Made by a program: the position numbers and the translations under genes
Shown here: positions 1-64,000 of the stretch, one piece after another
Position numbering within the stretch: position 1 is the first letter of the stretch
Layout: each line of letters opens with the position of its first letter
Notes under the pieces: model-generated
Database searches by the model: none
Told to the model about the DNA's origin: nothing
The model's input: only the letters and a program-made list of their open reading frames with translations
IMG/VR virus record: IMGVR_UViG_3300020048_000136
DNA: 64,000 nucleotides
Source of the DNA: a virus
Strand: one strand, 5' to 3'

Positions 1-236
1 TATTCATCCTATTTAATATGGCATAGTATGACGAGTCATACATAGCCATTAGTTAGCCAATAAGCCACTTTCAAGTCGTGTTATAAAACTCAGTCCAATC
101 CAAGACAGCATCGCAACAATTCAGATACAGCAGCAGTGGCCTATTGCTAACAGCAACTATATGGCAATGCTTTGCGGTCGTGTTTGAAACAGTAGTGGTC
201 AGTATCATAATTATTTTTTGGATTGAGTTAACGAGG

Positions 237-410
237 CTACATAAACCTAACTTTGTGTATGGTAAATTCACCGTGAATAATCGGGAACTTTTTAGATTTC
301 AGCGAGTGATACGGCAGTACATCAAATCCCTTCGCTTCGCACAACTTTTTGAAGTTGCCACAAACTTCAATAGTAGGTGCAACTATTACTATTACTGATT
401 GCCGCTTCAT
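237..410 (-). CDS. small hypothetical protein (57 aa, below track cutoff)
   Basis: ATG at 410-408 and TAG at 239-237. Translation MKRQSVIVIVAPTIEVCGNFKKLCEAKGFDVLPYHSLKSKKFPIIHGEFTIHKVRFM. ATGA overlap with the upstream ORF; same strand as the whole left block. Confidence 0.35.
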   Translation of the reverse strand: MKRQSVIVIVAPTIEVCGNFKKLCEAKGFDVLPYHSLKSKKFPIIHGEFTIHKVRFM

Positions 411-556
411 GATTTACAATTTTTTACAATCCATTGCATAATTTCATCAGCCATAGCATCAATATCGTCCGTATCTATCCATGTACCTTCGCGCCCGTCG
501 TTATCGGTTTGCCAAGTTCCGTAATCTGATATAATTTTAATTAATTCGTCCTTCAT
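407..556 (-). CDS. small acidic hypothetical protein (49 aa, below track cutoff)
   Basis: ATG at 556-554 and TGA at 409-407. Translation MKDELIKIISDYGTWQTDNDGREGTWIDTDDIDAMADEIMQWIVKNCKS. Stop overlaps the next start (ATGA). Confidence 0.35.
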   Translation of the reverse strand: MKDELIKIISDYGTWQTDNDGREGTWIDTDDIDAMADEIMQWIVKNCKS

Positions 557-599
557 TTTATTTGCCCGTGTAGCCGATAGCGAAGCTGTTATGTGTGGG

Positions 600-830
600 T
601 TAAAGGTTTTTAATATTTTCTTCTATTTGTTCTTTAGTATAAACATCTGTATTTTTTATAACACCGATATGCCTAAAATCTGATGGGTATTTATCTCTTA
701 ATGATAATGACCCGATTTTAAAATTACCATTTTCAAAATCAATAATAACAGAATCAAATGCGGTTAGTGTAATTAAAACATTTTGTATTAATTCTGATGG
801 TAAAATGTTTAAGATTTCTGCTGCTTTCAT
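600..830 (-). CDS. hypothetical protein (76 aa)
   Basis: Track ORF, co-oriented with the early block. Confidence 0.5.
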   Translation of the reverse strand: MKAAEILNILPSELIQNVLITLTAFDSVIIDFENGNFKIGSLSLRDKYPSDFRHIGVIKNTDVYTKEQIEENIKNL

Positions 831-1076
831 GGCTTTGTGTTTTAAAGAAATAGCTTCGTTGCTGTTTCATGATGTAAAGATACAACATATATTTCTATTT
901 GGTACTCTTATTTGTAATTATTTTCATTATTCTTCTAAATTTATATTGATTCTAAATAAGAGTAGAACGAGCAAGTAAAAAATAATTATTTACTTCAGTA
1001 ATCTTTATTCACTTCGCAGCGTACTTTACGCACTGCATATAGTTGCAGCCGTTACCCTCAATAAATAATTGACGAG

Positions 1077-1463
1077 TTAACGCGAAAGCTCGGCAATCAA
1101 TTCAGTACCATTTAAAACATCCCACAAGTTTTGAAGTTGATGAACAAACTCTGGCTGCACTTTTAACTGTTTCGATTCATACCACCAACCGTGATTTGTA
1201 TTATAGGTTAATGGATATTTCCTATAAACCATAAATCTGTTATTAGGAGAATCAGCATTCATTAATTCGGGTTCAAATCCAATATCAATTAACCACTTTT
1301 CAGTTATAGATATTGGCTCATATCCTTCAAATTTCTTACCTTCTGAATTAGCGAAATCAGCATTAACAAATGTTTGTATTCTGATGTGGTGATATTCCAC
1401 TTCAATGATACTTTCACCGTGTTTTACTAAATTTCCCACTCTCAATTCTTGTACTTTTATCAT
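1077..1463 (-). CDS. hypothetical protein (128 aa)
   Basis: Track ORF with protein-like composition. Confidence 0.6.
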   Translation of the reverse strand: MIKVQELRVGNLVKHGESIIEVEYHHIRIQTFVNADFANSEGKKFEGYEPISITEKWLIDIGFEPELMNADSPNNRFMVYRKYPLTYNTNHGWWYESKQLKVQPEFVHQLQNLWDVLNGTELIAELSR

Positions 1464-1576
1464 GTTTCATCAATTATTAGGTAAAGTGAGTATTAAAGTC
1501 AATTATTAACTGAGGGTAACATTCGCTATGTTGCACTGGTAGAAGCGACAACATAGCTCAGTACCGTTATGTGCCA

Positions 1577-1801
1577 TTAATCGGGCAGAATAATCCCCAT
1601 CGGCATTACGTTTCTTAGCTTCAAAATATATAAAGCTAATTTAGTTCTACCATAGAAACAGTTATCACAAGAACAATCGTGTTTCGATGTTGCAGTATAA
1701 CCTTCTTCTTTGATTTCTTCTTCGGTCATATAACTTTTAACGCCATCAGGATTTCTTGTATCATAGTAGCATAATTTTTCAGCTATTTCGGACATTTTCA
1801 T
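1577..1801 (-). CDS. hypothetical Cys-containing protein (about 74 aa)
   Basis: Track ORF 1577..1849. An internal start (MKMSEIAEK, ATG at 1801 or 1795) is preferred because the N-terminal extension looks non-coding. Contains a CSCDNCFYG motif. Confidence 0.5.
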   Translation of the reverse strand: MKMSEIAEKLCYYDTRNPDGVKSYMTEEEIKEEGYTATSKHDCSCDNCFYGRTKLALYILKLRNVMPMGIILPD

Positions 1802-1920
1802 AATTCTAAATTTAACAGCACATAACAAGGTATATATGTTATACACCAATGAGTGTTGTACTTAATTTTAAAGTTTGTGGATAGGCGTACAACACATATA
1901 CCTAACCGTTATACGCAAGG

Positions 1921-2235
1921 CTAAATTCCTGCTAACTTATAACGTCCGTTGTCCCCATGAGCCAATAAATAATACAACTCAAACCATTCAACAGTGCTTT
2001 CTAAAGCAATAAAAGTTCTTTTTGAACTATGCCACACACGGTAGTAATAGCTTCCAAATGATATTGAAATTCTATCTCTGTCTTTAATGTTTGGTTCAAT
2101 GTAGTAACCGTTTTCTTCTACCCATCCACGTTCAATTAAGTGTTGTGGTGTTAATTGTGTTCCGTGTTTCACAATGTTAATTGCGATAACTTTTTTTGCT
2201 AATTTGAATAGCCATTTGTAAATCTTCTTTTTCAT
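1921..2235 (-). CDS. hypothetical protein (104 aa)
   Basis: Track ORF. Confidence 0.6.
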   Translation of the reverse strand: MKKKIYKWLFKLAKKVIAINIVKHGTQLTPQHLIERGWVEENGYYIEPNIKDRDRISISFGSYYYRVWHSSKRTFIALESTVEWFELYYLLAHGDNGRYKLAGI

Positions 2236-2321
2236 GTTGTATTATTTATTTGTTGTTAATTAAAATTTTCGTTCCTAAACCGCACAGCGTATAACAGCAC
2301 CTTACGGAGGTCTTATAAAAA

Positions 2322-2477
2322 CTACTCCATATATCCCTGTCCATCTCTTTCATAATATTTATGAAATCCTAATAAACAAAGAATACTTTTATTTCTATTT
2401 CTAATATCTCCACTTATTGTTTTTTTAGTCCATTTAAAGTGTCGAGAAATCAGCCAATATTTTACAGTATTTTTCAT
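2322..2477 (-). CDS. small basic hypothetical protein (51 aa, below track cutoff)
   Basis: ATG at 2477-2475 and TAG at 2324-2322. Translation MKNTVKYWLISRHFKWTKKTISGDIRNRNKSILCLLGFHKYYERDGQGYME. Fills an otherwise empty 280-nt gap. Confidence 0.35.
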   Translation of the reverse strand: MKNTVKYWLISRHFKWTKKTISGDIRNRNKSILCLLGFHKYYERDGQGYME

Positions 2478-2512
2478 AATTTTCTAAGTTTAGGTAAAAC
2501 GTGTTTAATTGT

Positions 2513-2824
2513 TTATTTCCCATATTCTTTTCGATTAAATTCTGTGAAAAACTGACTGAACAACTGTCCTGTCGTGTATATGTTCCTTGTTGTTATGATG
2601 CTTGCAAGTTTACGCACCCAATACTTGTGGTTAAAGTCTGTGGGGGATGTAGTGTAAACAAAATGATTAAATTGTAACCACTCAGCAAATGCTATTGATA
2701 CAGCCTCTATCCTTGGAGTAATCTCGCAGAGAGTCTCGTGTATCGTATGTAAGTCATATCCTGTAAGTTCATCTCTACCCTCCATGGCATCATGAACTTT
2801 ATAAATCATATCAGATATCTCCAT
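2513..2824 (-). CDS. hypothetical protein (103 aa)
   Basis: Track ORF 2513..2872. The internal ATG at 2824 (MEISDMIYK) lies 2 nt after the stop of the upstream gene at 2827. Confidence 0.55.
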   Translation of the reverse strand: MEISDMIYKVHDAMEGRDELTGYDLHTIHETLCEITPRIEAVSIAFAEWLQFNHFVYTTSPTDFNHKYWVRKLASIITTRNIYTTGQLFSQFFTEFNRKEYGK

Positions 2825-2826
2825 AA

Positions 2827-3120
2827 CTATTCGTCTAAAATGTTTTTGTATACGCACCCATCTCCATCCCAATCCGATATCTCCACCTCGTCCCCAACTT
2901 TATCATATGCAATCATATACGGACTGTCTATAACCAATAGAAACGCAGTCAATATCTCATCCCTGAAGATTATATAATCCTTGTGTGTGTCAAAGATAAA
3001 CTCCCCCAATATCTCCCACCGTGATGGGAATATGCCCACGGACATATCTCCCTTGTCTTGAACCACCAACTTCTGAATAGTTACAGGTTGGTTCTGCTGT
3101 GATACTCGTATCCTTGCCAT
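2827..3120 (-). CDS. hypothetical protein (97 aa)
   Basis: Track ORF, tightly packed against the helicase gene. Confidence 0.55.
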   Translation of the reverse strand: MARIRVSQQNQPVTIQKLVVQDKGDMSVGIFPSRWEILGEFIFDTHKDYIIFRDEILTAFLLVIDSPYMIAYDKVGDEVEISDWDGDGCVYKNILDE

Positions 3121-3122
3121 GT

Positions 3123-4577
3123 TTATAAATTTAAGGTTAGTAAATCTCTTTTAAAGTGTCTAAGCGTGTAGTCCTTCTTCTTGGTAACAGCCTTGTAAAT
3201 CATTGGCTCAATCCCTCCCTCAGAGAATACCCAATAAACATCATTCTTCAGCCTATCCTTTGTCGTCATCCTGTCCCGTGACTGCCAATAGCTTGTTGCG
3301 CTAAAGTCAATATTAAAATAAACAAGGCAGTCGGCTTGCTTCAGCGATATACCTTCCCTGCCCGAAACAATCTGAAGAGCAATTGATTTGTCCGTGTCTT
3401 CGAAGACATTAAGTTCAGTTGTTAGGTCATCACCGAATACCTTCTTCAGTACATTTAGCTCCTCAATGAACTTATAGAAGATTCCAATCTTCTTTCCGTT
3501 AAAGTAAGAGCGGATGAAGTCAGCCTTGGAGGTATCTATTATCATTGAATTCCCACTCTCAAACTTCACCGTGCCTGAGTACATTTGGTGTAGCTTCATC
3601 ATCAACTTCACAGGAGTATCTCCCAAGATAACCTCCTCCTTGCCTTCAATAACCAAGTCCTTGCGCAGGTTGGCAGTTAACTTATAAGTTAAGTCGCTCA
3701 TGCGAACCTTCAATACAGTCTCAATTGTTTGAACTACAAATCCCGCATCCTTTTGAGAGTACTGAATAGTGTATGGCTTCATCGCCTGTAGGATATCTTC
3801 GCTACCGTGAGAGTAATCCCTCATGAACAATCCATTTATCTTCTTCTCCTTCACATCCACATACCTGTCACAGAATCTGTAGAAATTAGAGAACTCATTG
3901 AATGGATTATTTGGGATGCCATAAACTTGATGATACATCTGAGAGTACGATTCGGGTGTTGGAGTGCCTGACATCAGTATAACCTTGGGTCTGAACCTCT
4001 TGACAATGTCATGGATGCTCTTCGCACGTATACTCGGCTTGGGGAATGCACCCATAGAGTGTGACTCATCGCAAATTACCACATCCCACTTAGTTTGTGG
4101 TATCTTGTGCAAACTTTCATAGTTTACTACGTGCAACTCAAAGGATGGATTTAAGAGGTTGTAATCACTTATGATGGACGACATAGCCTTCTTCTTCGTT
4201 ACGAAGAGAACGTGCGCCACATCCAAGGAATCGCATATCCCAAGACTTGTTAAGGTCTTTCCTGTTCTCACCTCCATGGCAAGGAGCAGAAATCCATGCT
4301 TTCGGATGACCTCTGCTCCACTTTTAATTATCTCCTTCTGATATTCTCGTAGTTCCACGTTGCTTATTTTAGGGTTGCTGCTGTAGTATTCGATGCTATT
4401 TAAAATCCTGTGTGTATACTTTGGCTCATCCACGTACTTCCTATTCTTGGTGATGGTCGTTCCCTTCTTTGTTGTCTTCACGATATCATACTCAGATAGC
4501 ATAACATCACGAAGCAGCTTGCAATACTGAACCATGTCCTCATTTGAGTACCCTATTGTTCTGTTTATTATATCCAT
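3123..4577 (-). CDS. SNF2/DEAD-like superfamily 2 helicase
   Basis: Walker A EVRTGKTLTS, DExH box VICDESH, motif III MSGTPTPES, and C-terminal helicase motifs SGREGISL and QSRDRMTT. Confidence 0.8.
   Translation of the reverse strand: MDIINRTIGYSNEDMVQYCKLLRDVMLSEYDIVKTTKKGTTITKNRKYVDEPKYTHRILNSIEYYSSNPKISNVELREYQKEIIKSGAEVIRKHGFLLLAMEVRTGKTLTSLGICDSLDVAHVLFVTKKKAMSSIISDYNLLNPSFELHVVNYESLHKIPQTKWDVVICDESHSMGAFPKPSIRAKSIHDIVKRFRPKVILMSGTPTPESYSQMYHQVYGIPNNPFNEFSNFYRFCDRYVDVKEKKINGLFMRDYSHGSEDILQAMKPYTIQYSQKDAGFVVQTIETVLKVRMSDLTYKLTANLRKDLVIEGKEEVILGDTPVKLMMKLHQMYSGTVKFESGNSMIIDTSKADFIRSYFNGKKIGIFYKFIEELNVLKKVFGDDLTTELNVFEDTDKSIALQIVSGREGISLKQADCLVYFNIDFSATSYWQSRDRMTTKDRLKNDVYWVFSEGGIEPMIYKAVTKKKDYTLRHFKRDLLTLNL
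3395..3408. repeat. palindrome TGTCTTCGAAGACA (inside the SNF2 helicase ORF; read as VFED)
   Basis: Exact match read from the sequence. Confidence 0.95.
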
Positions 4578-4578
4578 C

Positions 4579-4914
4579 CTATCTCCTTTTTATTTTACCG
4601 TCACAACTTATGCATCGCATATTTTTAGAGTATCCCTTTATTACGGGGTGGTCACATTCACATTCATGACTACTTTTATAATCGCCCTTGAACATATTCT
4701 TATAAGCTACCGTTAACTCAGCGCATATCTCATACATTTCATGGTCACGAAAATATTCTATTATCAACTGAAAGTATTCTTCGTCAATTGGGACATCGGG
4801 GTTATGCCCGAATACAATAATGTCGCTCTCTATTATGTCATCCATGGTTGCCTTATTGGTAAGCAGGTTGTAGGAGTTAATCATTGCCAAGTGCATTGTC
4901 TGAGTCTCGTTCAT
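4579..4914 (-). CDS. hypothetical protein with C-terminal Cys4 zinc-ribbon-like motif (111 aa)
   Basis: Track ORF. C-terminus reads CECDHP...CISCDGK. Confidence 0.55.
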   Translation of the reverse strand: MNETQTMHLAMINSYNLLTNKATMDDIIESDIIVFGHNPDVPIDEEYFQLIIEYFRDHEMYEICAELTVAYKNMFKGDYKSSHECECDHPVIKGYSKNMRCISCDGKIKRR

Positions 4915-4918
4915 AGAT

Positions 4919-7336
4919 TTATGTTTCTGAGGTTATTGAATCTGTATCATGCCTTGTACGAATCTTCATCCACCTTCCTGACATATCTCTACCATCCTCA
5001 GGCATAACACCCTCTTTGAACATAGCATATGAGATAAGCCATTTGTAGAATCGTGTACGGGATATGGTCATCTTTGACCGTGAACCATAGTCGGGGTATT
5101 CGTTTATAAAGTCGTTGAATAGTTCTTGCTTATAAAGTTTAACACCTGCTTCTAACAATCTGTTAGGCTCAGTACCTTCAATAATTCCGCACCATTCAAT
5201 GAATTCATGTGATGACTCTGCTGATAGTTGGCGAATCTTAAGGTTTACAAACTTAGCTTTAACCAAGCCTGTATTAAGGTATCCCTGTAAGCAGCTAATC
5301 ATGTAGTTGTCGAATTCGCACCAATCGTCATCATTCCAATCCCCGAACATCAGTTTCCCGAACTCATCAAGAGGAGTGAACTCCTTTGTGTAATACTGAT
5401 GAAGTTCAAGTTCCCACTTCCTACGTGCAAATGAATTACCTGCACCCTTAATAGCATAGTTGGTTGTGATGGCAATTTTCGGTGATTTGCTGAATGGAAT
5501 CTTGATGGCATCTTTGTTCTTCTTCTCCAATGTCAGCCCCTCGGTGACAACGCTGAACAGACGTTCAAAATCGAAGTGCTTCTTAACGTCATCGAATACA
5601 AGAATCTGAGTGTCTGCCGATACTAACTGATAAGCGAATGACCGCTCAAAAGTAAATGACTTTCCGTCAATAGTTACAACCTTCTTCATGTGACTCAATG
5701 CATTCATAAAGATTCCCTTTCCTGTGCCACCCTCAGGGTTATCACTTATAACCTCATCGTTAAGAATTATAGCAGGGCAGAATGAAAGATTCTTATGTGC
5801 ATGAAGCATAAACCCAATTGTACTATGCATTGAATCTACTCGGCTCTTATCGCCACCACAGATGTTTGATATAAACCTCTTGTAGTCGCAGGACTTTGTA
5901 ACCTTACAGATGTTGAACACCCTGTCAATTACGTGGTCTTTCCAAACATAACCGCCAAGGTCAAGATAGTCTATCGGTATAATCTCATCCTTTGAAACCA
6001 TAACAGCGCAGTTCTTGTAGTAGATGTAAGCCTCGGTAGCCGTATCAGCAATAAAGTAAATGTCGATTGTGGAAAGAAGAGTCAAGAACTCATCCTTAAA
6101 GAACCGTGTTTGGTCAGCGAAGTAGTTGTAAATCCCGACATCGTCTAACTCAATAACGTATGACAGTATGAAGTCTTTAATTTCCTTCTCTGATGTGTGG
6201 TCAATCAAGTTGTTGGTAACCTTTACAAACACATAGTTCTTGCTACCTTCGGGACAGTACTTGTAAAATCCATTGTCCTCAAGGAAGTGCTTGAAAAGTA
6301 TGTGGATTATCTGAATCCTACCCTTATCATTCTTAGACCAAAATATTTGCTTTGAGTTCTCCTCTTCAACTTTTGACAACACGGAATCAATAATATCGCT
6401 ATCCAAATTTGACTCCTGTAATTGGTAGCGAATCTCTTTTTTTGATACACCCCTCCTCAATTTAGTTTTTATAGCGTTAATCCTTTCTTCATCCTCATAG
6501 TACTTAGTTCCAAAGTTGGCTGTATTAAGATATGCTGAGTCAATTGTTCGCTGTATCTCCCGTGACGTGAAGTCTTCAGAAACATACTGCGTTAACACAA
6601 ATGATGCAAGGCTCTTGGCTACTCCAAAATCATTCATTGCCATTGCCAATACATATGTATTCTGATTGCGCTGCCCCGAAACCATTGGATACTTATGTAG
6701 CCACCATTTTGTTAGGATTTCAACAATCTTGTTCTCGTCTGTAATTGGGATTGTAGGAGAATCTCTGTTCTTGCTAACCTCATTATACGATGTTTCTTCT
6801 ATCGTATCCCAAATCGAACTGTTGATATTGACGTGAGTCCTTGGGTCATATGATTCGTAGCATACTCGGCTGATATTCTTGCTCGTCTTATCGAAGTATG
6901 GAGAGTTAAAATAATTCTCCAACGAATTGAAGTAGTTGAGATGATTTTCTACATCGGGTGGAATCTTAACAAGTATCTTTAGTCCATTGCCCGATGGTGA
7001 AATAAAAATTGCAAATACGTATTTGTTTTTTGAAAGAGTCTCCTTGTCTTGAAGAAGTTCCTTCTGAGTTTGATACCCGTCAAAGTCTAAGCAGATAAGC
7101 CCGCTATGGTCAATTATTGAGTTATCATTCCTCTTGGTAAAAGTTCCGCTAAAGCATATGGCAGGTAACTTCTTTTTCAATTCGTTACGCTCAGATTTAT
7201 TCTTCTCTAATCGTATCTTCTTTACAAGGTCTTTAGATGCTCCCTCCTTTATCCTCTCAAGGATTGTCATGACATCCCTATGGAACGGAGTGGCTGTTTC
7301 TTTTATAGTTTGGAATATTGTAACATTTGCTCCCAT
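4919..7336 (-). CDS. primase-helicase (N-terminal AEP/VirE-BT4734-like primase plus D5-like SF3 P-loop helicase)
   Basis: Acidic primase motif LICLDFDGY near the N-terminus. Walker A NPEGGTGKGIF and Walker B-like ILVFDDV in the C-terminal half. 805 aa. Confidence 0.8.
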   Translation of the reverse strand: MGANVTIFQTIKETATPFHRDVMTILERIKEGASKDLVKKIRLEKNKSERNELKKKLPAICFSGTFTKRNDNSIIDHSGLICLDFDGYQTQKELLQDKETLSKNKYVFAIFISPSGNGLKILVKIPPDVENHLNYFNSLENYFNSPYFDKTSKNISRVCYESYDPRTHVNINSSIWDTIEETSYNEVSKNRDSPTIPITDENKIVEILTKWWLHKYPMVSGQRNQNTYVLAMAMNDFGVAKSLASFVLTQYVSEDFTSREIQRTIDSAYLNTANFGTKYYEDEERINAIKTKLRRGVSKKEIRYQLQESNLDSDIIDSVLSKVEEENSKQIFWSKNDKGRIQIIHILFKHFLEDNGFYKYCPEGSKNYVFVKVTNNLIDHTSEKEIKDFILSYVIELDDVGIYNYFADQTRFFKDEFLTLLSTIDIYFIADTATEAYIYYKNCAVMVSKDEIIPIDYLDLGGYVWKDHVIDRVFNICKVTKSCDYKRFISNICGGDKSRVDSMHSTIGFMLHAHKNLSFCPAIILNDEVISDNPEGGTGKGIFMNALSHMKKVVTIDGKSFTFERSFAYQLVSADTQILVFDDVKKHFDFERLFSVVTEGLTLEKKNKDAIKIPFSKSPKIAITTNYAIKGAGNSFARRKWELELHQYYTKEFTPLDEFGKLMFGDWNDDDWCEFDNYMISCLQGYLNTGLVKAKFVNLKIRQLSAESSHEFIEWCGIIEGTEPNRLLEAGVKLYKQELFNDFINEYPDYGSRSKMTISRTRFYKWLISYAMFKEGVMPEDGRDMSGRWMKIRTRHDTDSITSET

Positions 7337-7506
7337 TTTATGTCGATTTTGATGACGTTAATTTAGTTGTAAGTTCCTAATAATCAGTAGCCATGTTAAT
7401 TATGTCGTTTATTTCTTTCTTTTACGTTTAGAAAAAAATAATATAATAGAATTATATATATAGAGAGATAAGGCTCTACTTTTTCGACATAATTGACATT
7501 TATAGG
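7337..7506. repeat. iteron-bearing AT-rich module, copy A
   Basis: ATGTCG(A) boxes at 7340 and 7402, and inverted (T)CGACAT/TGACAT boxes at 7484-7498. The core ATTATATATATAGAGAGATAAGG is about 75 percent identical to 19885-19932. Confidence 0.6.
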
Positions 7507-7511
7507 AGGTT

Positions 7512-7540
7512 AAAAAAGGGGACTATTACATCCCCCTTTT
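7512..7540 (-). terminator. rho-independent terminator after the SSB gene (bidirectional shape)
   Basis: Stem GGGGA/TCCCC with an 8-nt loop. It is followed by a T-run on both strands. Confidence 0.65.
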
Positions 7541-7562
7541 ATATTCCAACTACTGTATTGGT

Positions 7563-7874
7563 TTAGAATGGCAAGTCATCATCAATAGGGGCAGCGTTCC
7601 GAGTGGGTTGTGGAGCAGGAGCAGGTTGACGAGCAGGAGCAGGAGCAGCAGTAGTCTCATCTGCCGATTTAGGAGTGAATGTATCCAACTCCAAGTAGTA
7701 GCTTCCGCCCTTAGATTTGTTGATACTCAGGTTTACCCAACCATTCTTGATGTTTGCATTTAAGAAATCAACTGCATCCTCTACCTTGATTGATAGCTTT
7801 CCTACCACGAAGTCGGGTGCATTGTCTCTACGTTTGAAAGAGAATCCGTTAGCAAAGATTTTTTCTTCTGCCAT
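7563..7874 (-). CDS. ssb: single-stranded DNA-binding protein
   Basis: C-terminal acidic tip DDDLPF preceded by a Pro/Ala/Gln-rich linker, as in bacterial and phage SSBs. Sits among replication genes. Confidence 0.7.
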   Translation of the reverse strand: MAEEKIFANGFSFKRRDNAPDFVVGKLSIKVEDAVDFLNANIKNGWVNLSINKSKGGSYYLELDTFTPKSADETTAAPAPARQPAPAPQPTRNAAPIDDDLPF

Positions 7875-7977
7875 AATTGAAAGTTGTTTTTGTTTTTGTG
7901 TCCCAAATATTTATAATATAGTGCCGAAGATTGGAACGTACTTCGTCATTATATGGAGTGTCGTCAAAGACAAATCG

Positions 7978-8067
7978 TGGTTGGAATGGGAATCGAACCC
8001 ATACTCCGCAGAAGATACCCCACTTTCGTGGCTCGACTACATAGTGCTGCCATTACACTATCCAACC
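7978..8067 (-). tRNA. tRNA-like gene with a non-canonical, expanded anticodon arm (no assignable anticodon)
   Basis: Minus-strand RNA has acceptor stem GGUUGGA/UCCAACC and a D-arm GUG(U)-AAUGGCA-(G)CAC. The T-arm is AUGGG-UUCGAUU-CCCAU, the discriminator is A, and no CCA is encoded. The anticodon position holds stem UGUAG/CUGCG enclosing 25 nt, which include a CCAC-GAAA-GUGG hairpin. Confidence 0.55.
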
Positions 8068-8086
8068 CCCTTTATATTAAAGGGTA

Positions 8087-8827
8087 TTAATTATCAATTA
8101 TCTCGTCAATGTAATAGTTCTCAATGTCCTCAGGATGACCTTGGGCGAAGAACTTATTGAATACCTCAATTGCCCTTGCAACCTTGAACTCGCCATTCTT
8201 AACGAATGCTTCAGTAGGTCTGAAGATTCCAAGCTGTTGAGTCTCTTTATCGATGACAAAGAAGATGAGCGGTTTTCCGAAGAGTATTTGGTAGATGTAT
8301 GCTTGGCTGTCGTAGTTGTACATACGTGCCGACCATTTGAACTTATTGATGTCACTTGTGGTCTTCAAGTCGATTATGCAATTATCGGTTACGATATCCG
8401 CTTTCCCCTTCCACATCATTCCTTGAATCTGACCAACAGCAGGTTCTTCAAACTTGTTGCCAACCTTGTAAATCTCATCAAAGAAATATATGTTTGATTT
8501 CATTACGCTCGCAAGGCTGACAATATTGTCGTACTCCTTCTTCAGCATAACAAAGTCAAGGTTGTTAGTCTCAATGAACGCTTTGTACTCTTTTGTGGTA
8601 CGTGTTGTGACATCTACAAACTGAACCAATTTAGCTTTCTCCTGCTCTATCAGAAGTTGGTGGAAGAATCTCCCCTCGGCAAATGCCTTGGAGTCTTCAC
8701 GCTCAACCCCGAATAATTTAGGGTTTGAAAGTAATATTCCGATATCGGAATTTGATAAGTAATTCTTTCCTACACCCGTGTAGTACTCGGAATCAGTCTT
8801 CAGTAAATCAATTACGGCTTTATCCAT
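8087..8827 (-). CDS. PD-(D/E)XK (RecB/Cas4-like) exonuclease
   Basis: Motifs GKADIV...IIDLKT and QAYIYQ. Immediately adjacent to the annealing-protein gene, forming a recombination pair. Confidence 0.7.
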   Translation of the reverse strand: MDKAVIDLLKTDSEYYTGVGKNYLSNSDIGILLSNPKLFGVEREDSKAFAEGRFFHQLLIEQEKAKLVQFVDVTTRTTKEYKAFIETNNLDFVMLKKEYDNIVSLASVMKSNIYFFDEIYKVGNKFEEPAVGQIQGMMWKGKADIVTDNCIIDLKTTSDINKFKWSARMYNYDSQAYIYQILFGKPLIFFVIDKETQQLGIFRPTEAFVKNGEFKVARAIEVFNKFFAQGHPEDIENYYIDEIIDN

Positions 8828-8829
8828 GG

Positions 8830-9510
8830 TTAGTTTTCGGAATTAACGAGTTTCTCAATAGCTTTCTTTACGGCTGCTTTAACTTTATACTTACGCTGAA
8901 CCTGCTGAAGAATCTTCTCCACCCCAAGCGCTTTGTTAGCGGTTATATACGAGGCGACTTTCACCCATCCATCGGTATCGATGATAAGGTCTGTAATTAC
9001 AGGAACTACAGGCTGCTCAACGGGGACGACAGTAGCTGCTTCTACTACAACCTCAGGCATATCCTCACCTGCATAAATATACAGTCCAAGTCCGAACATT
9101 GCTAAGTTCTTAGTCAAGCATCGCATGATAGTTTTATTGATGTCGAACATCGTAGCAGCCTCAACAGATTTCTCCACATCAGTCTTAACATTGTTTACCC
9201 ACCCTTTTACGAAGTATGTGTATGGGTCAGATTTCATGGCTCTGTTTGCTCCGTCCATTACAGGCAACCACATCTCATGCATTATATCTCCAATCGTAAC
9301 CTCGGTGAATACCATGTACCCCGTGTTCGGGTCATAGAAGTAAGGAAGACCTTCATTGTTCTTTACGATTTGATACCGTGCCTCAGGATAGAGTTTCTTT
9401 ATCTCAGCCCAAGCGTAAGCCCATGACAGGTACGTCAGACCATTCTTCTTTTCGGTCTTGGAGTTTACGTTGATTTCATTTAAAGTCTGAAAGACTAAGT
9501 TGTTGTCCAT
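8830..9510 (-). CDS. single-strand annealing protein (Rad52/Sak-DUF1071-like)
   Basis: N-terminal GLTYLSWAYAWAEIKKLYPEA motif, recalled from Rad52-like phage SSAPs. Paired with the exonuclease gene. Confidence 0.55.
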   Translation of the reverse strand: MDNNLVFQTLNEINVNSKTEKKNGLTYLSWAYAWAEIKKLYPEARYQIVKNNEGLPYFYDPNTGYMVFTEVTIGDIMHEMWLPVMDGANRAMKSDPYTYFVKGWVNNVKTDVEKSVEAATMFDINKTIMRCLTKNLAMFGLGLYIYAGEDMPEVVVEAATVVPVEQPVVPVITDLIIDTDGWVKVASYITANKALGVEKILQQVQRKYKVKAAVKKAIEKLVNSEN

Positions 9511-9923
9511 TTGATTAGATTAGATTGTTTTTTGATAATTTGATTATACTTTAATTTAAGCGACTCCCTGTAGGATAATAGTTCATGTAGTAGTTTCTCG
9601 TTACAGCTTCCACTACAGGATTCGGCATCAATCCTCCGTTGATTTACTAAAAGTTTAGCGTTGCAGTTGTACAAAGCTATGTGTATTACTCCTAACTTCC
9701 ACCCATTTTCTAAAAAAAACAAGTAATCTTCTTTGCTTATTTCTCGGTAGTAATCACCGCCAAGATGCGTATTATAGATGTGGACTTCGTTAGTATTAAT
9801 ATCCTTGGTAATCTTGACCCCTGACCCGATATACCCAATATACTCAATTCCTGTTAGGGGAGCGCTATCGGCATCCTTACCTGCTTGGTTGAATGTGTCC
9901 ATCAACGAGTCTATAGCGTACAT
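9495..9923 (-). CDS. hypothetical protein (142 aa)
   Basis: Track ORF with short overlaps on both neighbours. Confidence 0.5.
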   Translation of the reverse strand: MYAIDSLMDTFNQAGKDADSAPLTGIEYIGYIGSGVKITKDINTNEVHIYNTHLGGDYYREISKEDYLFFLENGWKLGVIHIALYNCNAKLLVNQRRIDAESCSGSCNEKLLHELLSYRESLKLKYNQIIKKQSNLIKWTTT

Positions 9924-10210
9924 CTCTCAACCTCCCTCATTACGTGGATATAGTCATCATCCAACTTCATTCTATCGCTTGATGCCTTTATCCCATGGAT
10001 TATAGACGAGTGACCAATCTTGTAGCCCGATGCAGCCATATATTTTTGAATGTACATTACCTGCATTGGTCGGTGAAAGCATACGTAATATAGTATGTGA
10101 CGAGCATCAACCAATTCCCTACGTTTGCTCTTGCTGAATAATTCCTCCCGTGTTATGCCGAACTTAGATATTATCTTATCGACATAGCTGTTGAATACGT
10201 CCTGTTTCAT
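9911..10210 (-). CDS. DnaA domain IV-like HTH DNA-binding protein
   Basis: SKRRELVDARHILYYVC...IGHSSIIHGIK resembles the DnaA C-terminal pattern R..ARQIAMYL...RDHSTVIHA. The internal ATG at 10210 is preferred: it lies 19 nt after the upstream stop and is preceded by AAACCTTTAAAA. Confidence 0.5.
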   Translation of the reverse strand: MKQDVFNSYVDKIISKFGITREELFSKSKRRELVDARHILYYVCFHRPMQVMYIQKYMAASGYKIGHSSIIHGIKASSDRMKLDDDYIHVMREVERCTL

Positions 10211-10229
10211 GATTTTTAATTTTAAAGGT

Positions 10230-10529
10230 TTAGCCCTTGAGCCACTCAACAATGTAACCGCTCCCATCAAGTTCGTTAATAACCGATATTGGATAGAGCA
10301 ATTTGAATGCATTACGGATTTGATTCCATGTTTCCACATCCCTTATCCCCGTGTAAGCGGAGAGTTCATTTTTTACTTCTTGAAGTTTACTTTCCATTTG
10401 ATTAGATTTAGATTGTTTTAGATTAAATTCCATTTCCAAAGAACTATGGGAGATGACAATGTCTTCGAAGACAATATCATCACCCTCACGCTCTCGCACC
10501 TGCATAAACAGGTCTTTAGTCTTGCCCAT
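10230..10529 (-). CDS. hypothetical acidic protein (99 aa)
   Basis: Track ORF with a promoter box 20 nt upstream. It contains an internal AATCTAATCAAATG leader-like motif at about 10397, so it could be two genes in one frame. Confidence 0.5.
   Translation of the reverse strand: MGKTKDLFMQVREREGDDIVFEDIVISHSSLEMEFNLKQSKSNQMESKLQEVKNELSAYTGIRDVETWNQIRNAFKLLYPISVINELDGSGYIVEWLKG
10460..10473. repeat. palindrome TGTCTTCGAAGACA (inside ORF 10230..10529; read as VFED)
   Basis: Exact match. Confidence 0.95.
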
Positions 10530-10549
10530 AATAAATTAGATTAGCCGAC

Positions 10550-10557
10550 AAAGATAA
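10550..10557 (-). promoter_or_regulatory. Bacteroidota-type -7 box TATCTTTG
   Basis: Minus strand reads GCTTATCTTTGTCGG, ending 20 nt before the ATG at 10529. Confidence 0.55.
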
Positions 10558-10593
10558 GCATTATGTTCATACGATGTACATTCATCGATTAAT

Positions 10594-10998
10594 TTATTTT
10601 AGCGATGGCTGCACCTTTTCTTTCCAATATTTATCCTCTACTTTATTGAGGTTTGAGTTGGATATCAGAGTGCTTGGTTTAGCCATGTCTTCGTGGTCGT
10701 GTAGGTTTACATAGAAGTTCCCATTATTTAGAACCTCAATGAAGAACCCACCAATATATCTGATGACGTGAACACAATCGGGATGAAGGACAGCCACTCT
10801 ATTGTAGTCGTTCTTGAATGTGTTGGCAGGGATATACTTTCCCGTATCTCTGAAAGATTCAAGGGATAGTTCATCCTCCTTGTCCATCAATTTCTGTAGC
10901 TGCATGATATACAACCTGTTGGGTCTGCGCCTCAACTTTTCTGCTAAAATCTCATCAATTACTATCTGCATCTTTATTTTCTTTAGAAGGTTCAACAA
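10594..10998 (-). CDS. hypothetical protein (134 aa; alternative start at 10971)
   Basis: Track ORF. Overlaps the upstream gene by 44 nt, or by 17 nt if the ATG at 10971 is used. Confidence 0.5.
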   Translation of the reverse strand: MLNLLKKIKMQIVIDEILAEKLRRRPNRLYIMQLQKLMDKEDELSLESFRDTGKYIPANTFKNDYNRVAVLHPDCVHVIRYIGGFFIEVLNNGNFYVNLHDHEDMAKPSTLISNSNLNKVEDKYWKEKVQPSLK

Positions 10999-11194
10999 TT
11001 ATGGAATAGATGTATATCCCGCCAAGTCCTAATAGCGTTGACCATATTAAAACTATAGCCAAGGAGTCAAATACTTCGCTCGCTCCATCCGATGTGCTAA
11101 TGAGTCGATACATAACGATAAGGCTATGAACTGTGACAAAAGCATACGAGACACCGAAGAACGCTTTGCTTAAAATGTTCCGTGTTTTTTTCAT
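10955..11194 (-). CDS. small membrane protein (two predicted TM helices)
   Basis: Hydrophobic stretches FFGVSYAFVTVHSLIVMY and LAIVLIWSTLLGLGGIYIYSII. Promoter box upstream. Confidence 0.5.
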   Translation of the reverse strand: MKKTRNILSKAFFGVSYAFVTVHSLIVMYRLISTSDGASEVFDSLAIVLIWSTLLGLGGIYIYSIIVEPSKENKDADSN

Positions 11195-11216
11195 TATTTA
11201 AAGATTAATGGGTGTA

Positions 11217-11224
11217 CAAATATA
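11217..11224 (-). promoter_or_regulatory. Bacteroidota-type -7 box TATATTTG
   Basis: Minus strand reads ACTATATTTGTACACC, ending 22 nt before the ATG at 11194. Confidence 0.5.
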
Positions 11225-11233
11225 GTACATTAG

Positions 11234-11536
11234 TTATAAAAAATTAAGGTCTGCGCACTTTACATACACAAATCCATCAATTGTTTTCTTGGTAGCCTTT
11301 GCCCATGTGGTTTTAGCTGATAACCCCCTATTCATTTTCCCAACTTCGATGTATATTTTAAGGTTCCTATCCATCTCTGCGTTAAGTTCTTTGTAGGATT
11401 TTATCATAATCATTATGTTCTGCCCTAAGATTCGCTCCTTTCGGTATATCTTGAATATCCCGAACACGTATATCTCTGCTGCCTTTGAGGTGACATCCAT
11501 CCATAGAATGTCACCCTTCGTCTTTATCAATGCCAT
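11234..11536 (-). CDS. hypothetical protein (about 100 aa)
   Basis: Track ORF 11234..11596. The internal start MALIKTKGD at 11536 is preferred. Confidence 0.45.
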   Translation of the reverse strand: MALIKTKGDILWMDVTSKAAEIYVFGIFKIYRKERILGQNIMIMIKSYKELNAEMDRNLKIYIEVGKMNRGLSAKTTWAKATKKTIDGFVYVKCADLNFL

Positions 11537-11623
11537 AGTTACGAGTTTAGTATATATAAAACACCTGCTGTTATTATTATTGCAATGGTAACCCATGTCA
11601 CAACCGCCAATACCGAATCATTA

Positions 11624-11851
11624 TTATCCATTTTCATCGGTATCCTTTTTAGTGATTGTGGGAAAGTTTATTAGGTCAATCCTGCGCTGAAATTCAGTCC
11701 CCAAGCATCCACGCTTGAAAGCCATCTGCTCCCATAGCGCTGTGTTCTCAGGAGTTCTCTCTGTTAGCTTGGACATCCGTCTTGAGTAGTGCGACATAAG
11801 AGCCGACAAATCAATCATAGACAGGTCAGATAGTTCGGTCTTCTTAACCAT
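11624..11851 (-). CDS. hypothetical protein (75 aa)
   Basis: Track ORF. Confidence 0.5.
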   Translation of the reverse strand: MVKKTELSDLSMIDLSALMSHYSRRMSKLTERTPENTALWEQMAFKRGCLGTEFQRRIDLINFPTITKKDTDENG

Positions 11852-12242
11852 AAATAACCTCCCCTAAAACTATGTACTGAAAGATAACGTCACTTGACTC
11901 GGCATCTCCATTATCTTCAATCTCGCTAATCAGATATGATATCATATTGTCATCGTCAGCAATCTTCTGTAGTCGCTCCCACATAGTACTCATTGAGATT
12001 GTTCCTAAGCACTCATCCTCTTCTTCCCCATCATGGATATCAATATCAATATTCATGTCGTAGACGGCTTTAAATAGAGCCGTAGATAAGCAAGGGTCTT
12101 CAGTCTTGGGGACAGCAGCCCTAATCTTCTTGATGCTGTGTTCGGGGATGAAGTACCAATAATTACTACCACCCTCAATAGCGGTTATAAAGATGCACTC
12201 CAACACTTCTCGTGTAATCTCTTTCTTTACGGTGATGTTCAT
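11844..12242 (-). CDS. hypothetical acidic protein (132 aa)
   Basis: Track ORF. Confidence 0.55.
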   Translation of the reverse strand: MNITVKKEITREVLECIFITAIEGGSNYWYFIPEHSIKKIRAAVPKTEDPCLSTALFKAVYDMNIDIDIHDGEEEDECLGTISMSTMWERLQKIADDDNMISYLISEIEDNGDAESSDVIFQYIVLGEVIYG

Positions 12243-12583
12243 AACAGATTCAGTTTTAATTGTGTATAATTAGGTAAGTTAATTGGCTGCTCCTTAAATA
12301 CGGATAGCTTGCTCTCGGCTTTCTTCAGCCCCACGTATGGAGGTGAGTGACTGCCTGATGTAGCTACAGAATAGAACTTGAGAACTAAATCATCAGTCCA
12401 TCTGAACCCATCTCCATAGCCCTCAAGATGCAGGGATTTAAAGATTCGAATCTTGTCGGCTACCTTCCTCGCTCCGCAGTACGGAGGTTCATCGGCACAT
12501 CCCGAATGATAGACTCGGATAAATTGCCTCAACAGGTCTTCAGTCCATTGAAACCCATCCGATTCAATTTTTGTTTTTGTCAT
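12239..12583 (-). CDS. hypothetical protein made of two tandem ~45-aa repeats
   Basis: DGFQWTEDLLRQFIRVYHSG...PPYCGARKVADKIRIFKS is followed by DGFRWTDDLVLKFYSVATSG...PPYVGLKKAESKLSVFKE. The start is moved to the ATG at 12583 because 12584-12613 belongs to the conserved hammerhead tail. Confidence 0.55.
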   Translation of the reverse strand: MTKTKIESDGFQWTEDLLRQFIRVYHSGCADEPPYCGARKVADKIRIFKSLHLEGYGDGFRWTDDLVLKFYSVATSGSHSPPYVGLKKAESKLSVFKEQPINLPNYTQLKLNLL

Positions 12584-12603
12584 AGGTTTATTTATTAAGG
12601 GTT

Positions 12604-12654
12604 TCCGTTTCATCGTTTACGAATCATCGGTCAGGATACACATCCCAAGACAGA
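12604..12654 (-). ncRNA. hammerhead ribozyme-like element HHR-3 (type III topology, U4C core variant)
   Basis: Minus RNA reads UCUGU-C | UUGGGAU-GUGU-AUCCUGA | CCGAUGA | UUCG-UAAA-CGAU | GAA-ACGGA. Same architecture as HHR-1 and HHR-2, with compensatory changes in stem I and a G.U pair in stem III. Confidence 0.5.
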
Positions 12655-12683
12655 AGGAGTGTCTTCGACGACACCCCAACCCT

Positions 12684-13844
12684 TTATTCTCTAAATTTAA
12701 CTACCTCCTCTTCTCTGAACCATATCCCGCAAGACTTGCAGTAATAGTTCGCAAACCCATCAAACTCCAAATCAGAATAGCAATCAACGCACATAGCGTT
12801 CTCCTCGGTGATATTGAAATCAGTAGGAGTAGTTCCCGTTATGAAATCCTGCTCGGATAATCCCGACATAAAATCAAGTTCGTACCTTACATCAGCATCT
12901 TGGAATCGGGATGGCTTATAAGTAATTTCGGGACGAGTCTGAGGTGTAGGAGTATATTTCGGAGCATAACCCATAATCCTTTCAGTATATGTGCGAAAAT
13001 CCTGCTTGTATGCTTTGTGGAATGTAGCATTGGCGCTTATCATCTTCGGATTGAAGTATAACCAACATACAAGGACATTCCCGTTAGCCATCTTGATAGG
13101 AATCTGCTGCCTCTGATACCAATTGGGATGACCTTCCAACCTATCCAAATCAGTTAGCTTATCATCGCTGACCTTGAAAACATCAACAGCAACATTATGC
13201 CCGATACCTTTGCGATTCACTACATAAGGTAGCCCCTCTATTATTAACGGATACTTATCCTTGGTGACTCCATTGCCGACATAAGTACTCTTGGTAAGAT
13301 ACGACTGATAGTTATTGTATCCCTTCTTCAGAGTCCCGTATACGGCAACCAAATGCTCTTGGAGGACATTGCCCTTTGAGTACCAAATATCGCCTCTCAT
13401 TGACCATAGCTGTTGATTGTAAATCTCGTATGTTTTAGTCTTTACGTTGACCGTGACAAACCTGCATGGGTATTTTGCAAGTTCTTCTTCCCAACCGCTC
13501 CTCGGAATCAATCCTAACTTTTCAGCCAACACTTTGCTGTCAGTCTTTTTGTGAGTCCCGATACCCTGTATTGTACCGTTCATCATGAGCCATTCATCCG
13601 AATTTGCACCGCATTGGAATGGATGAGTATTGTCTTTCCCAATCTTGCCAACCGTAGCATAGCGGAAGTGCGCTATAAATGGTCGGGCTGTATCAAGAAC
13701 CTTAAATTCTGATGACTTGTGATAACTGATACTGTAGTCATCAAGCCATACAACACCCAACCCGTCAGGATTGATTAAGGATGATGTCTTGGCTATCTCT
13801 GTGGACAGCCTCTCATTCGACTTCTTAATGATTATTACACACAT
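12684..13844 (-). CDS. fusion protein: class II (Ntn) glutamine amidotransferase, gamma-glutamylcyclotransferase (AIG2/GGACT-like) domain, and C-terminal zinc ribbon
   Basis: N-terminus MC(2)VIII with HFRYATVG...NTHPF...MMNGTI (GATase-II pattern). Central AVYGTLKKGYNNY...LDRLEGHPNWYQR (GGCT/AIG2 pattern). C-terminus CVDC...CKSC. Confidence 0.7.
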   Translation of the reverse strand: MCVIIIKKSNERLSTEIAKTSSLINPDGLGVVWLDDYSISYHKSSEFKVLDTARPFIAHFRYATVGKIGKDNTHPFQCGANSDEWLMMNGTIQGIGTHKKTDSKVLAEKLGLIPRSGWEEELAKYPCRFVTVNVKTKTYEIYNQQLWSMRGDIWYSKGNVLQEHLVAVYGTLKKGYNNYQSYLTKSTYVGNGVTKDKYPLIIEGLPYVVNRKGIGHNVAVDVFKVSDDKLTDLDRLEGHPNWYQRQQIPIKMANGNVLVCWLYFNPKMISANATFHKAYKQDFRTYTERIMGYAPKYTPTPQTRPEITYKPSRFQDADVRYELDFMSGLSEQDFITGTTPTDFNITEENAMCVDCYSDLEFDGFANYYCKSCGIWFREEEVVKFRE

Positions 13845-13908
13845 GATTAAATTAAATTATGGACAGCCACACCCGTAGATATGACTGCCCTGTTAAACAA
13901 TGAATCGA

Positions 13909-13916
13909 CAAAGATA
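13909..13916 (-). promoter_or_regulatory. Bacteroidota-type -7 box TATCTTTG upstream of the GATase-GGCT gene
   Basis: Minus strand reads GTTTTATCTTTGTCGATTC, ending 64 nt before the ATG at 13844. Confidence 0.5.
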
Positions 13917-13960
13917 AAACATATAATAGACATATGCAAGCATTTTCTAAAATATATTTT

Positions 13961-14419
13961 TTAACAGTAGTAAGGTCTCCCTTTTGTTTGATTCTCGCCA
14001 AGGATAAACTCGTCAAAGAATGTGTAATAACCGCCCCGACTCATCTGAACACCCTCTTGATGTTTCTCAATAATAGTCCTGTTCTGCTCGGATGTCATAG
14101 TTGGGTATGTGTATGCTGTGTAGTACCAACCACCTTCTTCTGCACCGCCATAACAACGCTCGTAGCAGTACTGAACTGTGATGGCAGGATAAACATCGCC
14201 TCCGCAGGATAATACGAATTTGACGGCTGTATCTATTACGTCATCATCGTGTAGATAGGTATCGGAAATAATTACAGCCTCGGCATCCTCTATTAGCTGC
14301 TCAAGATGTTCGGGAGCATGAGTTGATGCATACAGGCATTTGTCCTGCTCGTAAAAACGAGCAACAAACACAACATCTACAGAGCCTTCATAGCCCCGAA
14401 TTGAATACGTTCTTAGCAT
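13961..14419 (-). CDS. hypothetical protein (152 aa)
   Basis: Track ORF. Confidence 0.55.
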   Translation of the reverse strand: MLRTYSIRGYEGSVDVVFVARFYEQDKCLYASTHAPEHLEQLIEDAEAVIISDTYLHDDDVIDTAVKFVLSCGGDVYPAITVQYCYERCYGGAEEGGWYYTAYTYPTMTSEQNRTIIEKHQEGVQMSRGGYYTFFDEFILGENQTKGRPYYC

Positions 14420-14424
14420 ATTGG

Positions 14425-14673
14425 TTAAGTTAAAATGATTACTATTCTTATGTCATTGTAGATTGTGGATGCAGTTACATATCCGCAAGAATCTACGGTC
14501 ATCTTGGCAACCTCGGCATTTATAACATTTGCTATCTCTGCCTTGTAATGCCCTTGCAGGGTGATTTCTGATTTGCTTACGCTTATTGAGTAGAAATACT
14601 CAAGCGGTAAATCCTTGGGAGACAATAAAGCCTCAACCATTTCTAAGTTCTTTATGATAAGATGGTCTTCCAT
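14425..14673 (-). CDS. hypothetical protein (82 aa)
   Basis: Track ORF. Confidence 0.5.
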   Translation of the reverse strand: MEDHLIIKNLEMVEALLSPKDLPLEYFYSISVSKSEITLQGHYKAEIANVINAEVAKMTVDSCGYVTASTIYNDIRIVIILT

Positions 14674-14697
14674 AATATTTGTCTTTAAAGATATTAT

Positions 14698-14943
14698 TTA
14701 TTTATTTGTGATTTCTTCGGCATCAGTCCATGCTGCCAACAGGCTTGGATATTCGTATCCATCGACTAAATCCAATGCGTTAAACGCATCTTCATCCCAC
14801 TTGGTGATATCTTTGTCCATCTGATACTGACAGAATACCGTGGTATCCTTTGTTGCGCTGACTCCCACAACACTTACGACTGAGGTATCATAGTTGGTTA
14901 CAACCATCCACTTCATCGCCATTAAGAGCAAGAATGTTTTCAT
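14698..14943 (-). CDS. hypothetical protein (81 aa)
   Basis: Track ORF. A one-mismatch copy of the palindrome (TGTCTTTAAAGATA) overlaps its stop at 14689-14702. Confidence 0.5.
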   Translation of the reverse strand: MKTFLLLMAMKWMVVTNYDTSVVSVVGVSATKDTTVFCQYQMDKDITKWDEDAFNALDLVDGYEYPSLLAAWTDAEEITNK

Positions 14944-14991
14944 GATTCTATAAATTAGATTAAATTAAACTGTACGGATTATCCGCACATT

Positions 14992-15026
14992 GCAGCTAAG
15001 AGGGGAATCGAACCCCTCACAAGCAG
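14992..15026 (-). ncRNA. isolated tRNA T-arm/acceptor-like minihelix (or tRNA 3'-half relic)
   Basis: Minus RNA reads GUGAGGGG-UUCGAUU-CCCCUC-UUAGCUGCA, a canonical T-loop sequence on a 6-bp stem. No D or anticodon arm can be built upstream because that region is the 3' end of ORF 15030..15296. A 7-bp hairpin follows at 14969-14985. Confidence 0.4.
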
Positions 15027-15029
15027 AGT

Positions 15030-15296
15030 TTATGACCTTAAGAATGCCAATAACTCATCCATGTAGCTAACCTCATCACCATCGTCATTTGTTCGGGTAT
15101 CCAAATCCTCAAAGTAGAGGTATTCAGCAGCCCATTCCGAAAAACGTCCCTTCTGCTCGGCATCCATTGCCTTCCAAAGGTTTTTAGCTTGCGTATTCTG
15201 CCCGTTTGACCTTGAGTCTATGATGTACTCAAAGTAATCGTTGATGCAATCGAACTCGTATGGCTCATACAAATTCCTGTCTGCGAAGTAGTCCAT
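15030..15296 (-). CDS. hypothetical acidic protein (88 aa)
   Basis: Track ORF. Confidence 0.55.
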   Translation of the reverse strand: MDYFADRNLYEPYEFDCINDYFEYIIDSRSNGQNTQAKNLWKAMDAEQKGRFSEWAAEYLYFEDLDTRTNDDGDEVSYMDELLAFLRS

Positions 15297-15298
15297 GC

Positions 15299-15469
15299 CT
15301 ATTCAGTTTTAGATTGTTTGTCCTCAGGATAATCGACTCCGATTACCTTGCCGTGTTTGCACACCTTATTGTACCACTCCGTGAAGTGCGCATCGTCACG
15401 GAATGTTTTATTGTAGATTGAATACGCTCCATCGTTTGATTTCACGGTGCATACATAAGTGAATTCCAT
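15299..15469 (-). CDS. small hypothetical protein (56 aa, below track cutoff)
   Basis: ATG at 15469-15467 and TAG at 15301-15299. Translation MEFTYVCTVKSNDGAYSIYNKTFRDDAHFTEWYNKVCKHGKVIGVDYPEDKQSKTE. Exactly fills the gap between two track ORFs. Confidence 0.4.
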   Translation of the reverse strand: MEFTYVCTVKSNDGAYSIYNKTFRDDAHFTEWYNKVCKHGKVIGVDYPEDKQSKTE

Positions 15470-15473
15470 ATTG

Positions 15474-15680
15474 TTACAGTTTAGTGATGAAGAAAAGAGT
15501 TGAGAACACCATATAGGTGAAGATGTGCCACTTCAGATTGCTCCATGATTTCGGCTCATCTGATAGGATTATTACAGCTATTGCCAATGCAGATAGCGTT
15601 ACGAATGTATATGTCCTCATCCCGTAGAAGAATGACGGGAGAATTAAGCAATAGCTTAATATTACGTGCTTGATGTTCAT
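15474..15680 (-). CDS. small membrane protein (68 aa)
   Basis: Track ORF, largely hydrophobic, with two or three TM-like segments. Confidence 0.5.
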   Translation of the reverse strand: MNIKHVILSYCLILPSFFYGMRTYTFVTLSALAIAVIILSDEPKSWSNLKWHIFTYMVFSTLFFITKL

Positions 15681-15682
15681 AT

Positions 15683-15973
15683 CTATTTGATATTATATTT
15701 GTCTAACAATACTTTGAATCCGTGGCGCACTGCCTTTACATAAGCATCAGAGAGATGCCCGAATGTAGCAGGATTGCTCATAAGGATAGAGGTGATAGAT
15801 ACGTAGCGCATCTCTATCTCATGGAGCAGAACCTCGTTAGTCTCACCCATTACGATAGCATTGATAATCTCGGGAGCAGTACTACACTTCCTGCAATTGA
15901 AGACTCCCGTCCTTTTGGATTCGATGTGCCGATTGGCAATCTCGCTCTGCAAAGCACTCAATCTGTTGCTCAT
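15683..15973 (-). CDS. hypothetical protein (96 aa)
   Basis: Track ORF. The start lies 21 nt downstream of HHR-1. Confidence 0.55.
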   Translation of the reverse strand: MSNRLSALQSEIANRHIESKRTGVFNCRKCSTAPEIINAIVMGETNEVLLHEIEMRYVSITSILMSNPATFGHLSDAYVKAVRHGFKVLLDKYNIK

Positions 15974-15994
15974 AGCTTTTTGGTTTTAAAGGTT

Positions 15995-16048
15995 TCCGTT
16001 TCGACTGTTTTCAGTCTTCATCAGCGAAGATACACATCTTCGGACGGA
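15995..16048 (-). ncRNA. hammerhead ribozyme HHR-1 (type III topology)
   Basis: Minus RNA reads UCCGU-C | CGAAGAU-GUGU-AUCUUCG | CUGAUGA | A | GACUG-AAAA-CAGUC | GAA-ACGGA. All core residues are present: C3-A9, G12A13A14, A15.1-U16.1 and the GUC cleavage triplet. One extra nt lies between A9 and G10.1. Confidence 0.75.
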
Positions 16049-16072
16049 GGGAATGTCTTTAAAGACAATCCC
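16049..16072 (-). terminator. 12-bp hairpin abutting the HHR-1 5' end (contains the TGTCTTTAAAGACA palindrome)
   Basis: GGGAATGTCTTT/AAAGACAATCCC with one mismatch. Lies 10 nt after the stop of 16083..16379. The T-run is on the plus strand only. Confidence 0.45.
16054..16067. repeat. palindrome TGTCTTTAAAGACA (hairpin upstream of HHR-1)
   Basis: Exact match. Confidence 0.95.
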
Positions 16073-16082
16073 TTTTTGCGTA

Positions 16083-16379
16083 TTATTTTACGTATACTTT
16101 ATACGTTTTGCCCGTTTTCTTCGAAGTGCGCAGGTAATAAACACCGCCCTTGCTCCCTGTATAAAAGGTTTCCCCTCCTATCACTTGATAAACTTTTGAT
16201 GTCTTTGCTGTTGCTTTGCCCGTATCAGCTATTGTGGTAACCTGACCGTTTACCATCTTGTAATGTGGCGGCTTTTGAGCCTTTACCATAACTCCACTAA
16301 GAACCAATACGATGATTCCGATTACTAATGCAACAGAGATGTACCTGTCGCTTGAATTCCTTCTGTCATAATTTGTCAT
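16083..16379 (-). CDS. membrane-anchored basic protein (98 aa)
   Basis: N-terminal TM helix VALVIGIIVLVLSGVMV. The basic C-terminus TGSKGGVYYLRTSKKTGKTYKVYVK resembles viral basic-adaptor-type repeats (low confidence). Confidence 0.55.
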   Translation of the reverse strand: MTNYDRRNSSDRYISVALVIGIIVLVLSGVMVKAQKPPHYKMVNGQVTTIADTGKATAKTSKVYQVIGGETFYTGSKGGVYYLRTSKKTGKTYKVYVK

Positions 16380-16401
16380 AAGACTTAGAATTTAAAAGAT
16401 T

Positions 16402-16455
16402 TCCGTTTCGACTCTTTAGAGTCATCATCAGCGAAAGCACTCACCTTCGGACGGA
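16402..16455 (-). ncRNA. hammerhead ribozyme HHR-2 (type III topology)
   Basis: Minus RNA reads UCCGU-C | CGAAGGU-GAGU-GCUUUCG | CUGAUGA | U | GACUC-UAAA-GAGUC | GAA-ACGGA. The core is identical to HHR-1, and stems I and II carry compensatory differences. Confidence 0.75.
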
Positions 16456-16475
16456 GGGAGAGATTGCGCTCTCCC
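16456..16475 (-). terminator. 7-bp hairpin abutting the HHR-2 5' end
   Basis: GGGAGAG-attgcg-CTCTCCC, 10 nt after the amidoligase stop. Confidence 0.45.
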
Positions 16476-16485
16476 GTGATTTAGT

Positions 16486-17487
16486 TTAGAAATTTATGTC
16501 AGCTAACTCATCGACAATACCTTCGATTGAATTTCGCCTTGCAGCATTGCTGACTCCTCGCTCGTAAAGACTCCTCATCTGCATACGTGGGTCAACAAAC
16601 TTTTGCACCTCTGTTCCGATTTTGCCCGTCTTAATCATCCTGTGGAATGCCTTGGACAATTCCATGATTTTCTCGGCTTTGTCAACATTGCCATTATACA
16701 TGGAGATAATGATAGGCTTTATGACCTTCAAAAATGATGCATAGGATGTCCGTGGTTTATTGACGGATATATTTACAATCTCGTACATCAATTCGTATCT
16801 GCGCATCATCTGCTTTACAGACTCGAATCGGGAGATGACTCTAAATTCAACTCCGCTTGTCCCGTCAGGGAATCTGACGTACTTTGCGAGATTGTATTTG
16901 GTATGGTATCCGTTGAACCATTGCGCCCTGTCAGATATTGGCAGCATAGTAAGGTTATGGCTGCAATAGCTGTTTGTCAGACGATTGCGAAACAATGCGA
17001 GGAGAATAGCTGAGTTTAAGCGAATCTTGCTGAGTAACTCTTCCCCGTCCATACCTACGCAAGTAATTGTGGCATGACCTCCGCAGTTATTACTGCTTGG
17101 GCTGAATCTGTCATCAATAATACGCTCTGCTTTGTGCATCATGTCGTAAACTTTATTCCTCCATAAACCCGACGGGAGCAAAGGTAAAACGTGAGTTACT
17201 GCCTCGTATCCGCAGCTATTATCTTGCTCAAATCCGCAAAATAATTCATATTCACGAATCGCATCCCTATGAAGTTGATTCTTTTCAACTTCGAATCCGA
17301 TTGTAAATTTGGATGTCACTTCGTCACCCAAAACAGTCACAGCATTTGCTTGTATTACAGGTTTTAGGCTTTCGACATCAGCCCTATAGGCTTTATTCAA
17401 TTTGAACGGTGACGGTTTCGCGTGATAGGAACACACTCTTCCTCGTGCTCTCTCGCCTGAGGTGAGATAAACCACTTCTTTTTTCAT
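16486..17487 (-). CDS. putative amidoligase (glutamine synthetase-like COOH-NH2 ligase family)
   Basis: Motifs IGFEVEKN, GYEAVTHVLP, CGGHATI and GVEFRVISRF match, as recalled, the GxExE / E..T / H.H / EFR pattern of the phage and plasmid amidoligase family. Confidence 0.6.
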   Translation of the reverse strand: MKKEVVYLTSGERARGRVCSYHAKPSPFKLNKAYRADVESLKPVIQANAVTVLGDEVTSKFTIGFEVEKNQLHRDAIREYELFCGFEQDNSCGYEAVTHVLPLLPSGLWRNKVYDMMHKAERIIDDRFSPSSNNCGGHATITCVGMDGEELLSKIRLNSAILLALFRNRLTNSYCSHNLTMLPISDRAQWFNGYHTKYNLAKYVRFPDGTSGVEFRVISRFESVKQMMRRYELMYEIVNISVNKPRTSYASFLKVIKPIIISMYNGNVDKAEKIMELSKAFHRMIKTGKIGTEVQKFVDPRMQMRSLYERGVSNAARRNSIEGIVDELADINF

Positions 17488-17491
17488 AGTG

Positions 17492-17515
17492 TTAAAGGTT
17501 AAAGGTTAAAGGTTA
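17492..17515 (-). repeat. three tandem copies of the AACCTTTAA leader motif
   Basis: Minus strand reads TAACCTTTAACCTTTAACCTTTAA, ending 4 nt before the amidoligase ATG. Confidence 0.7.
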
Positions 17516-17523
17516 GTAAATTG

Positions 17524-17566
17524 TGGGAGTGAGATGAATCGAACATCTCACTTGCACCTTGCTCCC
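17524..17566 (-). ncRNA. tRNA acceptor/T-arm-like minihelix
   Basis: Minus RNA reads GGGAG-CAAGGUGCAA-GUGAGAUG-UUCGAUU-CAUCUCAC-UCCCA. It has a T-loop sequence, a 3' part resembling an acceptor strand plus discriminator A, and GGGA/UCCC closure. It has no D or anticodon arms. Confidence 0.4.
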
Positions 17567-17572
17567 TGATTT

Positions 17573-17586
17573 TGTCTTCAAAGACA
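17573..17586. repeat. palindrome TGTCTTCAAAGACA (3 nt after the stop of 17589..18224)
   Basis: Exact match. Confidence 0.95.
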
Positions 17587-17588
17587 TT

Positions 17589-18224
17589 TTACAAAAATCC
17601 TTGTAGGAATTCAATCGCTGCCTGTATTTCGGATGCATTGTTTGTTGTTTTCAATTCCCCTGACTCTGTCACTCTTACAGCGACATTCTTAACATCATTT
17701 TTCCAAGTGAGGACAAATATCGCCTTCTCCCTCGTAACTGAGGGTGTTCCTTCTCCCTCTTCTCCCTCTTCTCCTTCTCCCTCCTCTGCCTGCGCTGCTT
17801 GCTGCTCCAAGGCTTTAGCGTATCTCAGCAGTCCTTCAATTGTGCGCTCTGCATCATCACCGTTATTCTCGGCAATAGTGCAGTCACGTTTAAATTTGGT
17901 GATAACCTCAGGTTTCACTTCCTGTAGCTTACCAACTTTCAGCATCTTATAGGCAAACGATTTCTGCCATCCGAATACCTTATTGAAGATGTCTTCCGAT
18001 GTCCAAGCTATTCCCTCAGTTGTCAATGTGTTAACTCCCTCCTCTGAGGTGAACCAAAGCATCGCTTTCAATACTAACTCGCTCAACTCAACCGATTTGT
18101 CGAATTTCTGCTTCTTGGCATTCTTTATGCCTGTGTTCAATATTTCAATTGCACTCAGGTTAATTGCCTGACGTACTGTTGCATTCTGTAGGAATGCTGA
18201 TTCAATTGCTAATAAATTGCTCAT
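17589..18224 (-). CDS. hypothetical protein with a Glu/Gly-rich linker (211 aa)
   Basis: Track ORF. Contains a possible HTH (FGWQKSFAYKMLKVGK) and the acidic low-complexity tract EEGEGEEGEEGEG. Confidence 0.55.
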   Translation of the reverse strand: MSNLLAIESAFLQNATVRQAINLSAIEILNTGIKNAKKQKFDKSVELSELVLKAMLWFTSEEGVNTLTTEGIAWTSEDIFNKVFGWQKSFAYKMLKVGKLQEVKPEVITKFKRDCTIAENNGDDAERTIEGLLRYAKALEQQAAQAEEGEGEEGEEGEGTPSVTREKAIFVLTWKNDVKNVAVRVTESGELKTTNNASEIQAAIEFLQGFL

Positions 18225-18312
18225 ATTATTTAAAGGTTAAAGGTTAATGTTAGCGAATCAGAGAGGTAGCGAATCTCATAACAACTTAATGTTTCTGACT
18301 CAGTCAAGCGCA

Positions 18313-18534
18313 CTATCGAATCACAACTCTGTTCTCACATTCATCTCTCTCGGCAAGTATTGGCGATTTGCTATACCTTTTGTTCCAATCGATTGCGATA
18401 AACATTGTTACAGTAAAAAGAGTTATTCTTAACTCTAACTCCTTACGGATGTATGTCACTGCTACTGCTACAGCTGATTTCCATGTCTTGCCAAATCCGA
18501 CGGCAAGATGTCCTTTGATTTCGTAAACTCTCAT
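18313..18534 (-). CDS. hypothetical protein (73 aa)
   Basis: Track ORF 18313..18696. The internal ATG at 18534 is preferred because 18544-18586 duplicates the non-coding element found upstream of gene 17589..18224. Confidence 0.45.
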   Translation of the reverse strand: MRVYEIKGHLAVGFGKTWKSAVAVAVTYIRKELELRITLFTVTMFIAIDWNKRYSKSPILAERDECENRVVIR

Positions 18535-18777
18535 TGCTATTGTTTTAAAGGTTAATGTTAGCGAGACAGAGGAAGAAACGAATTCCTTATACATCTGCTG
18601 TTCTGTCTCAGCACTACTTCCAAATGCTGTTTCCCCTCGCAGCATTCCATTCAATCTGTCAATGTACTTGTGTTCCCCTCCTCCGCATTTCTTCACCTCT
18701 GACTCTTCAGAAATGTCATCTAACTGATAATCAAGGAGTTAGTGTCCTGTAGGCTGATTCACTGTCGAATCATGGAG

Positions 18778-18785
18778 CAAATATA
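18778..18785 (-). promoter_or_regulatory. Bacteroidota-type -7 box TATATTTG, candidate leftward early promoter
   Basis: Minus strand reads AAGACTATATTTGCTCC. This is the first such box at the right edge of the leftward block. Confidence 0.45.
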
Positions 18786-18901
18786 GTCTTTTTATTGTTC
18801 ATTCCTAATATTAAATGCATTTATTTTTAATTATTTTTAAAAGATGCAGTTAACGTGCTGAATCACAGCGATAAAAAGTTATGAACAACAGTAAAATAAT
18901 T

Positions 18902-18915
18902 TGTCTTTGAAGACA
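18902..18915. repeat. palindrome TGTCTTTGAAGACA (control region)
   Basis: Exact match. Confidence 0.95.
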
Positions 18916-19154
18916 TCGAGAGGAGGGAACGCCCTGTCTCCATGCTTGCATCTTATTGTATTACAGATAGTTACATCTGCTTACTTAAAGTGTTACTTTA
19001 AGTGATTTATCGATATGCTGCGGATATTTATGGTATGAGTGCAGCACAATAGCAGTATAAAGCATAGGAGAAACAGTTAGTTGATTGATTATTAATCTGA
19101 TGCACATATACGCTATTCATCTGCTCGTTATCTATGGCATTGTGTATTAGTTAC

Positions 19155-19286
19155 TTACATTCCATGTAAGCAACAGCAGCAGCAGCAGCAGTAACAAGGT
19201 AAGCAGCAGCAGGAGCAGCAGCAGCAGCAGCAGAGACAGCAGCAGCAGGAGCAGAGACAGCAGGAGCAGGAGCAGGTGCAGCCCAT
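19155..19286 (-). CDS. speculative Cys-rich micro-ORF (43 aa, 27 Cys) across the trinucleotide repeat
   Basis: ATG at 19286-19284 and TAA at 19157-19155. Translation MGCTCSCSCCLCSCCCCLCCCCCCSCCCLPCYCCCCCCCLHGM. No recognisable promoter or leader motif upstream. Confidence 0.15.
   Translation of the reverse strand: MGCTCSCSCCLCSCCCCLCCCCCCSCCCLPCYCCCCCCCLHGM
19168..19280. repeat. imperfect (GCA)n / (CAG)n trinucleotide repeat tract (about 37 units)
   Basis: Runs of GCA units interrupted by GGA, GAG ACA, and GTA ACA AGG TAA. GC-rich island inside an AT-rich non-coding region. Confidence 0.9.
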
Positions 19287-19423
19287 GTATGGAAAGCCTA
19301 AAAATCCTGCAAGAAAATTTGGAATCGTAACCCCACCCCTTCGAATTAAAATCGGTTTCGGTTATGGGTAATGGCTCGCAAAACGCTATAGAACCTAAAT
19401 ACTCTGACCATCTGAATATTTTT

Positions 19424-19431
19424 TATCTTTG
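19424..19431 (+). promoter_or_regulatory. Bacteroidota-type -7 box TATCTTTG
   Basis: TTTTATCTTTGTCTG, ending 27 nt before the ATG at 19459. Confidence 0.55.
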
Positions 19432-19458
19432 TCTGTCCAACAACTTAAAATTTGAGAT

Positions 19459-19656
19459 ATGAAAAACCTATTAGGATTGCGAATGCGTAGTGGCAGAATT
19501 AATGGAGACATTGACTCGGGCATGACGGGAATACAGAAGGCTACTGTTATGAAAAAAGCCGTGAAGAGAGCGAATAAAATCGACATGATATCCAAAGGAA
19601 TTCGTCATGCAGAGATGATGGATGATATGAATGAGGGCAAAATCGACATGGATTAG
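19459..19656 (+). CDS. small basic/acidic hypothetical protein (65 aa)
   Basis: Track ORF with its own promoter box and a strong terminator. Preferred over the overlapping minus ORF 19395..19595. Confidence 0.5.
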   Translation: MKNLLGLRMRSGRINGDIDSGMTGIQKATVMKKAVKRANKIDMISKGIRHAEMMDDMNEGKIDMD

Positions 19657-19711
19657 AACTTTTTTAGAATTTTATTCACAGTCATCCCGACTAATTGTTG
19701 TTTAAATCAAG

Positions 19712-19741
19712 GAGAGTGATTCTTATCATTCTCTTTTTTTT
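19712..19741 (+). terminator. rho-independent terminator
   Basis: Stem GAGAGTGAT/ATCATTCTC with loop TCTT, followed by T8. Confidence 0.75.
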
Positions 19742-19761
19742 ATATTAAATGATAGTTTCTT

Positions 19762-19932
19762 GACATTTTAATGTCGTTTTTATGTCGATAATAGTTATAT
19801 AACTAATTGATTATTAACTTTATGTCGATTATGTCGATTTTAAATAGAAAATAGAATAATAAAATAGTAGTAGTAGTAATAGTAATTATATAGAGAGATA
19901 GGGGTAAAACTTTTGACATTTACGACATAGCG
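19762..19932. repeat. iteron-bearing AT-rich module, copy B
   Basis: Palindrome GACATTTTAATGTC at 19762-19775. ATGTCG(A) boxes at 19771, 19782, 19822 and 19831, the last two within a tandem TATGTCGAT x2. TGACAT/CGACAT boxes at 19914-19927. The core AATTATATAGAGAGATAGGGG is homologous to 7451-7473. Confidence 0.6.
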
Positions 19933-19948
19933 TATAAATAATGAGTTG

Positions 19949-19956
19949 TATATTTG
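19949..19956 (+). promoter_or_regulatory. Bacteroidota-type -7 box TATATTTG upstream of the chaperonin gene
   Basis: GTTGTATATTTGCATAAACTAAATCTAAT, ending 23 nt before the ATG at 19980. Confidence 0.55.
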
Positions 19957-19979
19957 CATAAACTAAATCTAATTTAATC

Positions 19980-21578
19980 ATGGAAAACTTAGGATATTCT
20001 CCTAAAGATTTGAAGTTTGGGGAAGAAGGTCGCAAGAAGTTAATCGTTGGAATCACGAAGATAGCTACTGCGGTGAAGAGTACCCTCGGCTCGCACGGGA
20101 ACACGGTGTTGATAGAGTCTCCACAGCACACACACGGAATCACGGTAACAAAGGATGGAGTAACGGTAGCTAATGCTATACAGTTGCTTGACCCGATTGA
20201 GAACCTTGCGGTACAGATGATGAAGGAGGCGGCGGAGCGCACATCCACTTCTGCGGGTGATGGGACGACAACGGCAATTGTACTAACGGAGGCATTAGTC
20301 CTCGGTGGTGATGAGTTAATGAGACCACACCATAACAGGGTTGAGGTTCTGCGCAATATGAGCGATATCACTAAGGTTATCATCGATGAACTTAGGAGCA
20401 AACGCAAGCTGCTCACTAAAAAGATGCTCCACGATATCGCAAGCATATCATCCAATAATGACAAGACCGTTGGCAAGGTCATCGCTGACGTATATCGTGG
20501 TATCGGTAAGCATGGGATTGTGACGGTTGAGAAGAGTCAGACTATTGACACGTACTTTGAGACCACAACAGGACTCAAGATTGACCGTGGGTATACAAGC
20601 CCACTATTTATTAATGACCAAAGTAAAGACGAGTGTGTCTTTGAAGACACACATATATTGGTATCAGATGCCGAGATATCAAGTATACTTCAGATTGACC
20701 GACTCGTTAAGCCTTTAGTGGACGGAAACCACAAGCTACTAATTATTGCGCCATGTAGCACAAATGTTGTCAACACATTGGCTTCCAATGTTATTAAGAA
20801 CAACCTGAAGTTATGTAATATTATGCCACCGTCATTCGGCTATAGGCAACACGAACTAATGCAGGATATTGCGATTTCTATAGGCGCTAAGTACTTCTCC
20901 GATAAGACAGGTGATGACCTAAGTCTGATGACATTTGCTGACTTAGGGTTCGCTCCGAAGGTTATCGTTGGTGGAGAGTCCACTATTATTATCAACTCAG
21001 TAGAAGAGCCAAAGCCTCAGGTGACAGAACGTGTTGCTCAGTTGTGGAACGCTCATAAGTTGGCTAAACGTAAGCATGACAAAGACTTCATCTTGCAACG
21101 GATTGCATCCCTGACAGGTGGAATTGGAGTAATCTATGTTGGTGGACATACCGACCTTGAACAGAAAGAACTTTATGACCGTGTTGAGGATGCAGTATGC
21201 GCAGTTCGCTCGGCAATGGAGGAAGGAATTCTTGAAGGAGGAGGTAAAGCCCTTTGGGATATTGACCTATCACGGGTTGTTACCCACAGCGAAGAAGAAG
21301 AGGTAGCCCTTGAGATTATAGCACGGGCATTACGTGCGCCACTCACTCAGATTCTGACAAATGCAGGGCTTAAAGTTAAGGATATCTACTATGCAGGGAT
21401 ACCACAAGATATGGGATTCGATGTAAAGAACCATAAGTATGGCAACATGATAACCATGGGAGTTATCGACCCCTTAAAAGTCACACGGAGCGCTCTACAG
21501 AACGCAGTCTCTGTGGCGATGACAATCCTTAGTACTAACGCAATTATTACAATGGCGAGGACTTATGAGACAAAATGA
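19980..21578 (+). CDS. groEL: phage-encoded GroEL-type chaperonin (Cpn60)
   Basis: AVKSTLGSHGNTVLI, TVTKDGVTVANAIQL, SAGDGTTTAIVLTEAL and a C-terminal GVIDPLKVTRSALQNA all align with conserved GroEL blocks. 532 aa. Confidence 0.9.
   Translation: MENLGYSPKDLKFGEEGRKKLIVGITKIATAVKSTLGSHGNTVLIESPQHTHGITVTKDGVTVANAIQLLDPIENLAVQMMKEAAERTSTSAGDGTTTAIVLTEALVLGGDELMRPHHNRVEVLRNMSDITKVIIDELRSKRKLLTKKMLHDIASISSNNDKTVGKVIADVYRGIGKHGIVTVEKSQTIDTYFETTTGLKIDRGYTSPLFINDQSKDECVFEDTHILVSDAEISSILQIDRLVKPLVDGNHKLLIIAPCSTNVVNTLASNVIKNNLKLCNIMPPSFGYRQHELMQDIAISIGAKYFSDKTGDDLSLMTFADLGFAPKVIVGGESTIIINSVEEPKPQVTERVAQLWNAHKLAKRKHDKDFILQRIASLTGGIGVIYVGGHTDLEQKELYDRVEDAVCAVRSAMEEGILEGGGKALWDIDLSRVVTHSEEEEVALEIIARALRAPLTQILTNAGLKVKDIYYAGIPQDMGFDVKNHKYGNMITMGVIDPLKVTRSALQNAVSVAMTILSTNAIITMARTYETK
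20636..20649. repeat. palindrome TGTCTTTGAAGACA (inside groEL; read as VFED)
   Basis: Exact match. Confidence 0.95.
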
Positions 21579-21614
21579 CGACATTATAATCATACACTAA
21601 TAACCCCATATACA

Positions 21615-21953
21615 ATGAGACACGTAGAGATTGCGTTAGAGAAGTACATGAAGGAGAGCGATTCTCCTGCAAATGAATATGTTCAGTTGGTAAATACTGA
21701 GGATATCAAGGGAATTGCTCCTATTGTCAGCTTCATAGTTCAGAGTGACCCCATCGGAGAGGTAGGAATTAATGGATGCCAAGCATTAGATATGCTAAAG
21801 TATACCAAGTGCCTGTTCCAAAGTCTGAATGAAGTGTTCCCATGTCGTGAGAATGCTATCACAATAACAAAACTTGAAGAGGCTATCCATTGGCAGGATG
21901 CAAGGACAAAGGATAGGATGAGAAGGAATGTTGAAGGCGCTAATAAATCGTAA
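21615..21953 (+). CDS. hypothetical protein (112 aa)
   Basis: Track ORF. Confidence 0.55.
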   Translation: MRHVEIALEKYMKESDSPANEYVQLVNTEDIKGIAPIVSFIVQSDPIGEVGINGCQALDMLKYTKCLFQSLNEVFPCRENAITITKLEEAIHWQDARTKDRMRRNVEGANKS

Positions 21954-21955
21954 CC

Positions 21956-22285
21956 ATGACAGCCGAGGAACAAGAGAAACACTTAGCATCTTTTGTCAAT
22001 AAGATGGCTCACCTACTTATCCGAAAGGGTAACGACTACGCCAATGATGATAGGTTATCAAACTTTAAGAAGGTCGCAATAGTTTGTGGTCTATCTGAGG
22101 AGCAGGTAATACTTGTGATGTTAGCCACTAAGATTGTTAGGTTATCAAACTTAATCGGCAATGATGTAGTTGTTATGAATGAATCGATAAGTGATACCAC
22201 GGTAGACCTGTCTAACTATTCAGCACTACTTGATATGATGATTTCAGAGAACAATAACCTTAAAGTAAAAACAAGTCATGACTGA
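21956..22285 (+). CDS. hypothetical protein (109 aa)
   Basis: Track ORF. Confidence 0.55.
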   Translation: MTAEEQEKHLASFVNKMAHLLIRKGNDYANDDRLSNFKKVAIVCGLSEEQVILVMLATKIVRLSNLIGNDVVVMNESISDTTVDLSNYSALLDMMISENNNLKVKTSHD

Positions 22286-22505
22286 TAAGAAATCAAAAAG
22301 GGTTGGTGATATAATCACCGTTGAGAATACAGAGCGGAAGTTCGGAAGTGCAAATGAATATATGTACATGATGACTCAGCTTGAGGATGGGACAGAGATT
22401 CCAATCCTATTTACCATTGACGAGTTCAATGTAATGATGGCACGGGCAGAGAAGAATACAGAGGACTTGCCCAAAGTGGGTTGGTTGCGAAACATTTTAA
22501 CATAA
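22278..22505 (+). CDS. hypothetical protein (75 aa)
   Basis: Track ORF. Confidence 0.5.
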   Translation: MTDKKSKRVGDIITVENTERKFGSANEYMYMMTQLEDGTEIPILFTIDEFNVMMARAEKNTEDLPKVGWLRNILT

Positions 22506-22509
22506 TAAG

Positions 22510-22767
22510 ATGAAGCCAATAGGTAAATACATAGCTATCAAATCCATTGAGGAGGAGATAAAGACTGAATCGGGAATACTTTTGTCAGCCGATGATGCCG
22601 AATCGATGAGGTATAAGCATGGGAAGGTAATAAAGGCAGGGACTGAGGTTGCTAATATCCATGATGGTGACGAAATCTATTACGAAAAGCGCAATAGTTT
22701 CACAATGCTTATCAATGATGAGCAGTTTACTATCATTCGGGAGGCTGATGTCGTTGTTGTTTTATAA
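22510..22767 (+). CDS. groES: GroES-type co-chaperonin (Cpn10)
   Basis: MKPIGKYIAIKSIEEEIKTESGILL...HGKVIKAG...HDGDEIYY...IIREADVVVVL follows the GroES pattern. 85 aa. Confidence 0.75.
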   Translation: MKPIGKYIAIKSIEEEIKTESGILLSADDAESMRYKHGKVIKAGTEVANIHDGDEIYYEKRNSFTMLINDEQFTIIREADVVVVL

Positions 22768-23188
22768 ATGCATTCATCTCTTTAATCATGTTCCGATAAA
22801 TCTTATCTGAATATTTCACATTCTTTGCGAACATCGTATTATTTGCTTGACTGACGGGGATTTCTTCCCCGTTTAGTTTTTTATACATAGATGCTATCAT
22901 GCGCCTACCCTTAAGAGATATCTGATAGATGGACTTTACGTTCTGATAGTGCGCTCTGAATAGGTCAATCCATCCTTCCCGAACTAATCTCTCAAACCTC
23001 TTCACGTCCCAACTTAAAAGTTCGTTGAACTCTTGGAACTTCTGCCGAGAAAAGTATCTTTCGGAGTATAAGAATAGCAGCATATCCAAGTCGGTTGTGC
23101 TGAGTCCATACTTGGCTCTTATAAAGTATCTGATGACACGGTAATATTTTAGATAGTCGTATGGTTCGGGTTTTGGTGATTCTATCAT
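22733..23188 (-). CDS. putative winged-helix DNA-binding regulator (151 aa), the only minus-strand gene inside the rightward block
   Basis: Track ORF with its own -7 box. Helix-rich basic sequence (YYRVIRYFIRAKYGLSTTDLDMLLFLY...). The fold assignment is inference only. Confidence 0.45.
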   Translation of the reverse strand: MIESPKPEPYDYLKYYRVIRYFIRAKYGLSTTDLDMLLFLYSERYFSRQKFQEFNELLSWDVKRFERLVREGWIDLFRAHYQNVKSIYQISLKGRRMIASMYKKLNGEEIPVSQANNTMFAKNVKYSDKIYRNMIKEMNAFIKQQRHQPPE

Positions 23189-23204
23189 TGAATTAAATTT
23201 TGAT

Positions 23205-23212
23205 TAACTTTG
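23205..23212 (+). promoter_or_regulatory. -7 box TAACTTTG (rightward member of a divergent pair)
   Basis: Ends 21 nt before the ATG at 23234. Confidence 0.5.
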
Positions 23213-23218
23213 CATCTA

Positions 23219-23226
23219 CAAAATTA
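23219..23226 (-). promoter_or_regulatory. -7 box TAATTTTG (leftward member of a divergent pair)
   Basis: Plus strand reads CAAAATTA; ends 30 nt before the ATG at 23188. Confidence 0.5.
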
Positions 23227-23233
23227 ACATAAA

Positions 23234-23509
23234 ATGGCTGACGAAAAACAATCAACCCCGACAACTGCTGCCACAGAGACTCCTGCAAAGGCATCGACAG
23301 AGAAAGTTACAATGACTGCCGAGGAATCAACATTCAGGAATAAGGCTTATGATACCATATCTAAGTTAGCCAACGAGAATGCTAAACTGAAGAATATGGC
23401 TATGTCTAATCGGAAATCATCATTGGCAAAGCGAAGAACCGAGTCGTCTTCTATGAAGATAGCGGGTTTGCAGACACTTAACCCTCAGTTGGGTAACCAA
23501 AAAGTGTAA
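23234..23509 (+). CDS. hypothetical protein (91 aa)
   Basis: Track ORF. Confidence 0.5.
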   Translation: MADEKQSTPTTAATETPAKASTEKVTMTAEESTFRNKAYDTISKLANENAKLKNMAMSNRKSSLAKRRTESSSMKIAGLQTLNPQLGNQKV

Positions 23510-23610
23510 CTACAGGAAGGATATAGTCCTTATCAACGGCAGAGAAGCTGAGAACAAACACATCTGATGAGCGTGAGGCACTCATTAATCCTGTACAATA
23601 AAAATATTAT

Positions 23611-23618
23611 TATCTTTG
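23611..23618 (+). promoter_or_regulatory. -7 box TATCTTTG
   Basis: ATTATTATCTTTGTGACC, ending 34 nt before the ATG at 23653. Confidence 0.55.
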
Positions 23619-23652
23619 TGACCTTAGTCATACACAATTAAAACCTATAGCA

Positions 23653-23814
23653 ATGAAAAATTCAACATCTAATCTTCCTATTAACACTAATGCAGGTGGT
23701 AAAAGCCTGTTGTTAAAGAAAGTAAAAAAAGGCAACCCCATGGGTGGAACTACTCCTGAGTGTTTAGCAATGGGTGGTGTAAAAAGCAAACTCACATCAC
23801 TTATCGGAAAGTAA
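23653..23814 (+). CDS. small basic protein (53 aa, below track cutoff)
   Basis: Translation MKNSTSNLPINTNAGGKSLLLKKVKKGNPMGGTTPECLAMGGVKSKLTSLIGK. Promoter box upstream. Replaces the antisense track ORF 23628..23843. Confidence 0.4.
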   Translation: MKNSTSNLPINTNAGGKSLLLKKVKKGNPMGGTTPECLAMGGVKSKLTSLIGK

Positions 23815-23815
23815 T

Positions 23816-23977
23816 ATGGAAAGCAAGGGTCTTGGTGATACAATAGAGAAGATTACCACCGTAACAGGAATAAAGAAGGTGGTTACTATAGTAACAAAGG
23901 CTGTTGGGATAGATGATTGTGGCTGTGAAAAGCGCAAAGAAAAACTAAATGAAATATTTCCATACGATAAAAAATAG
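23816..23977 (+). CDS. small protein (53 aa, below track cutoff)
   Basis: Translation MESKGLGDTIEKITTVTGIKKVVTIVTKAVGIDDCGCEKRKEKLNEIFPYDKK. Starts 1 nt after the previous stop. Replaces the antisense ORF 23797..24003. Confidence 0.4.
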   Translation: MESKGLGDTIEKITTVTGIKKVVTIVTKAVGIDDCGCEKRKEKLNEIFPYDKK

Positions 23978-23982
23978 AAATC

Positions 23983-24246
23983 ATGGCATATCAAAAACTT
24001 CAAGGGTATCGTGCTACATTAGTAGTCCCAAGTGATACAGATAATATACTATCGGGCAATGGCGCTACTGACCCAACTGCTGAGTGCGTTCTTTATATAG
24101 GGGTGGGTGGTATATTGCGTGTTCTTACAGCAGGTAATGATGACGTTACATTTATAAATGTAATCGCAGGTTCATTCTTCCCTATAAATGTAAAGAGAGT
24201 ATTTGCTACTGATACAACTGCAACAGACATAGTTGCTATATGGTAA
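23983..24246 (+). CDS. hypothetical (possibly virion) protein (87 aa)
   Basis: Track ORF. Confidence 0.55.
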   Translation: MAYQKLQGYRATLVVPSDTDNILSGNGATDPTAECVLYIGVGGILRVLTAGNDDVTFINVIAGSFFPINVKRVFATDTTATDIVAIW

Positions 24247-24269
24247 TTTAATTCGTCAATATAGGATAT

Positions 24270-24428
24270 ATGAACGGCATATTGATAGTCATTGCTAATA
24301 TGATAGGGGTGCAGTACATACAGAGTATTGTGCCACCTCCTATTGGAGAGCAGTTATATACTCTTGAGAATCCTGAAAAAATTTACACACTTGAAGATTT
24401 TCTTCCAATACACGTATTGGAGGTTTAG
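24270..24428 (+). CDS. small hypothetical protein (52 aa, below track cutoff)
   Basis: Translation MNGILIVIANMIGVQYIQSIVPPPIGEQLYTLENPEKIYTLEDFLPIHVLEV. Fills the gap before the fiber gene. Confidence 0.3.
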   Translation: MNGILIVIANMIGVQYIQSIVPPPIGEQLYTLENPEKIYTLEDFLPIHVLEV

Positions 24429-24453
24429 GCATATAATAGTTAAAAAACATATC

Positions 24454-27400
24454 ATGATAACGATAACAACCGAGGTAACATACTCAGAACTTATAGCCCT
24501 AATAGCAGCAAGTGGACTGAAGTCAGGGCTTCAGTATAGGATAACTGACTATCAGACTGTCCATACAATACCCTACACAACAGATACAAATACTGCTCCG
24601 ATTGAGCAGATTGTTGTTACGGCAATATCACCAACTCAGTTAGCACCTGAGGCAAGTTCGTTGTCATATCCACAAGATATTATCTACTATAATCATCTTA
24701 ATGATGAAGTTGTTGTACAAGGATGCACTAAAGGTTATATCTACAGGCGTATTGACACGTTGCAGAATAACGACCTTGGGTTTGACTTCAGGAACGTTAA
24801 ATTTCGTAGGTGGCAGATTGACGTTACTACGGTATCACCACTTGGTGATGATGGAACTTATTTAAAAGGGGCTGTTGTTAGGAAGGACTTTACTGATAAA
24901 ATTTATATTAAGTTAACCAATAATCCTAATGTTCCATTTACGAATGTATCAGATTGGAAATTGTTTGAGTGGGACAACCTATCATATGTATCTCCATATT
25001 CAGGGTCATGGACATTATCAGATAATGAATTTTCAATTTCAATCCCATGCACGTTATTGTATGAAGACTATACTATATTTGCTACATCTGTTTATTACTT
25101 TTCAATGTATAATAATACCATTGGGAGTAGTATAACTGATATAATTGTAACTAATAATACAGTAATATTGGGAAATTACTTTAGTGATAATAATATAGAT
25201 TCATTATTTCGCGATAACACTATTAATAATAGCTTTCAATATAATACTATTGGATTTAATTTTGTAAATAATAGTATTGGGAATCATTTTACAAATAACA
25301 CCATTAGTAATAATTTCTACTCCAACACCATTGGGGATAGCTTCGTCGCCAACATCATTGGGTATGGTTTCAACTCCAACACCATTGGGGATAATTCCAA
25401 CACCAACACCATTAGTAATAATTTCAACGCCAACACCATTGGGAATAATTTCAACGCCAACACCATTGGATATGATTTCTCCATCAACATCATTGGGTAT
25501 GGTTTCAACTCCAATACCATTGGGGATAATTTCTACATCAACATCATTGGATATAGTTTCAACGCCAACACCATTGGGAATAATTTCAACGTCAACACCA
25601 TCGGGTACAATTTTACAAACAACACCATTGGGGATAATTTCTCCAACAACACCATTGGGGATAGTTTCAACACCAACACTATCAAAATAGGATTCAATAA
25701 CAATTTAATCCAAGAATACTTCCAATACAATGACATAGGAACAGACTTCAATAGTAACATTATTGCGAGTAACTTTGGTGGAGATGGTGATGGATTTTCA
25801 AGAGGGAATATTATCGGGAACTACTTCTGTGGTAATACGACATTGGGGTTTTTTATAAATAATACAATAGGATTATTCTGTGGGGGGCATCCTGAGGAGG
25901 GTTTAATGCCTAACACATTTGGGGATAACTTCAACTCCAATACCATTGGGAATAATTTTAGAAACAACACCATTGGGTACAGTTTCTACAACAACACCAT
26001 TGGGGAATATTTCTCCATCAACACCATTGGGAATAATTTCAACTCCAACACCATTGGGGATATTTTCTCCAACAACACCATTGGGAATATTTTCTCCAAC
26101 AACACCATTGGGAATCTTTTCTACACCAACACCATTGGGGATTATTTTAGAAACAACACTATCAAAATAGGATTCAATAACAATTCCATCCAAGACTACT
26201 TCCAATACAATGACATAGGAACAGACTTCAATAGGAACATTATTGCGAGTAACTTTGGTGGAGATGGTGATGGATTTTCAAGAGGGAATATTATCGGGAA
26301 CTACTTCTGTGGTAATACTACATTGGGTATTTTTAGAAATAATACAATAGGATTATTCTGTGGAGGGAATCCTGAGGAAGGTTTAAATCCTAACACATTT
26401 GGTAATGGCTTCGACTCCAATACCATTGGAAATTATTTCTACAACAACACCATTGGGGATAACTTCAGTTCCAACACTATTGGTATTAATTCCAACGCCA
26501 ACACCATTGGTATTAATTCCAACTCCAACACCATTGGGGATAACTTCAACACCAACACATTTGGGGATAATTTCTCCTCCAACACCATTAGTAATAATTT
26601 CTACTCCAACACCATTGGGGAGAATTTCAACTCCAACACCATTGGGAATAACTTCGACTCCAACACCATTGGGGATAATTCCAACTACAACACCATTGGA
26701 AATTATTTATACTTCAATACTATTGGGAATAACTTCAACTCCAATACTATCAAAATAGGATTCAATAACAATTTAATCCAAGACTACTTCCAATACAATG
26801 ACATAGGAACAGACTTCAATAGGAACATTATTGCGAGTAACTTTGGTGGAGATGGTAGTGGATTTTCAAGAGGGAATATTATCGGTAACTACTTCTATGG
26901 TAATACGACATTGGGTATTTTTACAAGTAATACAATAGGATTATTCTGTGGAGGGAATCCCGATATGGGTTTAATGCCTAACACATTTGGGGATAACTTC
27001 AACTCCAATACCATTGGAAATTATTCCAACTCCAACACCATTGGGGATAACTTCAACACCAACACATTTGGGGATAATTTCTCCTCCAACGCCATTGGAT
27101 ATAATTTCTACAATAACACTATTGGGGCTGACTTCAACGCCAACACCATTGGGGCTGACTTCATCGCCAACACCATTAGTAATAATTTCTACTCCAACAC
27201 CATTGGGGATAGTTTCTACAACAACATCATTGGGGGTTATTTCAACAACAACACCATTGGGGGTTATTTCAACAACAACACCATTGGATATAATTTCTAC
27301 TACAACACCATTGGGAATTTATTTAGGGGTAATAGTGGGACTATATTAGGTACTGATTTTACATCAGCAACGTATGTATACCTAAGCTATTCCAAAACGT

Positions 27401-27483
27401 TTTCCAAAAAACCAAATGGGACTTTCATCTTATCGTACATTAACAACTCAAATGTGTTAACCTTTGTCTTACCAACAGCTTAA
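24454..27483 (+). CDS. nonapeptide-repeat (NTIGxxFxx) beta-solenoid-like fiber or appendage protein
   Basis: Track ORF 24328..27483 starts at TTG; the ATG at 24454 (MITITTEV) is preferred. A ~240-aa unique N-terminal domain is followed by about 70 nine-residue repeats. These are interrupted by three near-identical ~90-aa inserts. Confidence 0.7.
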   Translation: MITITTEVTYSELIALIAASGLKSGLQYRITDYQTVHTIPYTTDTNTAPIEQIVVTAISPTQLAPEASSLSYPQDIIYYNHLNDEVVVQGCTKGYIYRRIDTLQNNDLGFDFRNVKFRRWQIDVTTVSPLGDDGTYLKGAVVRKDFTDKIYIKLTNNPNVPFTNVSDWKLFEWDNLSYVSPYSGSWTLSDNEFSISIPCTLLYEDYTIFATSVYYFSMYNNTIGSSITDIIVTNNTVILGNYFSDNNIDSLFRDNTINNSFQYNTIGFNFVNNSIGNHFTNNTISNNFYSNTIGDSFVANIIGYGFNSNTIGDNSNTNTISNNFNANTIGNNFNANTIGYDFSINIIGYGFNSNTIGDNFYINIIGYSFNANTIGNNFNVNTIGYNFTNNTIGDNFSNNTIGDSFNTNTIKIGFNNNLIQEYFQYNDIGTDFNSNIIASNFGGDGDGFSRGNIIGNYFCGNTTLGFFINNTIGLFCGGHPEEGLMPNTFGDNFNSNTIGNNFRNNTIGYSFYNNTIGEYFSINTIGNNFNSNTIGDIFSNNTIGNIFSNNTIGNLFYTNTIGDYFRNNTIKIGFNNNSIQDYFQYNDIGTDFNRNIIASNFGGDGDGFSRGNIIGNYFCGNTTLGIFRNNTIGLFCGGNPEEGLNPNTFGNGFDSNTIGNYFYNNTIGDNFSSNTIGINSNANTIGINSNSNTIGDNFNTNTFGDNFSSNTISNNFYSNTIGENFNSNTIGNNFDSNTIGDNSNYNTIGNYLYFNTIGNNFNSNTIKIGFNNNLIQDYFQYNDIGTDFNRNIIASNFGGDGSGFSRGNIIGNYFYGNTTLGIFTSNTIGLFCGGNPDMGLMPNTFGDNFNSNTIGNYSNSNTIGDNFNTNTFGDNFSSNAIGYNFYNNTIGADFNANTIGADFIANTISNNFYSNTIGDSFYNNIIGGYFNNNTIGGYFNNNTIGYNFYYNTIGNLFRGNSGTILGTDFTSATYVYLSYSKTFSKKPNGTFILSYINNSNVLTFVLPTA
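25681..25950 (+). repeat. large intragenic repeat, copy 1 (about 270 nt)
   Basis: ATCAAAATAGGATTCAATAACAAT...CCTAACACATTTGG, more than 90 percent identical by eye to copies 2 and 3. Confidence 0.85.
26161..26430 (+). repeat. large intragenic repeat, copy 2
   Basis: Same block, 480 nt after copy 1. Confidence 0.85.
26749..27018 (+). repeat. large intragenic repeat, copy 3
   Basis: Same block, 588 nt after copy 2. Confidence 0.85.
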
Positions 27484-27494
27484 TAAATAAAAAT

Positions 27495-27824
27495 ATGAAG
27501 AACCTGAAAAAAGAAAAAAATGGAACATGGATTGAAACAAAACTTATCTCCATGACAGAAGAGCAGAAGATTTTATTCTACTCAAAAGACGAATCCCTTA
27601 AAGCTGAGAAGTTATCCATGATGAACCAAGTATCGGCTGATGCCAATGCTCCTGCTACAGCAGAAGATATAGCCATCGTACAACCAATACTTGATGCTAA
27701 CAGCCCTGAGGGTGAATTTGTATTCTGTGGCATCAGTATAGCAGAAGATAAGATTAGCGGAACTATTCACTATATATTTGAAGAGAAATTTAAAACTAAA
27801 AATTTTAGTGTGCCTATAGTATAG
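27495..27824 (+). CDS. hypothetical protein (109 aa)
   Basis: Track ORF. Confidence 0.55.
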   Translation: MKNLKKEKNGTWIETKLISMTEEQKILFYSKDESLKAEKLSMMNQVSADANAPATAEDIAIVQPILDANSPEGEFVFCGISIAEDKISGTIHYIFEEKFKTKNFSVPIV

Positions 27825-27862
27825 TACGTTTATAATTCTTGAATAACTAATCTATTACTTGG

Positions 27863-28162
27863 ATGAATACTATTAGCGACAAAACACAACTAAACTTGAC
27901 TATAAAGGATTTTGCAGGATTAGCATTAGTTATAGCAAGCATTATTGGGATGTACTTTGCGTTGCAGGCTGATATTGCTTTAGCAAAGGAACTTCCAAAG
28001 CCTACTATTACTCAAGAGGAGTTTAAGTATAAAGATGAACTAATTCGTGCATCTATATTACATACTCAGGAGGATATAGGAACTGTAAAGTCTGACATAG
28101 CGGAGATAAAAGGTAGCTTGAAAGTTTTAGAAGAAAGACTATACGAACTAAAAAAGAAATGA
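27863..28162 (+). CDS. single-TM coiled-coil protein (lysis-cassette associated; holin- or spanin-like)
   Basis: TM segment FAGLALVIASIIGMYFAL followed by a charged helical tail. Sits upstream of the endolysin. Confidence 0.45.
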   Translation: MNTISDKTQLNLTIKDFAGLALVIASIIGMYFALQADIALAKELPKPTITQEEFKYKDELIRASILHTQEDIGTVKSDIAEIKGSLKVLEERLYELKKK

Positions 28163-28506
28163 AAACGTTTGTTGGAATAGCCCTCTTATGTAGTTCAATT
28201 ATGTTTATTTGTCATAATGTATTTGAGTTATACAAGAGGAATACTAAGAGTGATGTGACAGTTATTCAGATAAACTCAAATTGGAACATAAAAAATAGTT
28301 TAGACTTGAGTAAACTAAATGGATGTGATGTAAGTAGTATATCATGTATGGATACTGATTCAAAAAAACGTATTTGCTTTACTAACGTTCCTACTATAAT
28401 TGTATACCACAAAGATTTAATTATCTCTGTATTCGGTGGTGATATTACGCTTAAACCAACAGTAGCAATAGATTCCTTGCAAAAATTAGTAAATAAATTA
28501 AATTGA
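28159..28506 (+). CDS. protein with N-terminal signal or TM segment (115 aa)
   Basis: N-terminus MKTFVGIALLCSSIMFIC. Overlaps the previous gene by 4 nt. Confidence 0.5.
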   Translation: MKTFVGIALLCSSIMFICHNVFELYKRNTKSDVTVIQINSNWNIKNSLDLSKLNGCDVSSISCMDTDSKKRICFTNVPTIIVYHKDLIISVFGGDITLKPTVAIDSLQKLVNKLN

Positions 28507-28507
28507 T

Positions 28508-28645
28508 ATGGCAAAGATTCAAGCAAGTGTTAAGTTCGTAAAGAAGGCGAAGGTGAATAATGCAGGAATACACTCCAAGAATAACGCAAGTAACTCAAAG
28601 AGTAGCAAGAATTACCTTAAGTCTTATAGGGGGCAGGGACGATGA
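28508..28645 (+). CDS. very basic micro-protein (45 aa, below track cutoff)
   Basis: Translation MAKIQASVKFVKKAKVNNAGIHSKNNASNSKSSKNYLKSYRGQGR. ATGA overlap with the endolysin start. Confidence 0.35.
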   Translation: MAKIQASVKFVKKAKVNNAGIHSKNNASNSKSSKNYLKSYRGQGR

Positions 28646-29091
28646 ATCTATCAAAGAACTTTTCATTAACCGAGTTGACGTTTAGTGCCAATGGTACTAA
28701 GGCGGGTATTGATAATACTCCCGATGCAGCAGGAATAGAGCGGTTAAAGGCTCTATGTGATAATGTGCTTCAGCCTGTTCGGGATTTCTTAGGAGAGTCT
28801 CTTACTGTGTCAAGTGGATATCGTAGTCCTGCGTTAAATGTCATAACCCCCAACTCTTCAAATACGAGTCAACATACCAAGTGTGAAGCTGCGGATATAG
28901 TTTGTTATCACCGCAATAAAGAGGTATTTGAGTTCATTAAGAACATGCTTGTATTCGACCAACTTATATGGGAGTATGGAGATGATTCAAGTCCTAAGTG
29001 GATACACGTATCATTCTCAAAAAAGCGGAACAGGCAGCAAATATTACGGGCATATATCGTAAATGGTAAACCAAAATACGTAGCATTATGA
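28642..29091 (+). CDS. endolysin, peptidase M15 (L-alanyl-D-glutamate / DD-peptidase fold)
   Basis: SGYRSPALN...SQHTKCEAADI...WIHVSF matches the SxHxxGxAxD and terminal His pattern of M15-type phage lysins. Confidence 0.75.
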   Translation: MNLSKNFSLTELTFSANGTKAGIDNTPDAAGIERLKALCDNVLQPVRDFLGESLTVSSGYRSPALNVITPNSSNTSQHTKCEAADIVCYHRNKEVFEFIKNMLVFDQLIWEYGDDSSPKWIHVSFSKKRNRQQILRAYIVNGKPKYVAL

Positions 29092-29555
29092 GTGAAGAGA
29101 AGAAAAAATTCAGAGATACCAAGGTCGGGGAGTGGCTTAAGACTGCATCTCCAAAAATCTTGGGGGTTGTTGGCGACCTATTGCCCGACCAAGGTATGTT
29201 AGGAGTCGTTAAAAACCTTATTGATGGCGATAAAGACCTGACACCCGAACAGAAGGCTGAGGCTACTGCGCAGCTTAATAGAATGATTGAGTTGGAGAAT
29301 GCAGATAGGGCATCCGCAAGGAATCGTGAGATTGAAATTGCTAAACTTAAGGGAACAGATTATATGTTTAACATCACGGGGATAATTGGTCTCGGAGTGT
29401 TTGTGTTTATCGTATATGCAATTATCTTCCTTCAGATTCCAAAGGATAACCAAGAGGTATGGATTCATCTTATCGGTATTTGCGAGGGGATTGTAATTTC
29501 CATCTTCGGATATTTCTATGGAAGTGCCGTTAAAAAGAATATTGGAGAAAAGTAG
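29088..29555 (+). CDS. holin-like membrane protein
   Basis: The C-terminal half has two TM helices (ITGIIGLGVFVFIVYAIIFL and IHLIGICEGIVISIFGYFYG). Overlaps the endolysin stop. Confidence 0.5.
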   Translation: MSEEKKKFRDTKVGEWLKTASPKILGVVGDLLPDQGMLGVVKNLIDGDKDLTPEQKAEATAQLNRMIELENADRASARNREIEIAKLKGTDYMFNITGIIGLGVFVFIVYAIIFLQIPKDNQEVWIHLIGICEGIVISIFGYFYGSAVKKNIGEK

Positions 29556-29563
29556 TATATTTG
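29556..29563 (+). promoter_or_regulatory. -7 box TATATTTG
   Basis: AGTAGTATATTTGCATAAATTAAATCTAATC, nearly identical to the groEL promoter region. Ends 20 nt before the ATG at 29584. Confidence 0.55.
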
Positions 29564-29583
29564 CATAAATTAAATCTAATCAA

Positions 29584-29847
29584 ATGGGAAAAGTACTTGG
29601 AATGAATCAGACAATCAAATTGACAGAAGAAGAACTTAGTGCAGTTCAGAAAATGAACTCTGATTTCAGTAAAGCTAAAATGGCACTTGGAGACTTGGAA
29701 CTACGTAGACATGAATTATTACTTGGAATCGATTCGCTTAAAATAACATTCAGCGAAAATGAGAAGATGCTTATCGATAAGTATGGCATCGATTCGGTTA
29801 TAAACATACAAACAGGAGAAGTCACACAAAAACCCCCAACACCATGA
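29584..29847 (+). CDS. hypothetical coiled-coil protein (87 aa)
   Basis: Track ORF. Confidence 0.55.
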   Translation: MGKVLGMNQTIKLTEEELSAVQKMNSDFSKAKMALGDLELRRHELLLGIDSLKITFSENEKMLIDKYGIDSVINIQTGEVTQKPPTP

Positions 29848-30185
29848 TAACGGGTAAATTCTTAGGAATGTTATTTCAGTCAAGAGATATTATGCACTTG
29901 GCTCATCTGAACACATCGTCATTTGCCGAGCATAAGGCATTGAATGGATACTATGACTGTATCCTTGACCTTACGGACAAGTTTGCAGAGGCGTATTTCG
30001 GACGATTTAAACGTGTTGAGATTATCGTTCCTGAGTCTAAAATCCTTGGCGCTGTTGAGCATCTAAAAGAGATACAGCAACTGCTTGATGGGGAGCGAAA
30101 CAACTACCCAAGTGAACTCCAAAACATAATTGACGAGATGCTTTGTCTTGTCAATAAAACTCTGTATTTACTCACATTAGTATAA
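29844..30185 (+). CDS. hypothetical helical protein (113 aa)
   Basis: Track ORF. Confidence 0.55.
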   Translation: MITGKFLGMLFQSRDIMHLAHLNTSSFAEHKALNGYYDCILDLTDKFAEAYFGRFKRVEIIVPESKILGAVEHLKEIQQLLDGERNNYPSELQNIIDEMLCLVNKTLYLLTLV

Positions 30186-30193
30186 ATAGAATA

Positions 30194-31012
30194 ATGGGAA
30201 AGATAGTAAATTACCCAATAGATACAATCCCTGCCTTAAATGATAAGGTTATTGGGACTGACGTTAGTGATGGTAATAAAACCAAAAACTTTCTCGTAAG
30301 TGATATATTAGATTTGGCAAGTGGAGGAACATCGATATCGATACCAAAGTTACTACTACAAGGATTTAATGTAAAGAACACAAGTATTGGGACAGATTTA
30401 TATTCTTTGAGAGATACCCTACGTGCTAAGTGGACAGGAACAGATACCGAGTTCTTAAGTTTAAATCCTGAAATATGGATGTTTAACTATAACTCATATG
30501 CTCAAAGGAAAAACTATAATGGTAACACGTACCATATATCGAAGAGGAATAAAAAGTGGAAACATGAACCACATCTAAAGGGCATTAAGTTCCCTAATGG
30601 AGCGTTCTATTCAGGTCAAGTTGTTGGTCACTTTGCTCAATTTGTAAATGACTATGGAAGGCATACTGAGTTTCCTTTTAGCGATACTCCCGATACGTGG
30701 TTTAATGTAGATGTGGATATCTATGAATGGGTATTTGGTAAGTTAATCCCTACAGAAGATTTCATAAAAATGGATGATTATTCTGTAATAAACAACCTAT
30801 TTTCAAGTATACAATGTAGGCGGCATATGGTATCTGAGGTGTTTAGGTTTGCTATAGTTATAGATAATCCTGACACTCAAGCTATAAATCCTAAGATAAT
30901 AGGAGTTCTATCTGATGAGATATGTATTAAATATGTAAACACGCCATGGAGTAATTTACAAAGATTTATATACTGCGCTAAAAATATATTTGTAAAGAAT
31001 GTAGGCGTATAA
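30194..31012 (+). CDS. tail fiber/receptor-binding protein paralog 1
   Basis: The N-terminal ~40 aa (MGKIVNYPIDTIPALNDKVIGTDVSDGNKTKNFLVSDILDL) are shared with the next fiber gene. The C-terminus is unrelated. Confidence 0.55.
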   Translation: MGKIVNYPIDTIPALNDKVIGTDVSDGNKTKNFLVSDILDLASGGTSISIPKLLLQGFNVKNTSIGTDLYSLRDTLRAKWTGTDTEFLSLNPEIWMFNYNSYAQRKNYNGNTYHISKRNKKWKHEPHLKGIKFPNGAFYSGQVVGHFAQFVNDYGRHTEFPFSDTPDTWFNVDVDIYEWVFGKLIPTEDFIKMDDYSVINNLFSSIQCRRHMVSEVFRFAIVIDNPDTQAINPKIIGVLSDEICIKYVNTPWSNLQRFIYCAKNIFVKNVGV

Positions 31013-31016
31013 AGAC

Positions 31017-31160
31017 ATGGGATGCGCGTATAAGTGTTTTCCTTTATATGGGAGGCATAATTGGCTAATTCCTACGGGAGTTGTTAATAAACGTATTCCT
31101 AATCTCTTCAGAAATGGAGGGATTTTATCGGTCTTATTTTTTGGGGTGACAGCCACTTAA
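31017..31160 (+). CDS. speculative small ORF (47 aa) in the inter-fiber spacer
   Basis: Translation MGCAYKCFPLYGRHNWLIPTGVVNKRIPNLFRNGGILSVLFFGVTAT. No supporting motif. Confidence 0.2.
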   Translation: MGCAYKCFPLYGRHNWLIPTGVVNKRIPNLFRNGGILSVLFFGVTAT

Positions 31161-31292
31161 TGTATGGTCGGTAAAGCAAAAACGTATCTATCTTCGGGTA
31201 GGTGCGTTAGGAAGTAATCCCTCAAGGTTGCAGATTAGTCATCTGTAATAACTTTGGGGGGTTGCAACCTTAATCTTTAAAACTATATAGCA

Positions 31293-32207
31293 ATGGGAAA
31301 GATAGTAAATTACCCTGTAAATTCAATGCCTTCACTAAGTGACAGACTTATCGGGACTGACGTTGATTCAAATAACGAAACAAAGAACTTCCTTATAAGC
31401 GATGTGCTATCATTAGTGGGTGGTGTATTAGGATACGTCCCATATACAGGAGCAATAGCAGATGTAAACCTTGGTGTATATAAGATTACTGCTGATAAGT
31501 TTATTAAGTCAGGAGGGACATCATCACAATTTCTAAAGGCTGATGGTAGTATTGACTCATCTATATACCTAACAACTACATCCATTTTAGGATATATACC
31601 GTACTCAGGGGCAACAGATAATGTGCATCTTGGAGCGTATACGATTACAGCCAACAAAATTATAAAATCGGGTGGACTTACATCTCAGTTCTTAAAAGCT
31701 AACGGAGATATCGATTCCACGGTATATCTTCCTGCATCATCAGCATACGTGCCAAAGTATGCCTCTTATTATGATACAACAACTCAAACTGTTGTGTCGG
31801 GGGCGTCAAAGGCAATGCAGTTTAATACTTCTAACTTCTATGCGGGAATAACAATTACAAATGATTTACTTGGTAAGCCTACAAGGATAACTGTTGATGA
31901 AACAGGAACATATAATATACAATTTTCTGCTCAAATAGTCAGAACCTCAGGTGGGTCTTCAAAAAGAATAGTAATATGGGTTAAGGTTAATGGGGTTAAC
32001 GTTCCTTGGTCATCTACATACGCAACTGTAGAGGCTAATTCTGACCATACTGTTATCGGTTGGAATTTCTTTATCTATATGACAAATGCTCAGTATGCAG
32101 AACTGTGGTGGACTCAAGATGATGATATCACTTTTGGTGCTGAGCCTACGGGTGTAGTATATCCCGATGTCCCTTCCGTTATATTGACAGTTAGCAAAGT
32201 GTCATAA
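31293..32207 (+). CDS. tail fiber/receptor-binding protein paralog 2
   Basis: Shares the N-terminal anchor with paralog 1. Contains an internal tandem ~47-aa repeat (GYVPYTGAIADVNLGVYKITADKFIKSGGTSSQFLKADGSIDSSIYL, then GYIPYSGATDNVHLGAYTITANKIIKSGGLTSQFLKANGDIDSTVYL). Confidence 0.6.
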   Translation: MGKIVNYPVNSMPSLSDRLIGTDVDSNNETKNFLISDVLSLVGGVLGYVPYTGAIADVNLGVYKITADKFIKSGGTSSQFLKADGSIDSSIYLTTTSILGYIPYSGATDNVHLGAYTITANKIIKSGGLTSQFLKANGDIDSTVYLPASSAYVPKYASYYDTTTQTVVSGASKAMQFNTSNFYAGITITNDLLGKPTRITVDETGTYNIQFSAQIVRTSGGSSKRIVIWVKVNGVNVPWSSTYATVEANSDHTVIGWNFFIYMTNAQYAELWWTQDDDITFGAEPTGVVYPDVPSVILTVSKVS

Positions 32208-32428
32208 TGGATATACGCAAGCTATCAATCGGAGCAGACTTCAAAAATAATGCAATGCATTATATTGTGGGTCAAGAGGTATTAGGTGGATATAAAATTC
32301 ACCTTATCAAAAAGGATATAGAGTCACAGTCGATAAAAATATGGGTTGAACAGAAGGATGAAATATTCCTTTGGAAGGAGTTCAATTTCACAATGCCAAT
32401 CGCAATCGAATTTAATATAAACTTCTAA
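32207..32428 (+). CDS. hypothetical protein (73 aa)
   Basis: Track ORF. Start overlaps the previous stop. Confidence 0.5.
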   Translation: MDIRKLSIGADFKNNAMHYIVGQEVLGGYKIHLIKKDIESQSIKIWVEQKDEIFLWKEFNFTMPIAIEFNINF

Positions 32429-32991
32429 TGCAGTCACCATTCTATTTTATAGCTACTCCTGTAATGGGTAGGCGCTACGACAATACAAAAAAAATAGCAG
32501 GAATTGAATTTATAACAAGCACGTCAGAGGAAGACCATCGGTTCTCAAATAGACAAGCTATTGTCATGGAAGTACCGTTAGGATATGACGGAGCGATTAC
32601 CAAGGGTGATATTCTTCTCGTACACCACAACGCATTCAAATTTTATAACGATATCAAGGGTAGGCAGAAGAGTGGAAAGAGTTTCTTTAAGGATAATCTG
32701 TTCTTTATAGAGGTTGACCAATTCTTCATGTATAAGCATAATGACGTATGGTATGCATATGACAGATATTGTTTCGTTAAACCAATACCTCCTGAGAAAT
32801 CTATAATTGGGAAGCCAATAAAAGAAGAGCCACTTATGGGGATAATGAAATATCCTAATGAGTTCTTGATAAAGATGGGTGTTAAGTCGGGGGATAAGAT
32901 TTGCTTTAAACCTGACAGCGAATATGAATTCATGGTAGATGGGGAGAAACTCTACAGAATGTTTGACCATCAAATAACCATGGTATTATGA
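32428..32991 (+). CDS. hypothetical protein (187 aa) with a possible Cpn10-like C-terminal segment
   Basis: GVKSGDKICFKPDSEYEFMVDGEKLYRMFDHQITMVL resembles the GroES C-terminal pattern. Weak, by eye only. Confidence 0.5.
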   Translation: MQSPFYFIATPVMGRRYDNTKKIAGIEFITSTSEEDHRFSNRQAIVMEVPLGYDGAITKGDILLVHHNAFKFYNDIKGRQKSGKSFFKDNLFFIEVDQFFMYKHNDVWYAYDRYCFVKPIPPEKSIIGKPIKEEPLMGIMKYPNEFLIKMGVKSGDKICFKPDSEYEFMVDGEKLYRMFDHQITMVL

Positions 32992-33290
32992 AGACCTCCG
33001 CTCAGATAAAAAGAGAAATCATAGATGCAGGGTACGAAGCTATTCAGCAGCTTATCAAGGTGGCAAAAGAGAATATCTTAAAGCCTACTGTCGTGAATTC
33101 AGAGGATGATAATGGTGAGTTATCTGCCGATAGATTAAAGAATGCAGCAGCAACTAAAAAATTAGCCATCTTTGATGCGTTTGAAATATTGAGCAGAATA
33201 GAATTAGAGAAGTCAAATTTAGAAACTGAAGAGCGTGGAGTACAGCGAACAGATACAAAAGAAGGATTTGCAGAACGAAGGTCTAAGTAG
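32988..33290 (+). CDS. hypothetical protein (100 aa), positional candidate for the small terminase subunit
   Basis: Track ORF immediately upstream of, and overlapping, the large terminase gene. Helical and charged. Confidence 0.4.
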   Translation: MKTSAQIKREIIDAGYEAIQQLIKVAKENILKPTVVNSEDDNGELSADRLKNAAATKKLAIFDAFEILSRIELEKSNLETEERGVQRTDTKEGFAERRSK

Positions 33291-35514
33291 TCTATATCGG
33301 GTTGTTGATGACTATATACCAAAGACTGTAATTACCCGAAAGAATGCATCTCGTTCATGGATATACGGGCATAATGCTCAGTATGATGTTATCGTAATTT
33401 CAAAAACAGGTAAGGTAGGAGAGATAATTTATATCTATGGGCTATATATCGCATTACCTGCAATAGAAAATGAGTGTCTTCGAAGACACCCAAAGTCTTC
33501 AGAGCAATATTGGGAGAGAACAGAACTCCCAAAGGAATTAAAAAAAATCAACTCAATCTTCCAATGGAACGAAATGCCATCCCCATTTAAGGATAGGTGG
33601 ATTGATTATATCGAATCAGAATTTGATAGAAGAGAGTTAGGGATTTGGTTCATGAATAATGGATACCCTACTTATATTACAGGCTCTCACTATATGTACC
33701 TACAATGGTCTGCAATCGATGTTGGATATCCCGACTACCGTGAAGCCAATAGAATACTATATCTCTTTTGGGAGGCTTGCAAAGCAGATTCTCGGTCATT
33801 TGGGATGATATATCTAAAGATACGCAGGTCAGGATTTTCATTTATGGAGTCATCTGAGTGTATCAATATCGGAACGTTGGCAAAAGATGCTCGGATAGGA
33901 ATACTTTCCAAGACAGGTGCGGATGCAAAGAAGATGTTTACAGATAAGGTTGTACCTATCCTTACACGGTTGCCATTCTTCTTTAAACCGATTCAAGATG
34001 GTATGGATAAGCCTAAGATGGAGTTAGCATTTAGGATTCCTGCATCTAAGATTACGAAAAAGAATATGTACGATATCGTCCAAAACGAGATAAGTGGTTT
34101 GGATACTACTATCGATTGGAAGAACACGGATGATAACTCATATGACGGAGAGAAGTTATTGCTATTAGCGCATGACGAGAGTGGTAAATGGCTAAAGCCT
34201 GTGGATATATTAAACAATTGGCGAGTCACAAAGACCTGTTTGCGTTTGGGAAATAAGATTGTTGGAAAGTGTATGATGGGGTCTACCTCAAATGCATTGA
34301 GCAAAGGAGGGGCTAACTACAAGAAGTTATTCGAAGAGTCATATTGCAAGACCCGAAATAAGAACGGTCAGACTAAAAGTGGGATGTATTCATTGTTTAT
34401 CCCGATGGAGTTTAATATGGAGGGATTCATTGACCGATACGGAATGCCTGTTCTACGTAAACCGTCTTCTCCCGTGTTAGGAATTGATAATATTCCTATC
34501 ACTAATGGCGCTATAGATTATTGGGAGGCTGAAGTAGATTCCTTAAAGGCTGACTCCGATGCGCTGAATGAGTTTTACCGTCAGTTCCCAAGAACAGAGT
34601 CCCATGCCTTTAGAGATGAGAGCAAGCAATCCTTATTCAATCTTACGAAAATATATCAGCAGATTGATTACAATGACTCAATGATTAAGGCTCATAATAT
34701 TACACGGGGCAGTTTCTTTTGGGAGGATGGAATCAAGGATACTAAGGTAGTTTGGAGACCCGACAATAATGGCAGATTCCTTATTAGTTGGTTGCCGAGT
34801 GCAGCTTTGCAGAACAGATTTCATGAGAAGGGTGGAGTCAAATACCCATCCAATGAACACATTGGGGCTTTTGGCTGTGACTCATATGACATCTCAGGAG
34901 TAGTAGGGGGGAAGGGGTCTAATGGGTCTCTCCATGGTATGACTAAATCCCATATTGATGATGCCCCTACGAATGAGTTCTTCTTGGAATATATTGCTCG
35001 TCCTCAGACTGCGGAAATATTCTTTGAGGAAGTTCTTATGGCTTGCGTATTCTGCGGGATGCCTATTCTTATTGAGAATAATAAGCCACGACTATTGTAC
35101 CATTTTAAGAATAGGGGGTATCGTGGATTCTGTTTGAATAGACCTGACAAAACAACAAACAATTTATCTAAAACGGAACGTGAACTTGGAGGTATACCAA
35201 ACTCATCTGAGGATATAAAACAGGCTCATGCATCTGCAATTGAATCGTATATAGAGAAGTACGTTGGTATTGATTTTGAAGGAATATATAGGGACTCGGA
35301 CGATATGGGGTCAATGCCATTCCAAAGAACGTTAGAGGATTGGGCTAAATTTGATATAAGTGATAGGACTAAATTTGATGCAAGTATAAGTTCGGGATTG
35401 GCTATTATGGCTAATCAGAGACACTTGTATTTGACTGAAAAGAAACAATCCAAAATAAATATTAACTTTGCAAGGTATACTAATAATGGAACTCTAAGCG
35501 AAATAATTAGATGA
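33235..35514 (+). CDS. terL: terminase large subunit
   Basis: 759-aa ORF directly upstream of the portal gene (ATGA overlap). Walker B-like LLLLAHDESGKW. The track start at 33235 is GTG, and there is no in-frame ATG for the first 112 codons. Confidence 0.65.
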   Translation: MEYSEQIQKKDLQNEGLSSLYRVVDDYIPKTVITRKNASRSWIYGHNAQYDVIVISKTGKVGEIIYIYGLYIALPAIENECLRRHPKSSEQYWERTELPKELKKINSIFQWNEMPSPFKDRWIDYIESEFDRRELGIWFMNNGYPTYITGSHYMYLQWSAIDVGYPDYREANRILYLFWEACKADSRSFGMIYLKIRRSGFSFMESSECINIGTLAKDARIGILSKTGADAKKMFTDKVVPILTRLPFFFKPIQDGMDKPKMELAFRIPASKITKKNMYDIVQNEISGLDTTIDWKNTDDNSYDGEKLLLLAHDESGKWLKPVDILNNWRVTKTCLRLGNKIVGKCMMGSTSNALSKGGANYKKLFEESYCKTRNKNGQTKSGMYSLFIPMEFNMEGFIDRYGMPVLRKPSSPVLGIDNIPITNGAIDYWEAEVDSLKADSDALNEFYRQFPRTESHAFRDESKQSLFNLTKIYQQIDYNDSMIKAHNITRGSFFWEDGIKDTKVVWRPDNNGRFLISWLPSAALQNRFHEKGGVKYPSNEHIGAFGCDSYDISGVVGGKGSNGSLHGMTKSHIDDAPTNEFFLEYIARPQTAEIFFEEVLMACVFCGMPILIENNKPRLLYHFKNRGYRGFCLNRPDKTTNNLSKTERELGGIPNSSEDIKQAHASAIESYIEKYVGIDFEGIYRDSDDMGSMPFQRTLEDWAKFDISDRTKFDASISSGLAIMANQRHLYLTEKKQSKININFARYTNNGTLSEIIR
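33475..33488. repeat. palindrome TGTCTTCGAAGACA (inside terL; read as CLRRH)
   Basis: Exact match. Confidence 0.95.
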
Positions 35515-37946
35515 AAGACGTAAAGGTAAATATAGCATCTACTGCATTCCCAAGTCAATTCGTTCCCGATGCTGTAAAGCAGACGGATGAGTTCGGACTT
35601 CAGATAGGTCAAGCTATTCAATACGAGTGGTTTAGAAAAGACGGTAATCAATGTAGATATTATAACCAATGGAGAGATTTCCATAAACTAAGGCTATATG
35701 CACGGGGAGAACAATCTATCCAAAAGTACAAGGATGAGGTTGCTGTCGATGGCGATTTATCATATATGAATTTGGATTGGACTCCCGTACCGATACTACC
35801 AAAGTTTGTTGATATTGTTGTGAATGGAATGTCCGAGCGGATGTTCAAGGTTAAGGCTTATGCACAGGATGCAATGTCTCAGCAGAAGAGGGGCAGCTAC
35901 CAAGATAATATTGAAGGGCAGATGGCAGCAAAAGATATCCTATTGAAAATAAAGGATGCTACAGGTGCTGACCCATTTACCACAAACCCTGATGACCTTC
36001 CTGCGAATGACGAGGAACTTAGCTTATTCATGCAGTTAAATTATAAACCTGCAATCGAAATAGCGCAAGAGGAAGCCATCAACACAATGCTTGATGAGAA
36101 TAACTACATTGAATTACGGAAAAGACTTGATTATGACCTTACTGTAATTGGTATAGCTGTAGCTAAACATGAGTTCCTGCAAGGTGCAGGTGTTGAACTT
36201 AGTTATGTCGACCCTGCGAATGTTGTTTATAGTTATACAGAAGACCCATACTTCAGAGATGTATTCTATTGGGGCGAAATAAAGACTGTTCCCGTAACCG
36301 AACTGATGAAGATTGACCAAAAATTAACTCCCGATGATTTGGAGGAGATTTCAAAGTACAGTCAAAGTTGGTATAACTACTACAATGTTGCTCAGTTCTA
36401 TCAGAATAGCATATTCTACAGGGATACCTGCACACTACTTTACTTCAACTATAAGACTACTAAAAAGGTTGTCTATAAGAAGAAGATACTTGAAGGTGGA
36501 GGCGCACGTATCATTGAAAAAGATGACACATTTAACCCACCCGAAGAAATGATGAAGGAGGGGAGCTTCGAAAAGATTGAAAAGACAATTGATGTGTGGT
36601 ATAATGGCATTATGGTCATGGGTACTAATATTATGCTGAAGTGGGAGGTTGCCGAGAATATGGTCAGACCCAAATCGGCTACCCAACACGCTATACCTAA
36701 CTATGTTTGCGTTGCGCCTCGGATGTATAAAGGGGTTATAGAATCATTAGTTCGAAGGATGATACCGTTTGCCGACCTTATTCAGTTAACCCATTTGAAA
36801 TTGCAGCAGGTTATTGCCCGTGTTGTTCCCGATGGAGTATTCATTGATGCAGATGGTATAAACGAAGTTGACTTGGGAACGGGAGCAGCTTACAATCCGC
36901 AGGATGCATTAAGACTATACTTCCAAACGGGTAGCGTTATCGGAAGAAGTTATACTCAGGATGGAGAGTTTAATAATGCCCGTGTCCCTATTACGCAGTT
37001 AACGTCAAATTCGGGCTTGTCAAAGACTCAGATGCTTATAGCTAACTACAATCATTACCTTGATATGATAAGGTCTGTGACGGGAGTTAATGAAGCGAGA
37101 GACGGTAGTAGTCCTGACCCCAATTCTTTAGTTGGTCTTCAGAAATTAGCAGCATTGAATTCAAATACAGCAACTCGGCATATTCTTGATGCAGGATTGT
37201 ATATGTTTAAAACTTTATCTGAAGGGCTTACATATAGAATTGCAGACATACTGCAATATGCAGACTTCAAGGAAGAGTTTGCTAATAAGATTGGGAAGTA
37301 TAATGTATCTATACTTGAGGAAACAAAAGAACTATATGTCTATGACTTCGGAATCTTTATTGAAGTATCGCCTGACGAAGAGGATAAGGCAAAACTTGAA
37401 GCCAATATACAGGTAGCCCTTGCAAAGGGGGATATCTATCTTGAGGATGCCATTGATATAAGGGAACTCAGGAATACAAAACTTGCGAATCAACTTCTTA
37501 AGATTAAGCGAGTCAAGAAACAAGACCGTGAAGAGAAGATGAAGATGCAACAGCAAGCTATGATATCTCAACAGCAACTTAAGTCTCAAGAAATGGCAGG
37601 ACAGACTGCCATGCAAACCATACAGGCAGAGACTCAGAGTAAAATGCAGATTAAACAAGCCGAAGTTGCATTTGACATAGAGCGTATGAATAATGAGGCT
37701 AAGTTAAAGAGTCAATTAATGCGTGAAGAGTTTGATTATAATATGCAATTAAAAGGTATTGCTGAATCGTCATTAGCTAATAGAGACCAAATGAAAGAGG
37801 ATTCTAAATCTAAGCGAATCAGTCAACAAAATACAGAGCAATCTAAGTTAATCAACCAAAGAAAGAATAACCTGCCTCCTCAGAATTTTGAATCTAATGA
37901 GGATAGCTTAGACGGATTTGACCTTGCTGAGTTTGAACCACGATAA
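35511..37946 (+). CDS. portal protein
   Basis: 811 aa, positioned between TerL and the scaffold/capsid genes. Gln/Lys-rich C-terminal extension. Confidence 0.6.
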   Translation: MKDVKVNIASTAFPSQFVPDAVKQTDEFGLQIGQAIQYEWFRKDGNQCRYYNQWRDFHKLRLYARGEQSIQKYKDEVAVDGDLSYMNLDWTPVPILPKFVDIVVNGMSERMFKVKAYAQDAMSQQKRGSYQDNIEGQMAAKDILLKIKDATGADPFTTNPDDLPANDEELSLFMQLNYKPAIEIAQEEAINTMLDENNYIELRKRLDYDLTVIGIAVAKHEFLQGAGVELSYVDPANVVYSYTEDPYFRDVFYWGEIKTVPVTELMKIDQKLTPDDLEEISKYSQSWYNYYNVAQFYQNSIFYRDTCTLLYFNYKTTKKVVYKKKILEGGGARIIEKDDTFNPPEEMMKEGSFEKIEKTIDVWYNGIMVMGTNIMLKWEVAENMVRPKSATQHAIPNYVCVAPRMYKGVIESLVRRMIPFADLIQLTHLKLQQVIARVVPDGVFIDADGINEVDLGTGAAYNPQDALRLYFQTGSVIGRSYTQDGEFNNARVPITQLTSNSGLSKTQMLIANYNHYLDMIRSVTGVNEARDGSSPDPNSLVGLQKLAALNSNTATRHILDAGLYMFKTLSEGLTYRIADILQYADFKEEFANKIGKYNVSILEETKELYVYDFGIFIEVSPDEEDKAKLEANIQVALAKGDIYLEDAIDIRELRNTKLANQLLKIKRVKKQDREEKMKMQQQAMISQQQLKSQEMAGQTAMQTIQAETQSKMQIKQAEVAFDIERMNNEAKLKSQLMREEFDYNMQLKGIAESSLANRDQMKEDSKSKRISQQNTEQSKLINQRKNNLPPQNFESNEDSLDGFDLAEFEPR

Positions 37947-37970
37947 AAAATGAGCATTTAAAAAAAATAC

Positions 37971-37978
37971 TATCTTTG
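37971..37978 (+). promoter_or_regulatory. -7 box TATCTTTG
   Basis: ATACTATCTTTGTAAAAAATTAAATCTAATC, ending 21 nt before the ATG at 38000. Confidence 0.55.
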
Positions 37979-37999
37979 TAAAAAATTAAATCTAATCAA

Positions 38000-39067
38000 A
38001 TGGAATTCACAGTAAAAGCATTGGACTCTGTTGAGCCGAAATCAATTCAGCAAATAGAGTCAACTCTATTGCAAAAAAAGGAAGAAGAAAATGCAGGGAT
38101 TCCTGCTGTAGTAACACCGCCTGCTGTCGTTCCATTGGAATTAAAAGAAGAAGACGTTCTTTCATATATTGGAAAGAGATACAATAAAGAGATTAAGTCC
38201 TTTGACGAGTTACTCGCAGAGAGGAAAGAATCCGAACCATTGCCTGAGGATGTTGCTGCATACTTCAATTTTAAGAAGGAAACGGGACGAGGCATTGAAG
38301 ATTTTGTTAGGCTCAGAAAAGATTTTGATACAATGAATCAAGATGAGATGCTGATGGAATACTTCTCTGCTACCGAGAAAGGGCTTGATAAGGATGACAT
38401 CCAAACAATGATGGAGCAGTACTCATATGATGAGGATATTGATGACGACTCGGTTATTAAAAAAGCCAAGTTGGAAAAGAAAAAGATTGTTGCTAAAGCT
38501 AAATTGTTTTTCAACGAACAGAAGGAGAAATACAAACAGCCCCTTGAGTCAAGCGTGGTTGGACGTTCTTCAGAAGACGATGAAGATTTTAAGGCTTACA
38601 AACAATATATTAAAGAGGCAAGTACCGAGTTAGAATCTGCTAACCGTAAACGTGATTGGTTCTTGCAAAAGACCGATGAGGTGTTTAATACTGAGTTCAA
38701 AGGTTTTGAGTTCAATATAGACAACAAAAAACTAACGTATACACCCGCAGATGCATCTGAACTAAAAAAGAACCAAGTATCACCAACTAACTTTATTAAT
38801 AAGTTCTTGGATGAGAACGGTCTCATGAAGGATGCAGTAGGATATCATCGGGCTTTGTCTATTGCAATGCATCCTGAGCGGTTTGCCAAGTTCTTTTATG
38901 AGCAAGGAATCGCAGAGGCTACAGAGGGAACTATGAAAAGTATCAAGAACATTAAGATGTCTGAACATCGGTCACCCGAAATAACCAACAAGGGAGGGAT
39001 GCAAGTGAAAGTCGTAAATCCCGATGCAGGTCGTGGACTAAGGATTTCAAGTGCCAAGAAAAAATAA
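38000..39067 (+). CDS. scaffolding protein
   Basis: 355 aa, highly charged (Glu/Lys/Asp-rich) and helical. Lies between the portal and major capsid genes. Confidence 0.55.
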   Translation: MEFTVKALDSVEPKSIQQIESTLLQKKEEENAGIPAVVTPPAVVPLELKEEDVLSYIGKRYNKEIKSFDELLAERKESEPLPEDVAAYFNFKKETGRGIEDFVRLRKDFDTMNQDEMLMEYFSATEKGLDKDDIQTMMEQYSYDEDIDDDSVIKKAKLEKKKIVAKAKLFFNEQKEKYKQPLESSVVGRSSEDDEDFKAYKQYIKEASTELESANRKRDWFLQKTDEVFNTEFKGFEFNIDNKKLTYTPADASELKKNQVSPTNFINKFLDENGLMKDAVGYHRALSIAMHPERFAKFFYEQGIAEATEGTMKSIKNIKMSEHRSPEITNKGGMQVKVVNPDAGRGLRISSAKKK

Positions 39068-39095
39068 AGTATTCACTCTAAAAAAATTAACCATC

Positions 39096-40541
39096 ATGCC
39101 CGCAGGATTTGTAAGCAACTCAATCACAGGAGGATATCAGTTAAGTCCATCTTCCGAACAGGTAGCATTATCTACCAATTATATCACCAACTTCGACTTC
39201 TTTAATCAGTATCTTCCCGATACATATGAGAAAGAATTTGAACGTTATGGTAATCGTACCGTAGCATCGTTCCTACGCTTGGTAGGCGCTGAACTCCCTT
39301 CAATCTCTGACCTTATCAAATGGACAGAGCAGGGTAGACTCCATACCAAATATACGAATGTTGCATCCCCCTCAGCTCTTCACGCAACTACAGGTGTGTT
39401 TACTGTTAGTGACGTTTTAGTTCCCGTAGCAGCAGCTATTGCTATCCGCAAAGGTCAGACTGTTATGATTACCCCTAACAATGGCTTGTCAAAAGCAAAT
39501 AAGGGAATCGTTATTGCCGTTACCGCAACTACATTTACTGTAGCTTACTACGAAGCAGGTGGACAGAATTTCGCTGCCAATACCGTTTGTACTGTTTTTA
39601 TCTATGGTTCTGAATTCAAAAAAGGAACTGAAGGCATGATTGGCTCACTTGAAGCTGATAGCCAAATCTTCTCAAACTCACCGATTATCATAAAAGATAA
39701 ATATGCTGTTAGCGGTTCGCAGATGGCTCAGATTGGATGGGTTGAAGTAACTACCGAGAATGGCGCAACAGGCTACCTATGGTATCTGAAATCAGAACAT
39801 GAGACCCGTCTCCGTTTTGAAGATTATCTTGAAACATCCATGATTGAAGCAGTTCCTGCCGAACCAAACTCGGGTGTTGTAACTCAGGCTACCTATACCG
39901 ATGCAGGTAATAAAGGTTCTGAAGGTATCTTCTATGTTGTTAAAAACCGTGGTAATGTTTGGGGTGGTGGAAACCCAACCTCACTTCTTGACTTCGACAA
40001 CGTTGTTTCCCGTCTTGACAAACAAGGCTCAATCGAAGAAAATGTAATCTTCGTTAACCGTGACTTCAGTTTTGATATCGATGATATGTTGGCTCAGTTA
40101 AACGGCTACGTATCGGGTGGTTCAGCAGGTGGAGCATCATTCGGCTTATTCGATAACGATGTTGAGATGGCATTGAACCTTGGATTCTCAGGATTCCGTA
40201 GGGGTTATGACTTCTACAAATCGGATTGGAAATATCTGAATGACCCAACAATGCGTGGCGGTCTTTCTTCAGTTGCCTCTTCAGAAATGGTAAGCGGTCT
40301 TCTTGTTCCCGCAGGTTCAACAACCGTGTATGACCAAATCCTTGGTAAGAATGCAAAACGTCCTTTCCTCCATGTCCGTTACCGTGCTTCAGAAACTGAA
40401 GACAGGCGCTACAAAACTTGGATTACAGGGTCAGCAGGTGGTGCTACCACAAGTTCTCTTGATGCAATGGAAGTTCACTTCTTGTCAGAAAGAGCAGTAT
40501 GTACCCTTGGCGCAAACAACTTCGTTCTGTTCCAATACTAA
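39096..40541 (+). CDS. major capsid protein
   Basis: Track ORF 39051..40541 starts at GTG inside the scaffold gene; the ATG at 39096 is preferred. Position after the scaffold gene and a strong terminator downstream fit a highly expressed capsid gene. Confidence 0.6.
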   Translation: MPAGFVSNSITGGYQLSPSSEQVALSTNYITNFDFFNQYLPDTYEKEFERYGNRTVASFLRLVGAELPSISDLIKWTEQGRLHTKYTNVASPSALHATTGVFTVSDVLVPVAAAIAIRKGQTVMITPNNGLSKANKGIVIAVTATTFTVAYYEAGGQNFAANTVCTVFIYGSEFKKGTEGMIGSLEADSQIFSNSPIIIKDKYAVSGSQMAQIGWVEVTTENGATGYLWYLKSEHETRLRFEDYLETSMIEAVPAEPNSGVVTQATYTDAGNKGSEGIFYVVKNRGNVWGGGNPTSLLDFDNVVSRLDKQGSIEENVIFVNRDFSFDIDDMLAQLNGYVSGGSAGGASFGLFDNDVEMALNLGFSGFRRGYDFYKSDWKYLNDPTMRGGLSSVASSEMVSGLLVPAGSTTVYDQILGKNAKRPFLHVRYRASETEDRRYKTWITGSAGGATTSSLDAMEVHFLSERAVCTLGANNFVLFQY

Positions 40542-40560
40542 TTTTCCATTGCCGAATTAA

Positions 40561-40600
40561 GGGATGTGGTGTCTTCAAAGACACTACTCCCTTCTTTTTT
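40561..40600 (+). terminator. rho-independent terminator after the capsid gene (embeds TGTCTTCAAAGACA)
   Basis: GGGA-tgt-GGTGTCTT-ca-AAGACAC-tac-TCCC followed by TTCTTTTTT. Confidence 0.75.
40570..40583. repeat. palindrome TGTCTTCAAAGACA (capsid terminator)
   Basis: Exact match. Confidence 0.95.
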
Positions 40601-40624
40601 AAAATCTAATCTAATCTGAATCAA

Positions 40625-41377
40625 ATGAATGCTCAACAGCCACAATCAGACGTAGTCTATCGACTAACATCAAATGCAGCGCCACTTTCGTATATGCTGC
40701 CAACACGTAATACAAAGAGGTATCCTCTACTGTGGTACGATGAAAAAAATAATGTTAATAGGTCATTGCGATATGCAAGAAATCAGAAGTCCCCATTTGA
40801 AGATGAGCAGGACGGGAATGCTATCCTTGAACCTATCATATTTGAGAACGGATTCTTAACCGTTCCGAGAACAAACCCCGCCTTACAAAAATTCCTTTAT
40901 TACCATCCGCTCAACGGAATCGTTTTCAACGAGGTCGATGAAGAAAAAGAAGCTAAAATTTCTCTTGACTCCATGAACCTTGAGGTTGATGCCTTAATTG
41001 AGGCTCGGAAGTTAAGTGTTGAACAACTTGAGATGGTTGCAAGGGTTCTATTCGGGAAAGACCCATCATTGGTTACCACATCCGAACTCAGGAGAGATAC
41101 ACTTATATTCGCCAAAAGAGAACCTGCTGCGCTACTCAATATCCTTTCTGACCCTACATTACAGTTACAATCAAAGACTCAGTCACTATTTGATAATAAG
41201 TTGCTTGCATTCAGAAATAACCAAAAGGAGGTATGGATTAATACAACAGCTAATAAGCGTAAACTTCTTATTGTCCCATTTGGCGATGACCCAATGGTAG
41301 CTGTATCCGCATACCTTCAAACAGATGAGGGAATAGAGGTTCTAAAGGTCTTGGAACGGATATCGGAGACAGTATAA
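40625..41377 (+). CDS. hypothetical virion-module protein (250 aa)
   Basis: Track ORF flanked by terminators. Confidence 0.55.
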   Translation: MNAQQPQSDVVYRLTSNAAPLSYMLPTRNTKRYPLLWYDEKNNVNRSLRYARNQKSPFEDEQDGNAILEPIIFENGFLTVPRTNPALQKFLYYHPLNGIVFNEVDEEKEAKISLDSMNLEVDALIEARKLSVEQLEMVARVLFGKDPSLVTTSELRRDTLIFAKREPAALLNILSDPTLQLQSKTQSLFDNKLLAFRNNQKEVWINTTANKRKLLIVPFGDDPMVAVSAYLQTDEGIEVLKVLERISETV

Positions 41378-41405
41378 TGCTAATCTAATCAACTATAATT
41401 GAATA

Positions 41406-41437
41406 GGGGATGCAAATTGTATCCCCTTTTCTTTTTT
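41406..41437 (+). terminator. rho-independent terminator
   Basis: GGGGAT-gcaaattgt-ATCCCC followed by TTTTCTTTTTT. Confidence 0.75.
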
Positions 41438-41440
41438 ATT

Positions 41441-41448
41441 TATCTTTG
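41441..41448 (+). promoter_or_regulatory. -7 box TATCTTTG
   Basis: TTATTTATCTTTGTAAAAAAG, ending 14 nt before the ATG at 41463. Confidence 0.55.
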
Positions 41449-41462
41449 TAAAAAAGATTCAG

Positions 41463-42206
41463 ATGATAAACATGGTTAGGAACACAGTACTATCTATACT
41501 GAACAAAAATAATTACGGATACTTATCCCCATCTGACTTCAACTTATTCGCTCAACAAGCTCAAGTTGAAATCTTCGAAAATTATTTTTCTGAGTATAAT
41601 AATGCTATAAATAAAGAGAATGCTCGCTTATCGGGGACTGATTTTGCAGACCTAAAGCAGAAGGTACAAGAGGATATTGAAGCCTTTTATGTTACAAAGA
41701 ATCTTACTCAATTTCTTGATAATCAATTCTATCTACCATCGATATCAACGACAGGAGATGAGTTTATTCGTATCATAAAAGTATTGTGCTATATTGCAGG
41801 AGTTCCACGCATTTTCAAAGGAGAAGCCGAGAAGGTAAATCAGAGGTATATTACTATGCTTGTAAATTCCAATACAACTAAACCTACTGTTGCATTCCCA
41901 TCATATGTAATTTCAGAAGATAAGTTAACTGTATATCCTGAAGGAACATTCAATGCTCCTACATCTGTAGAATGTCAATATATAAGATACCCTAAGATAC
42001 CAAAGTGGACTTACGTATCTCTATTTAATGGCTCACCTATGTTTGACCAAACACAGTCAGACTACCAAGACTTTGAACTTCCTCAAGAAGATGCGCCAAA
42101 GCTTATTACGAAGATTCTTCAGTACGCAGGAGTATCTATAAGGGAGTCAGAGGTAATTAATTTCGCTCAGGTAGAAGAGCAAAAAGATAAACAACAACAA
42201 GCATAA
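41463..42206 (+). CDS. hypothetical virion protein (247 aa; head-tail adaptor position)
   Basis: Track ORF; function inferred from gene order only. Confidence 0.5.
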   Translation: MINMVRNTVLSILNKNNYGYLSPSDFNLFAQQAQVEIFENYFSEYNNAINKENARLSGTDFADLKQKVQEDIEAFYVTKNLTQFLDNQFYLPSISTTGDEFIRIIKVLCYIAGVPRIFKGEAEKVNQRYITMLVNSNTTKPTVAFPSYVISEDKLTVYPEGTFNAPTSVECQYIRYPKIPKWTYVSLFNGSPMFDQTQSDYQDFELPQEDAPKLITKILQYAGVSIRESEVINFAQVEEQKDKQQQA

Positions 42207-42209
42207 GCT

Positions 42210-43133
42210 ATGTCATATATCACTCAGTATCAGTACTACGAGAATGGAGGAAGCGCTCCTGAGAATATTAATTGGGGGTCGTACCAATATGTAAGCTTGT
42301 TTGATATCGTTAACAACTTCATGTTAATGCATACAGGTAACCACTCCCTTGTAAACAACGAGGAGCGATATAAGATTCTGTTCCATGCGAAGATGGCTAT
42401 CAAGTATCTTAACTATGATGCGTTTAAAGCTATAAAGGTATTAGAGTTGAACGTTTGTAACGGGTTAAGGTATGTGCTACCATCAGATTATGTGAATTGG
42501 GTACGGATATCATTGTATAAGGATGGTGTATTAAGACCTCTAACGGAGAATATACAAGAGATGTCCTCTTCAGCATACCTACAAGCGCACGATTGCCGTA
42601 TACTTTTTGACATAGATGGGAATGCCCTTGAGCCTGAACACTCCAATCTTGATTATGATAGGATAACGGGTCAGAGCAAGAGCATATACCTCAATGAAAG
42701 TAATCAGTTCAATGGCGCTGAAGGTTGGTTATATGAGGGAAGATGGTTCTTCGACTATACTATTGGGGCAAGATATGGTCTCAATACCGAGACCGCCAAT
42801 GTAAACCCTGTATTCAAGATAGATAAACAAGCAGGAGTTATAAACTTCAGTTCAGATATGGCTGACGAACTCTGTGTCCTTGAGTATGTGTCTGATGGGA
42901 TGGAGAATGGCGATGACTCTAAGGTATGCGTAAACAAGTTGTTTGAGAAGTATGTCTACTCTTATATTAAGCATGAGATTTTATGCGACAAGTTAGGAGT
43001 GCAGGAATACATTGTCACACGGGCAAGGAAAGAAAAGATATCTGAATTGCGTAACTCAAAGATAAGACTTAGCGATATTCACCCATCAAGACTCCTTATG
43101 AACTTACGGGGTATGGATAAGATTATAAAATAG
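42210..43133 (+). CDS. hypothetical virion protein (307 aa; tail tubular A-like position)
   Basis: Track ORF; function inferred from gene order only. Confidence 0.5.
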   Translation: MSYITQYQYYENGGSAPENINWGSYQYVSLFDIVNNFMLMHTGNHSLVNNEERYKILFHAKMAIKYLNYDAFKAIKVLELNVCNGLRYVLPSDYVNWVRISLYKDGVLRPLTENIQEMSSSAYLQAHDCRILFDIDGNALEPEHSNLDYDRITGQSKSIYLNESNQFNGAEGWLYEGRWFFDYTIGARYGLNTETANVNPVFKIDKQAGVINFSSDMADELCVLEYVSDGMENGDDSKVCVNKLFEKYVYSYIKHEILCDKLGVQEYIVTRARKEKISELRNSKIRLSDIHPSRLLMNLRGMDKIIK

Positions 43134-43134
43134 T

Positions 43135-46100
43135 ATGACCAATATAACGAGAACATTCATTACAGGCAGAATGAATAAGGTTGTCGATGACCGCCTTATC
43201 CCCAATGGAGAGTATATTGATGCCCTTAATATTCGTATGGGTTCTGCCGAGAAGTCAGATATAGGAGTGGTATCTAATACTCTTGGGAATACAAAGCTCT
43301 CATTCTTAATGTTTGAGGGAATCCCATTAAGTGATGATGCACGTTGTATTGGTTCTAAAGGTAACGGGAGCAAGGAGACTATCTATTGGTTTGTGCATGA
43401 CCCATCATTCCCTCTTGGGGCTACAGGTAAACTTGACATGGTGGTGTCACTAAACACGACTACATCAATACTGACATACCATCTCATAACAATTGATGAT
43501 GGGGGTGGCATAAACACTACATTGAATTTTAATCCACTATACACAATTACAGGTATTGACTTACTTGATGATATGCTATTTTGGACTGATGACTATAATC
43601 CTCCACGAAAGATAAATATTACAAAAGCGTATCCTATTGGTGGGATAGGGACAGACCCATTAGAGGCTGAGGAAATTCTTGTTATAAAGAAACCGCCTAT
43701 TGAGTCCCCACCTGTACAAGTACTATATACAGGAAATGAAGATAATTTTCTACAGGAACGATTGATATGCTTTGCATATAGGTATCTGTACGAAGATGAT
43801 GAGTACTCTGCTATCTCTCAGTTTAGCGCACCTGCATTTATCCCAAAAGCATTTAATTTTAGTGTAGACAGCTATCTGAATGAGGGGATGGTAAACTATG
43901 GCAATGCAGCTATTATATCATACAATACAGGGAGTAAGTATGTTAAGGGAATAGACATCCTATTTAAGGAAGCGGATAGCAATATTATAAATGTAATAGA
44001 GAAGCTCAACAAGAAGAACATGGGTCTTGTAGATAATACAGTATATACATACTCATTTGCAAATAGCAAGATATTTACCATACTGCCTGACTACGAGTTA
44101 TTAAGACTATTTGATAGTGTTCCATTATTGGCAAAGGCGCAGACAATTATGGGCAACAGAATTATGTTTGGTAACTATGTTGAGGGATATGATTTGATTG
44201 ATAAGTATGGGAATCCTTCAAGGTTAGATTACTTTACAGACCCAATCTCTGAGGAGATAGGCGTAACATCATTCTCAAATACATTTGATGAAGGGAGCTA
44301 TAGTATTGATGGAGTTAAATTAATAACTAACTCAATTATAAGCATTGACCTTACAGGATATGAACTTAAATCTAATTCGTCAATTACAATTGACTTAAGA
44401 TTTGAGCATAGCGATTGGTCAGGTATAGTGCCACCTCCATACCCAACTGATGTAACTGCAAATACAGACTTAACGTTCCCATTTATTTTGCCAAGGGATT
44501 ATTCCTCTGTACATGAAATGGTTACAAGTGATGAGTTCCTATCTGTGGTAGGTACTGTCGCTAACATAAAACCGATGTCACTTGCTTGTAATGGGGGGAC
44601 TTGGACTGACTTCTTTAATTGCAACCTTCCAAATAATCTTGGAGGATTATATAAATCAGATAGTGGAATAGATGGACTTACCCAACCAATAAAGATTACA
44701 TCATCTACATCAAGTAGCATAATAGAGATACAGCTTTTAGCAGCAGTATATGTTGATGACTTAGTTTCTCCGACTGTTACTAAGTATGAATATTATAAAG
44801 CAAACTATGCTAATACGACATTCCAAGAGATTTCAACTCCAAGAAGCCTTCACAGTAATAGGGGATATGAGGTTGCTATCGTATATATGGATGATTTCTT
44901 ACGCTCATCCACAGCATTAGTTAGTTCCGACAATACGGTTTCATTCCCTTGTAGTGCATCTGATACCAAGAACAGTATCCGTGTTACTATACCAACAACG
45001 CAGATTGCGCCTTATTGGGCAACACGATATAAGTTTGTTATAAAGCCCGATGAGCATACGTATGAAACTATATATAGCAACATATTCTTTAATGACCCCA
45101 AAACAAATTCATCATTCTTTTTATTAGATGGTGAAAATTCTCAAAAGGTAGAGAAGGGGGATAGGTTAATTGTAAAGGCTGATACTGAAGGAGCTACTAC
45201 ATCATGTGTGTACGCTACAGTACTTGATAAGGAGGCACAAATAGAGGGGTTTATAGAACCTGTAGATGGGGAAGGTAATGTTATAGTTGTCCCTTCAGGT
45301 GTTTATATGAAGTTAAATGCCAATGACTTTAATACAGTAAAGGGCGATAATGCTATAATAGACCTGCATGAGAAAAGTGCTGTAGCAGATTATGATTCTT
45401 GGTTTTATGAGGGTAGAAATTATCCTATACTTCATTATCCTGTTAGTTTTCTTTCAGGGTCAACTGTAATCCCCATAGCGATACCACAGGGTAGTATTAT
45501 AAAGCTATCATATAAGTTTGAGCGTAAGGGTACAGGTGGTGGTGATAATGCGTGTGAAAGGCGTAACTATACATTAGATAAGACACTTGTCGCATCAGCT
45601 CCATATTTAAGTTTTAAGGCTTGGTGGGATGGGGATAATGTACAGAACATATTAAATACAGGTACTGCTGATATTGGAGGAGGTGAATGCCCTCCCGATA
45701 ACTCATATGATATTACAATAGCAACAAATCCTAATGATATTAATACTTCATTATGCACTAACTATTGGAGATTCTTTGAAGACCCAATAGACGGTCGGAT
45801 GTATCTAATGACTACAGGGACTAAGAGATGTACAGGAGATATACTTATAATAAATGCCAAGAAAAGGAAGTCTTATGTAACGGCTCACATAATTATCTTC
45901 ACTTCAAGCGGAACTGTTATATTTGAAACAGAGCCACAAGATGCATCCCCTGACATATTTTTTGAGAATGAAGAGTCATTTGCTATCTCATCAGATGGAG
46001 AGCATATGGGTAATGTACAGAATCAAGACTTCTTACTTAATCAGAACGGGATAGTAGATACGGGATTCTTTAATTGCTATGCATTTGGCAATGGAACAGA

Positions 46101-47760
46101 GAGTTACAAGATTCGTGACTCAATTGTTGGGAAGGGATTCAACTTTGGAAACCGTGTAACGGCAGTATCTGTCCAAGACTATAAGAGTACAAGGCGATTT
46201 GCAGACATCACATATAGTGGTATATTTAATAACGAGTCTAATGTAAATAAGCTAAATGAGTTCAATGCAGGTCTCTTAAACTATAAGAGGTTAGAAAATT
46301 CATTTGGGTTAATACAGATAATGGATGGACGTGAGACAGATGTCCTTGTAATCCAAGAGGATAAAATATCATATGTTCTTTCGGGTAAGAACTTACTCTC
46401 TGATGCAGCAGCAGGTGGGACTATCACGTCAATCCCCGAGGTATTGGGGACTCAACTTGCACGGATAGAGAACTATGGAATCAGTCACAATCCTGAAAGT
46501 TATGTATCATGGGGATACGATAAGTACTTCACAGATGCAAAGAGGGGTGTTGTCCTACAGTTAAAGGGAGGTTCGTACAATAGCGATAAGCTAACGATTG
46601 TATCTGAATTTGGTATGAGGACATGGTTTCGTGACTTATTCCATGACTCCTTTGATACGCAAAAGCTTGGTGGATATGACCCATATTTAGGAGAGTATGT
46701 ACTATCATCAAATAACATAAAGACTCCGTCATCATTAGATTGCGCTCCTTGCGGAACAAGACTTAGGATGACGATATCTGAGGGGTCTCCATTTACAACG
46801 TGCGTAAACCTTGGGAGTGTTGTTGGTCATGCATTTATTCAGTATACACTTGTATCTGCGGAAAACACATTCCAAATAGATGTCTCCTACAATAGTGTTA
46901 TAACGTCCACAGGAGAGGTTAGTGATTCAGGCTATCTCAATTATGATAAGAACGAGATAGAGGTTCAGGTGGCTTATATAACCATAACTTCGCAAAGTGG
47001 TGATGTAGTATTAGATTTGAATATTGCTTGTGTTGAGCCTAATGAGATAACAATCTTTCAAGTTGTAGTTACAAACTCATATGAAGCCTTTAAATACTCT
47101 CATATTCAGTACAGATTTCAGGATGGGATGTATACGTCTCCCATACAGTCTACGCTAATACAGTTTGCAGCAGGGTCTACTAACCCTCTTGTCACGTATT
47201 GGTTGGCTACATTAGGATTTCAAGGGTTTGGGGCTTTCCCTACCAATGGTAGTACTGTCAGCATAATATCCAATAAATATGGATTCGATAACTTTATATT
47301 TGACCCATTAAAGTATAAGTTTAGGTACTTAAGGACTGATACATTCTATGGAGAGACTCCCCCTGAAGTTGCAGATTTAATTGCTGCATCATCACTTGCC
47401 ACCCCAAATGTAACAGATAGCCCTAATCAGTACCATGCTACATTCGTTATGCCTTCAACAGGAGATAACCTATATCTTATATGGGACTTAAGAGATGCTG
47501 TTCTTACCAATCTTTGCAGGTCTACAGAGAGTATATTAGATGTATGTTGCTCTTGCTGTAATGAGCCATGTAATAAGTGGTCAATAGAGAATACAATAGG
47601 GGCAGCGCTATCATTTACGTATGCCGATTGTGGGGGAGAGATAGCCACAGGTGAAATAAATCCATACGATACTATCATGATTTGCTCTATGGTAGAACCA
47701 CACATAAACACAGGTGTAGGCATAGTAACATTCGCAGAGTGCGGATGCGGAGGGGATTAA
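43135..47760 (+). CDS. large tail structural protein (1541 aa; tail tubular B / nozzle-like position) with a Cys-rich C-terminus
   Basis: Track ORF. C-terminal cluster CRSTESILDVCCSCCNEPCNKW...ECGCGG. Confidence 0.5.
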   Translation: MTNITRTFITGRMNKVVDDRLIPNGEYIDALNIRMGSAEKSDIGVVSNTLGNTKLSFLMFEGIPLSDDARCIGSKGNGSKETIYWFVHDPSFPLGATGKLDMVVSLNTTTSILTYHLITIDDGGGINTTLNFNPLYTITGIDLLDDMLFWTDDYNPPRKINITKAYPIGGIGTDPLEAEEILVIKKPPIESPPVQVLYTGNEDNFLQERLICFAYRYLYEDDEYSAISQFSAPAFIPKAFNFSVDSYLNEGMVNYGNAAIISYNTGSKYVKGIDILFKEADSNIINVIEKLNKKNMGLVDNTVYTYSFANSKIFTILPDYELLRLFDSVPLLAKAQTIMGNRIMFGNYVEGYDLIDKYGNPSRLDYFTDPISEEIGVTSFSNTFDEGSYSIDGVKLITNSIISIDLTGYELKSNSSITIDLRFEHSDWSGIVPPPYPTDVTANTDLTFPFILPRDYSSVHEMVTSDEFLSVVGTVANIKPMSLACNGGTWTDFFNCNLPNNLGGLYKSDSGIDGLTQPIKITSSTSSSIIEIQLLAAVYVDDLVSPTVTKYEYYKANYANTTFQEISTPRSLHSNRGYEVAIVYMDDFLRSSTALVSSDNTVSFPCSASDTKNSIRVTIPTTQIAPYWATRYKFVIKPDEHTYETIYSNIFFNDPKTNSSFFLLDGENSQKVEKGDRLIVKADTEGATTSCVYATVLDKEAQIEGFIEPVDGEGNVIVVPSGVYMKLNANDFNTVKGDNAIIDLHEKSAVADYDSWFYEGRNYPILHYPVSFLSGSTVIPIAIPQGSIIKLSYKFERKGTGGGDNACERRNYTLDKTLVASAPYLSFKAWWDGDNVQNILNTGTADIGGGECPPDNSYDITIATNPNDINTSLCTNYWRFFEDPIDGRMYLMTTGTKRCTGDILIINAKKRKSYVTAHIIIFTSSGTVIFETEPQDASPDIFFENEESFAISSDGEHMGNVQNQDFLLNQNGIVDTGFFNCYAFGNGTESYKIRDSIVGKGFNFGNRVTAVSVQDYKSTRRFADITYSGIFNNESNVNKLNEFNAGLLNYKRLENSFGLIQIMDGRETDVLVIQEDKISYVLSGKNLLSDAAAGGTITSIPEVLGTQLARIENYGISHNPESYVSWGYDKYFTDAKRGVVLQLKGGSYNSDKLTIVSEFGMRTWFRDLFHDSFDTQKLGGYDPYLGEYVLSSNNIKTPSSLDCAPCGTRLRMTISEGSPFTTCVNLGSVVGHAFIQYTLVSAENTFQIDVSYNSVITSTGEVSDSGYLNYDKNEIEVQVAYITITSQSGDVVLDLNIACVEPNEITIFQVVVTNSYEAFKYSHIQYRFQDGMYTSPIQSTLIQFAAGSTNPLVTYWLATLGFQGFGAFPTNGSTVSIISNKYGFDNFIFDPLKYKFRYLRTDTFYGETPPEVADLIAASSLATPNVTDSPNQYHATFVMPSTGDNLYLIWDLRDAVLTNLCRSTESILDVCCSCCNEPCNKWSIENTIGAALSFTYADCGGEIATGEINPYDTIMICSMVEPHINTGVGIVTFAECGCGGD

Positions 47761-47792
47761 AAAGCTAAAAGCATAAATTAAACAATAAAACT

Positions 47793-48710
47793 ATGGCATT
47801 CCACGGATTATATTATCTAAATGCACCAACACTACTTCAAGCAACAGCAGTATTTTATGATGTTGAGCTAACGTTATACGCCCCCGATGGGTTCTATTCT
47901 GATAGCACTATAGCAAGGGAGCAGGTAAGTGGACATCTTCTTGCCCCTAATGCTTGCCCTTCATGCTCTCCCCCATGTGGAGGGACTATAAGCGTAACGG
48001 GGAATGAAGGGGTATACCTTATGAATATAAACACGGGTAATTCAACGGGAGCTATAATAATTAGATTTGACCCATTTAGCATTCCCGATGGGATAATGGC
48101 TACATATAATGGTTCAATTTATAATAAACTTAGTTCCCCGTCATATGGATTATTGACGAGTACAGTAATAAATTCACCTACATATATTGGCAAGGTATCG
48201 GGGGATTGTGGATTAGCAGGCAATTCGTTTATTCTGAATGAGTACAATTATAACGGGTCATCATTTGTCCCTACGGGTAATACACAGTCTATACCTATAT
48301 TGCTGAATCAAGTAAAGACAACTGCTGATATACCACACCAATCAGTAATGGTAATCCCAAAATTTAACACATATCCTGAGGATATACTTGTTACAATTAT
48401 TGGAGCTTGCCCATCTACAGCATTTGATATAGAGATATCATGCCCTACATTGCTTACGCAATTTGTTGGAAGCCTAAGATATAATTTAAACTCGGAGGCT
48501 TGTGCTGCCGAGGATAATGAGGCTGTATACTACAATGTACCTGTTAATGGGTCGTTTGGTACTGTAGGGTTATATGACTTTGTATTTCATGATAGGTATG
48601 GTATAAATAAATTATCAGCAGGATGGTATAAGGTTGGAATTTACCCATTATATTATAGATTTAACGTTGATAATAATGGAATCGTTGTCGCATTAGAGGT
48701 TTGCCCTTAA
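47793..48710 (+). CDS. hypothetical virion protein (305 aa)
   Basis: Track ORF. Contains a CPSCSPPCGG motif. Confidence 0.55.
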   Translation: MAFHGLYYLNAPTLLQATAVFYDVELTLYAPDGFYSDSTIAREQVSGHLLAPNACPSCSPPCGGTISVTGNEGVYLMNINTGNSTGAIIIRFDPFSIPDGIMATYNGSIYNKLSSPSYGLLTSTVINSPTYIGKVSGDCGLAGNSFILNEYNYNGSSFVPTGNTQSIPILLNQVKTTADIPHQSVMVIPKFNTYPEDILVTIIGACPSTAFDIEISCPTLLTQFVGSLRYNLNSEACAAEDNEAVYYNVPVNGSFGTVGLYDFVFHDRYGINKLSAGWYKVGIYPLYYRFNVDNNGIVVALEVCP

Positions 48711-48720
48711 CAATAAGAAT

Positions 48721-49515
48721 ATGGAATATACACTAACATTTAGCGAGGGAGCGCAAGGATGGGCTTCATTTTATTCTTACATCCCCGATTGGATGATTGG
48801 GATGAATAATAATTTCTACTCATTTAATAATGGCAACCTGTACAAGCATAACTCACATCCAATCCGTAATAACTTTTATGGACAGCAATACACATCAAAG
48901 ATTCGTAGCGTGTTTAATGATGAGCCTCTTGTAAACAAACTCTTTAAGGCATTAAACTTAGAGGGAGATGCTGCATGGGGAGCATCATTGACTACTGACA
49001 TACAGAACACGGGGTACATTGATGAGGCATGGTTTGAGAAGAAGGAGCAGTCGTTCTTTGCATTTGTAAGAAACTCAGGTTCAATCCCTGCATCATCAGA
49101 TGAGTATGTGTTAAGGTCGATAAATGGTATCGGAAGGGGAGAGTCATTAGTTACGTTACTTCCTTCGTTGGTAGAGGTAAACTTCTCCATATCACCACTT
49201 GTATCAATAGGAAACATCATAAGCTGTGGGGATACTCTTTATTACGCTATTCCCCCATATACTACTCCTATCTATGCAGGGGAGGTTTATCTCGTTACAG
49301 TAGATATTCCTAATGGCATAAATAAGATTACCGTTCAGAACCTACCACTTGTAACTATACCAATTGGAGATGCCTACTTTATGTTCGTAAAGAACTCGGT
49401 TGCTGAATCGCATGGGGTATTAGGACACTACTGTGTATTTGAATTGGAGAATGACTCAACATCACATATAGAGCTGTTTGCAGTAGAATCATCCGTTATG
49501 AAAAGTTATCCGTAA
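48721..49515 (+). CDS. hypothetical virion protein (264 aa)
   Basis: Track ORF. Confidence 0.55.
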   Translation: MEYTLTFSEGAQGWASFYSYIPDWMIGMNNNFYSFNNGNLYKHNSHPIRNNFYGQQYTSKIRSVFNDEPLVNKLFKALNLEGDAAWGASLTTDIQNTGYIDEAWFEKKEQSFFAFVRNSGSIPASSDEYVLRSINGIGRGESLVTLLPSLVEVNFSISPLVSIGNIISCGDTLYYAIPPYTTPIYAGEVYLVTVDIPNGINKITVQNLPLVTIPIGDAYFMFVKNSVAESHGVLGHYCVFELENDSTSHIELFAVESSVMKSYP

Positions 49516-49523
49516 AAAATTAA

Positions 49524-49531
49524 TATCTTTG
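49524..49531 (+). promoter_or_regulatory. -7 box TATCTTTG only 7 nt before the GNAT start (near-leaderless)
   Basis: TTAATATCTTTGTACCACCATG. Confidence 0.5.
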
Positions 49532-49538
49532 TACCACC

Positions 49539-49949
49539 ATGGACTTTGAAATTAGACCACTCGTAGAAACTGATTATGATGCTATCCTTGTCGGGTGGTG
49601 GGCTGATTGGGGCATGAAAGCCCCTATAAGGGATATACTTCCTGAAAATGGTAGTGGAGGAGTCATGGTACTTGATGGGGAAACACCTGTCTGTGCAGGG
49701 TTCTTATACGCTAACAATTCTAATACAGCGTGGATAAATTGGATAGTATCAAACAAAGGGTACAATAAAAAGCCCGAAAGACGGGATGCATTAAGTATTC
49801 TAATTGATACACTTACTAATATAAGCAGGAACTTAGGGTATAAATATGCATATGCGTTGATAAGCAATAACTCCCTAAGCAACATTCTTATCAACTTAGG
49901 ATTTATAGAAGGAATCACATATAACTCAGAACATTTTAAGAAACTATAA
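49539..49949 (+). CDS. GNAT-family N-acetyltransferase-like protein
   Basis: 136 aa. The pattern VCAGFLY...WINWIVSN...RRDALSILIDTL...LGYKYAYALI...LGFIEG is compatible with the GNAT fold. Confidence 0.5.
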   Translation: MDFEIRPLVETDYDAILVGWWADWGMKAPIRDILPENGSGGVMVLDGETPVCAGFLYANNSNTAWINWIVSNKGYNKKPERRDALSILIDTLTNISRNLGYKYAYALISNNSLSNILINLGFIEGITYNSEHFKKL

Positions 49950-49950
49950 T

Positions 49951-50742
49951 ATGGCAATTGGGACAGTATTAGCTGTGGCAGGATTAGCAATGTCAGCAGC
50001 AACAACGACAACATCATTTATCCAAGCAGGTAAGCAGAGGAATCTTCAACTTGCTGCTGAGCATGATGCTGAGATGGCAATGAAGGAGGCAAGAAAGAAA
50101 CTTGACGTAAACTTCTATAAGCAGTTAGCTATTGCTAAAGAGCCATACGACTTAGAGAGGCAAGCGTTATTAGCAGCAGGAGCGCAGGCAACCGAGGCAG
50201 GTCGTGAGTCTGAGCGTGGTGCTGCATCTACGGCAGGTCGTATTCAGATGGCTGAGCAGGAAGGTCAAGGTCAGATTCGTTCAGCTATGACAAAAGAGCA
50301 AGATGCATTGAATAAACAGGTAGTGGCAGAAGACAGTAGGTTACGTGACATAAATGTTCAGTTGGACTTAGAGACAGTTGCAGGAGCGCAACAAGCTGCT
50401 GCACAAGCTGCTGAGGCACAGCAAGCTGACCTTACACAAGGATTCCAAGGGCTTACTAATATGGCACAGCAGGGGGTTGGAATGTTGCCATTGTATATGA
50501 AGGATGCTACTGCTCGTCAAGTATCTAAGTTTCAAAAACAGTTTGATGCTACCAATAAGACAGTCGGTAAAACATTAGGAGATGTTCTTGTTGGAACGAG
50601 TTTACCCGCAGGGTATGTAGGAGACATTAAGTCAGGGAATACAAGTGATTGGCTAATGAAGCAATCTCCTGAATATCTAAAATTACTTTATGGAACGGTA
50701 TTCCCTAATATTACAACAGAAGTTACTACACCGACCCCCTAA
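49951..50742 (+). CDS. internal virion/ejection protein candidate (263 aa)
   Basis: N-terminal TM segment AIGTVLAVAGLAMSAA followed by an Ala/Gln/Glu-rich coiled coil. Confidence 0.45.
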   Translation: MAIGTVLAVAGLAMSAATTTTSFIQAGKQRNLQLAAEHDAEMAMKEARKKLDVNFYKQLAIAKEPYDLERQALLAAGAQATEAGRESERGAASTAGRIQMAEQEGQGQIRSAMTKEQDALNKQVVAEDSRLRDINVQLDLETVAGAQQAAAQAAEAQQADLTQGFQGLTNMAQQGVGMLPLYMKDATARQVSKFQKQFDATNKTVGKTLGDVLVGTSLPAGYVGDIKSGNTSDWLMKQSPEYLKLLYGTVFPNITTEVTTPTP

Positions 50743-50795
50743 TATGGTGTTACCGCAGTTAAGGCTAAGCTTTGGGAGTAGAATAGTTACGACAA

Positions 50796-50803
50796 TACAT
50801 TTG
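50796..50803 (+). promoter_or_regulatory. -7 box TACATTTG
   Basis: Ends 22 nt before the ATG at 50826. Confidence 0.45.
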
Positions 50804-50825
50804 GGAAATAATAAACGATACTACG

Positions 50826-52685
50826 ATGGCTACATATTACAAATACGCTGAGCGCAATATACAGAACGATGTCAATTGGGCAGAGATTGGTAAGAACCTT
50901 ACCGATATGCTCCAAGAGCAGAATAAGTTACGTGAAGATAAGAAGGCTGCAATTGATGAAGCGAGTCGTCAGTATGGACAAGTGTTGGAGTCAAATCCTA
51001 TCGGTGAGAATGACAACCTAAACAAGTGGTCTTTAGACTATGCCTCAAACGCAAAGGAGGCAAGGCTTCTGCAAGACAGACTTCTCAAGCGTGGTATCCT
51101 TAGCGTTAAGGACTATACTGTTATGCGCCAGAACATAACTGACGGCACGAACAATGCATTTGGATTACTTACTGAGTGGAATACGCTGTACAAAGAAAAG
51201 ATGGACAGATACGCTAAAGGCGAGTCTGCTTTCCAAGAGCAGTTTGAGATGGAGATAAACGATGGTCTCAGCAACTTCTCAAAGACAGCTTTGTATATCA
51301 GTCCGACAGATTATACTGTTAGTGTCGGGAATAAAATCAAAGACCCTAATACGGGGCAGATGATATTAGACCCCGATAGGTCTAAGTACTCAACCATCTC
51401 AAGCTTAAAGGCAAGGATGAATGAGAAGATTAATAAGTTTGATGTTGTCGGAAAGCTAACTGCCATATCGGGGACATTGGGCGAGTACATAACTACAGCA
51501 AAAGCAGCGGGTGTTGCAGGCGCATCAACCGTTGAGAGCGTACTATTGAGTCCCGAGTATCAAAAGACTGAGGGGAATATTATAGAAAGCCTCATGGTTG
51601 ACCCAAGAAATGTAGGAAGTATTCTTACTGATTTTGTTAAGACCGCTCCTAATGGTCAGACGTACACGTTTACGTTAGACCCAAAGGCAGTTGATGCCAA
51701 CCATATTCTGCTTAAAGAAGACCCCAACCAACCGTCATCTGGAAGGCTTGTTCCTTCACTTACTCCCGAGCAGGAGAAGGATGCCAAGGATAGGGTTCAG
51801 TCAAGGCTTCGTACCATGCTTGACTACAAGGTAACTCCCGAGCAGAAGTTTGCTCCTCACGCTCCTTATCGTCCTACAGAGGGTGATTATGCCCGTGGTG
51901 ATGCTAAAAGGGTAGAGAAAACTGTTGTTACCATGTTGGGACAGTTCTATAGTGGGGATGCCTCGGGAATTGATGCTGCTTCTCGGTACTTTAAAGGATT
52001 TGATAAAGGTATTCAGTCTATAAATAAAGGAGATAAAGGGCTTGTTATAACATATAATGATGGTAGACCGCAGGATATCTTGGGATTCAAAACTGCTAAT
52101 GGCACATTAATGAAATCGACAGATTGGATTCAAGGCGCAACAGTATTATCTAAGATGCCAAATATAACAGATGCCATGAAAGCTGCGGGATTAACAGGCA
52201 ATGAAGCGTATTCTACTGCACAAGGGGGATATTCAACAGCAGCTACTACTCCTAAATATACTGAGGCTATTATTCCTGTTACTGACGATAAAGGTAATAT
52301 TGCCCCTAAAGGGCTTGATGACTATTTTAATTCAACCTTTAAGAGGGGTACAAATTATAAGTTTTTTAGTGAAGTTGAGACAGCTAAGAATGCTGCTGCT
52401 GTAACAACAACTATCCTTGGGACATTACCTTCCGATGCTACAAAACAAATGTCTATAAAATCAGAAGAGGTAGGAGGTGTAACTAACTTAACCATAAGAC
52501 TTCCGAAGATAATGAAGGGAGTTGTAAAAATACCTATGGCTAAAAGTGCAAATTTAGAGGCTGAAATAAAACGGATAGTAAAGAATATATATGATTTGGC
52601 AGCTACGGGAGAAGAGTTCTTATCATCTGATGCTCTTCAAGACAAGGATACATCGGGTAAAAAGGATATGAGTAAATACGATTAA
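50826..52685 (+). CDS. internal virion/ejection protein candidate (619 aa)
   Basis: Track ORF; function inferred from gene order only. Confidence 0.45.
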   Translation: MATYYKYAERNIQNDVNWAEIGKNLTDMLQEQNKLREDKKAAIDEASRQYGQVLESNPIGENDNLNKWSLDYASNAKEARLLQDRLLKRGILSVKDYTVMRQNITDGTNNAFGLLTEWNTLYKEKMDRYAKGESAFQEQFEMEINDGLSNFSKTALYISPTDYTVSVGNKIKDPNTGQMILDPDRSKYSTISSLKARMNEKINKFDVVGKLTAISGTLGEYITTAKAAGVAGASTVESVLLSPEYQKTEGNIIESLMVDPRNVGSILTDFVKTAPNGQTYTFTLDPKAVDANHILLKEDPNQPSSGRLVPSLTPEQEKDAKDRVQSRLRTMLDYKVTPEQKFAPHAPYRPTEGDYARGDAKRVEKTVVTMLGQFYSGDASGIDAASRYFKGFDKGIQSINKGDKGLVITYNDGRPQDILGFKTANGTLMKSTDWIQGATVLSKMPNITDAMKAAGLTGNEAYSTAQGGYSTAATTPKYTEAIIPVTDDKGNIAPKGLDDYFNSTFKRGTNYKFFSEVETAKNAAAVTTTILGTLPSDATKQMSIKSEEVGGVTNLTIRLPKIMKGVVKIPMAKSANLEAEIKRIVKNIYDLAATGEEFLSSDALQDKDTSGKKDMSKYD

Positions 52686-52705
52686 TAAGCAAATAAAACC
52701 ACCAC

Positions 52706-55700
52706 ATGAACGAGCAAGCAATCAAGGATTCCTACGAATTATTTGTTGCAAATGGGTATGGAAAATCTATTGATGACTACAAGACCCTCATTGCATCAAA
52801 TCCAAATGCTCTTAAGGATTCATACGACCTATTTGTTGAGAATGGGTACGGAAGAACTATTGATGATTACAAGACACTCATGGGGGTTGGTATTTCTGCT
52901 GAGCCTACTGTAAAAAAAAAAGAAGTTTCCTCTCAGCCTGTTACTACCGATTTGCGAATTTCTTCAAATCCTCAGGCAATGGAGGCTATCGGGAACAGGA
53001 TAGAGCAGATAGACCCACTATCTCAGCATAATCTAAATAAAGAACAGTCGATATCTAACGCATATAAGGCAGCTGAAAATCCTCCAAACGAGGAGAAGAA
53101 GGAAGGGAACTTCCTTACCAAGGCAGCCTCATTAATCTTCAAAGGTCTTCTGTTCCAAAAGGAAATTGAGAGCCAAGTTGAGTCGGGGACAACTAAGCTT
53201 GTCTCGGGCGCATTAGGTGTACCCGAGATTGCTTGGGATGTTGCAAGTTCAGCGCCAAGGGCATTAGGCATTCCCGTTCAACATTGGAGAGATACTCCTT
53301 GGGTACAATCTGCCGATGTTGCGGGTGTTGAGTTGAACCCTATTGCTCATATGGAGAACACCAAGAACTATTTGTTTGAGCGTGGTAAGGAGATAGACAA
53401 GTATGTCAGAACCATAAATCCCGAATTGGACAAGGGCGCTTTAACTGCATTTTCAGAAGGTGATGTTGGATTAGGTTTCAGAAATCTTATTAGCGGTACG
53501 GCTCAGTCTCTGCCAACTACCGTGGCTATTGCTGCCTCGGGAGGTACTGCTGCGCCTGCTATGGTAGGGTTTCAAGTAGGTACATTTGCCGAGCAGTCAT
53601 ATCAGCAGTCATTGGATGATAATGACTATGAGAAGATAGGTCAAGACAGACTTGCTCTTGTGAGCCTTTTGTCGGGGTCTATGGAGTACACATTTGAAAG
53701 CGTATTGGGAGCAGGAGCAACGGCAGCAGCAATAAGGAAACTAATTGAGCGGGAAGGTAAGGATGTTGCAGAGGGTGTTGTACGCAAAGGAATCAAGAAC
53801 GGGTTCGTTGATATGCTTATCACTAACCCTTGGCTTGCGCCTTTAGGTGATTCTTTCGAGGAGGGAGCGACTCAGCTTTCTCAGAACGTCATCAATAAAT
53901 ATTCGGGATACAAACCCGACATTAAGATAATGGATGGTGTCGGAGAGAGTATGCTCCAAGGCTCATTCATGGGTATCGCAATGGGAGGCACATTGAAGGC
54001 TGTAGCTATGTCTCAGAAAGAAAAGCTTCCATCGCAGAAAGAGGCTGATGAGAAGATAAGAGGTATCGCTGATAGGCTTATGAACCCCGAGAATCTCCCG
54101 CTTGTCAGCACATCTATGGAGCGGGTAGTTAAGTGGAGTGAGATGATGAATAGCTTGGGCAGGATTGATGAGCAGACTTACAATCGAATCCAAGAGAACG
54201 TATCGAACTATCGTGCTGCCACAGACCTATTAAGTGTCGGTAAAGGGGAAAAGACTACCCCGAAACCCGAGACTGTAACCCGTCTGATGGATTTATTGGC
54301 AGCAAAGAAAGACTTGACATCCACCAAGGATAGGGCAGAGTACTACTCTGATGAGATTAGGCGCATCAATGATGAGATTCTGAACGTAACTCAGAACAAA
54401 GAAGTTCCCGAGGGAAACAATCGTGAGTACATCAATCAGTTAGTCAACGATATCGTGGCTCATACCCGTGTTGGTGTTCCCTCATATACCATTGATGGTG
54501 TTGAGTATGCCAAGGATAAGTTCACCGAGATTATAAGTGGCATGACTGCCAATGATTTCAAGGCGCACAAGATTGGTGTGTCGAATGATAAAGAAACATC
54601 TAACCTTTTAATCGAAAGAAGCAATGCCATTCAAGAGCCAAGCACAGAGGAGAGCCTGCCACGCAGCGAACAACCCGAAGTGGGACTGCCAAAAGTGGGA
54701 GAAGGAGACACCCAAGAACAAACCGCTCCCGAAGTACTTCAAGCCAAACAAGAAGAAGTAACCGCTGAGGTAGCAACGGAGGCTTCTCCTGCTGCCGAAA
54801 CAGTTACCGCTGCCGAGACTGCCACCGAGCAAGAGCCTGCCGTAGAGGTCACCGCAGAGCCTGCTGTAACAGAAACTACTGAGGTGGTATCTGAGGCGGG
54901 TGAGACTGCCGTGAGGGAAGTGTCTTCAAAGACACTTGAAGGAACTAAGTATGACTTGTCGGATGTGGATAAGTCCACAAGCACAATCGCTACCTTGGCA
55001 AGCACAGCAAGGGAGGAGAAGAGAGCATTCTTGACTGAAAGGAAAGCTGAACTGTTAAATACAGTAGAGACAGCGCCTTCCGAGAACCCGTCAACCGCTC
55101 GGGCATTAGAAGAACTTCAGTCTGTAGAGAAGAGGATAGAGTCATTGGCTATAGCTGACAAGATTGACGAGGTGAAAGCTAAGCTTGCCGCTGCAACAAA
55201 CGCAAAGGACAAGGCTAAGTGGGACAAGGAGAATACTAACCTTCAGAACAGATTCCGTGAGTTGAATGGTAACTTCTCATACAGTGGATACGAACTGATA
55301 TCGCATACAAACCGTGATATTGTTAAGGCTAAGTCGTATAAAGACCTTGCTGAGAAGTACCATGCTGCCAAGCAGGACGGCACAAATCCTGCATTGGTGA
55401 AAGCTGTTGAGGAGTTGGCTTATAAAGGGGCGGGTATCCCTGCTCCCGAGGCTGTTGTTCAGACCGAAGCGCCTGCACAAGAGACAGCGCCCGTTCAAGC
55501 TGAGACCACACAAGTAGCGCCTGCACAAGAGACAGTCGTAGAGGCTGCTCCTGCCAAGCCTGCTAAAGCTGCCAAGCCTGCTGTTAAAAGCGAGGTAGAG
55601 GCTATTGAGGAGGATATACAGTTCTACGAGATGAAGGTAGAGGATTTCATTGAAGACAATAAGTCATCTCTCTCTGAGTTAAAGGAGGACATCGCCAATC

Positions 55701-58700
55701 TGAAGAAGAAGAAGGATGGAGTTCGCTCATCAAATATGACTCGGGCAGAAAAGGCTGAGGCGATAGAGGAGATTGACTCCGACATAGAAGAACTTAAGGA
55801 CAACTACGATGCTGTTGTTGAGTCTAATAACAATGACATCAGAGAGCATAAATCAGAATTAAATAAACTAAAAAAGAAATTAGCAAAGGCTCAGCTTAAA
55901 GCAAAAGCCTCCACCACATCACAAACAACCAAGGCAAATGGACAAGAAAACACAGAATCAGCAAGTGGCACTAACCAAGGAGCAGGAGAAGGAACTTCTA
56001 AGTTATCCCGACTATTGGAGACCATCACTCAGAGAAGCAGCGTTAAGAGGGGAATCAATAAAAAAGACGTACGAAGAGAACAAACAGTTAGAGGCTTTCA
56101 TGTAAACATCATAAGTGAGATAACCTTTGACAAATCACTATCGTCTAAACTCAAAAAAGCATTCTCGGGGTTCAAGGGAACTCAGAAGGTTTACGAGATA
56201 ACGAATGGTGATTCGTTCTTGGCATTGCAGAAGAAAGCTTTAGAGAACAACAAGTTCGGCACATCGGTCACATACAAATCCGCAGAGGATTACAATAGTA
56301 CACGAATGTTTATTACTGAGGACGGGTCAACGGGATTAGTCCTAACTAAGGACGGTGAACTCTCGGCAGGATTCTCAGATGGGACACGACCAAACAATAT
56401 CTCTCAGCTTCTTATCCTTGGTATCAAAGAAGGCGCTCAGCATATAGAGTGCTTCGATACCGTGCTTCCTCACTACTATTCTAAGTTCGGGTTCAAAATC
56501 AAATCAAGACTTGAGTTCAACGATGAGATGAAACCCGAGGGGTGGGACTATGAGACGTACAAGAACTTCAACAATGGCAAACCCGATGTCCTTTTTGGCA
56601 TATATGAGGGTGGTGATAGGAACACCATTGAGGATAGGATAGGCACATTAGGTGACTACAATAAGGACGAGGCAAAGAAATTTGATAAGGATAGTTATCA
56701 GCAGGCACACGATTTCAACCTTAACGAAGACGTAAAGGTTCGTAAGGCAGAGGGTGTATATGAAGAAACAGTTGCTGATGAGGCTTCTCGGTTAGAGTCA
56801 TTGCTTGACGATGGCGCTCAGTTCCAACTTGAGACCGAGCCGTCAGATGTGCAGGAGAGCATGATTGCTGAGGCTGAGAAGATGATGGCTGAAGCTGAGG
56901 CGCAAGGATTCTCTGAGAATGCTTTTGATGCCACTAATCCCGAGCCTGCCGTGGTTCAGATTCCTATAGTGATAAGGGAGAACTCAAAGCTTGCCGATAA
57001 GGTAAAGCGCATGGGGTTATCTGAACTTATAGGGAAGAAGGTAAACCTTGTCATGGCTGACCAACTAAAGGTTGGTAGTGTGATGGTTGGTAAGAAGAGG
57101 CTCAATAGAATGGGAGGTCACCTATTCCCTCTCATCGACAAGCTGTTCGGGAAGGTTGCTTGGGCATCAATAGATAGAGCTGCTGCTAAGAAAATTGTTA
57201 TCGGTGCTATAAAATCAGACTATACTGTGGTTTACAACATGGATACCAAAGCTATAGATTCTAATAAAGCAATGAGAGAGACGTTCTTGGGGATGATAGA
57301 GGCGCTTCCAAAGGAGCAGAGCGATGTTATTCTCAAGCAAATACTATCACACCTTGACGGGAAGAAGTTCGCAAAGGCAACTGCTGCTGTGCATAAGGCA
57401 CTTGATAATGTTAAAACATTCAAGGAGTTTGAAGATGCCCTCTCTACTTTAAATGTTGATGCTAAAGCAAAAATAGTAAACTTACTAATACCTTCTGATA
57501 AAGTAAAGGCTGCTTCTGATTTAGGGAAGACCTTACAGAGTTTAGACATCTCTGTTGAATCAATTCGCAGGCAGAACATAGAGCAGTTCGTATCTGAGCT
57601 GCCAATGGGTGCTATGACGATGGTTCTTGAAGTTCACGATAAGAATGGAAATCGTGTGACCGCAGAAACATTGGATGAGGCTATTATGACAAGGGAGCAG
57701 CAAGAAGCTGAGGGTCTGCCTACGCATGATAACTATCCGTTCTATGTTAGAGGTAAAGCAGTAGCTATCTTAAAAGAGACTGTCCCCTTTTGGCATATGC
57801 TAAAGCAAAGCTTGGATAAAATAAATAAAAAAACTGCCAAGATATTAAGGGATAAAAACGATAATATAATAACAGCTAATACTGCGTTACTGAATGAGAT
57901 GTATATGGCTCAAAGGTCTGCAACAAATGCAAAAGAACTTACAGACCCAAATACCACACACTATCAGAAGTTTGTTGCGTTATTGTCAAGGTCATTCCCT
58001 ACAGTAAAGGTTGCAACAGAAGCTGAGTTCAATAACTTGATAGATAACCTTGGCGCTCAGACTCTTTTAGTTAAGAAACAAAAGGTATATGGCGCAGTAT
58101 ACGGAGGTAAGGTCTATCTTAACCCTACTCTTGAGAACTACAACACACCTATCCATGAGTTTGGGCACATATGGACTAACGTTACAAAGGCATCCAATCC
58201 AAAGCTATACGAGAAGGGAATCTCTCTTGTAAAAGGCTCATCTTATGAGAGCAGAGTCCTTAACAGTCCCGACTACAAGAGGATTGTAAGGAAGATGCGT
58301 GAGAGTGGCTCTACTGTTCAGCAGATAAACGAGTATGTGGCTGAGGAGGCTCTCGCTATGGCTATCGGTGACAAGGGTGAGTCATTCATAATAGCCTCAC
58401 AGAGGGCATCGTTTAATGATTGGCTGAACAAGATGTACTCGGCATTCAAGAACATGATGGGTATCTCAAAGTATACCACCGAGCAGCTTGAGAATATAAC
58501 CCTTGATGAGTTCACTAAGGCTATCGCTGTTGACCTTCTGTCGGGAGGTCAGCTATTCTCCAATGAGGAGGTTGACAATGCTGCCAAGAAGCTACAGTTG
58601 GATACAGCAGGACGTAGTGCCGAGGCAATAGTTAAGAAGGCTCGGGAGAATGGATTCTCTGAGGAGTCAATCAGAGTGGTTCTCAACAAGAGAGGCTACT

Positions 58701-61700
58701 CTCCTGCCGAGATTACCGAGGCAATGTCCAATATTGCTCCAACCGCTACGCTGTCAGAAGATATTCTTGAGGGATACGATGCCCTTATGAAGAAGGTTGA
58801 TGACAAGATTCGCACACAAATCGCCAACAAGGTTGATGTGAAAGCCATCGCCAAGTACTTGGATAAGATGCTTGCCAAGAGTGAGGTGTACAATAATGCC
58901 ACCGATGCTCAGAAGAAACGGTTGGAACTTGAGGTTAAGAACAAGCTGAATGTAAGGGAGAATCGGACGGCTACCTTGGGTCGCTTCTTTGGTGCTATCA
59001 AGGATGTGACGGGAATGTCTAACTCCGACAAGAAGAAGATTGTTCGCAGTATCAGAGACTTGTCACAAGACTCGGCAAAGCACATCACTCAAGAACTGAG
59101 GATGTTGGCAGAGACGGGGAAGGTTACCTTAAACCAAGTAAATAATATCATATCGAAGTTCGGCAAGACGAATCTGAATAGCGAGACATCCGTGTCTCAC
59201 TTTGTTGACTACATGTCCAAGGTATTTAAGGATGCTGAGTACTCAGCTAAGCTTAGTGATGCCAACAAGATGATGAAGTCAATCAAGAAGCTGTCCAAGA
59301 ACAAGGACAAGGATGCCAATTTAAGGGCATTAGCGAGCGCCTTTATAAAAATCAACCCTGCTACCGTTGATGACATAGATATGTACAACAGCGTGGCTGC
59401 AAAGATAAACGAGGCTATAAAAGGGTCAACCATGCGTGGGCAGAATGTTACGTTTGCCGAGTCGGTAAACATAGCTGAGGCATCCGAGTACATACGGGAG
59501 ACCATTGATGCGCAGAACGATAAGATTCGCAAGGATAGGATAGCTGAGATTCAGCAGCTTATGGGTGTTGATGTCTCTGACTTGAGTGCTGAGGATATGT
59601 TGGAGTTCTTATCCAACGATGAGCCTATCACCAAGTACAACGAGGGGATAGTGAGAAGCACAATCAACAAGATGTTCAATATCTACTCTACGCTTATAAG
59701 CGAATCATTCTCTACGGGCAAGGATGTCTTTACTGATGAGGATGTCAGCTTTACGCAGGAGCAGATGGAACTTGTCAATAAGTTCATGTCTATGGACTTG
59801 AAGTTGCTCAGTCCCAAGAATGCTCTCAAGGCGGTGGATGCTCTATCAAACTTCCTACAGAACAAATCGACTGCCAAGATGCAGGCGGTGGTATCTGAGT
59901 ATGCAGGAGAGTATAACGCACAAGCATTGGTTCGCAAGGGTGTTAAGTCAAGGGTTCTTCGTAAGTATTACTTTAAGAACATTGGTCGATTCTTGACAGA
60001 GCAAACATATAATCTGAACATGGTATTTGAGCGCATGTTCGGTGGTGTAAACAGCGGAGCGTTGGTCAAAAGACTTTCGGGAATGGCTGATGTCATTAAC
60101 AATAAGGCTCTTGCTCAGAGGATGTCATCAGATATTACTAAGCGATATGTAGATAGGTTCTATCATAGGACTACAAATGGTCAACCTTTCAACTCAGAGT
60201 ACAATGAGGTTGAGCGTGGTGTGTATGCCTTTATGACGAGGAATGTCATAGGAACTGAGGCTGAGATGAAAGCTGAGTTCGGGCGCAGGAAGACGTTACT
60301 TGAGGAGACAATTGATGCATTATCCAAAGGAGACTCAAAGGAGCAGGCTATAGCTGCTCTATACCAAAGCGCATACATAGGCATAGTAGCTGAAGCTAAG
60401 ACCATAAAAGACATATATGACAATACGAGTTCAACAAATGTTGATGCTGTTGAGTTTTGGGTGTCGGAGTGGGCAGATAACTTTGAGCAGATGTCAGATG
60501 TTGCGTTAAATGTATACAACAAGGTGTTGGATAGAGACTTAAACTACACTCCCGATAGGTACTCAAGGCTTAGTGCTGACTCGGGAACGGTAGAACTTAG
60601 CAACGATGAGTCTGCATTCTTAAACAATACTGATGGTGTTATCTACAAGAAAGAAACGGGTGTGTTGATGACTGCAATAAAGCCTAAGACACTCCCAAAG
60701 AATCGGTATATCAATCTGTCATTCGATACCAACAACTCTAACTCAATGTACGATGCGCTTGTGGATATCAATACCGCATCAGCTATACGTCAAGTGGAGT
60801 CGTTCTTCAATTCAGATAGCTACAGTAAGATTGTCCAAAGCGGTGATGATGCTAAGCTTCTGAAGAATCGTGTAGCCTTATATGTTCAGAACATAAGGAG
60901 GAAGTCACCGTTCTCAAATGACGAGATGTCGGCAATGGTGCGAAACTTAAACAAGCTTGCCACAATCGGTGTCGGTCAAGCATTAGGTGGCGTAACTCAG
61001 CCACTAAAGCAGGTCATCTCCGTGGGAACAAATACCCTTGTAAATGCAGGGGGATTAGATGTATTATCTACATTTAATGCGGCTAAGAAATCATTTATTG
61101 ATAGATGCGGGTACGCTATTGCAAACCGTGGGATTGAGTCTCAGGCTCACGTTGAGTCTATAAATAAGTTGATTGAAGAAGCTTCAAAATCAACAGGAGA
61201 GAAAGCCCTGAAACTCATTGAGAAGGCTAACAAGAAATGGTTGGAAGTCTTCTTGGTAAATCCCGATGTATACATAGCAAGAATGTCTTGGATGACATAC
61301 TACGAGAAGGCATTGCGGGCAGACGGAATAGACCCAAGCAGGATAGACTACAACACGGCTGAGGTTAATACCAAGGCAGCTGACTACGCACAAGAGATGG
61401 TGGATAGGCAGCAGAACGTGTCAGATACTGACATGGCAGGCAAGGTATTCAGCAATAAAGAGCCGTCCAATCAGATTCTTGTTAAGACTTTGCTCCCGTT
61501 TGCAAGCTTTAGGATGAACCAATCCGCTCGTTTAGGTACGGACATATCTGTTCTGACATCTAAGACATCTACTGTTGAGGATAAGATAATAGCGGGTAGG
61601 TCTGTAGCAGGGTTCGGGGTCGAGATGGTTGTGTTCCATGCTTTAGGTGTGGGTATTGCACTCACGTTGGGAAGTATAGCTAAGGCGCTGTTGGGCAAAG

Positions 61701-62362
61701 ATGAGGATGACGAAGAATATGCAAAGAGGAAGAAGAATATTATGAAGGGTAGAGGCTCTTCTGTGGTAGCCGACATGTTCTCACCAATACCCATTGCTGA
61801 TAAGTTGGTTCAGATGGCAGCAAGCTATGCGTTGAATGAGGCTCAAGATATGATGGATGTAAGTGAGGAGGATAAGTTAGCTATCTATAGCAGCAACAAG
61901 CAGGACTTTGTTCAAGCCATGGGGACTTTTGGAATAGCATATGATAGGGCAAAGCAGCTGTATGACCTTGTATCTCTTTCGGCTACGGGTGAATACAAAG
62001 ATGACTTTGGTGTTGAGAAGAAGATAACTGAAGCCAACCAAGATAAGCTTAAGTACTTTATCCCTGCTGCCGTCATGGTAAACATGGGGTTAGCGCCATC
62101 GGAGACGAGTTCAGTTATACGCTACTCAATAAAGTATGCCAAGGAGAAGAGCAAGAAGGTTGGAGGTGAGTCATCAGAGGGAGGCATGACCAAGGAGGAC
62201 ATGAAGACCTACATGCCCAAGACATATGAGAGGATGTACGGGAAGAACTCTGCTGATGCAAAGATGAAGGAGAAGATTAAGGCGCATACAAAGCCTTATG
62301 ATGACAAGATGAAGGCTTATAAAGCTAAGATGAAGTTGATGGGAAAGAGAAGTGGATTATAG
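52706..62362 (+). CDS. giant multidomain (polyvalent-type) virion protein, 3218 aa, with a GNAT-like domain, a zincin HExxH motif and a C-terminal TM region
   Basis: N-terminal tandem repeat DSYELFVANGYGKSIDDYKTL / DSYDLFVENGYGRTIDDYKTL. Acidic Thr/Glu/Ala/Pro linker around 54600-55600. GNAT-like segment around 56085-56530 (...ECFDTVLPHYYSKFGFK). HEFGH at 58154-58168. TM helices near 61600-61700. Confidence 0.7.
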   Translation: MNEQAIKDSYELFVANGYGKSIDDYKTLIASNPNALKDSYDLFVENGYGRTIDDYKTLMGVGISAEPTVKKKEVSSQPVTTDLRISSNPQAMEAIGNRIEQIDPLSQHNLNKEQSISNAYKAAENPPNEEKKEGNFLTKAASLIFKGLLFQKEIESQVESGTTKLVSGALGVPEIAWDVASSAPRALGIPVQHWRDTPWVQSADVAGVELNPIAHMENTKNYLFERGKEIDKYVRTINPELDKGALTAFSEGDVGLGFRNLISGTAQSLPTTVAIAASGGTAAPAMVGFQVGTFAEQSYQQSLDDNDYEKIGQDRLALVSLLSGSMEYTFESVLGAGATAAAIRKLIEREGKDVAEGVVRKGIKNGFVDMLITNPWLAPLGDSFEEGATQLSQNVINKYSGYKPDIKIMDGVGESMLQGSFMGIAMGGTLKAVAMSQKEKLPSQKEADEKIRGIADRLMNPENLPLVSTSMERVVKWSEMMNSLGRIDEQTYNRIQENVSNYRAATDLLSVGKGEKTTPKPETVTRLMDLLAAKKDLTSTKDRAEYYSDEIRRINDEILNVTQNKEVPEGNNREYINQLVNDIVAHTRVGVPSYTIDGVEYAKDKFTEIISGMTANDFKAHKIGVSNDKETSNLLIERSNAIQEPSTEESLPRSEQPEVGLPKVGEGDTQEQTAPEVLQAKQEEVTAEVATEASPAAETVTAAETATEQEPAVEVTAEPAVTETTEVVSEAGETAVREVSSKTLEGTKYDLSDVDKSTSTIATLASTAREEKRAFLTERKAELLNTVETAPSENPSTARALEELQSVEKRIESLAIADKIDEVKAKLAAATNAKDKAKWDKENTNLQNRFRELNGNFSYSGYELISHTNRDIVKAKSYKDLAEKYHAAKQDGTNPALVKAVEELAYKGAGIPAPEAVVQTEAPAQETAPVQAETTQVAPAQETVVEAAPAKPAKAAKPAVKSEVEAIEEDIQFYEMKVEDFIEDNKSSLSELKEDIANLKKKKDGVRSSNMTRAEKAEAIEEIDSDIEELKDNYDAVVESNNNDIREHKSELNKLKKKLAKAQLKAKASTTSQTTKANGQENTESASGTNQGAGEGTSKLSRLLETITQRSSVKRGINKKDVRREQTVRGFHVNIISEITFDKSLSSKLKKAFSGFKGTQKVYEITNGDSFLALQKKALENNKFGTSVTYKSAEDYNSTRMFITEDGSTGLVLTKDGELSAGFSDGTRPNNISQLLILGIKEGAQHIECFDTVLPHYYSKFGFKIKSRLEFNDEMKPEGWDYETYKNFNNGKPDVLFGIYEGGDRNTIEDRIGTLGDYNKDEAKKFDKDSYQQAHDFNLNEDVKVRKAEGVYEETVADEASRLESLLDDGAQFQLETEPSDVQESMIAEAEKMMAEAEAQGFSENAFDATNPEPAVVQIPIVIRENSKLADKVKRMGLSELIGKKVNLVMADQLKVGSVMVGKKRLNRMGGHLFPLIDKLFGKVAWASIDRAAAKKIVIGAIKSDYTVVYNMDTKAIDSNKAMRETFLGMIEALPKEQSDVILKQILSHLDGKKFAKATAAVHKALDNVKTFKEFEDALSTLNVDAKAKIVNLLIPSDKVKAASDLGKTLQSLDISVESIRRQNIEQFVSELPMGAMTMVLEVHDKNGNRVTAETLDEAIMTREQQEAEGLPTHDNYPFYVRGKAVAILKETVPFWHMLKQSLDKINKKTAKILRDKNDNIITANTALLNEMYMAQRSATNAKELTDPNTTHYQKFVALLSRSFPTVKVATEAEFNNLIDNLGAQTLLVKKQKVYGAVYGGKVYLNPTLENYNTPIHEFGHIWTNVTKASNPKLYEKGISLVKGSSYESRVLNSPDYKRIVRKMRESGSTVQQINEYVAEEALAMAIGDKGESFIIASQRASFNDWLNKMYSAFKNMMGISKYTTEQLENITLDEFTKAIAVDLLSGGQLFSNEEVDNAAKKLQLDTAGRSAEAIVKKARENGFSEESIRVVLNKRGYSPAEITEAMSNIAPTATLSEDILEGYDALMKKVDDKIRTQIANKVDVKAIAKYLDKMLAKSEVYNNATDAQKKRLELEVKNKLNVRENRTATLGRFFGAIKDVTGMSNSDKKKIVRSIRDLSQDSAKHITQELRMLAETGKVTLNQVNNIISKFGKTNLNSETSVSHFVDYMSKVFKDAEYSAKLSDANKMMKSIKKLSKNKDKDANLRALASAFIKINPATVDDIDMYNSVAAKINEAIKGSTMRGQNVTFAESVNIAEASEYIRETIDAQNDKIRKDRIAEIQQLMGVDVSDLSAEDMLEFLSNDEPITKYNEGIVRSTINKMFNIYSTLISESFSTGKDVFTDEDVSFTQEQMELVNKFMSMDLKLLSPKNALKAVDALSNFLQNKSTAKMQAVVSEYAGEYNAQALVRKGVKSRVLRKYYFKNIGRFLTEQTYNLNMVFERMFGGVNSGALVKRLSGMADVINNKALAQRMSSDITKRYVDRFYHRTTNGQPFNSEYNEVERGVYAFMTRNVIGTEAEMKAEFGRRKTLLEETIDALSKGDSKEQAIAALYQSAYIGIVAEAKTIKDIYDNTSSTNVDAVEFWVSEWADNFEQMSDVALNVYNKVLDRDLNYTPDRYSRLSADSGTVELSNDESAFLNNTDGVIYKKETGVLMTAIKPKTLPKNRYINLSFDTNNSNSMYDALVDINTASAIRQVESFFNSDSYSKIVQSGDDAKLLKNRVALYVQNIRRKSPFSNDEMSAMVRNLNKLATIGVGQALGGVTQPLKQVISVGTNTLVNAGGLDVLSTFNAAKKSFIDRCGYAIANRGIESQAHVESINKLIEEASKSTGEKALKLIEKANKKWLEVFLVNPDVYIARMSWMTYYEKALRADGIDPSRIDYNTAEVNTKAADYAQEMVDRQQNVSDTDMAGKVFSNKEPSNQILVKTLLPFASFRMNQSARLGTDISVLTSKTSTVEDKIIAGRSVAGFGVEMVVFHALGVGIALTLGSIAKALLGKDEDDEEYAKRKKNIMKGRGSSVVADMFSPIPIADKLVQMAASYALNEAQDMMDVSEEDKLAIYSSNKQDFVQAMGTFGIAYDRAKQLYDLVSLSATGEYKDDFGVEKKITEANQDKLKYFIPAAVMVNMGLAPSETSSVIRYSIKYAKEKSKKVGGESSEGGMTKEDMKTYMPKTYERMYGKNSADAKMKEKIKAHTKPYDDKMKAYKAKMKLMGKRSGL
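54921..54934. repeat. palindrome TGTCTTCAAAGACA (inside the giant ORF; read as VSSKT)
   Basis: Exact match. Confidence 0.95.
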
Positions 62363-62376
62363 TGTCTTCAAAGACA
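62363..62376. repeat. palindrome TGTCTTCAAAGACA (begins 1 nt after the giant ORF stop)
   Basis: Exact match. Confidence 0.95.
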
Positions 62377-62380
62377 TTGC

Positions 62381-62425
62381 AAAAAAAATACCCAATAACT
62401 AAGGATTATCTCCATGGTTATTGGG
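62381..62425 (-). terminator. rho-independent terminator of the right-hand leftward operon (convergent junction)
   Basis: On the minus strand, CCCAATAAC-17 nt-GTTATTGGG is followed by TA and T8. Confidence 0.65.
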
Positions 62426-62430
62426 CATTC

Positions 62431-62622
62431 TTATACCTCATCTTCCAACGATTCAAGTATTGCTCGCATAGTTTTTATTAGGCGCTTCAATTCTTTCTTA
62501 AGTTCATCGCTATCGTTGTCAATCATACATTCATAGACGGTATTAACGGATGAGTGTATGTCATCCATCACGAAATTGACGTGCGCTATTCTTTCGGTAT
62601 CTATTGCGGTGATAATAGTCAT
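62431..62622 (-). CDS. hypothetical acidic protein (63 aa)
   Basis: Track ORF. Confidence 0.5.
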   Translation of the reverse strand: MTIITAIDTERIAHVNFVMDDIHSSVNTVYECMIDNDSDELKKELKRLIKTMRAILESLEDEV

Positions 62623-62623
62623 C

Positions 62624-63169
62624 TCATATTCGTATACGTGTAGCGTACAAGCTGTTAAACATGGCAGTTAATTTCAGTTCAATATCCTCCTCCATACCAT
62701 AAGGAGTCCTCGCTTTTATTATCCGAAATATCTTAGCAAACCTTTCGCTTACAGCCAACTTGCTAACCAAATCTTCTTGGGACAAAGTTAGCGATTTTAT
62801 CCTCTCCCTTAAAGCGTATACTTCTTCGGTCAGACTCTCTACATTTGCCTCTGATTCCTCCTTATGGGTATCGTCATTAGCGTGGAATTTATCTCGGCAC
62901 TCAGTATACTTATCCTTCAAATCTTCATCATACTTCAACTGCCAATCGATATCCCTAAGGTAGTGCATGATAGTTGCGTGGTCTTTAAGGATGCCTTCTC
63001 CAATCTTTTGGAATGGGTATCCATCCTCCCTGAGAATCATTGAGTATACCTTTCTCCCGTTAACAACCTCTCTCTTCCTTGTATCCCGTGATATATCTGT
63101 CATGAACACTCCGTTCACAATCTCAAATAGCATCTTTGCTTTTGCTTCACTTTTAATTTTCTTATTCAT
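62624..63169 (-). CDS. DnaA domain IV-like HTH protein (second paralog) with a coiled-coil tail
   Basis: RKREVVNGRKVYSMILREDGYPFQKIGEGILKDHATIMHYLRDI follows the DnaA C-terminal pattern. Confidence 0.5.
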   Translation of the reverse strand: MNKKIKSEAKAKMLFEIVNGVFMTDISRDTRKREVVNGRKVYSMILREDGYPFQKIGEGILKDHATIMHYLRDIDWQLKYDEDLKDKYTECRDKFHANDDTHKEESEANVESLTEEVYALRERIKSLTLSQEDLVSKLAVSERFAKIFRIIKARTPYGMEEDIELKLTAMFNSLYATRIRI

Positions 63170-63395
63170 GGCTTAGTTTTATAATGTGAAATTCATCAAG
63201 ATAAAGTTCGAACACATCTACGCAGAACTGCCTGTTCTTCATTTGCGAGCGACTCCCGTTACAGCTTATAGAGAACTCCGTTTCCTTACAGGTCAAAGTT
63301 GAACCTGCATTTATAATCCCGCAGGATTGTCCTCCATGTTGTTCTTTAGGGAATTGCTCCCATACCATTAGCTTCTTTATTTCTTCGGTTATCAT
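63162..63395 (-). CDS. hypothetical protein (77 aa)
   Basis: Track ORF. Confidence 0.5.
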   Translation of the reverse strand: MITEEIKKLMVWEQFPKEQHGGQSCGIINAGSTLTCKETEFSISCNGSRSQMKNRQFCVDVFELYLDEFHIIKLSHE

Positions 63396-63694
63396 TCTAT
63401 ATCGCTATTAAAAAGTTCGTATAATTCTGATGTAGTAAATACCGTCCCCTCTTTTACACGGGGATTATCTATATTGAACCAAGCCCCCGACACCCCGTAT
63501 TGCCTGTAGGATGGCTCAAGCCACTCCGCAAATAACAATGACTGCTCTTTCGCATAGTTCATGATGTCAGATGCAAGTTTGTGTTTTTCTTGTAGCATCA
63601 GCCCACCCGACTTTCCAAATCCTTCTACCCACGAAATAGCTATCAGCCGTGGGGTTTTCTTTATCCCGCTGATTGGTACGAGTTCGTAGTCCAT
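63392..63694 (-). CDS. hypothetical protein (about 100 aa)
   Basis: Track ORF 63392..63748. The internal ATG at 63694 (MDYELVP) abuts the upstream stop at 63696. Confidence 0.5.
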   Translation of the reverse strand: MDYELVPISGIKKTPRLIAISWVEGFGKSGGLMLQEKHKLASDIMNYAKEQSLLFAEWLEPSYRQYGVSGAWFNIDNPRVKEGTVFTTSELYELFNSDIE

Positions 63695-63695
63695 A

Positions 63696-63941
63696 TTATT
63701 TTGGTGGCATTTTAGATTCAACCATAAGTCTGAACTTCCGATATGCATTCTTCTTGTTTATCGCAATAATGTAAAATGACCTCGCATCATGCATAGTCTT
63801 TGTCTTCTTATCCCCGATATCCTTCTTATGTTGGGCGGCATCTGTATAGTTTGCCGTATCGATAGGAGTCCTTACGACCTCCTTCATTTCCTGCGTGTCA
63901 ATGTTAAAAGCGAACAACTTCATGCCCCTTGGGATTCTCAT
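63696..63941 (-). CDS. hypothetical basic protein (81 aa)
   Basis: Track ORF near the window edge. Confidence 0.45.
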   Translation of the reverse strand: MRIPRGMKLFAFNIDTQEMKEVVRTPIDTANYTDAAQHKKDIGDKKTKTMHDARSFYIIAINKKNAYRKFRLMVESKMPPK

Positions 63942-64000
63942 GCTCCCGATTAGCTTGTACTCTTGCTTCTGCTCGGCTTTAGTTTCTACAACCGTTTTGG

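Follow-up and report, generated by a model that had tools for sequence, protein, structure and literature searches.

The window, a 64-kb stretch of DNA analysed here as a whole, encodes terminase, portal and structural proteins, and relatives of its TerL are found in Flavobacterium and Cellulophaga phages. The genome that hosts the element described below is that of a tailed phage of about 60 kb with hosts of the Flavobacteriia type, and the group of phages that share the element are Flavobacteriia-type podophages. On the minus strand, a type III hammerhead motif, HHR-2, lies between an upstream 333-aa open reading frame (ORF) and a downstream 98-aa ORF (Table 1). The 333-aa ORF had been labelled an amidoligase in a first, sequence-only reading of this DNA. 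The ORF gave no Pfam match even at E <= 10, 14 homologues led to none either, and a profile of the protein found no relevant match in the PDB, so that this label is unsupported. The 98-aa ORF matches its PHROG family at 3.1e-9; no relatives of the protein were found in viral contigs, and the exact protein is present on one ENA contig only. A blastn search of positions 15600-17600 against 50,697 phage records returned no match.

Table 1. Positions of the hammerhead motifs, their structural parts and the neighbouring features in the window
Feature	Coordinates	Strand	Remarks
HHR-2, type III hammerhead, 54 nt	16402..16455	(-)	sequence, descriptor, MFE folds, Rfam, model R1, orthologues
HHR-2 stem III, 5 bp	16455-16451 with 16406-16402	(-)	
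HHR-2 C17	16450	(-)	predicted cut between 16450 and 16449
HHR-2 stem I, 7 bp	16449-16443 with 16438-16432	(-)	
HHR-2 loop I	16442-16439	(-)	
HHR-2 core CUGAUGA	16431-16425	(-)	
HHR-2 extra U	16424	(-)	
HHR-2 stem II, 5 bp	16423-16419 with 16414-16410	(-)	
HHR-2 loop II	16418-16415	(-)	
HHR-2 GAA (G12-A13-A14)	16409-16407	(-)	
Hairpin GGGAGAG-CGCAAU-CUCUCCC, 7 bp, GC-rich	16456..16475	(-)	sequence, fold; adjoins stem III
Leader, 22 nt, A/U-rich	16380..16401	(-)	between HHR-2 and ATG 16379
98-aa ORF, phrog_16207, N-terminal hydrophobic segment	16083..16379	(-)	between HHR-2 and HHR-1
333-aa ORF, upstream	16486..17487	(-)	anchor for syntenic loci
HHR-1, paralogous type III hammerhead	15995..16048	(-)	C17 = 16043; extra A after A9
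HHR-1 hairpin GGGAUUGUCU-UUAA-AGACAUUCCC	16049..16072	(-)	adjoins HHR-1
HHR-3, hammerhead-like	12603..12655	(-)	model R1 47.6 bits
HHR-3 hairpin	12677..12656	(-)	precedes HHR-3
tRNA-like minihelix	17525..17566	(-)	preceding intergenic region, just after palindrome at 17573

The HHR-2 RNA, read from 16455 to 16402, is UCCGU-C-CGAAGGU-GAGU-GCUUUCG-CUGAUGA-U-GACUC-UAAA-GAGUC-GAA-ACGGA, which agrees to the base with the sequence-only reading. Loops close stems I and II and stem III is open to the flanks, which is the topology of type III. All conserved core positions are present, namely CUGAUGA, GAA, A15.1-U16.1 and C17. A15.1 (16406) pairs with U16.1 (16451), and the GAA and A15.1/U16.1 columns are invariant in the family alignment; nucleotide 17 is the C of a GUC triplet, in keeping with the hammerhead requirement for a residue other than G. 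The minimum free energy (MFE) folds of the 54-mer, of an 81-mer and of a 231-nt context each contain the hairpin and the three-way junction. In one respect the motif departs from the consensus: the extra U at 16424 splits A9 from the G10.1-C11.1 pair (16423 with 16410). Natural (extended) hammerheads, the kind active at low Mg2+, carry a tertiary motif between loops I and II of the form UNmYN / RNnA (PMC2632901). Including the closing U.G pair, loop I of HHR-2 is UGAGUG and fits UN3YN; loop II is UAAA, of which the 3' A fits RNnA and the 5' U is not a purine.

HHR-2 is embedded in a cassette of conserved order, in which the stop codon is followed by a hairpin that adjoins stem III, the hammerhead, about 20 nt of leader and the ATG. 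As had been read from the sequence, a 7-bp hairpin touches HHR-2 and begins 10 nt after the stop codon of the 333-aa ORF (TAA, 16488..16486), and 22 nt (16401..16380) separate the hammerhead from the ATG at 16379. The hairpin is not followed by a U tract and is not called terminator-like, and the leader does not contain a Shine-Dalgarno sequence. Across the family, there is no gap between hairpin and stem III in 70 of 78 distinct members with a stable upstream fold, the 45 nt upstream have an MFE of -15.5 kcal/mol compared to -7.1 kcal/mol for the control, and the spacing between the 3' end of the hammerhead and the ATG that follows has its peak at 19-23 nt (84 distinct members).

Two further copies accompany HHR-2, and model R1, a model of the family, places all three on the minus strand within 3.9 kb. 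HHR-1 (UCCGU-C-CGAAGAU-GUGU-AUCUUCG-CUGAUGA-A-GACUG-AAAA-CAGUC-GAA-ACGGA, 16048 to 15995; 53.7 bits with model R1) ends 21 nt before the ATG at 15973; its loops (UGUGUA / AAAA) fit both halves of the UNmYN / RNnA motif, and the adjoining hairpin includes the genome-wide palindrome TGTCTTTAAAGACA. HHR-3 has the core CCGAUGA (U4 -> C) with a U.U at 10.1/11.1 and lies about 19 nt from the ATG at 12583. Its position, after a GATase/GGACT gene, is common to at least 13 relatives, of which 10 have the U.U variant and 3 a canonical hammerhead. Comparison of HHR-1 with HHR-2 bears out the differences listed in the sequence-only reading. The core and stem III (UCCGU/ACGGA) are the same in both copies; stem I pair 5 is G-C in HHR-1 and G.U in HHR-2, pair 6 A-U and G-C, pair 7 U-A and U.G, stem II pair 5 G-C and C-G, and the residue inserted after A9 is A in HHR-1 and U in HHR-2. 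This comparison of paralogues, from which selection on RNA structure had been argued, is correct yet thin, as it concerns four changed pairs; the real test is provided by the orthologues.

A relaxed type III descriptor found two matches only in the 64-kb window, HHR-2 and HHR-1, while the chance level for the same descriptor was a mean of 0.053 matches per window (300 dinucleotide shuffles). With Rfam RF00008 (Hammerhead_3), a 67-nt stretch scored 31.8 bits (E = 7.6e-6, model positions 1-54 aligned), below the gathering threshold of 48.5. Rfam scans of the whole window at gathering thresholds and of 301 nt at E <= 10 gave no hammerhead match, since the speed filters dropped it, and none of the three window copies is found at gathering thresholds. 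Among the canonical hammerhead relatives from 8 loci only one attains the RF00008 gathering score, which indicates that this threshold is stringent for the phage subfamily. Model R1 scores HHR-2 at 54.3 bits (E = 1.7e-13). RefSeq has no RNA feature at the hammerheads of Flavobacterium phage elemoE and Cellulophaga phage phi18:3, and the subfamily is largely invisible to routine annotation. The sub-gathering Rfam score, the extra U after A9 and the 5' U of loop II are points against activity of HHR-2.

Conservation was followed through the neighbouring 333-aa protein alone, by which 40 viral loci with 46-60% amino-acid identity were retrieved. At this identity, and with stems that differ, the loci are not assembly duplicates. 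A hammerhead is present at the homologous site in 36 of the 40, in 34 as a canonical motif directly after the stop codon of the homologue and in 2 as a variant with U.U at 10.1/11.1; the remaining 4 have a tRNA-like minihelix. The relatives have one to four copies per about 8 kb, and all 100 model matches are on the gene-sense strand (0 antisense). The subfamily is uniform, with a 7-bp stem I, a UGWGUG loop, a stem II of 4-5 bp and an NAAA loop II whose last A is at least 90% conserved.

The helices of HHR-2 covary in these relatives, as the sequence-only reading had proposed to examine by alignment. In 56 distinct sequences, 98.8% of the pair cells are standard versus 36-43% when the partners are slid, and a covariance-model alignment of 82 distinct sequences led to the same outcome, with 98.4% of the cells paired; slid-partner controls across both alignments gave 30-44%. 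Changes on both sides occur in 11 of the 15 stem pairs, in 213 cells of the 56-sequence set and 302 of the 82-sequence set, a level reached by 0 of 500 shuffles. Non-compensatory breakage of the stems was not seen among the orthologous hammerheads. Together with the synteny, the double changes support selection for pairing of the stems. G.U wobbles are frequent in the family, and a U.G pair closes stem I in 68 of the 82 sequences.

The core varies within narrow limits. The block CUGAUGA is the same in 67 of the 82 distinct relatives, and the others differ only at N7, except for two with C4. Position 17 is C in 52, A in 30 and never G, a residue that was barred there by the relaxed descriptor and not by model R1. 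A U or A inserted after A9 is found in 28 of 164 distinct family members, in the context of 15 different stem II sequences; stem II has 5 bp in 23 of these 28, compared to 4 bp in 127 of the 136 members without insert. Because of these varied contexts and the coupling to a longer stem II, the insertion appears to be a tolerated, maintained variant and not a sign of decay. The absence of a hammerhead from the homologous 13 kb of MW202828, the closest relative in GenBank (TerL 76% identical), is a further point against a functional role and means that the element is dispensable in some lineages. A related hammerhead is encoded by the cultured Flavobacterium phage elemoE (NC_055854.1, 18150..18100), before the first gene of a leftward operon and about 20 nt from the ATG.

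In the four loci without a hammerhead, the site is occupied by an acceptor/T-arm minihelix, which is likewise placed behind a hairpin. An element of the same kind is present in the window itself, in the intergenic region that precedes the 333-aa ORF; it consists of GGGAG, an 11-nt linker with GG, the T arm UGAGAUG-UUCGAUU-CAUCUCA and CUCCC-A. The best Rfam match, obtained with the minihelix at 4916-4955 of locus L128, was to mascRNA (RF01684; 20.7 bits, E = 0.019), below gathering. Rfam gave no tRNA-like match for the window copy, and ARAGORN made no call on any of the minihelices, the window copy included. mascRNA is a tRNA-like element processed by RNase P.

From the intact core, the fold, the synteny and the covariation we infer that HHR-2 is probably a functional, cis-acting type III hammerhead that splits a polycistronic early mRNA. 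The element lies between two cistrons of the leftward operon (early, replication-side), whose RNA would fold during transcription into the hairpin 16475..16456 and, next to it, the three-way junction, and then cut itself after C17. The upstream product, which carries the 333-aa gene, would have at its end the hairpin and six further nucleotides that carry a 2',3'-cyclic phosphate, and such a hairpin-ended RNA should give poor access to 3' exonucleases. The downstream product would start with a 5'-OH and the compact stem I/stem II body of the ribozyme, behind which come the unstructured leader and the start codon of the 98-aa gene. Protection by the hairpin and by the 5'-OH end would follow from RNA decay as it is known for bacteria in general, rather than for Bacteroidota in particular. 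HHR-1, and perhaps HHR-3, would act likewise at the next junctions, and the net effect would be the conversion of one transcript into separately stable and separately translated messages, with no need for a host nuclease.

A wider proposal, put forward more tentatively, takes in the minihelices. The early operons of this podophage group may be punctuated by a modular cassette, with a protective hairpin before an endonucleolytic signal and about 20 nt of leader after it, in which the signal is either a hammerhead or a minihelix, exchanged at the same syntenic site, the latter presumably being cut by host RNase P/RNase Z. If this is true, the cassette would be the phage counterpart of tRNA punctuation, and comparative data would argue, for the first time, that phage hammerheads have the simple biological role of providing a cut.

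Cleavage at C17 of both HHR-2 and HHR-1 would free a 407-nt RNA (16449..16043) with the 98-aa ORF, and its ends could conceivably be joined, by reversal of the ribozyme or by an RtcB-type ligase, into a stable circular mRNA as in retrozymes and viroid-like RNAs. Both copies are type III, in the same orientation and 407 nt apart; their stem III and core are identical, so that the excised ends could re-form a complete hammerhead, and these ends match each other in a hybrid stem III of 5 bp. Many relatives also have hammerhead pairs, spaced 219-408 nt, and for phage hammerheads in clusters Perreault et al. consider circular or spliced products possible (PMC3088659). However, over 37 loci a hybrid stem III of at least 4 bp is available to 74% of neighbours (mean 4.0) and to 73% of random cross-locus pairs (mean 3.9). 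Since neighbours are no more compatible than random pairs, there is no signal of selection beyond the family-wide conservation of stem III, and circularisation was rejected as the leading explanation. Moreover, in many relatives the site has one hammerhead only, a recent duplication would account equally well for the identical stem III of the window copies, and Perreault et al. sought circular and spliced products and found none (PMC3088659). A circular product is thus considered unlikely, and a similarly low probability is given to a hammerhead-like fold with negligible or no cleavage, crippled by the A9 insertion and kept as a 5' stabiliser, translation tuner or protein-binding site. The insertion is off consensus and the Rfam score is sub-gathering; the position of HHR-3, in the same operon, is conserved despite U4 -> C and the U.U at 10.1/11.1, which suggests that some members may be kept with weakened cores. 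In HHR-2, by contrast, all catalytic residues are intact, and across the 82 distinct relatives the core is invariant and the helices are free to change, a pattern that would be expected of catalysis but not of a simple scaffold of hairpins. In 23 of 28 independent variants a longer stem II accompanies the insertion, and a natural viroid hammerhead has an extra residue at the same place. In the work of De la Pena and Flores, the CChMVd (+) hammerhead reportedly has this residue between A9 and G10.1 in an active ribozyme. Their paper on the extra-nucleotide viroid hammerhead (2001, J Biol Chem 276:34586) is cited by title in PMC2632901.

The hairpin might alternatively be a terminator, with the hammerhead in the 5' untranslated region of a transcript that has its own start and whose 5' end it trims. 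Such an arrangement is suggested by the position of the elemoE hammerhead before the first gene of its operon and by the HF1/HF2 haloviruses, where a hammerhead variant is located 13 nt before the start codon, at a mapped transcript 5' end (PMC3088659). At the sites studied here, though, hairpin and stem III are contiguous in 70 of 78 cases, which leaves no room for a promoter, and promoter-like matches in the region are not above chance in a scan that covers promoter types other than those of Bacteroidota. Neither the hairpin before HHR-2 nor that before HHR-1 has a U tract or is called terminator-like, for which reason an intrinsic terminator was rejected; the 5'-trimming scheme as a whole appears quite improbable. 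A chance resemblance, or a palindrome that acts at the DNA level and not as RNA, could be imagined for so short a motif, with a whole-window Rfam scan that is empty at gathering thresholds. It is refuted by the comparative data and has a practically negligible probability: even a much looser descriptor finds 0.053 matches per shuffled window, 36 of 40 relatives are syntenic, sense to antisense matches stand at 100:0, and the G.U pairs work only in the minus-strand RNA.

HHR-2 is a well-supported example of an already known element. Phage and prophage DNA has been known to contain hammerhead ribozymes since 2010-2011, and clustered phage hammerheads were described in 2011. The new angle is the coupling to a hairpin and the exchange between hammerhead and tRNA-like element, in a subfamily whose syntenic positions are fixed in dozens of related phage genomes. 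Synteny, shared geometry and tRNA-like replacement turn the vague idea of 'mRNA processing' into a falsifiable model, which the cultured relative elemoE makes testable.

Clustered hammerheads on either side of single prophage genes cleave in vitro as well as in vivo, and they were suggested to process polycistronic RNA (Perreault et al. 2011, PMC3088659); what phage hammerheads do biologically is still called open in a later review (de la Pena et al. 2017, PMC6155905). HHR-2 resembles these elements (PMC3088659, PMC6155905) in its consensus core, its intergenic location in phage DNA and its gene-strand orientation, in the close copies that bracket small non-conserved genes of unknown function, and in the proposed role, the processing of long phage transcripts. 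The published clusters come from Agrobacterium, Azorhizobium, Clostridium and haloviruses and often are of type II or have pseudoknot contacts, whereas the HHR-2 subfamily is uniform, fused to an upstream hairpin and about 20 nt from the ATG, and it occupies fixed syntenic sites in podophages where tRNA-like minihelices substitute for it in some. With the hammerheads of viroids and plant satellites (sTRSV, CChMVd; RF00008) it shares the open stem III, the GUC triplet, the core and, in loop I and the 3' A of loop II, the UNmYN / RNnA pattern (PMC2632901), but it is encoded in the DNA of a dsDNA phage and lies within an mRNA, with no rolling-circle replication. Two direct type III hammerheads that bracket a few hundred nucleotides are also found in retrozymes and viroid-like circular RNAs (PMC4918200, PMC5680766). 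The phage element differs from these in lacking long terminal repeats and a non-coding rod-like RNA; what its two copies bracket is a phage gene that codes for protein.

The minihelices recall plant mitochondrial t-elements and mascRNA (RF01684), which are acceptor/T-arm mimics; like t-elements, they stand between coding regions. With such tRNA-like mimics in mRNAs, cuts by RNase P and RNase Z make the mRNA ends. The phage minihelices differ in being putative cleavage signals, with a best Rfam score of 20.7 bits and no ARAGORN call. In the early mRNA of phage T7, intercistronic RNase III sites are cut in the polycistronic transcript, and the left-over hairpin stabilises the upstream 3' end. 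The likeness lies in structured intercistronic sites that split an early transcript into messages; T7 depends on a host protein nuclease and double-stranded RNA sites, whereas the HHR-2 RNA would cut itself and leave 5'-OH and cyclic-phosphate ends. RiboJ is an engineered insulator made of the sTRSV hammerhead and a downstream hairpin; placed before a ribosome-binding region, it strips the upstream RNA, and its structured 5'-OH end decouples expression. HHR-2 is likewise located just before a translation start region, and its cassette is a natural analogue of synthetic ribozyme insulators, in which the hairpin lies upstream of the ribozyme and would therefore serve the upstream product.

HHR-2 has the layout of a complete type III hammerhead: C17 (16450), the core blocks CUGAUGA and GAA, the A15.1-U16.1 pair and all three helices are present. 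The open stem III pairs 16455-16451 with 16406-16402, stems I and II comprise 7 and 5 bp, respectively, and a single extra U (16424) stands between A9 and G10.1. A 7-bp hairpin (16475-16456), placed 10 nt after a stop codon (16488-16486), abuts the ribozyme, and the ATG (16379) follows after 22 nt. When stretches of 54, 81 and 231 nt were folded thermodynamically, the minimum-energy structure was each time the hairpin with the three-way junction. The sequence-only reading had described this setting and a hammerhead whose differences from the paralogous copy HHR-1 preserve pairing; geometry and differences proved exactly as given, the hammerhead was confirmed as an observation and its interpretation gained support. 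A descriptor for type III hammerheads, kept deliberately loose (minimum stem lengths 4, 3 and 3 bp, optional 1-nt insert), detects HHR-2 and HHR-1 only in the 64 kb, and 300 dinucleotide-preserving shuffles contained a mean of 0.053 matches per window. Rfam scans of the whole window and of 301 nt at E <= 10 reported no hammerhead, an artefact of the search filters. Compared directly with a 67-nt stretch, RF00008 gave a full-length alignment (31.8 bits, E = 7.6e-6) that did not reach the gathering score of 48.5. This threshold is stringent for the phage hammerhead subfamily, because just one copy passed it in eight related loci with many canonical copies.

Two pattern scans of viral contigs unveiled more than 120 hammerhead loci of one uniform architecture, with a 7-bp stem I, a loop I of the GUGU or GAGU type, a stem II of 4 bp, or of 5 bp together with a U/A insert, and an NAAA loop II. 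The decisive test was a retrieval made without use of the ribozyme sequence. With the neighbouring 333-aa protein as query, 40 loci were collected (46-60% identity, mostly ~60-kb contigs), and the site directly after the stop of the homologue is occupied by a canonical hammerhead in 34 of them, by a variant with U.U at 10.1/11.1 in two and by a tRNA-like minihelix in four. Covariation, previously claimed between the paralogues, extends to homologous intergenic regions: among 56 distinct sequences, 98.8% of pair cells are standard, a value somewhat favoured by the partial pairing that the descriptor demands, compared to 36-43% with partners slid by 1-3 columns. Both sides have changed in 11 of 15 pairs, and none of the shuffles reached the 213 double-change cells. 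R1, a covariance model built from these sequences, found 100 copies in the window and the 40 loci, all on the gene-sense strand. In the alignment that R1 produced, and which therefore follows the model, the covariation counts are the same. G.U pairs are frequent in this alignment and a U.G closes stem I in 68 of 82 sequences, as would fit an RNA read from the gene-sense strand only.

In the four exceptional loci (L128, L149, L162 and L164) the minihelix sits where the hammerhead would be, behind a hairpin. An acceptor-like stem (5-7 bp) is joined through 10-11 nt of linker, usually including GG, to a T arm capped by the loop UUCGAnU, as in a minimal RNase P substrate. Family members measure roughly 42 nt, lie in intergenic regions and are strongly biased to the sense strand. 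ARAGORN called none of the minihelices, and the best Rfam match of the L128 copy is mascRNA (20.7 bits, E = 0.019). The window has its own copy in the intergenic region preceding that of HHR-2, and possibly a further one at ~14990-15020 (minus). In the literature searched, no description was found of hammerhead exchange with such minihelices.

The best-supported reading of HHR-2 is the processing of a polycistronic early transcript. Self-cleavage would occur after C17, so that the upstream message would end with the hairpin plus six nucleotides and a cyclic phosphate, and the downstream message, bearing a 5'-OH, would open with the folded body of the ribozyme, set at a short and constant spacing ahead of the start codon. 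That a minihelix can stand in for the hammerhead at the syntenic position speaks for a cut being the function under selection. All catalytic residues of HHR-2 are intact. Natural hammerheads working at cellular Mg2+ carry loop I of the form UNmYN and loop II of the form RNnA, most commonly UN3YN hexaloops and GNRA or AAAA tetraloops (PMC2632901). HHR-1 agrees with both motifs; in HHR-2, loop I (UGAGUG including the closing U.G) and the 3' A of loop II (UAAA) agree, whereas the 5' purine of loop II is absent. The insertion after A9 is no sign of decay, since it recurs with 15 different stem II sequences and is tied to stem II length: of 164 distinct family members, 28 have it (24 with U, 4 with A), and 23 of these have a 5-bp stem II, compared to 4 bp in 127 of the 136 uninserted members. 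An extra residue at the same position has been reported for a natural viroid hammerhead (De la Pena and Flores 2001, title cited in PMC2632901).

A purely structural, non-cleaving HHR-2 is unlikely, because the core is invariant while the helices vary freely; for HHR-3, the third copy in the window, such a role is conceivable. The HHR-2/HHR-1 pair could in principle yield a circular RNA, and the ends of the 407-nt segment between the two predicted cuts would indeed re-form HHR-2 exactly. However, a hybrid stem III of at least 4 bp can be formed by 74% of neighbours, equal to the 73% for random pairs across loci, and such products were looked for and none were found (Perreault et al. 2011, PMC3088659). 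A hairpin acting as terminator, with the hammerhead on a new transcript, is disfavoured because hairpin and stem III follow each other without a gap.

The processing reading places the hairpin and hammerhead on one RNA, and their geometry recurs among relatives. Over 84 distinct members, the 45 nt upstream of the hammerhead have a mean fold of -15.5 kcal/mol versus -7.1 in a control 300 nt farther upstream, and the spacing between the ribozyme 3' end and the following ATG is most often 19-23 nt, with a second class (42-51 nt) enclosing one additional small hairpin. The last hairpin pair immediately adjoins stem III in 70 of the 78 members having a stable upstream fold. No U tract accompanies the hairpins that precede HHR-2 and HHR-1, and a terminator scan made no terminator-like call there. 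The leaders are A/U-rich and without Shine-Dalgarno sequence, compatible with a Bacteroidota host; TerL of the window, which also encodes portal, structural and replication proteins and a GroEL, is closest to phages of Flavobacterium, Cellulophaga and Tenacibaculum. In the literature searched, descriptions were found neither of a hairpin-coupled cassette of fixed spacing nor of such a cassette kept in synteny among Flavobacteriia-type podophages.

The core of the hairpin before HHR-1 is the palindrome TGTCTTYRAAGACA, present (<=1 mismatch) at 12 places in the window versus 0.21 expected, and a hairpin of GTGTCTTCAAAGACAC precedes hammerheads in many related phages too. Copies of TGTCTTYRAAGACA also adjoin the tRNA-like element and the tRNA-Ser gene, the latter being directly followed by one, and another stands immediately after the stop of the 3218-aa ORF. 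Because several copies lie within long ORFs, a DNA-level role as protein-binding or modification site is conceivable.

A search of the window with R1, filters off, yields three copies and no more. The third, HHR-3, has a CCGAUGA core (U4 to C) and U.U at 10.1/11.1; hairpin 12677-12656 precedes it and an ATG (12583) lies ~19 nt beyond. At least 13 relatives carry a hammerhead after the GATase/GGACT gene, three canonical and 10 of the U.U variant, whose stems covary, and HHR-3, located behind this gene in the window, is syntenic, like HHR-2. Its core is 'weakened' yet conserved, and one U.U relative (L148:8492-8540) shares C4. The GATase/GGACT gene lies 2.6 kb downstream of the 333-aa gene, and the two, adjacent in MW202828, may form a small-molecule or nucleotide-modification module. 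No confirmation was obtained for the earlier label 'amidoligase' of the 333-aa protein.

Table. Coordinates of hammerheads, minihelices, palindromes and neighbouring genes
Feature	Position	Strand	Remarks
HHR-2	16455..16402	minus	UCCGU-C-CGAAGGU-GAGU-GCUUUCG-CUGAUGA-U-GACUC-UAAA-GAGUC-GAA-ACGGA
HHR-1	16048..15995	minus	paralogous hammerhead
HHR-3 cassette (hairpin + hammerhead)	12603-12677	minus	R1 match 12653..12605
tRNA-like minihelix	17566..17525	minus	window copy
Minihelices in relatives	L128:4916-4955; L149:~4942-4984; L162:4895-4936; L164:4948-4987		others too
Palindrome, 14-nt sites	3395, 7959, 10460, 14680, 16054, 17573, 18902, 20636, 33475, 40570, 54921, 62363
tRNA-Ser (anticodon CGA) gene	7977-8067	minus	same leftward operon
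386-aa protein	12684-13844	minus	class II glutamine amidotransferase (GATase) and gamma-glutamyl cyclotransferase (GGACT) domains
333-aa conserved protein	16486-17487	minus	invariant GFEVEK and CGGH motifs
3218-aa single ORF	52706-62362	plus	end of structural region
Hammerhead, Flavobacterium phage vB_FspP_elemoE_6-9C (L169, NC_055854.1)	18150..18100	minus	37.7 bits
More distant hammerhead, Cellulophaga phage phi18:3 (L167, NC_021794.1)	21984..21929	minus	19.4 bits

MW202828, the closest GenBank genome, has the homologous region without a hammerhead. Unannotated hammerheads are found in two cultured phages, ~20 nt upstream of the gp59 ATG in elemoE and between gp050 and gp049, near ardA, in phi18:3. 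In prophages, multiple hammerheads flank individual genes and cleave in vitro and in vivo, and processing of long phage transcripts has been proposed as their role (Perreault et al. 2011, PMC3088659). HHR-2 belongs to this already described kind of clustered hammerheads and is therefore not a new kind of element; ordinary in kind to the specialist, it nonetheless makes function accessible to an unusually clean comparison.
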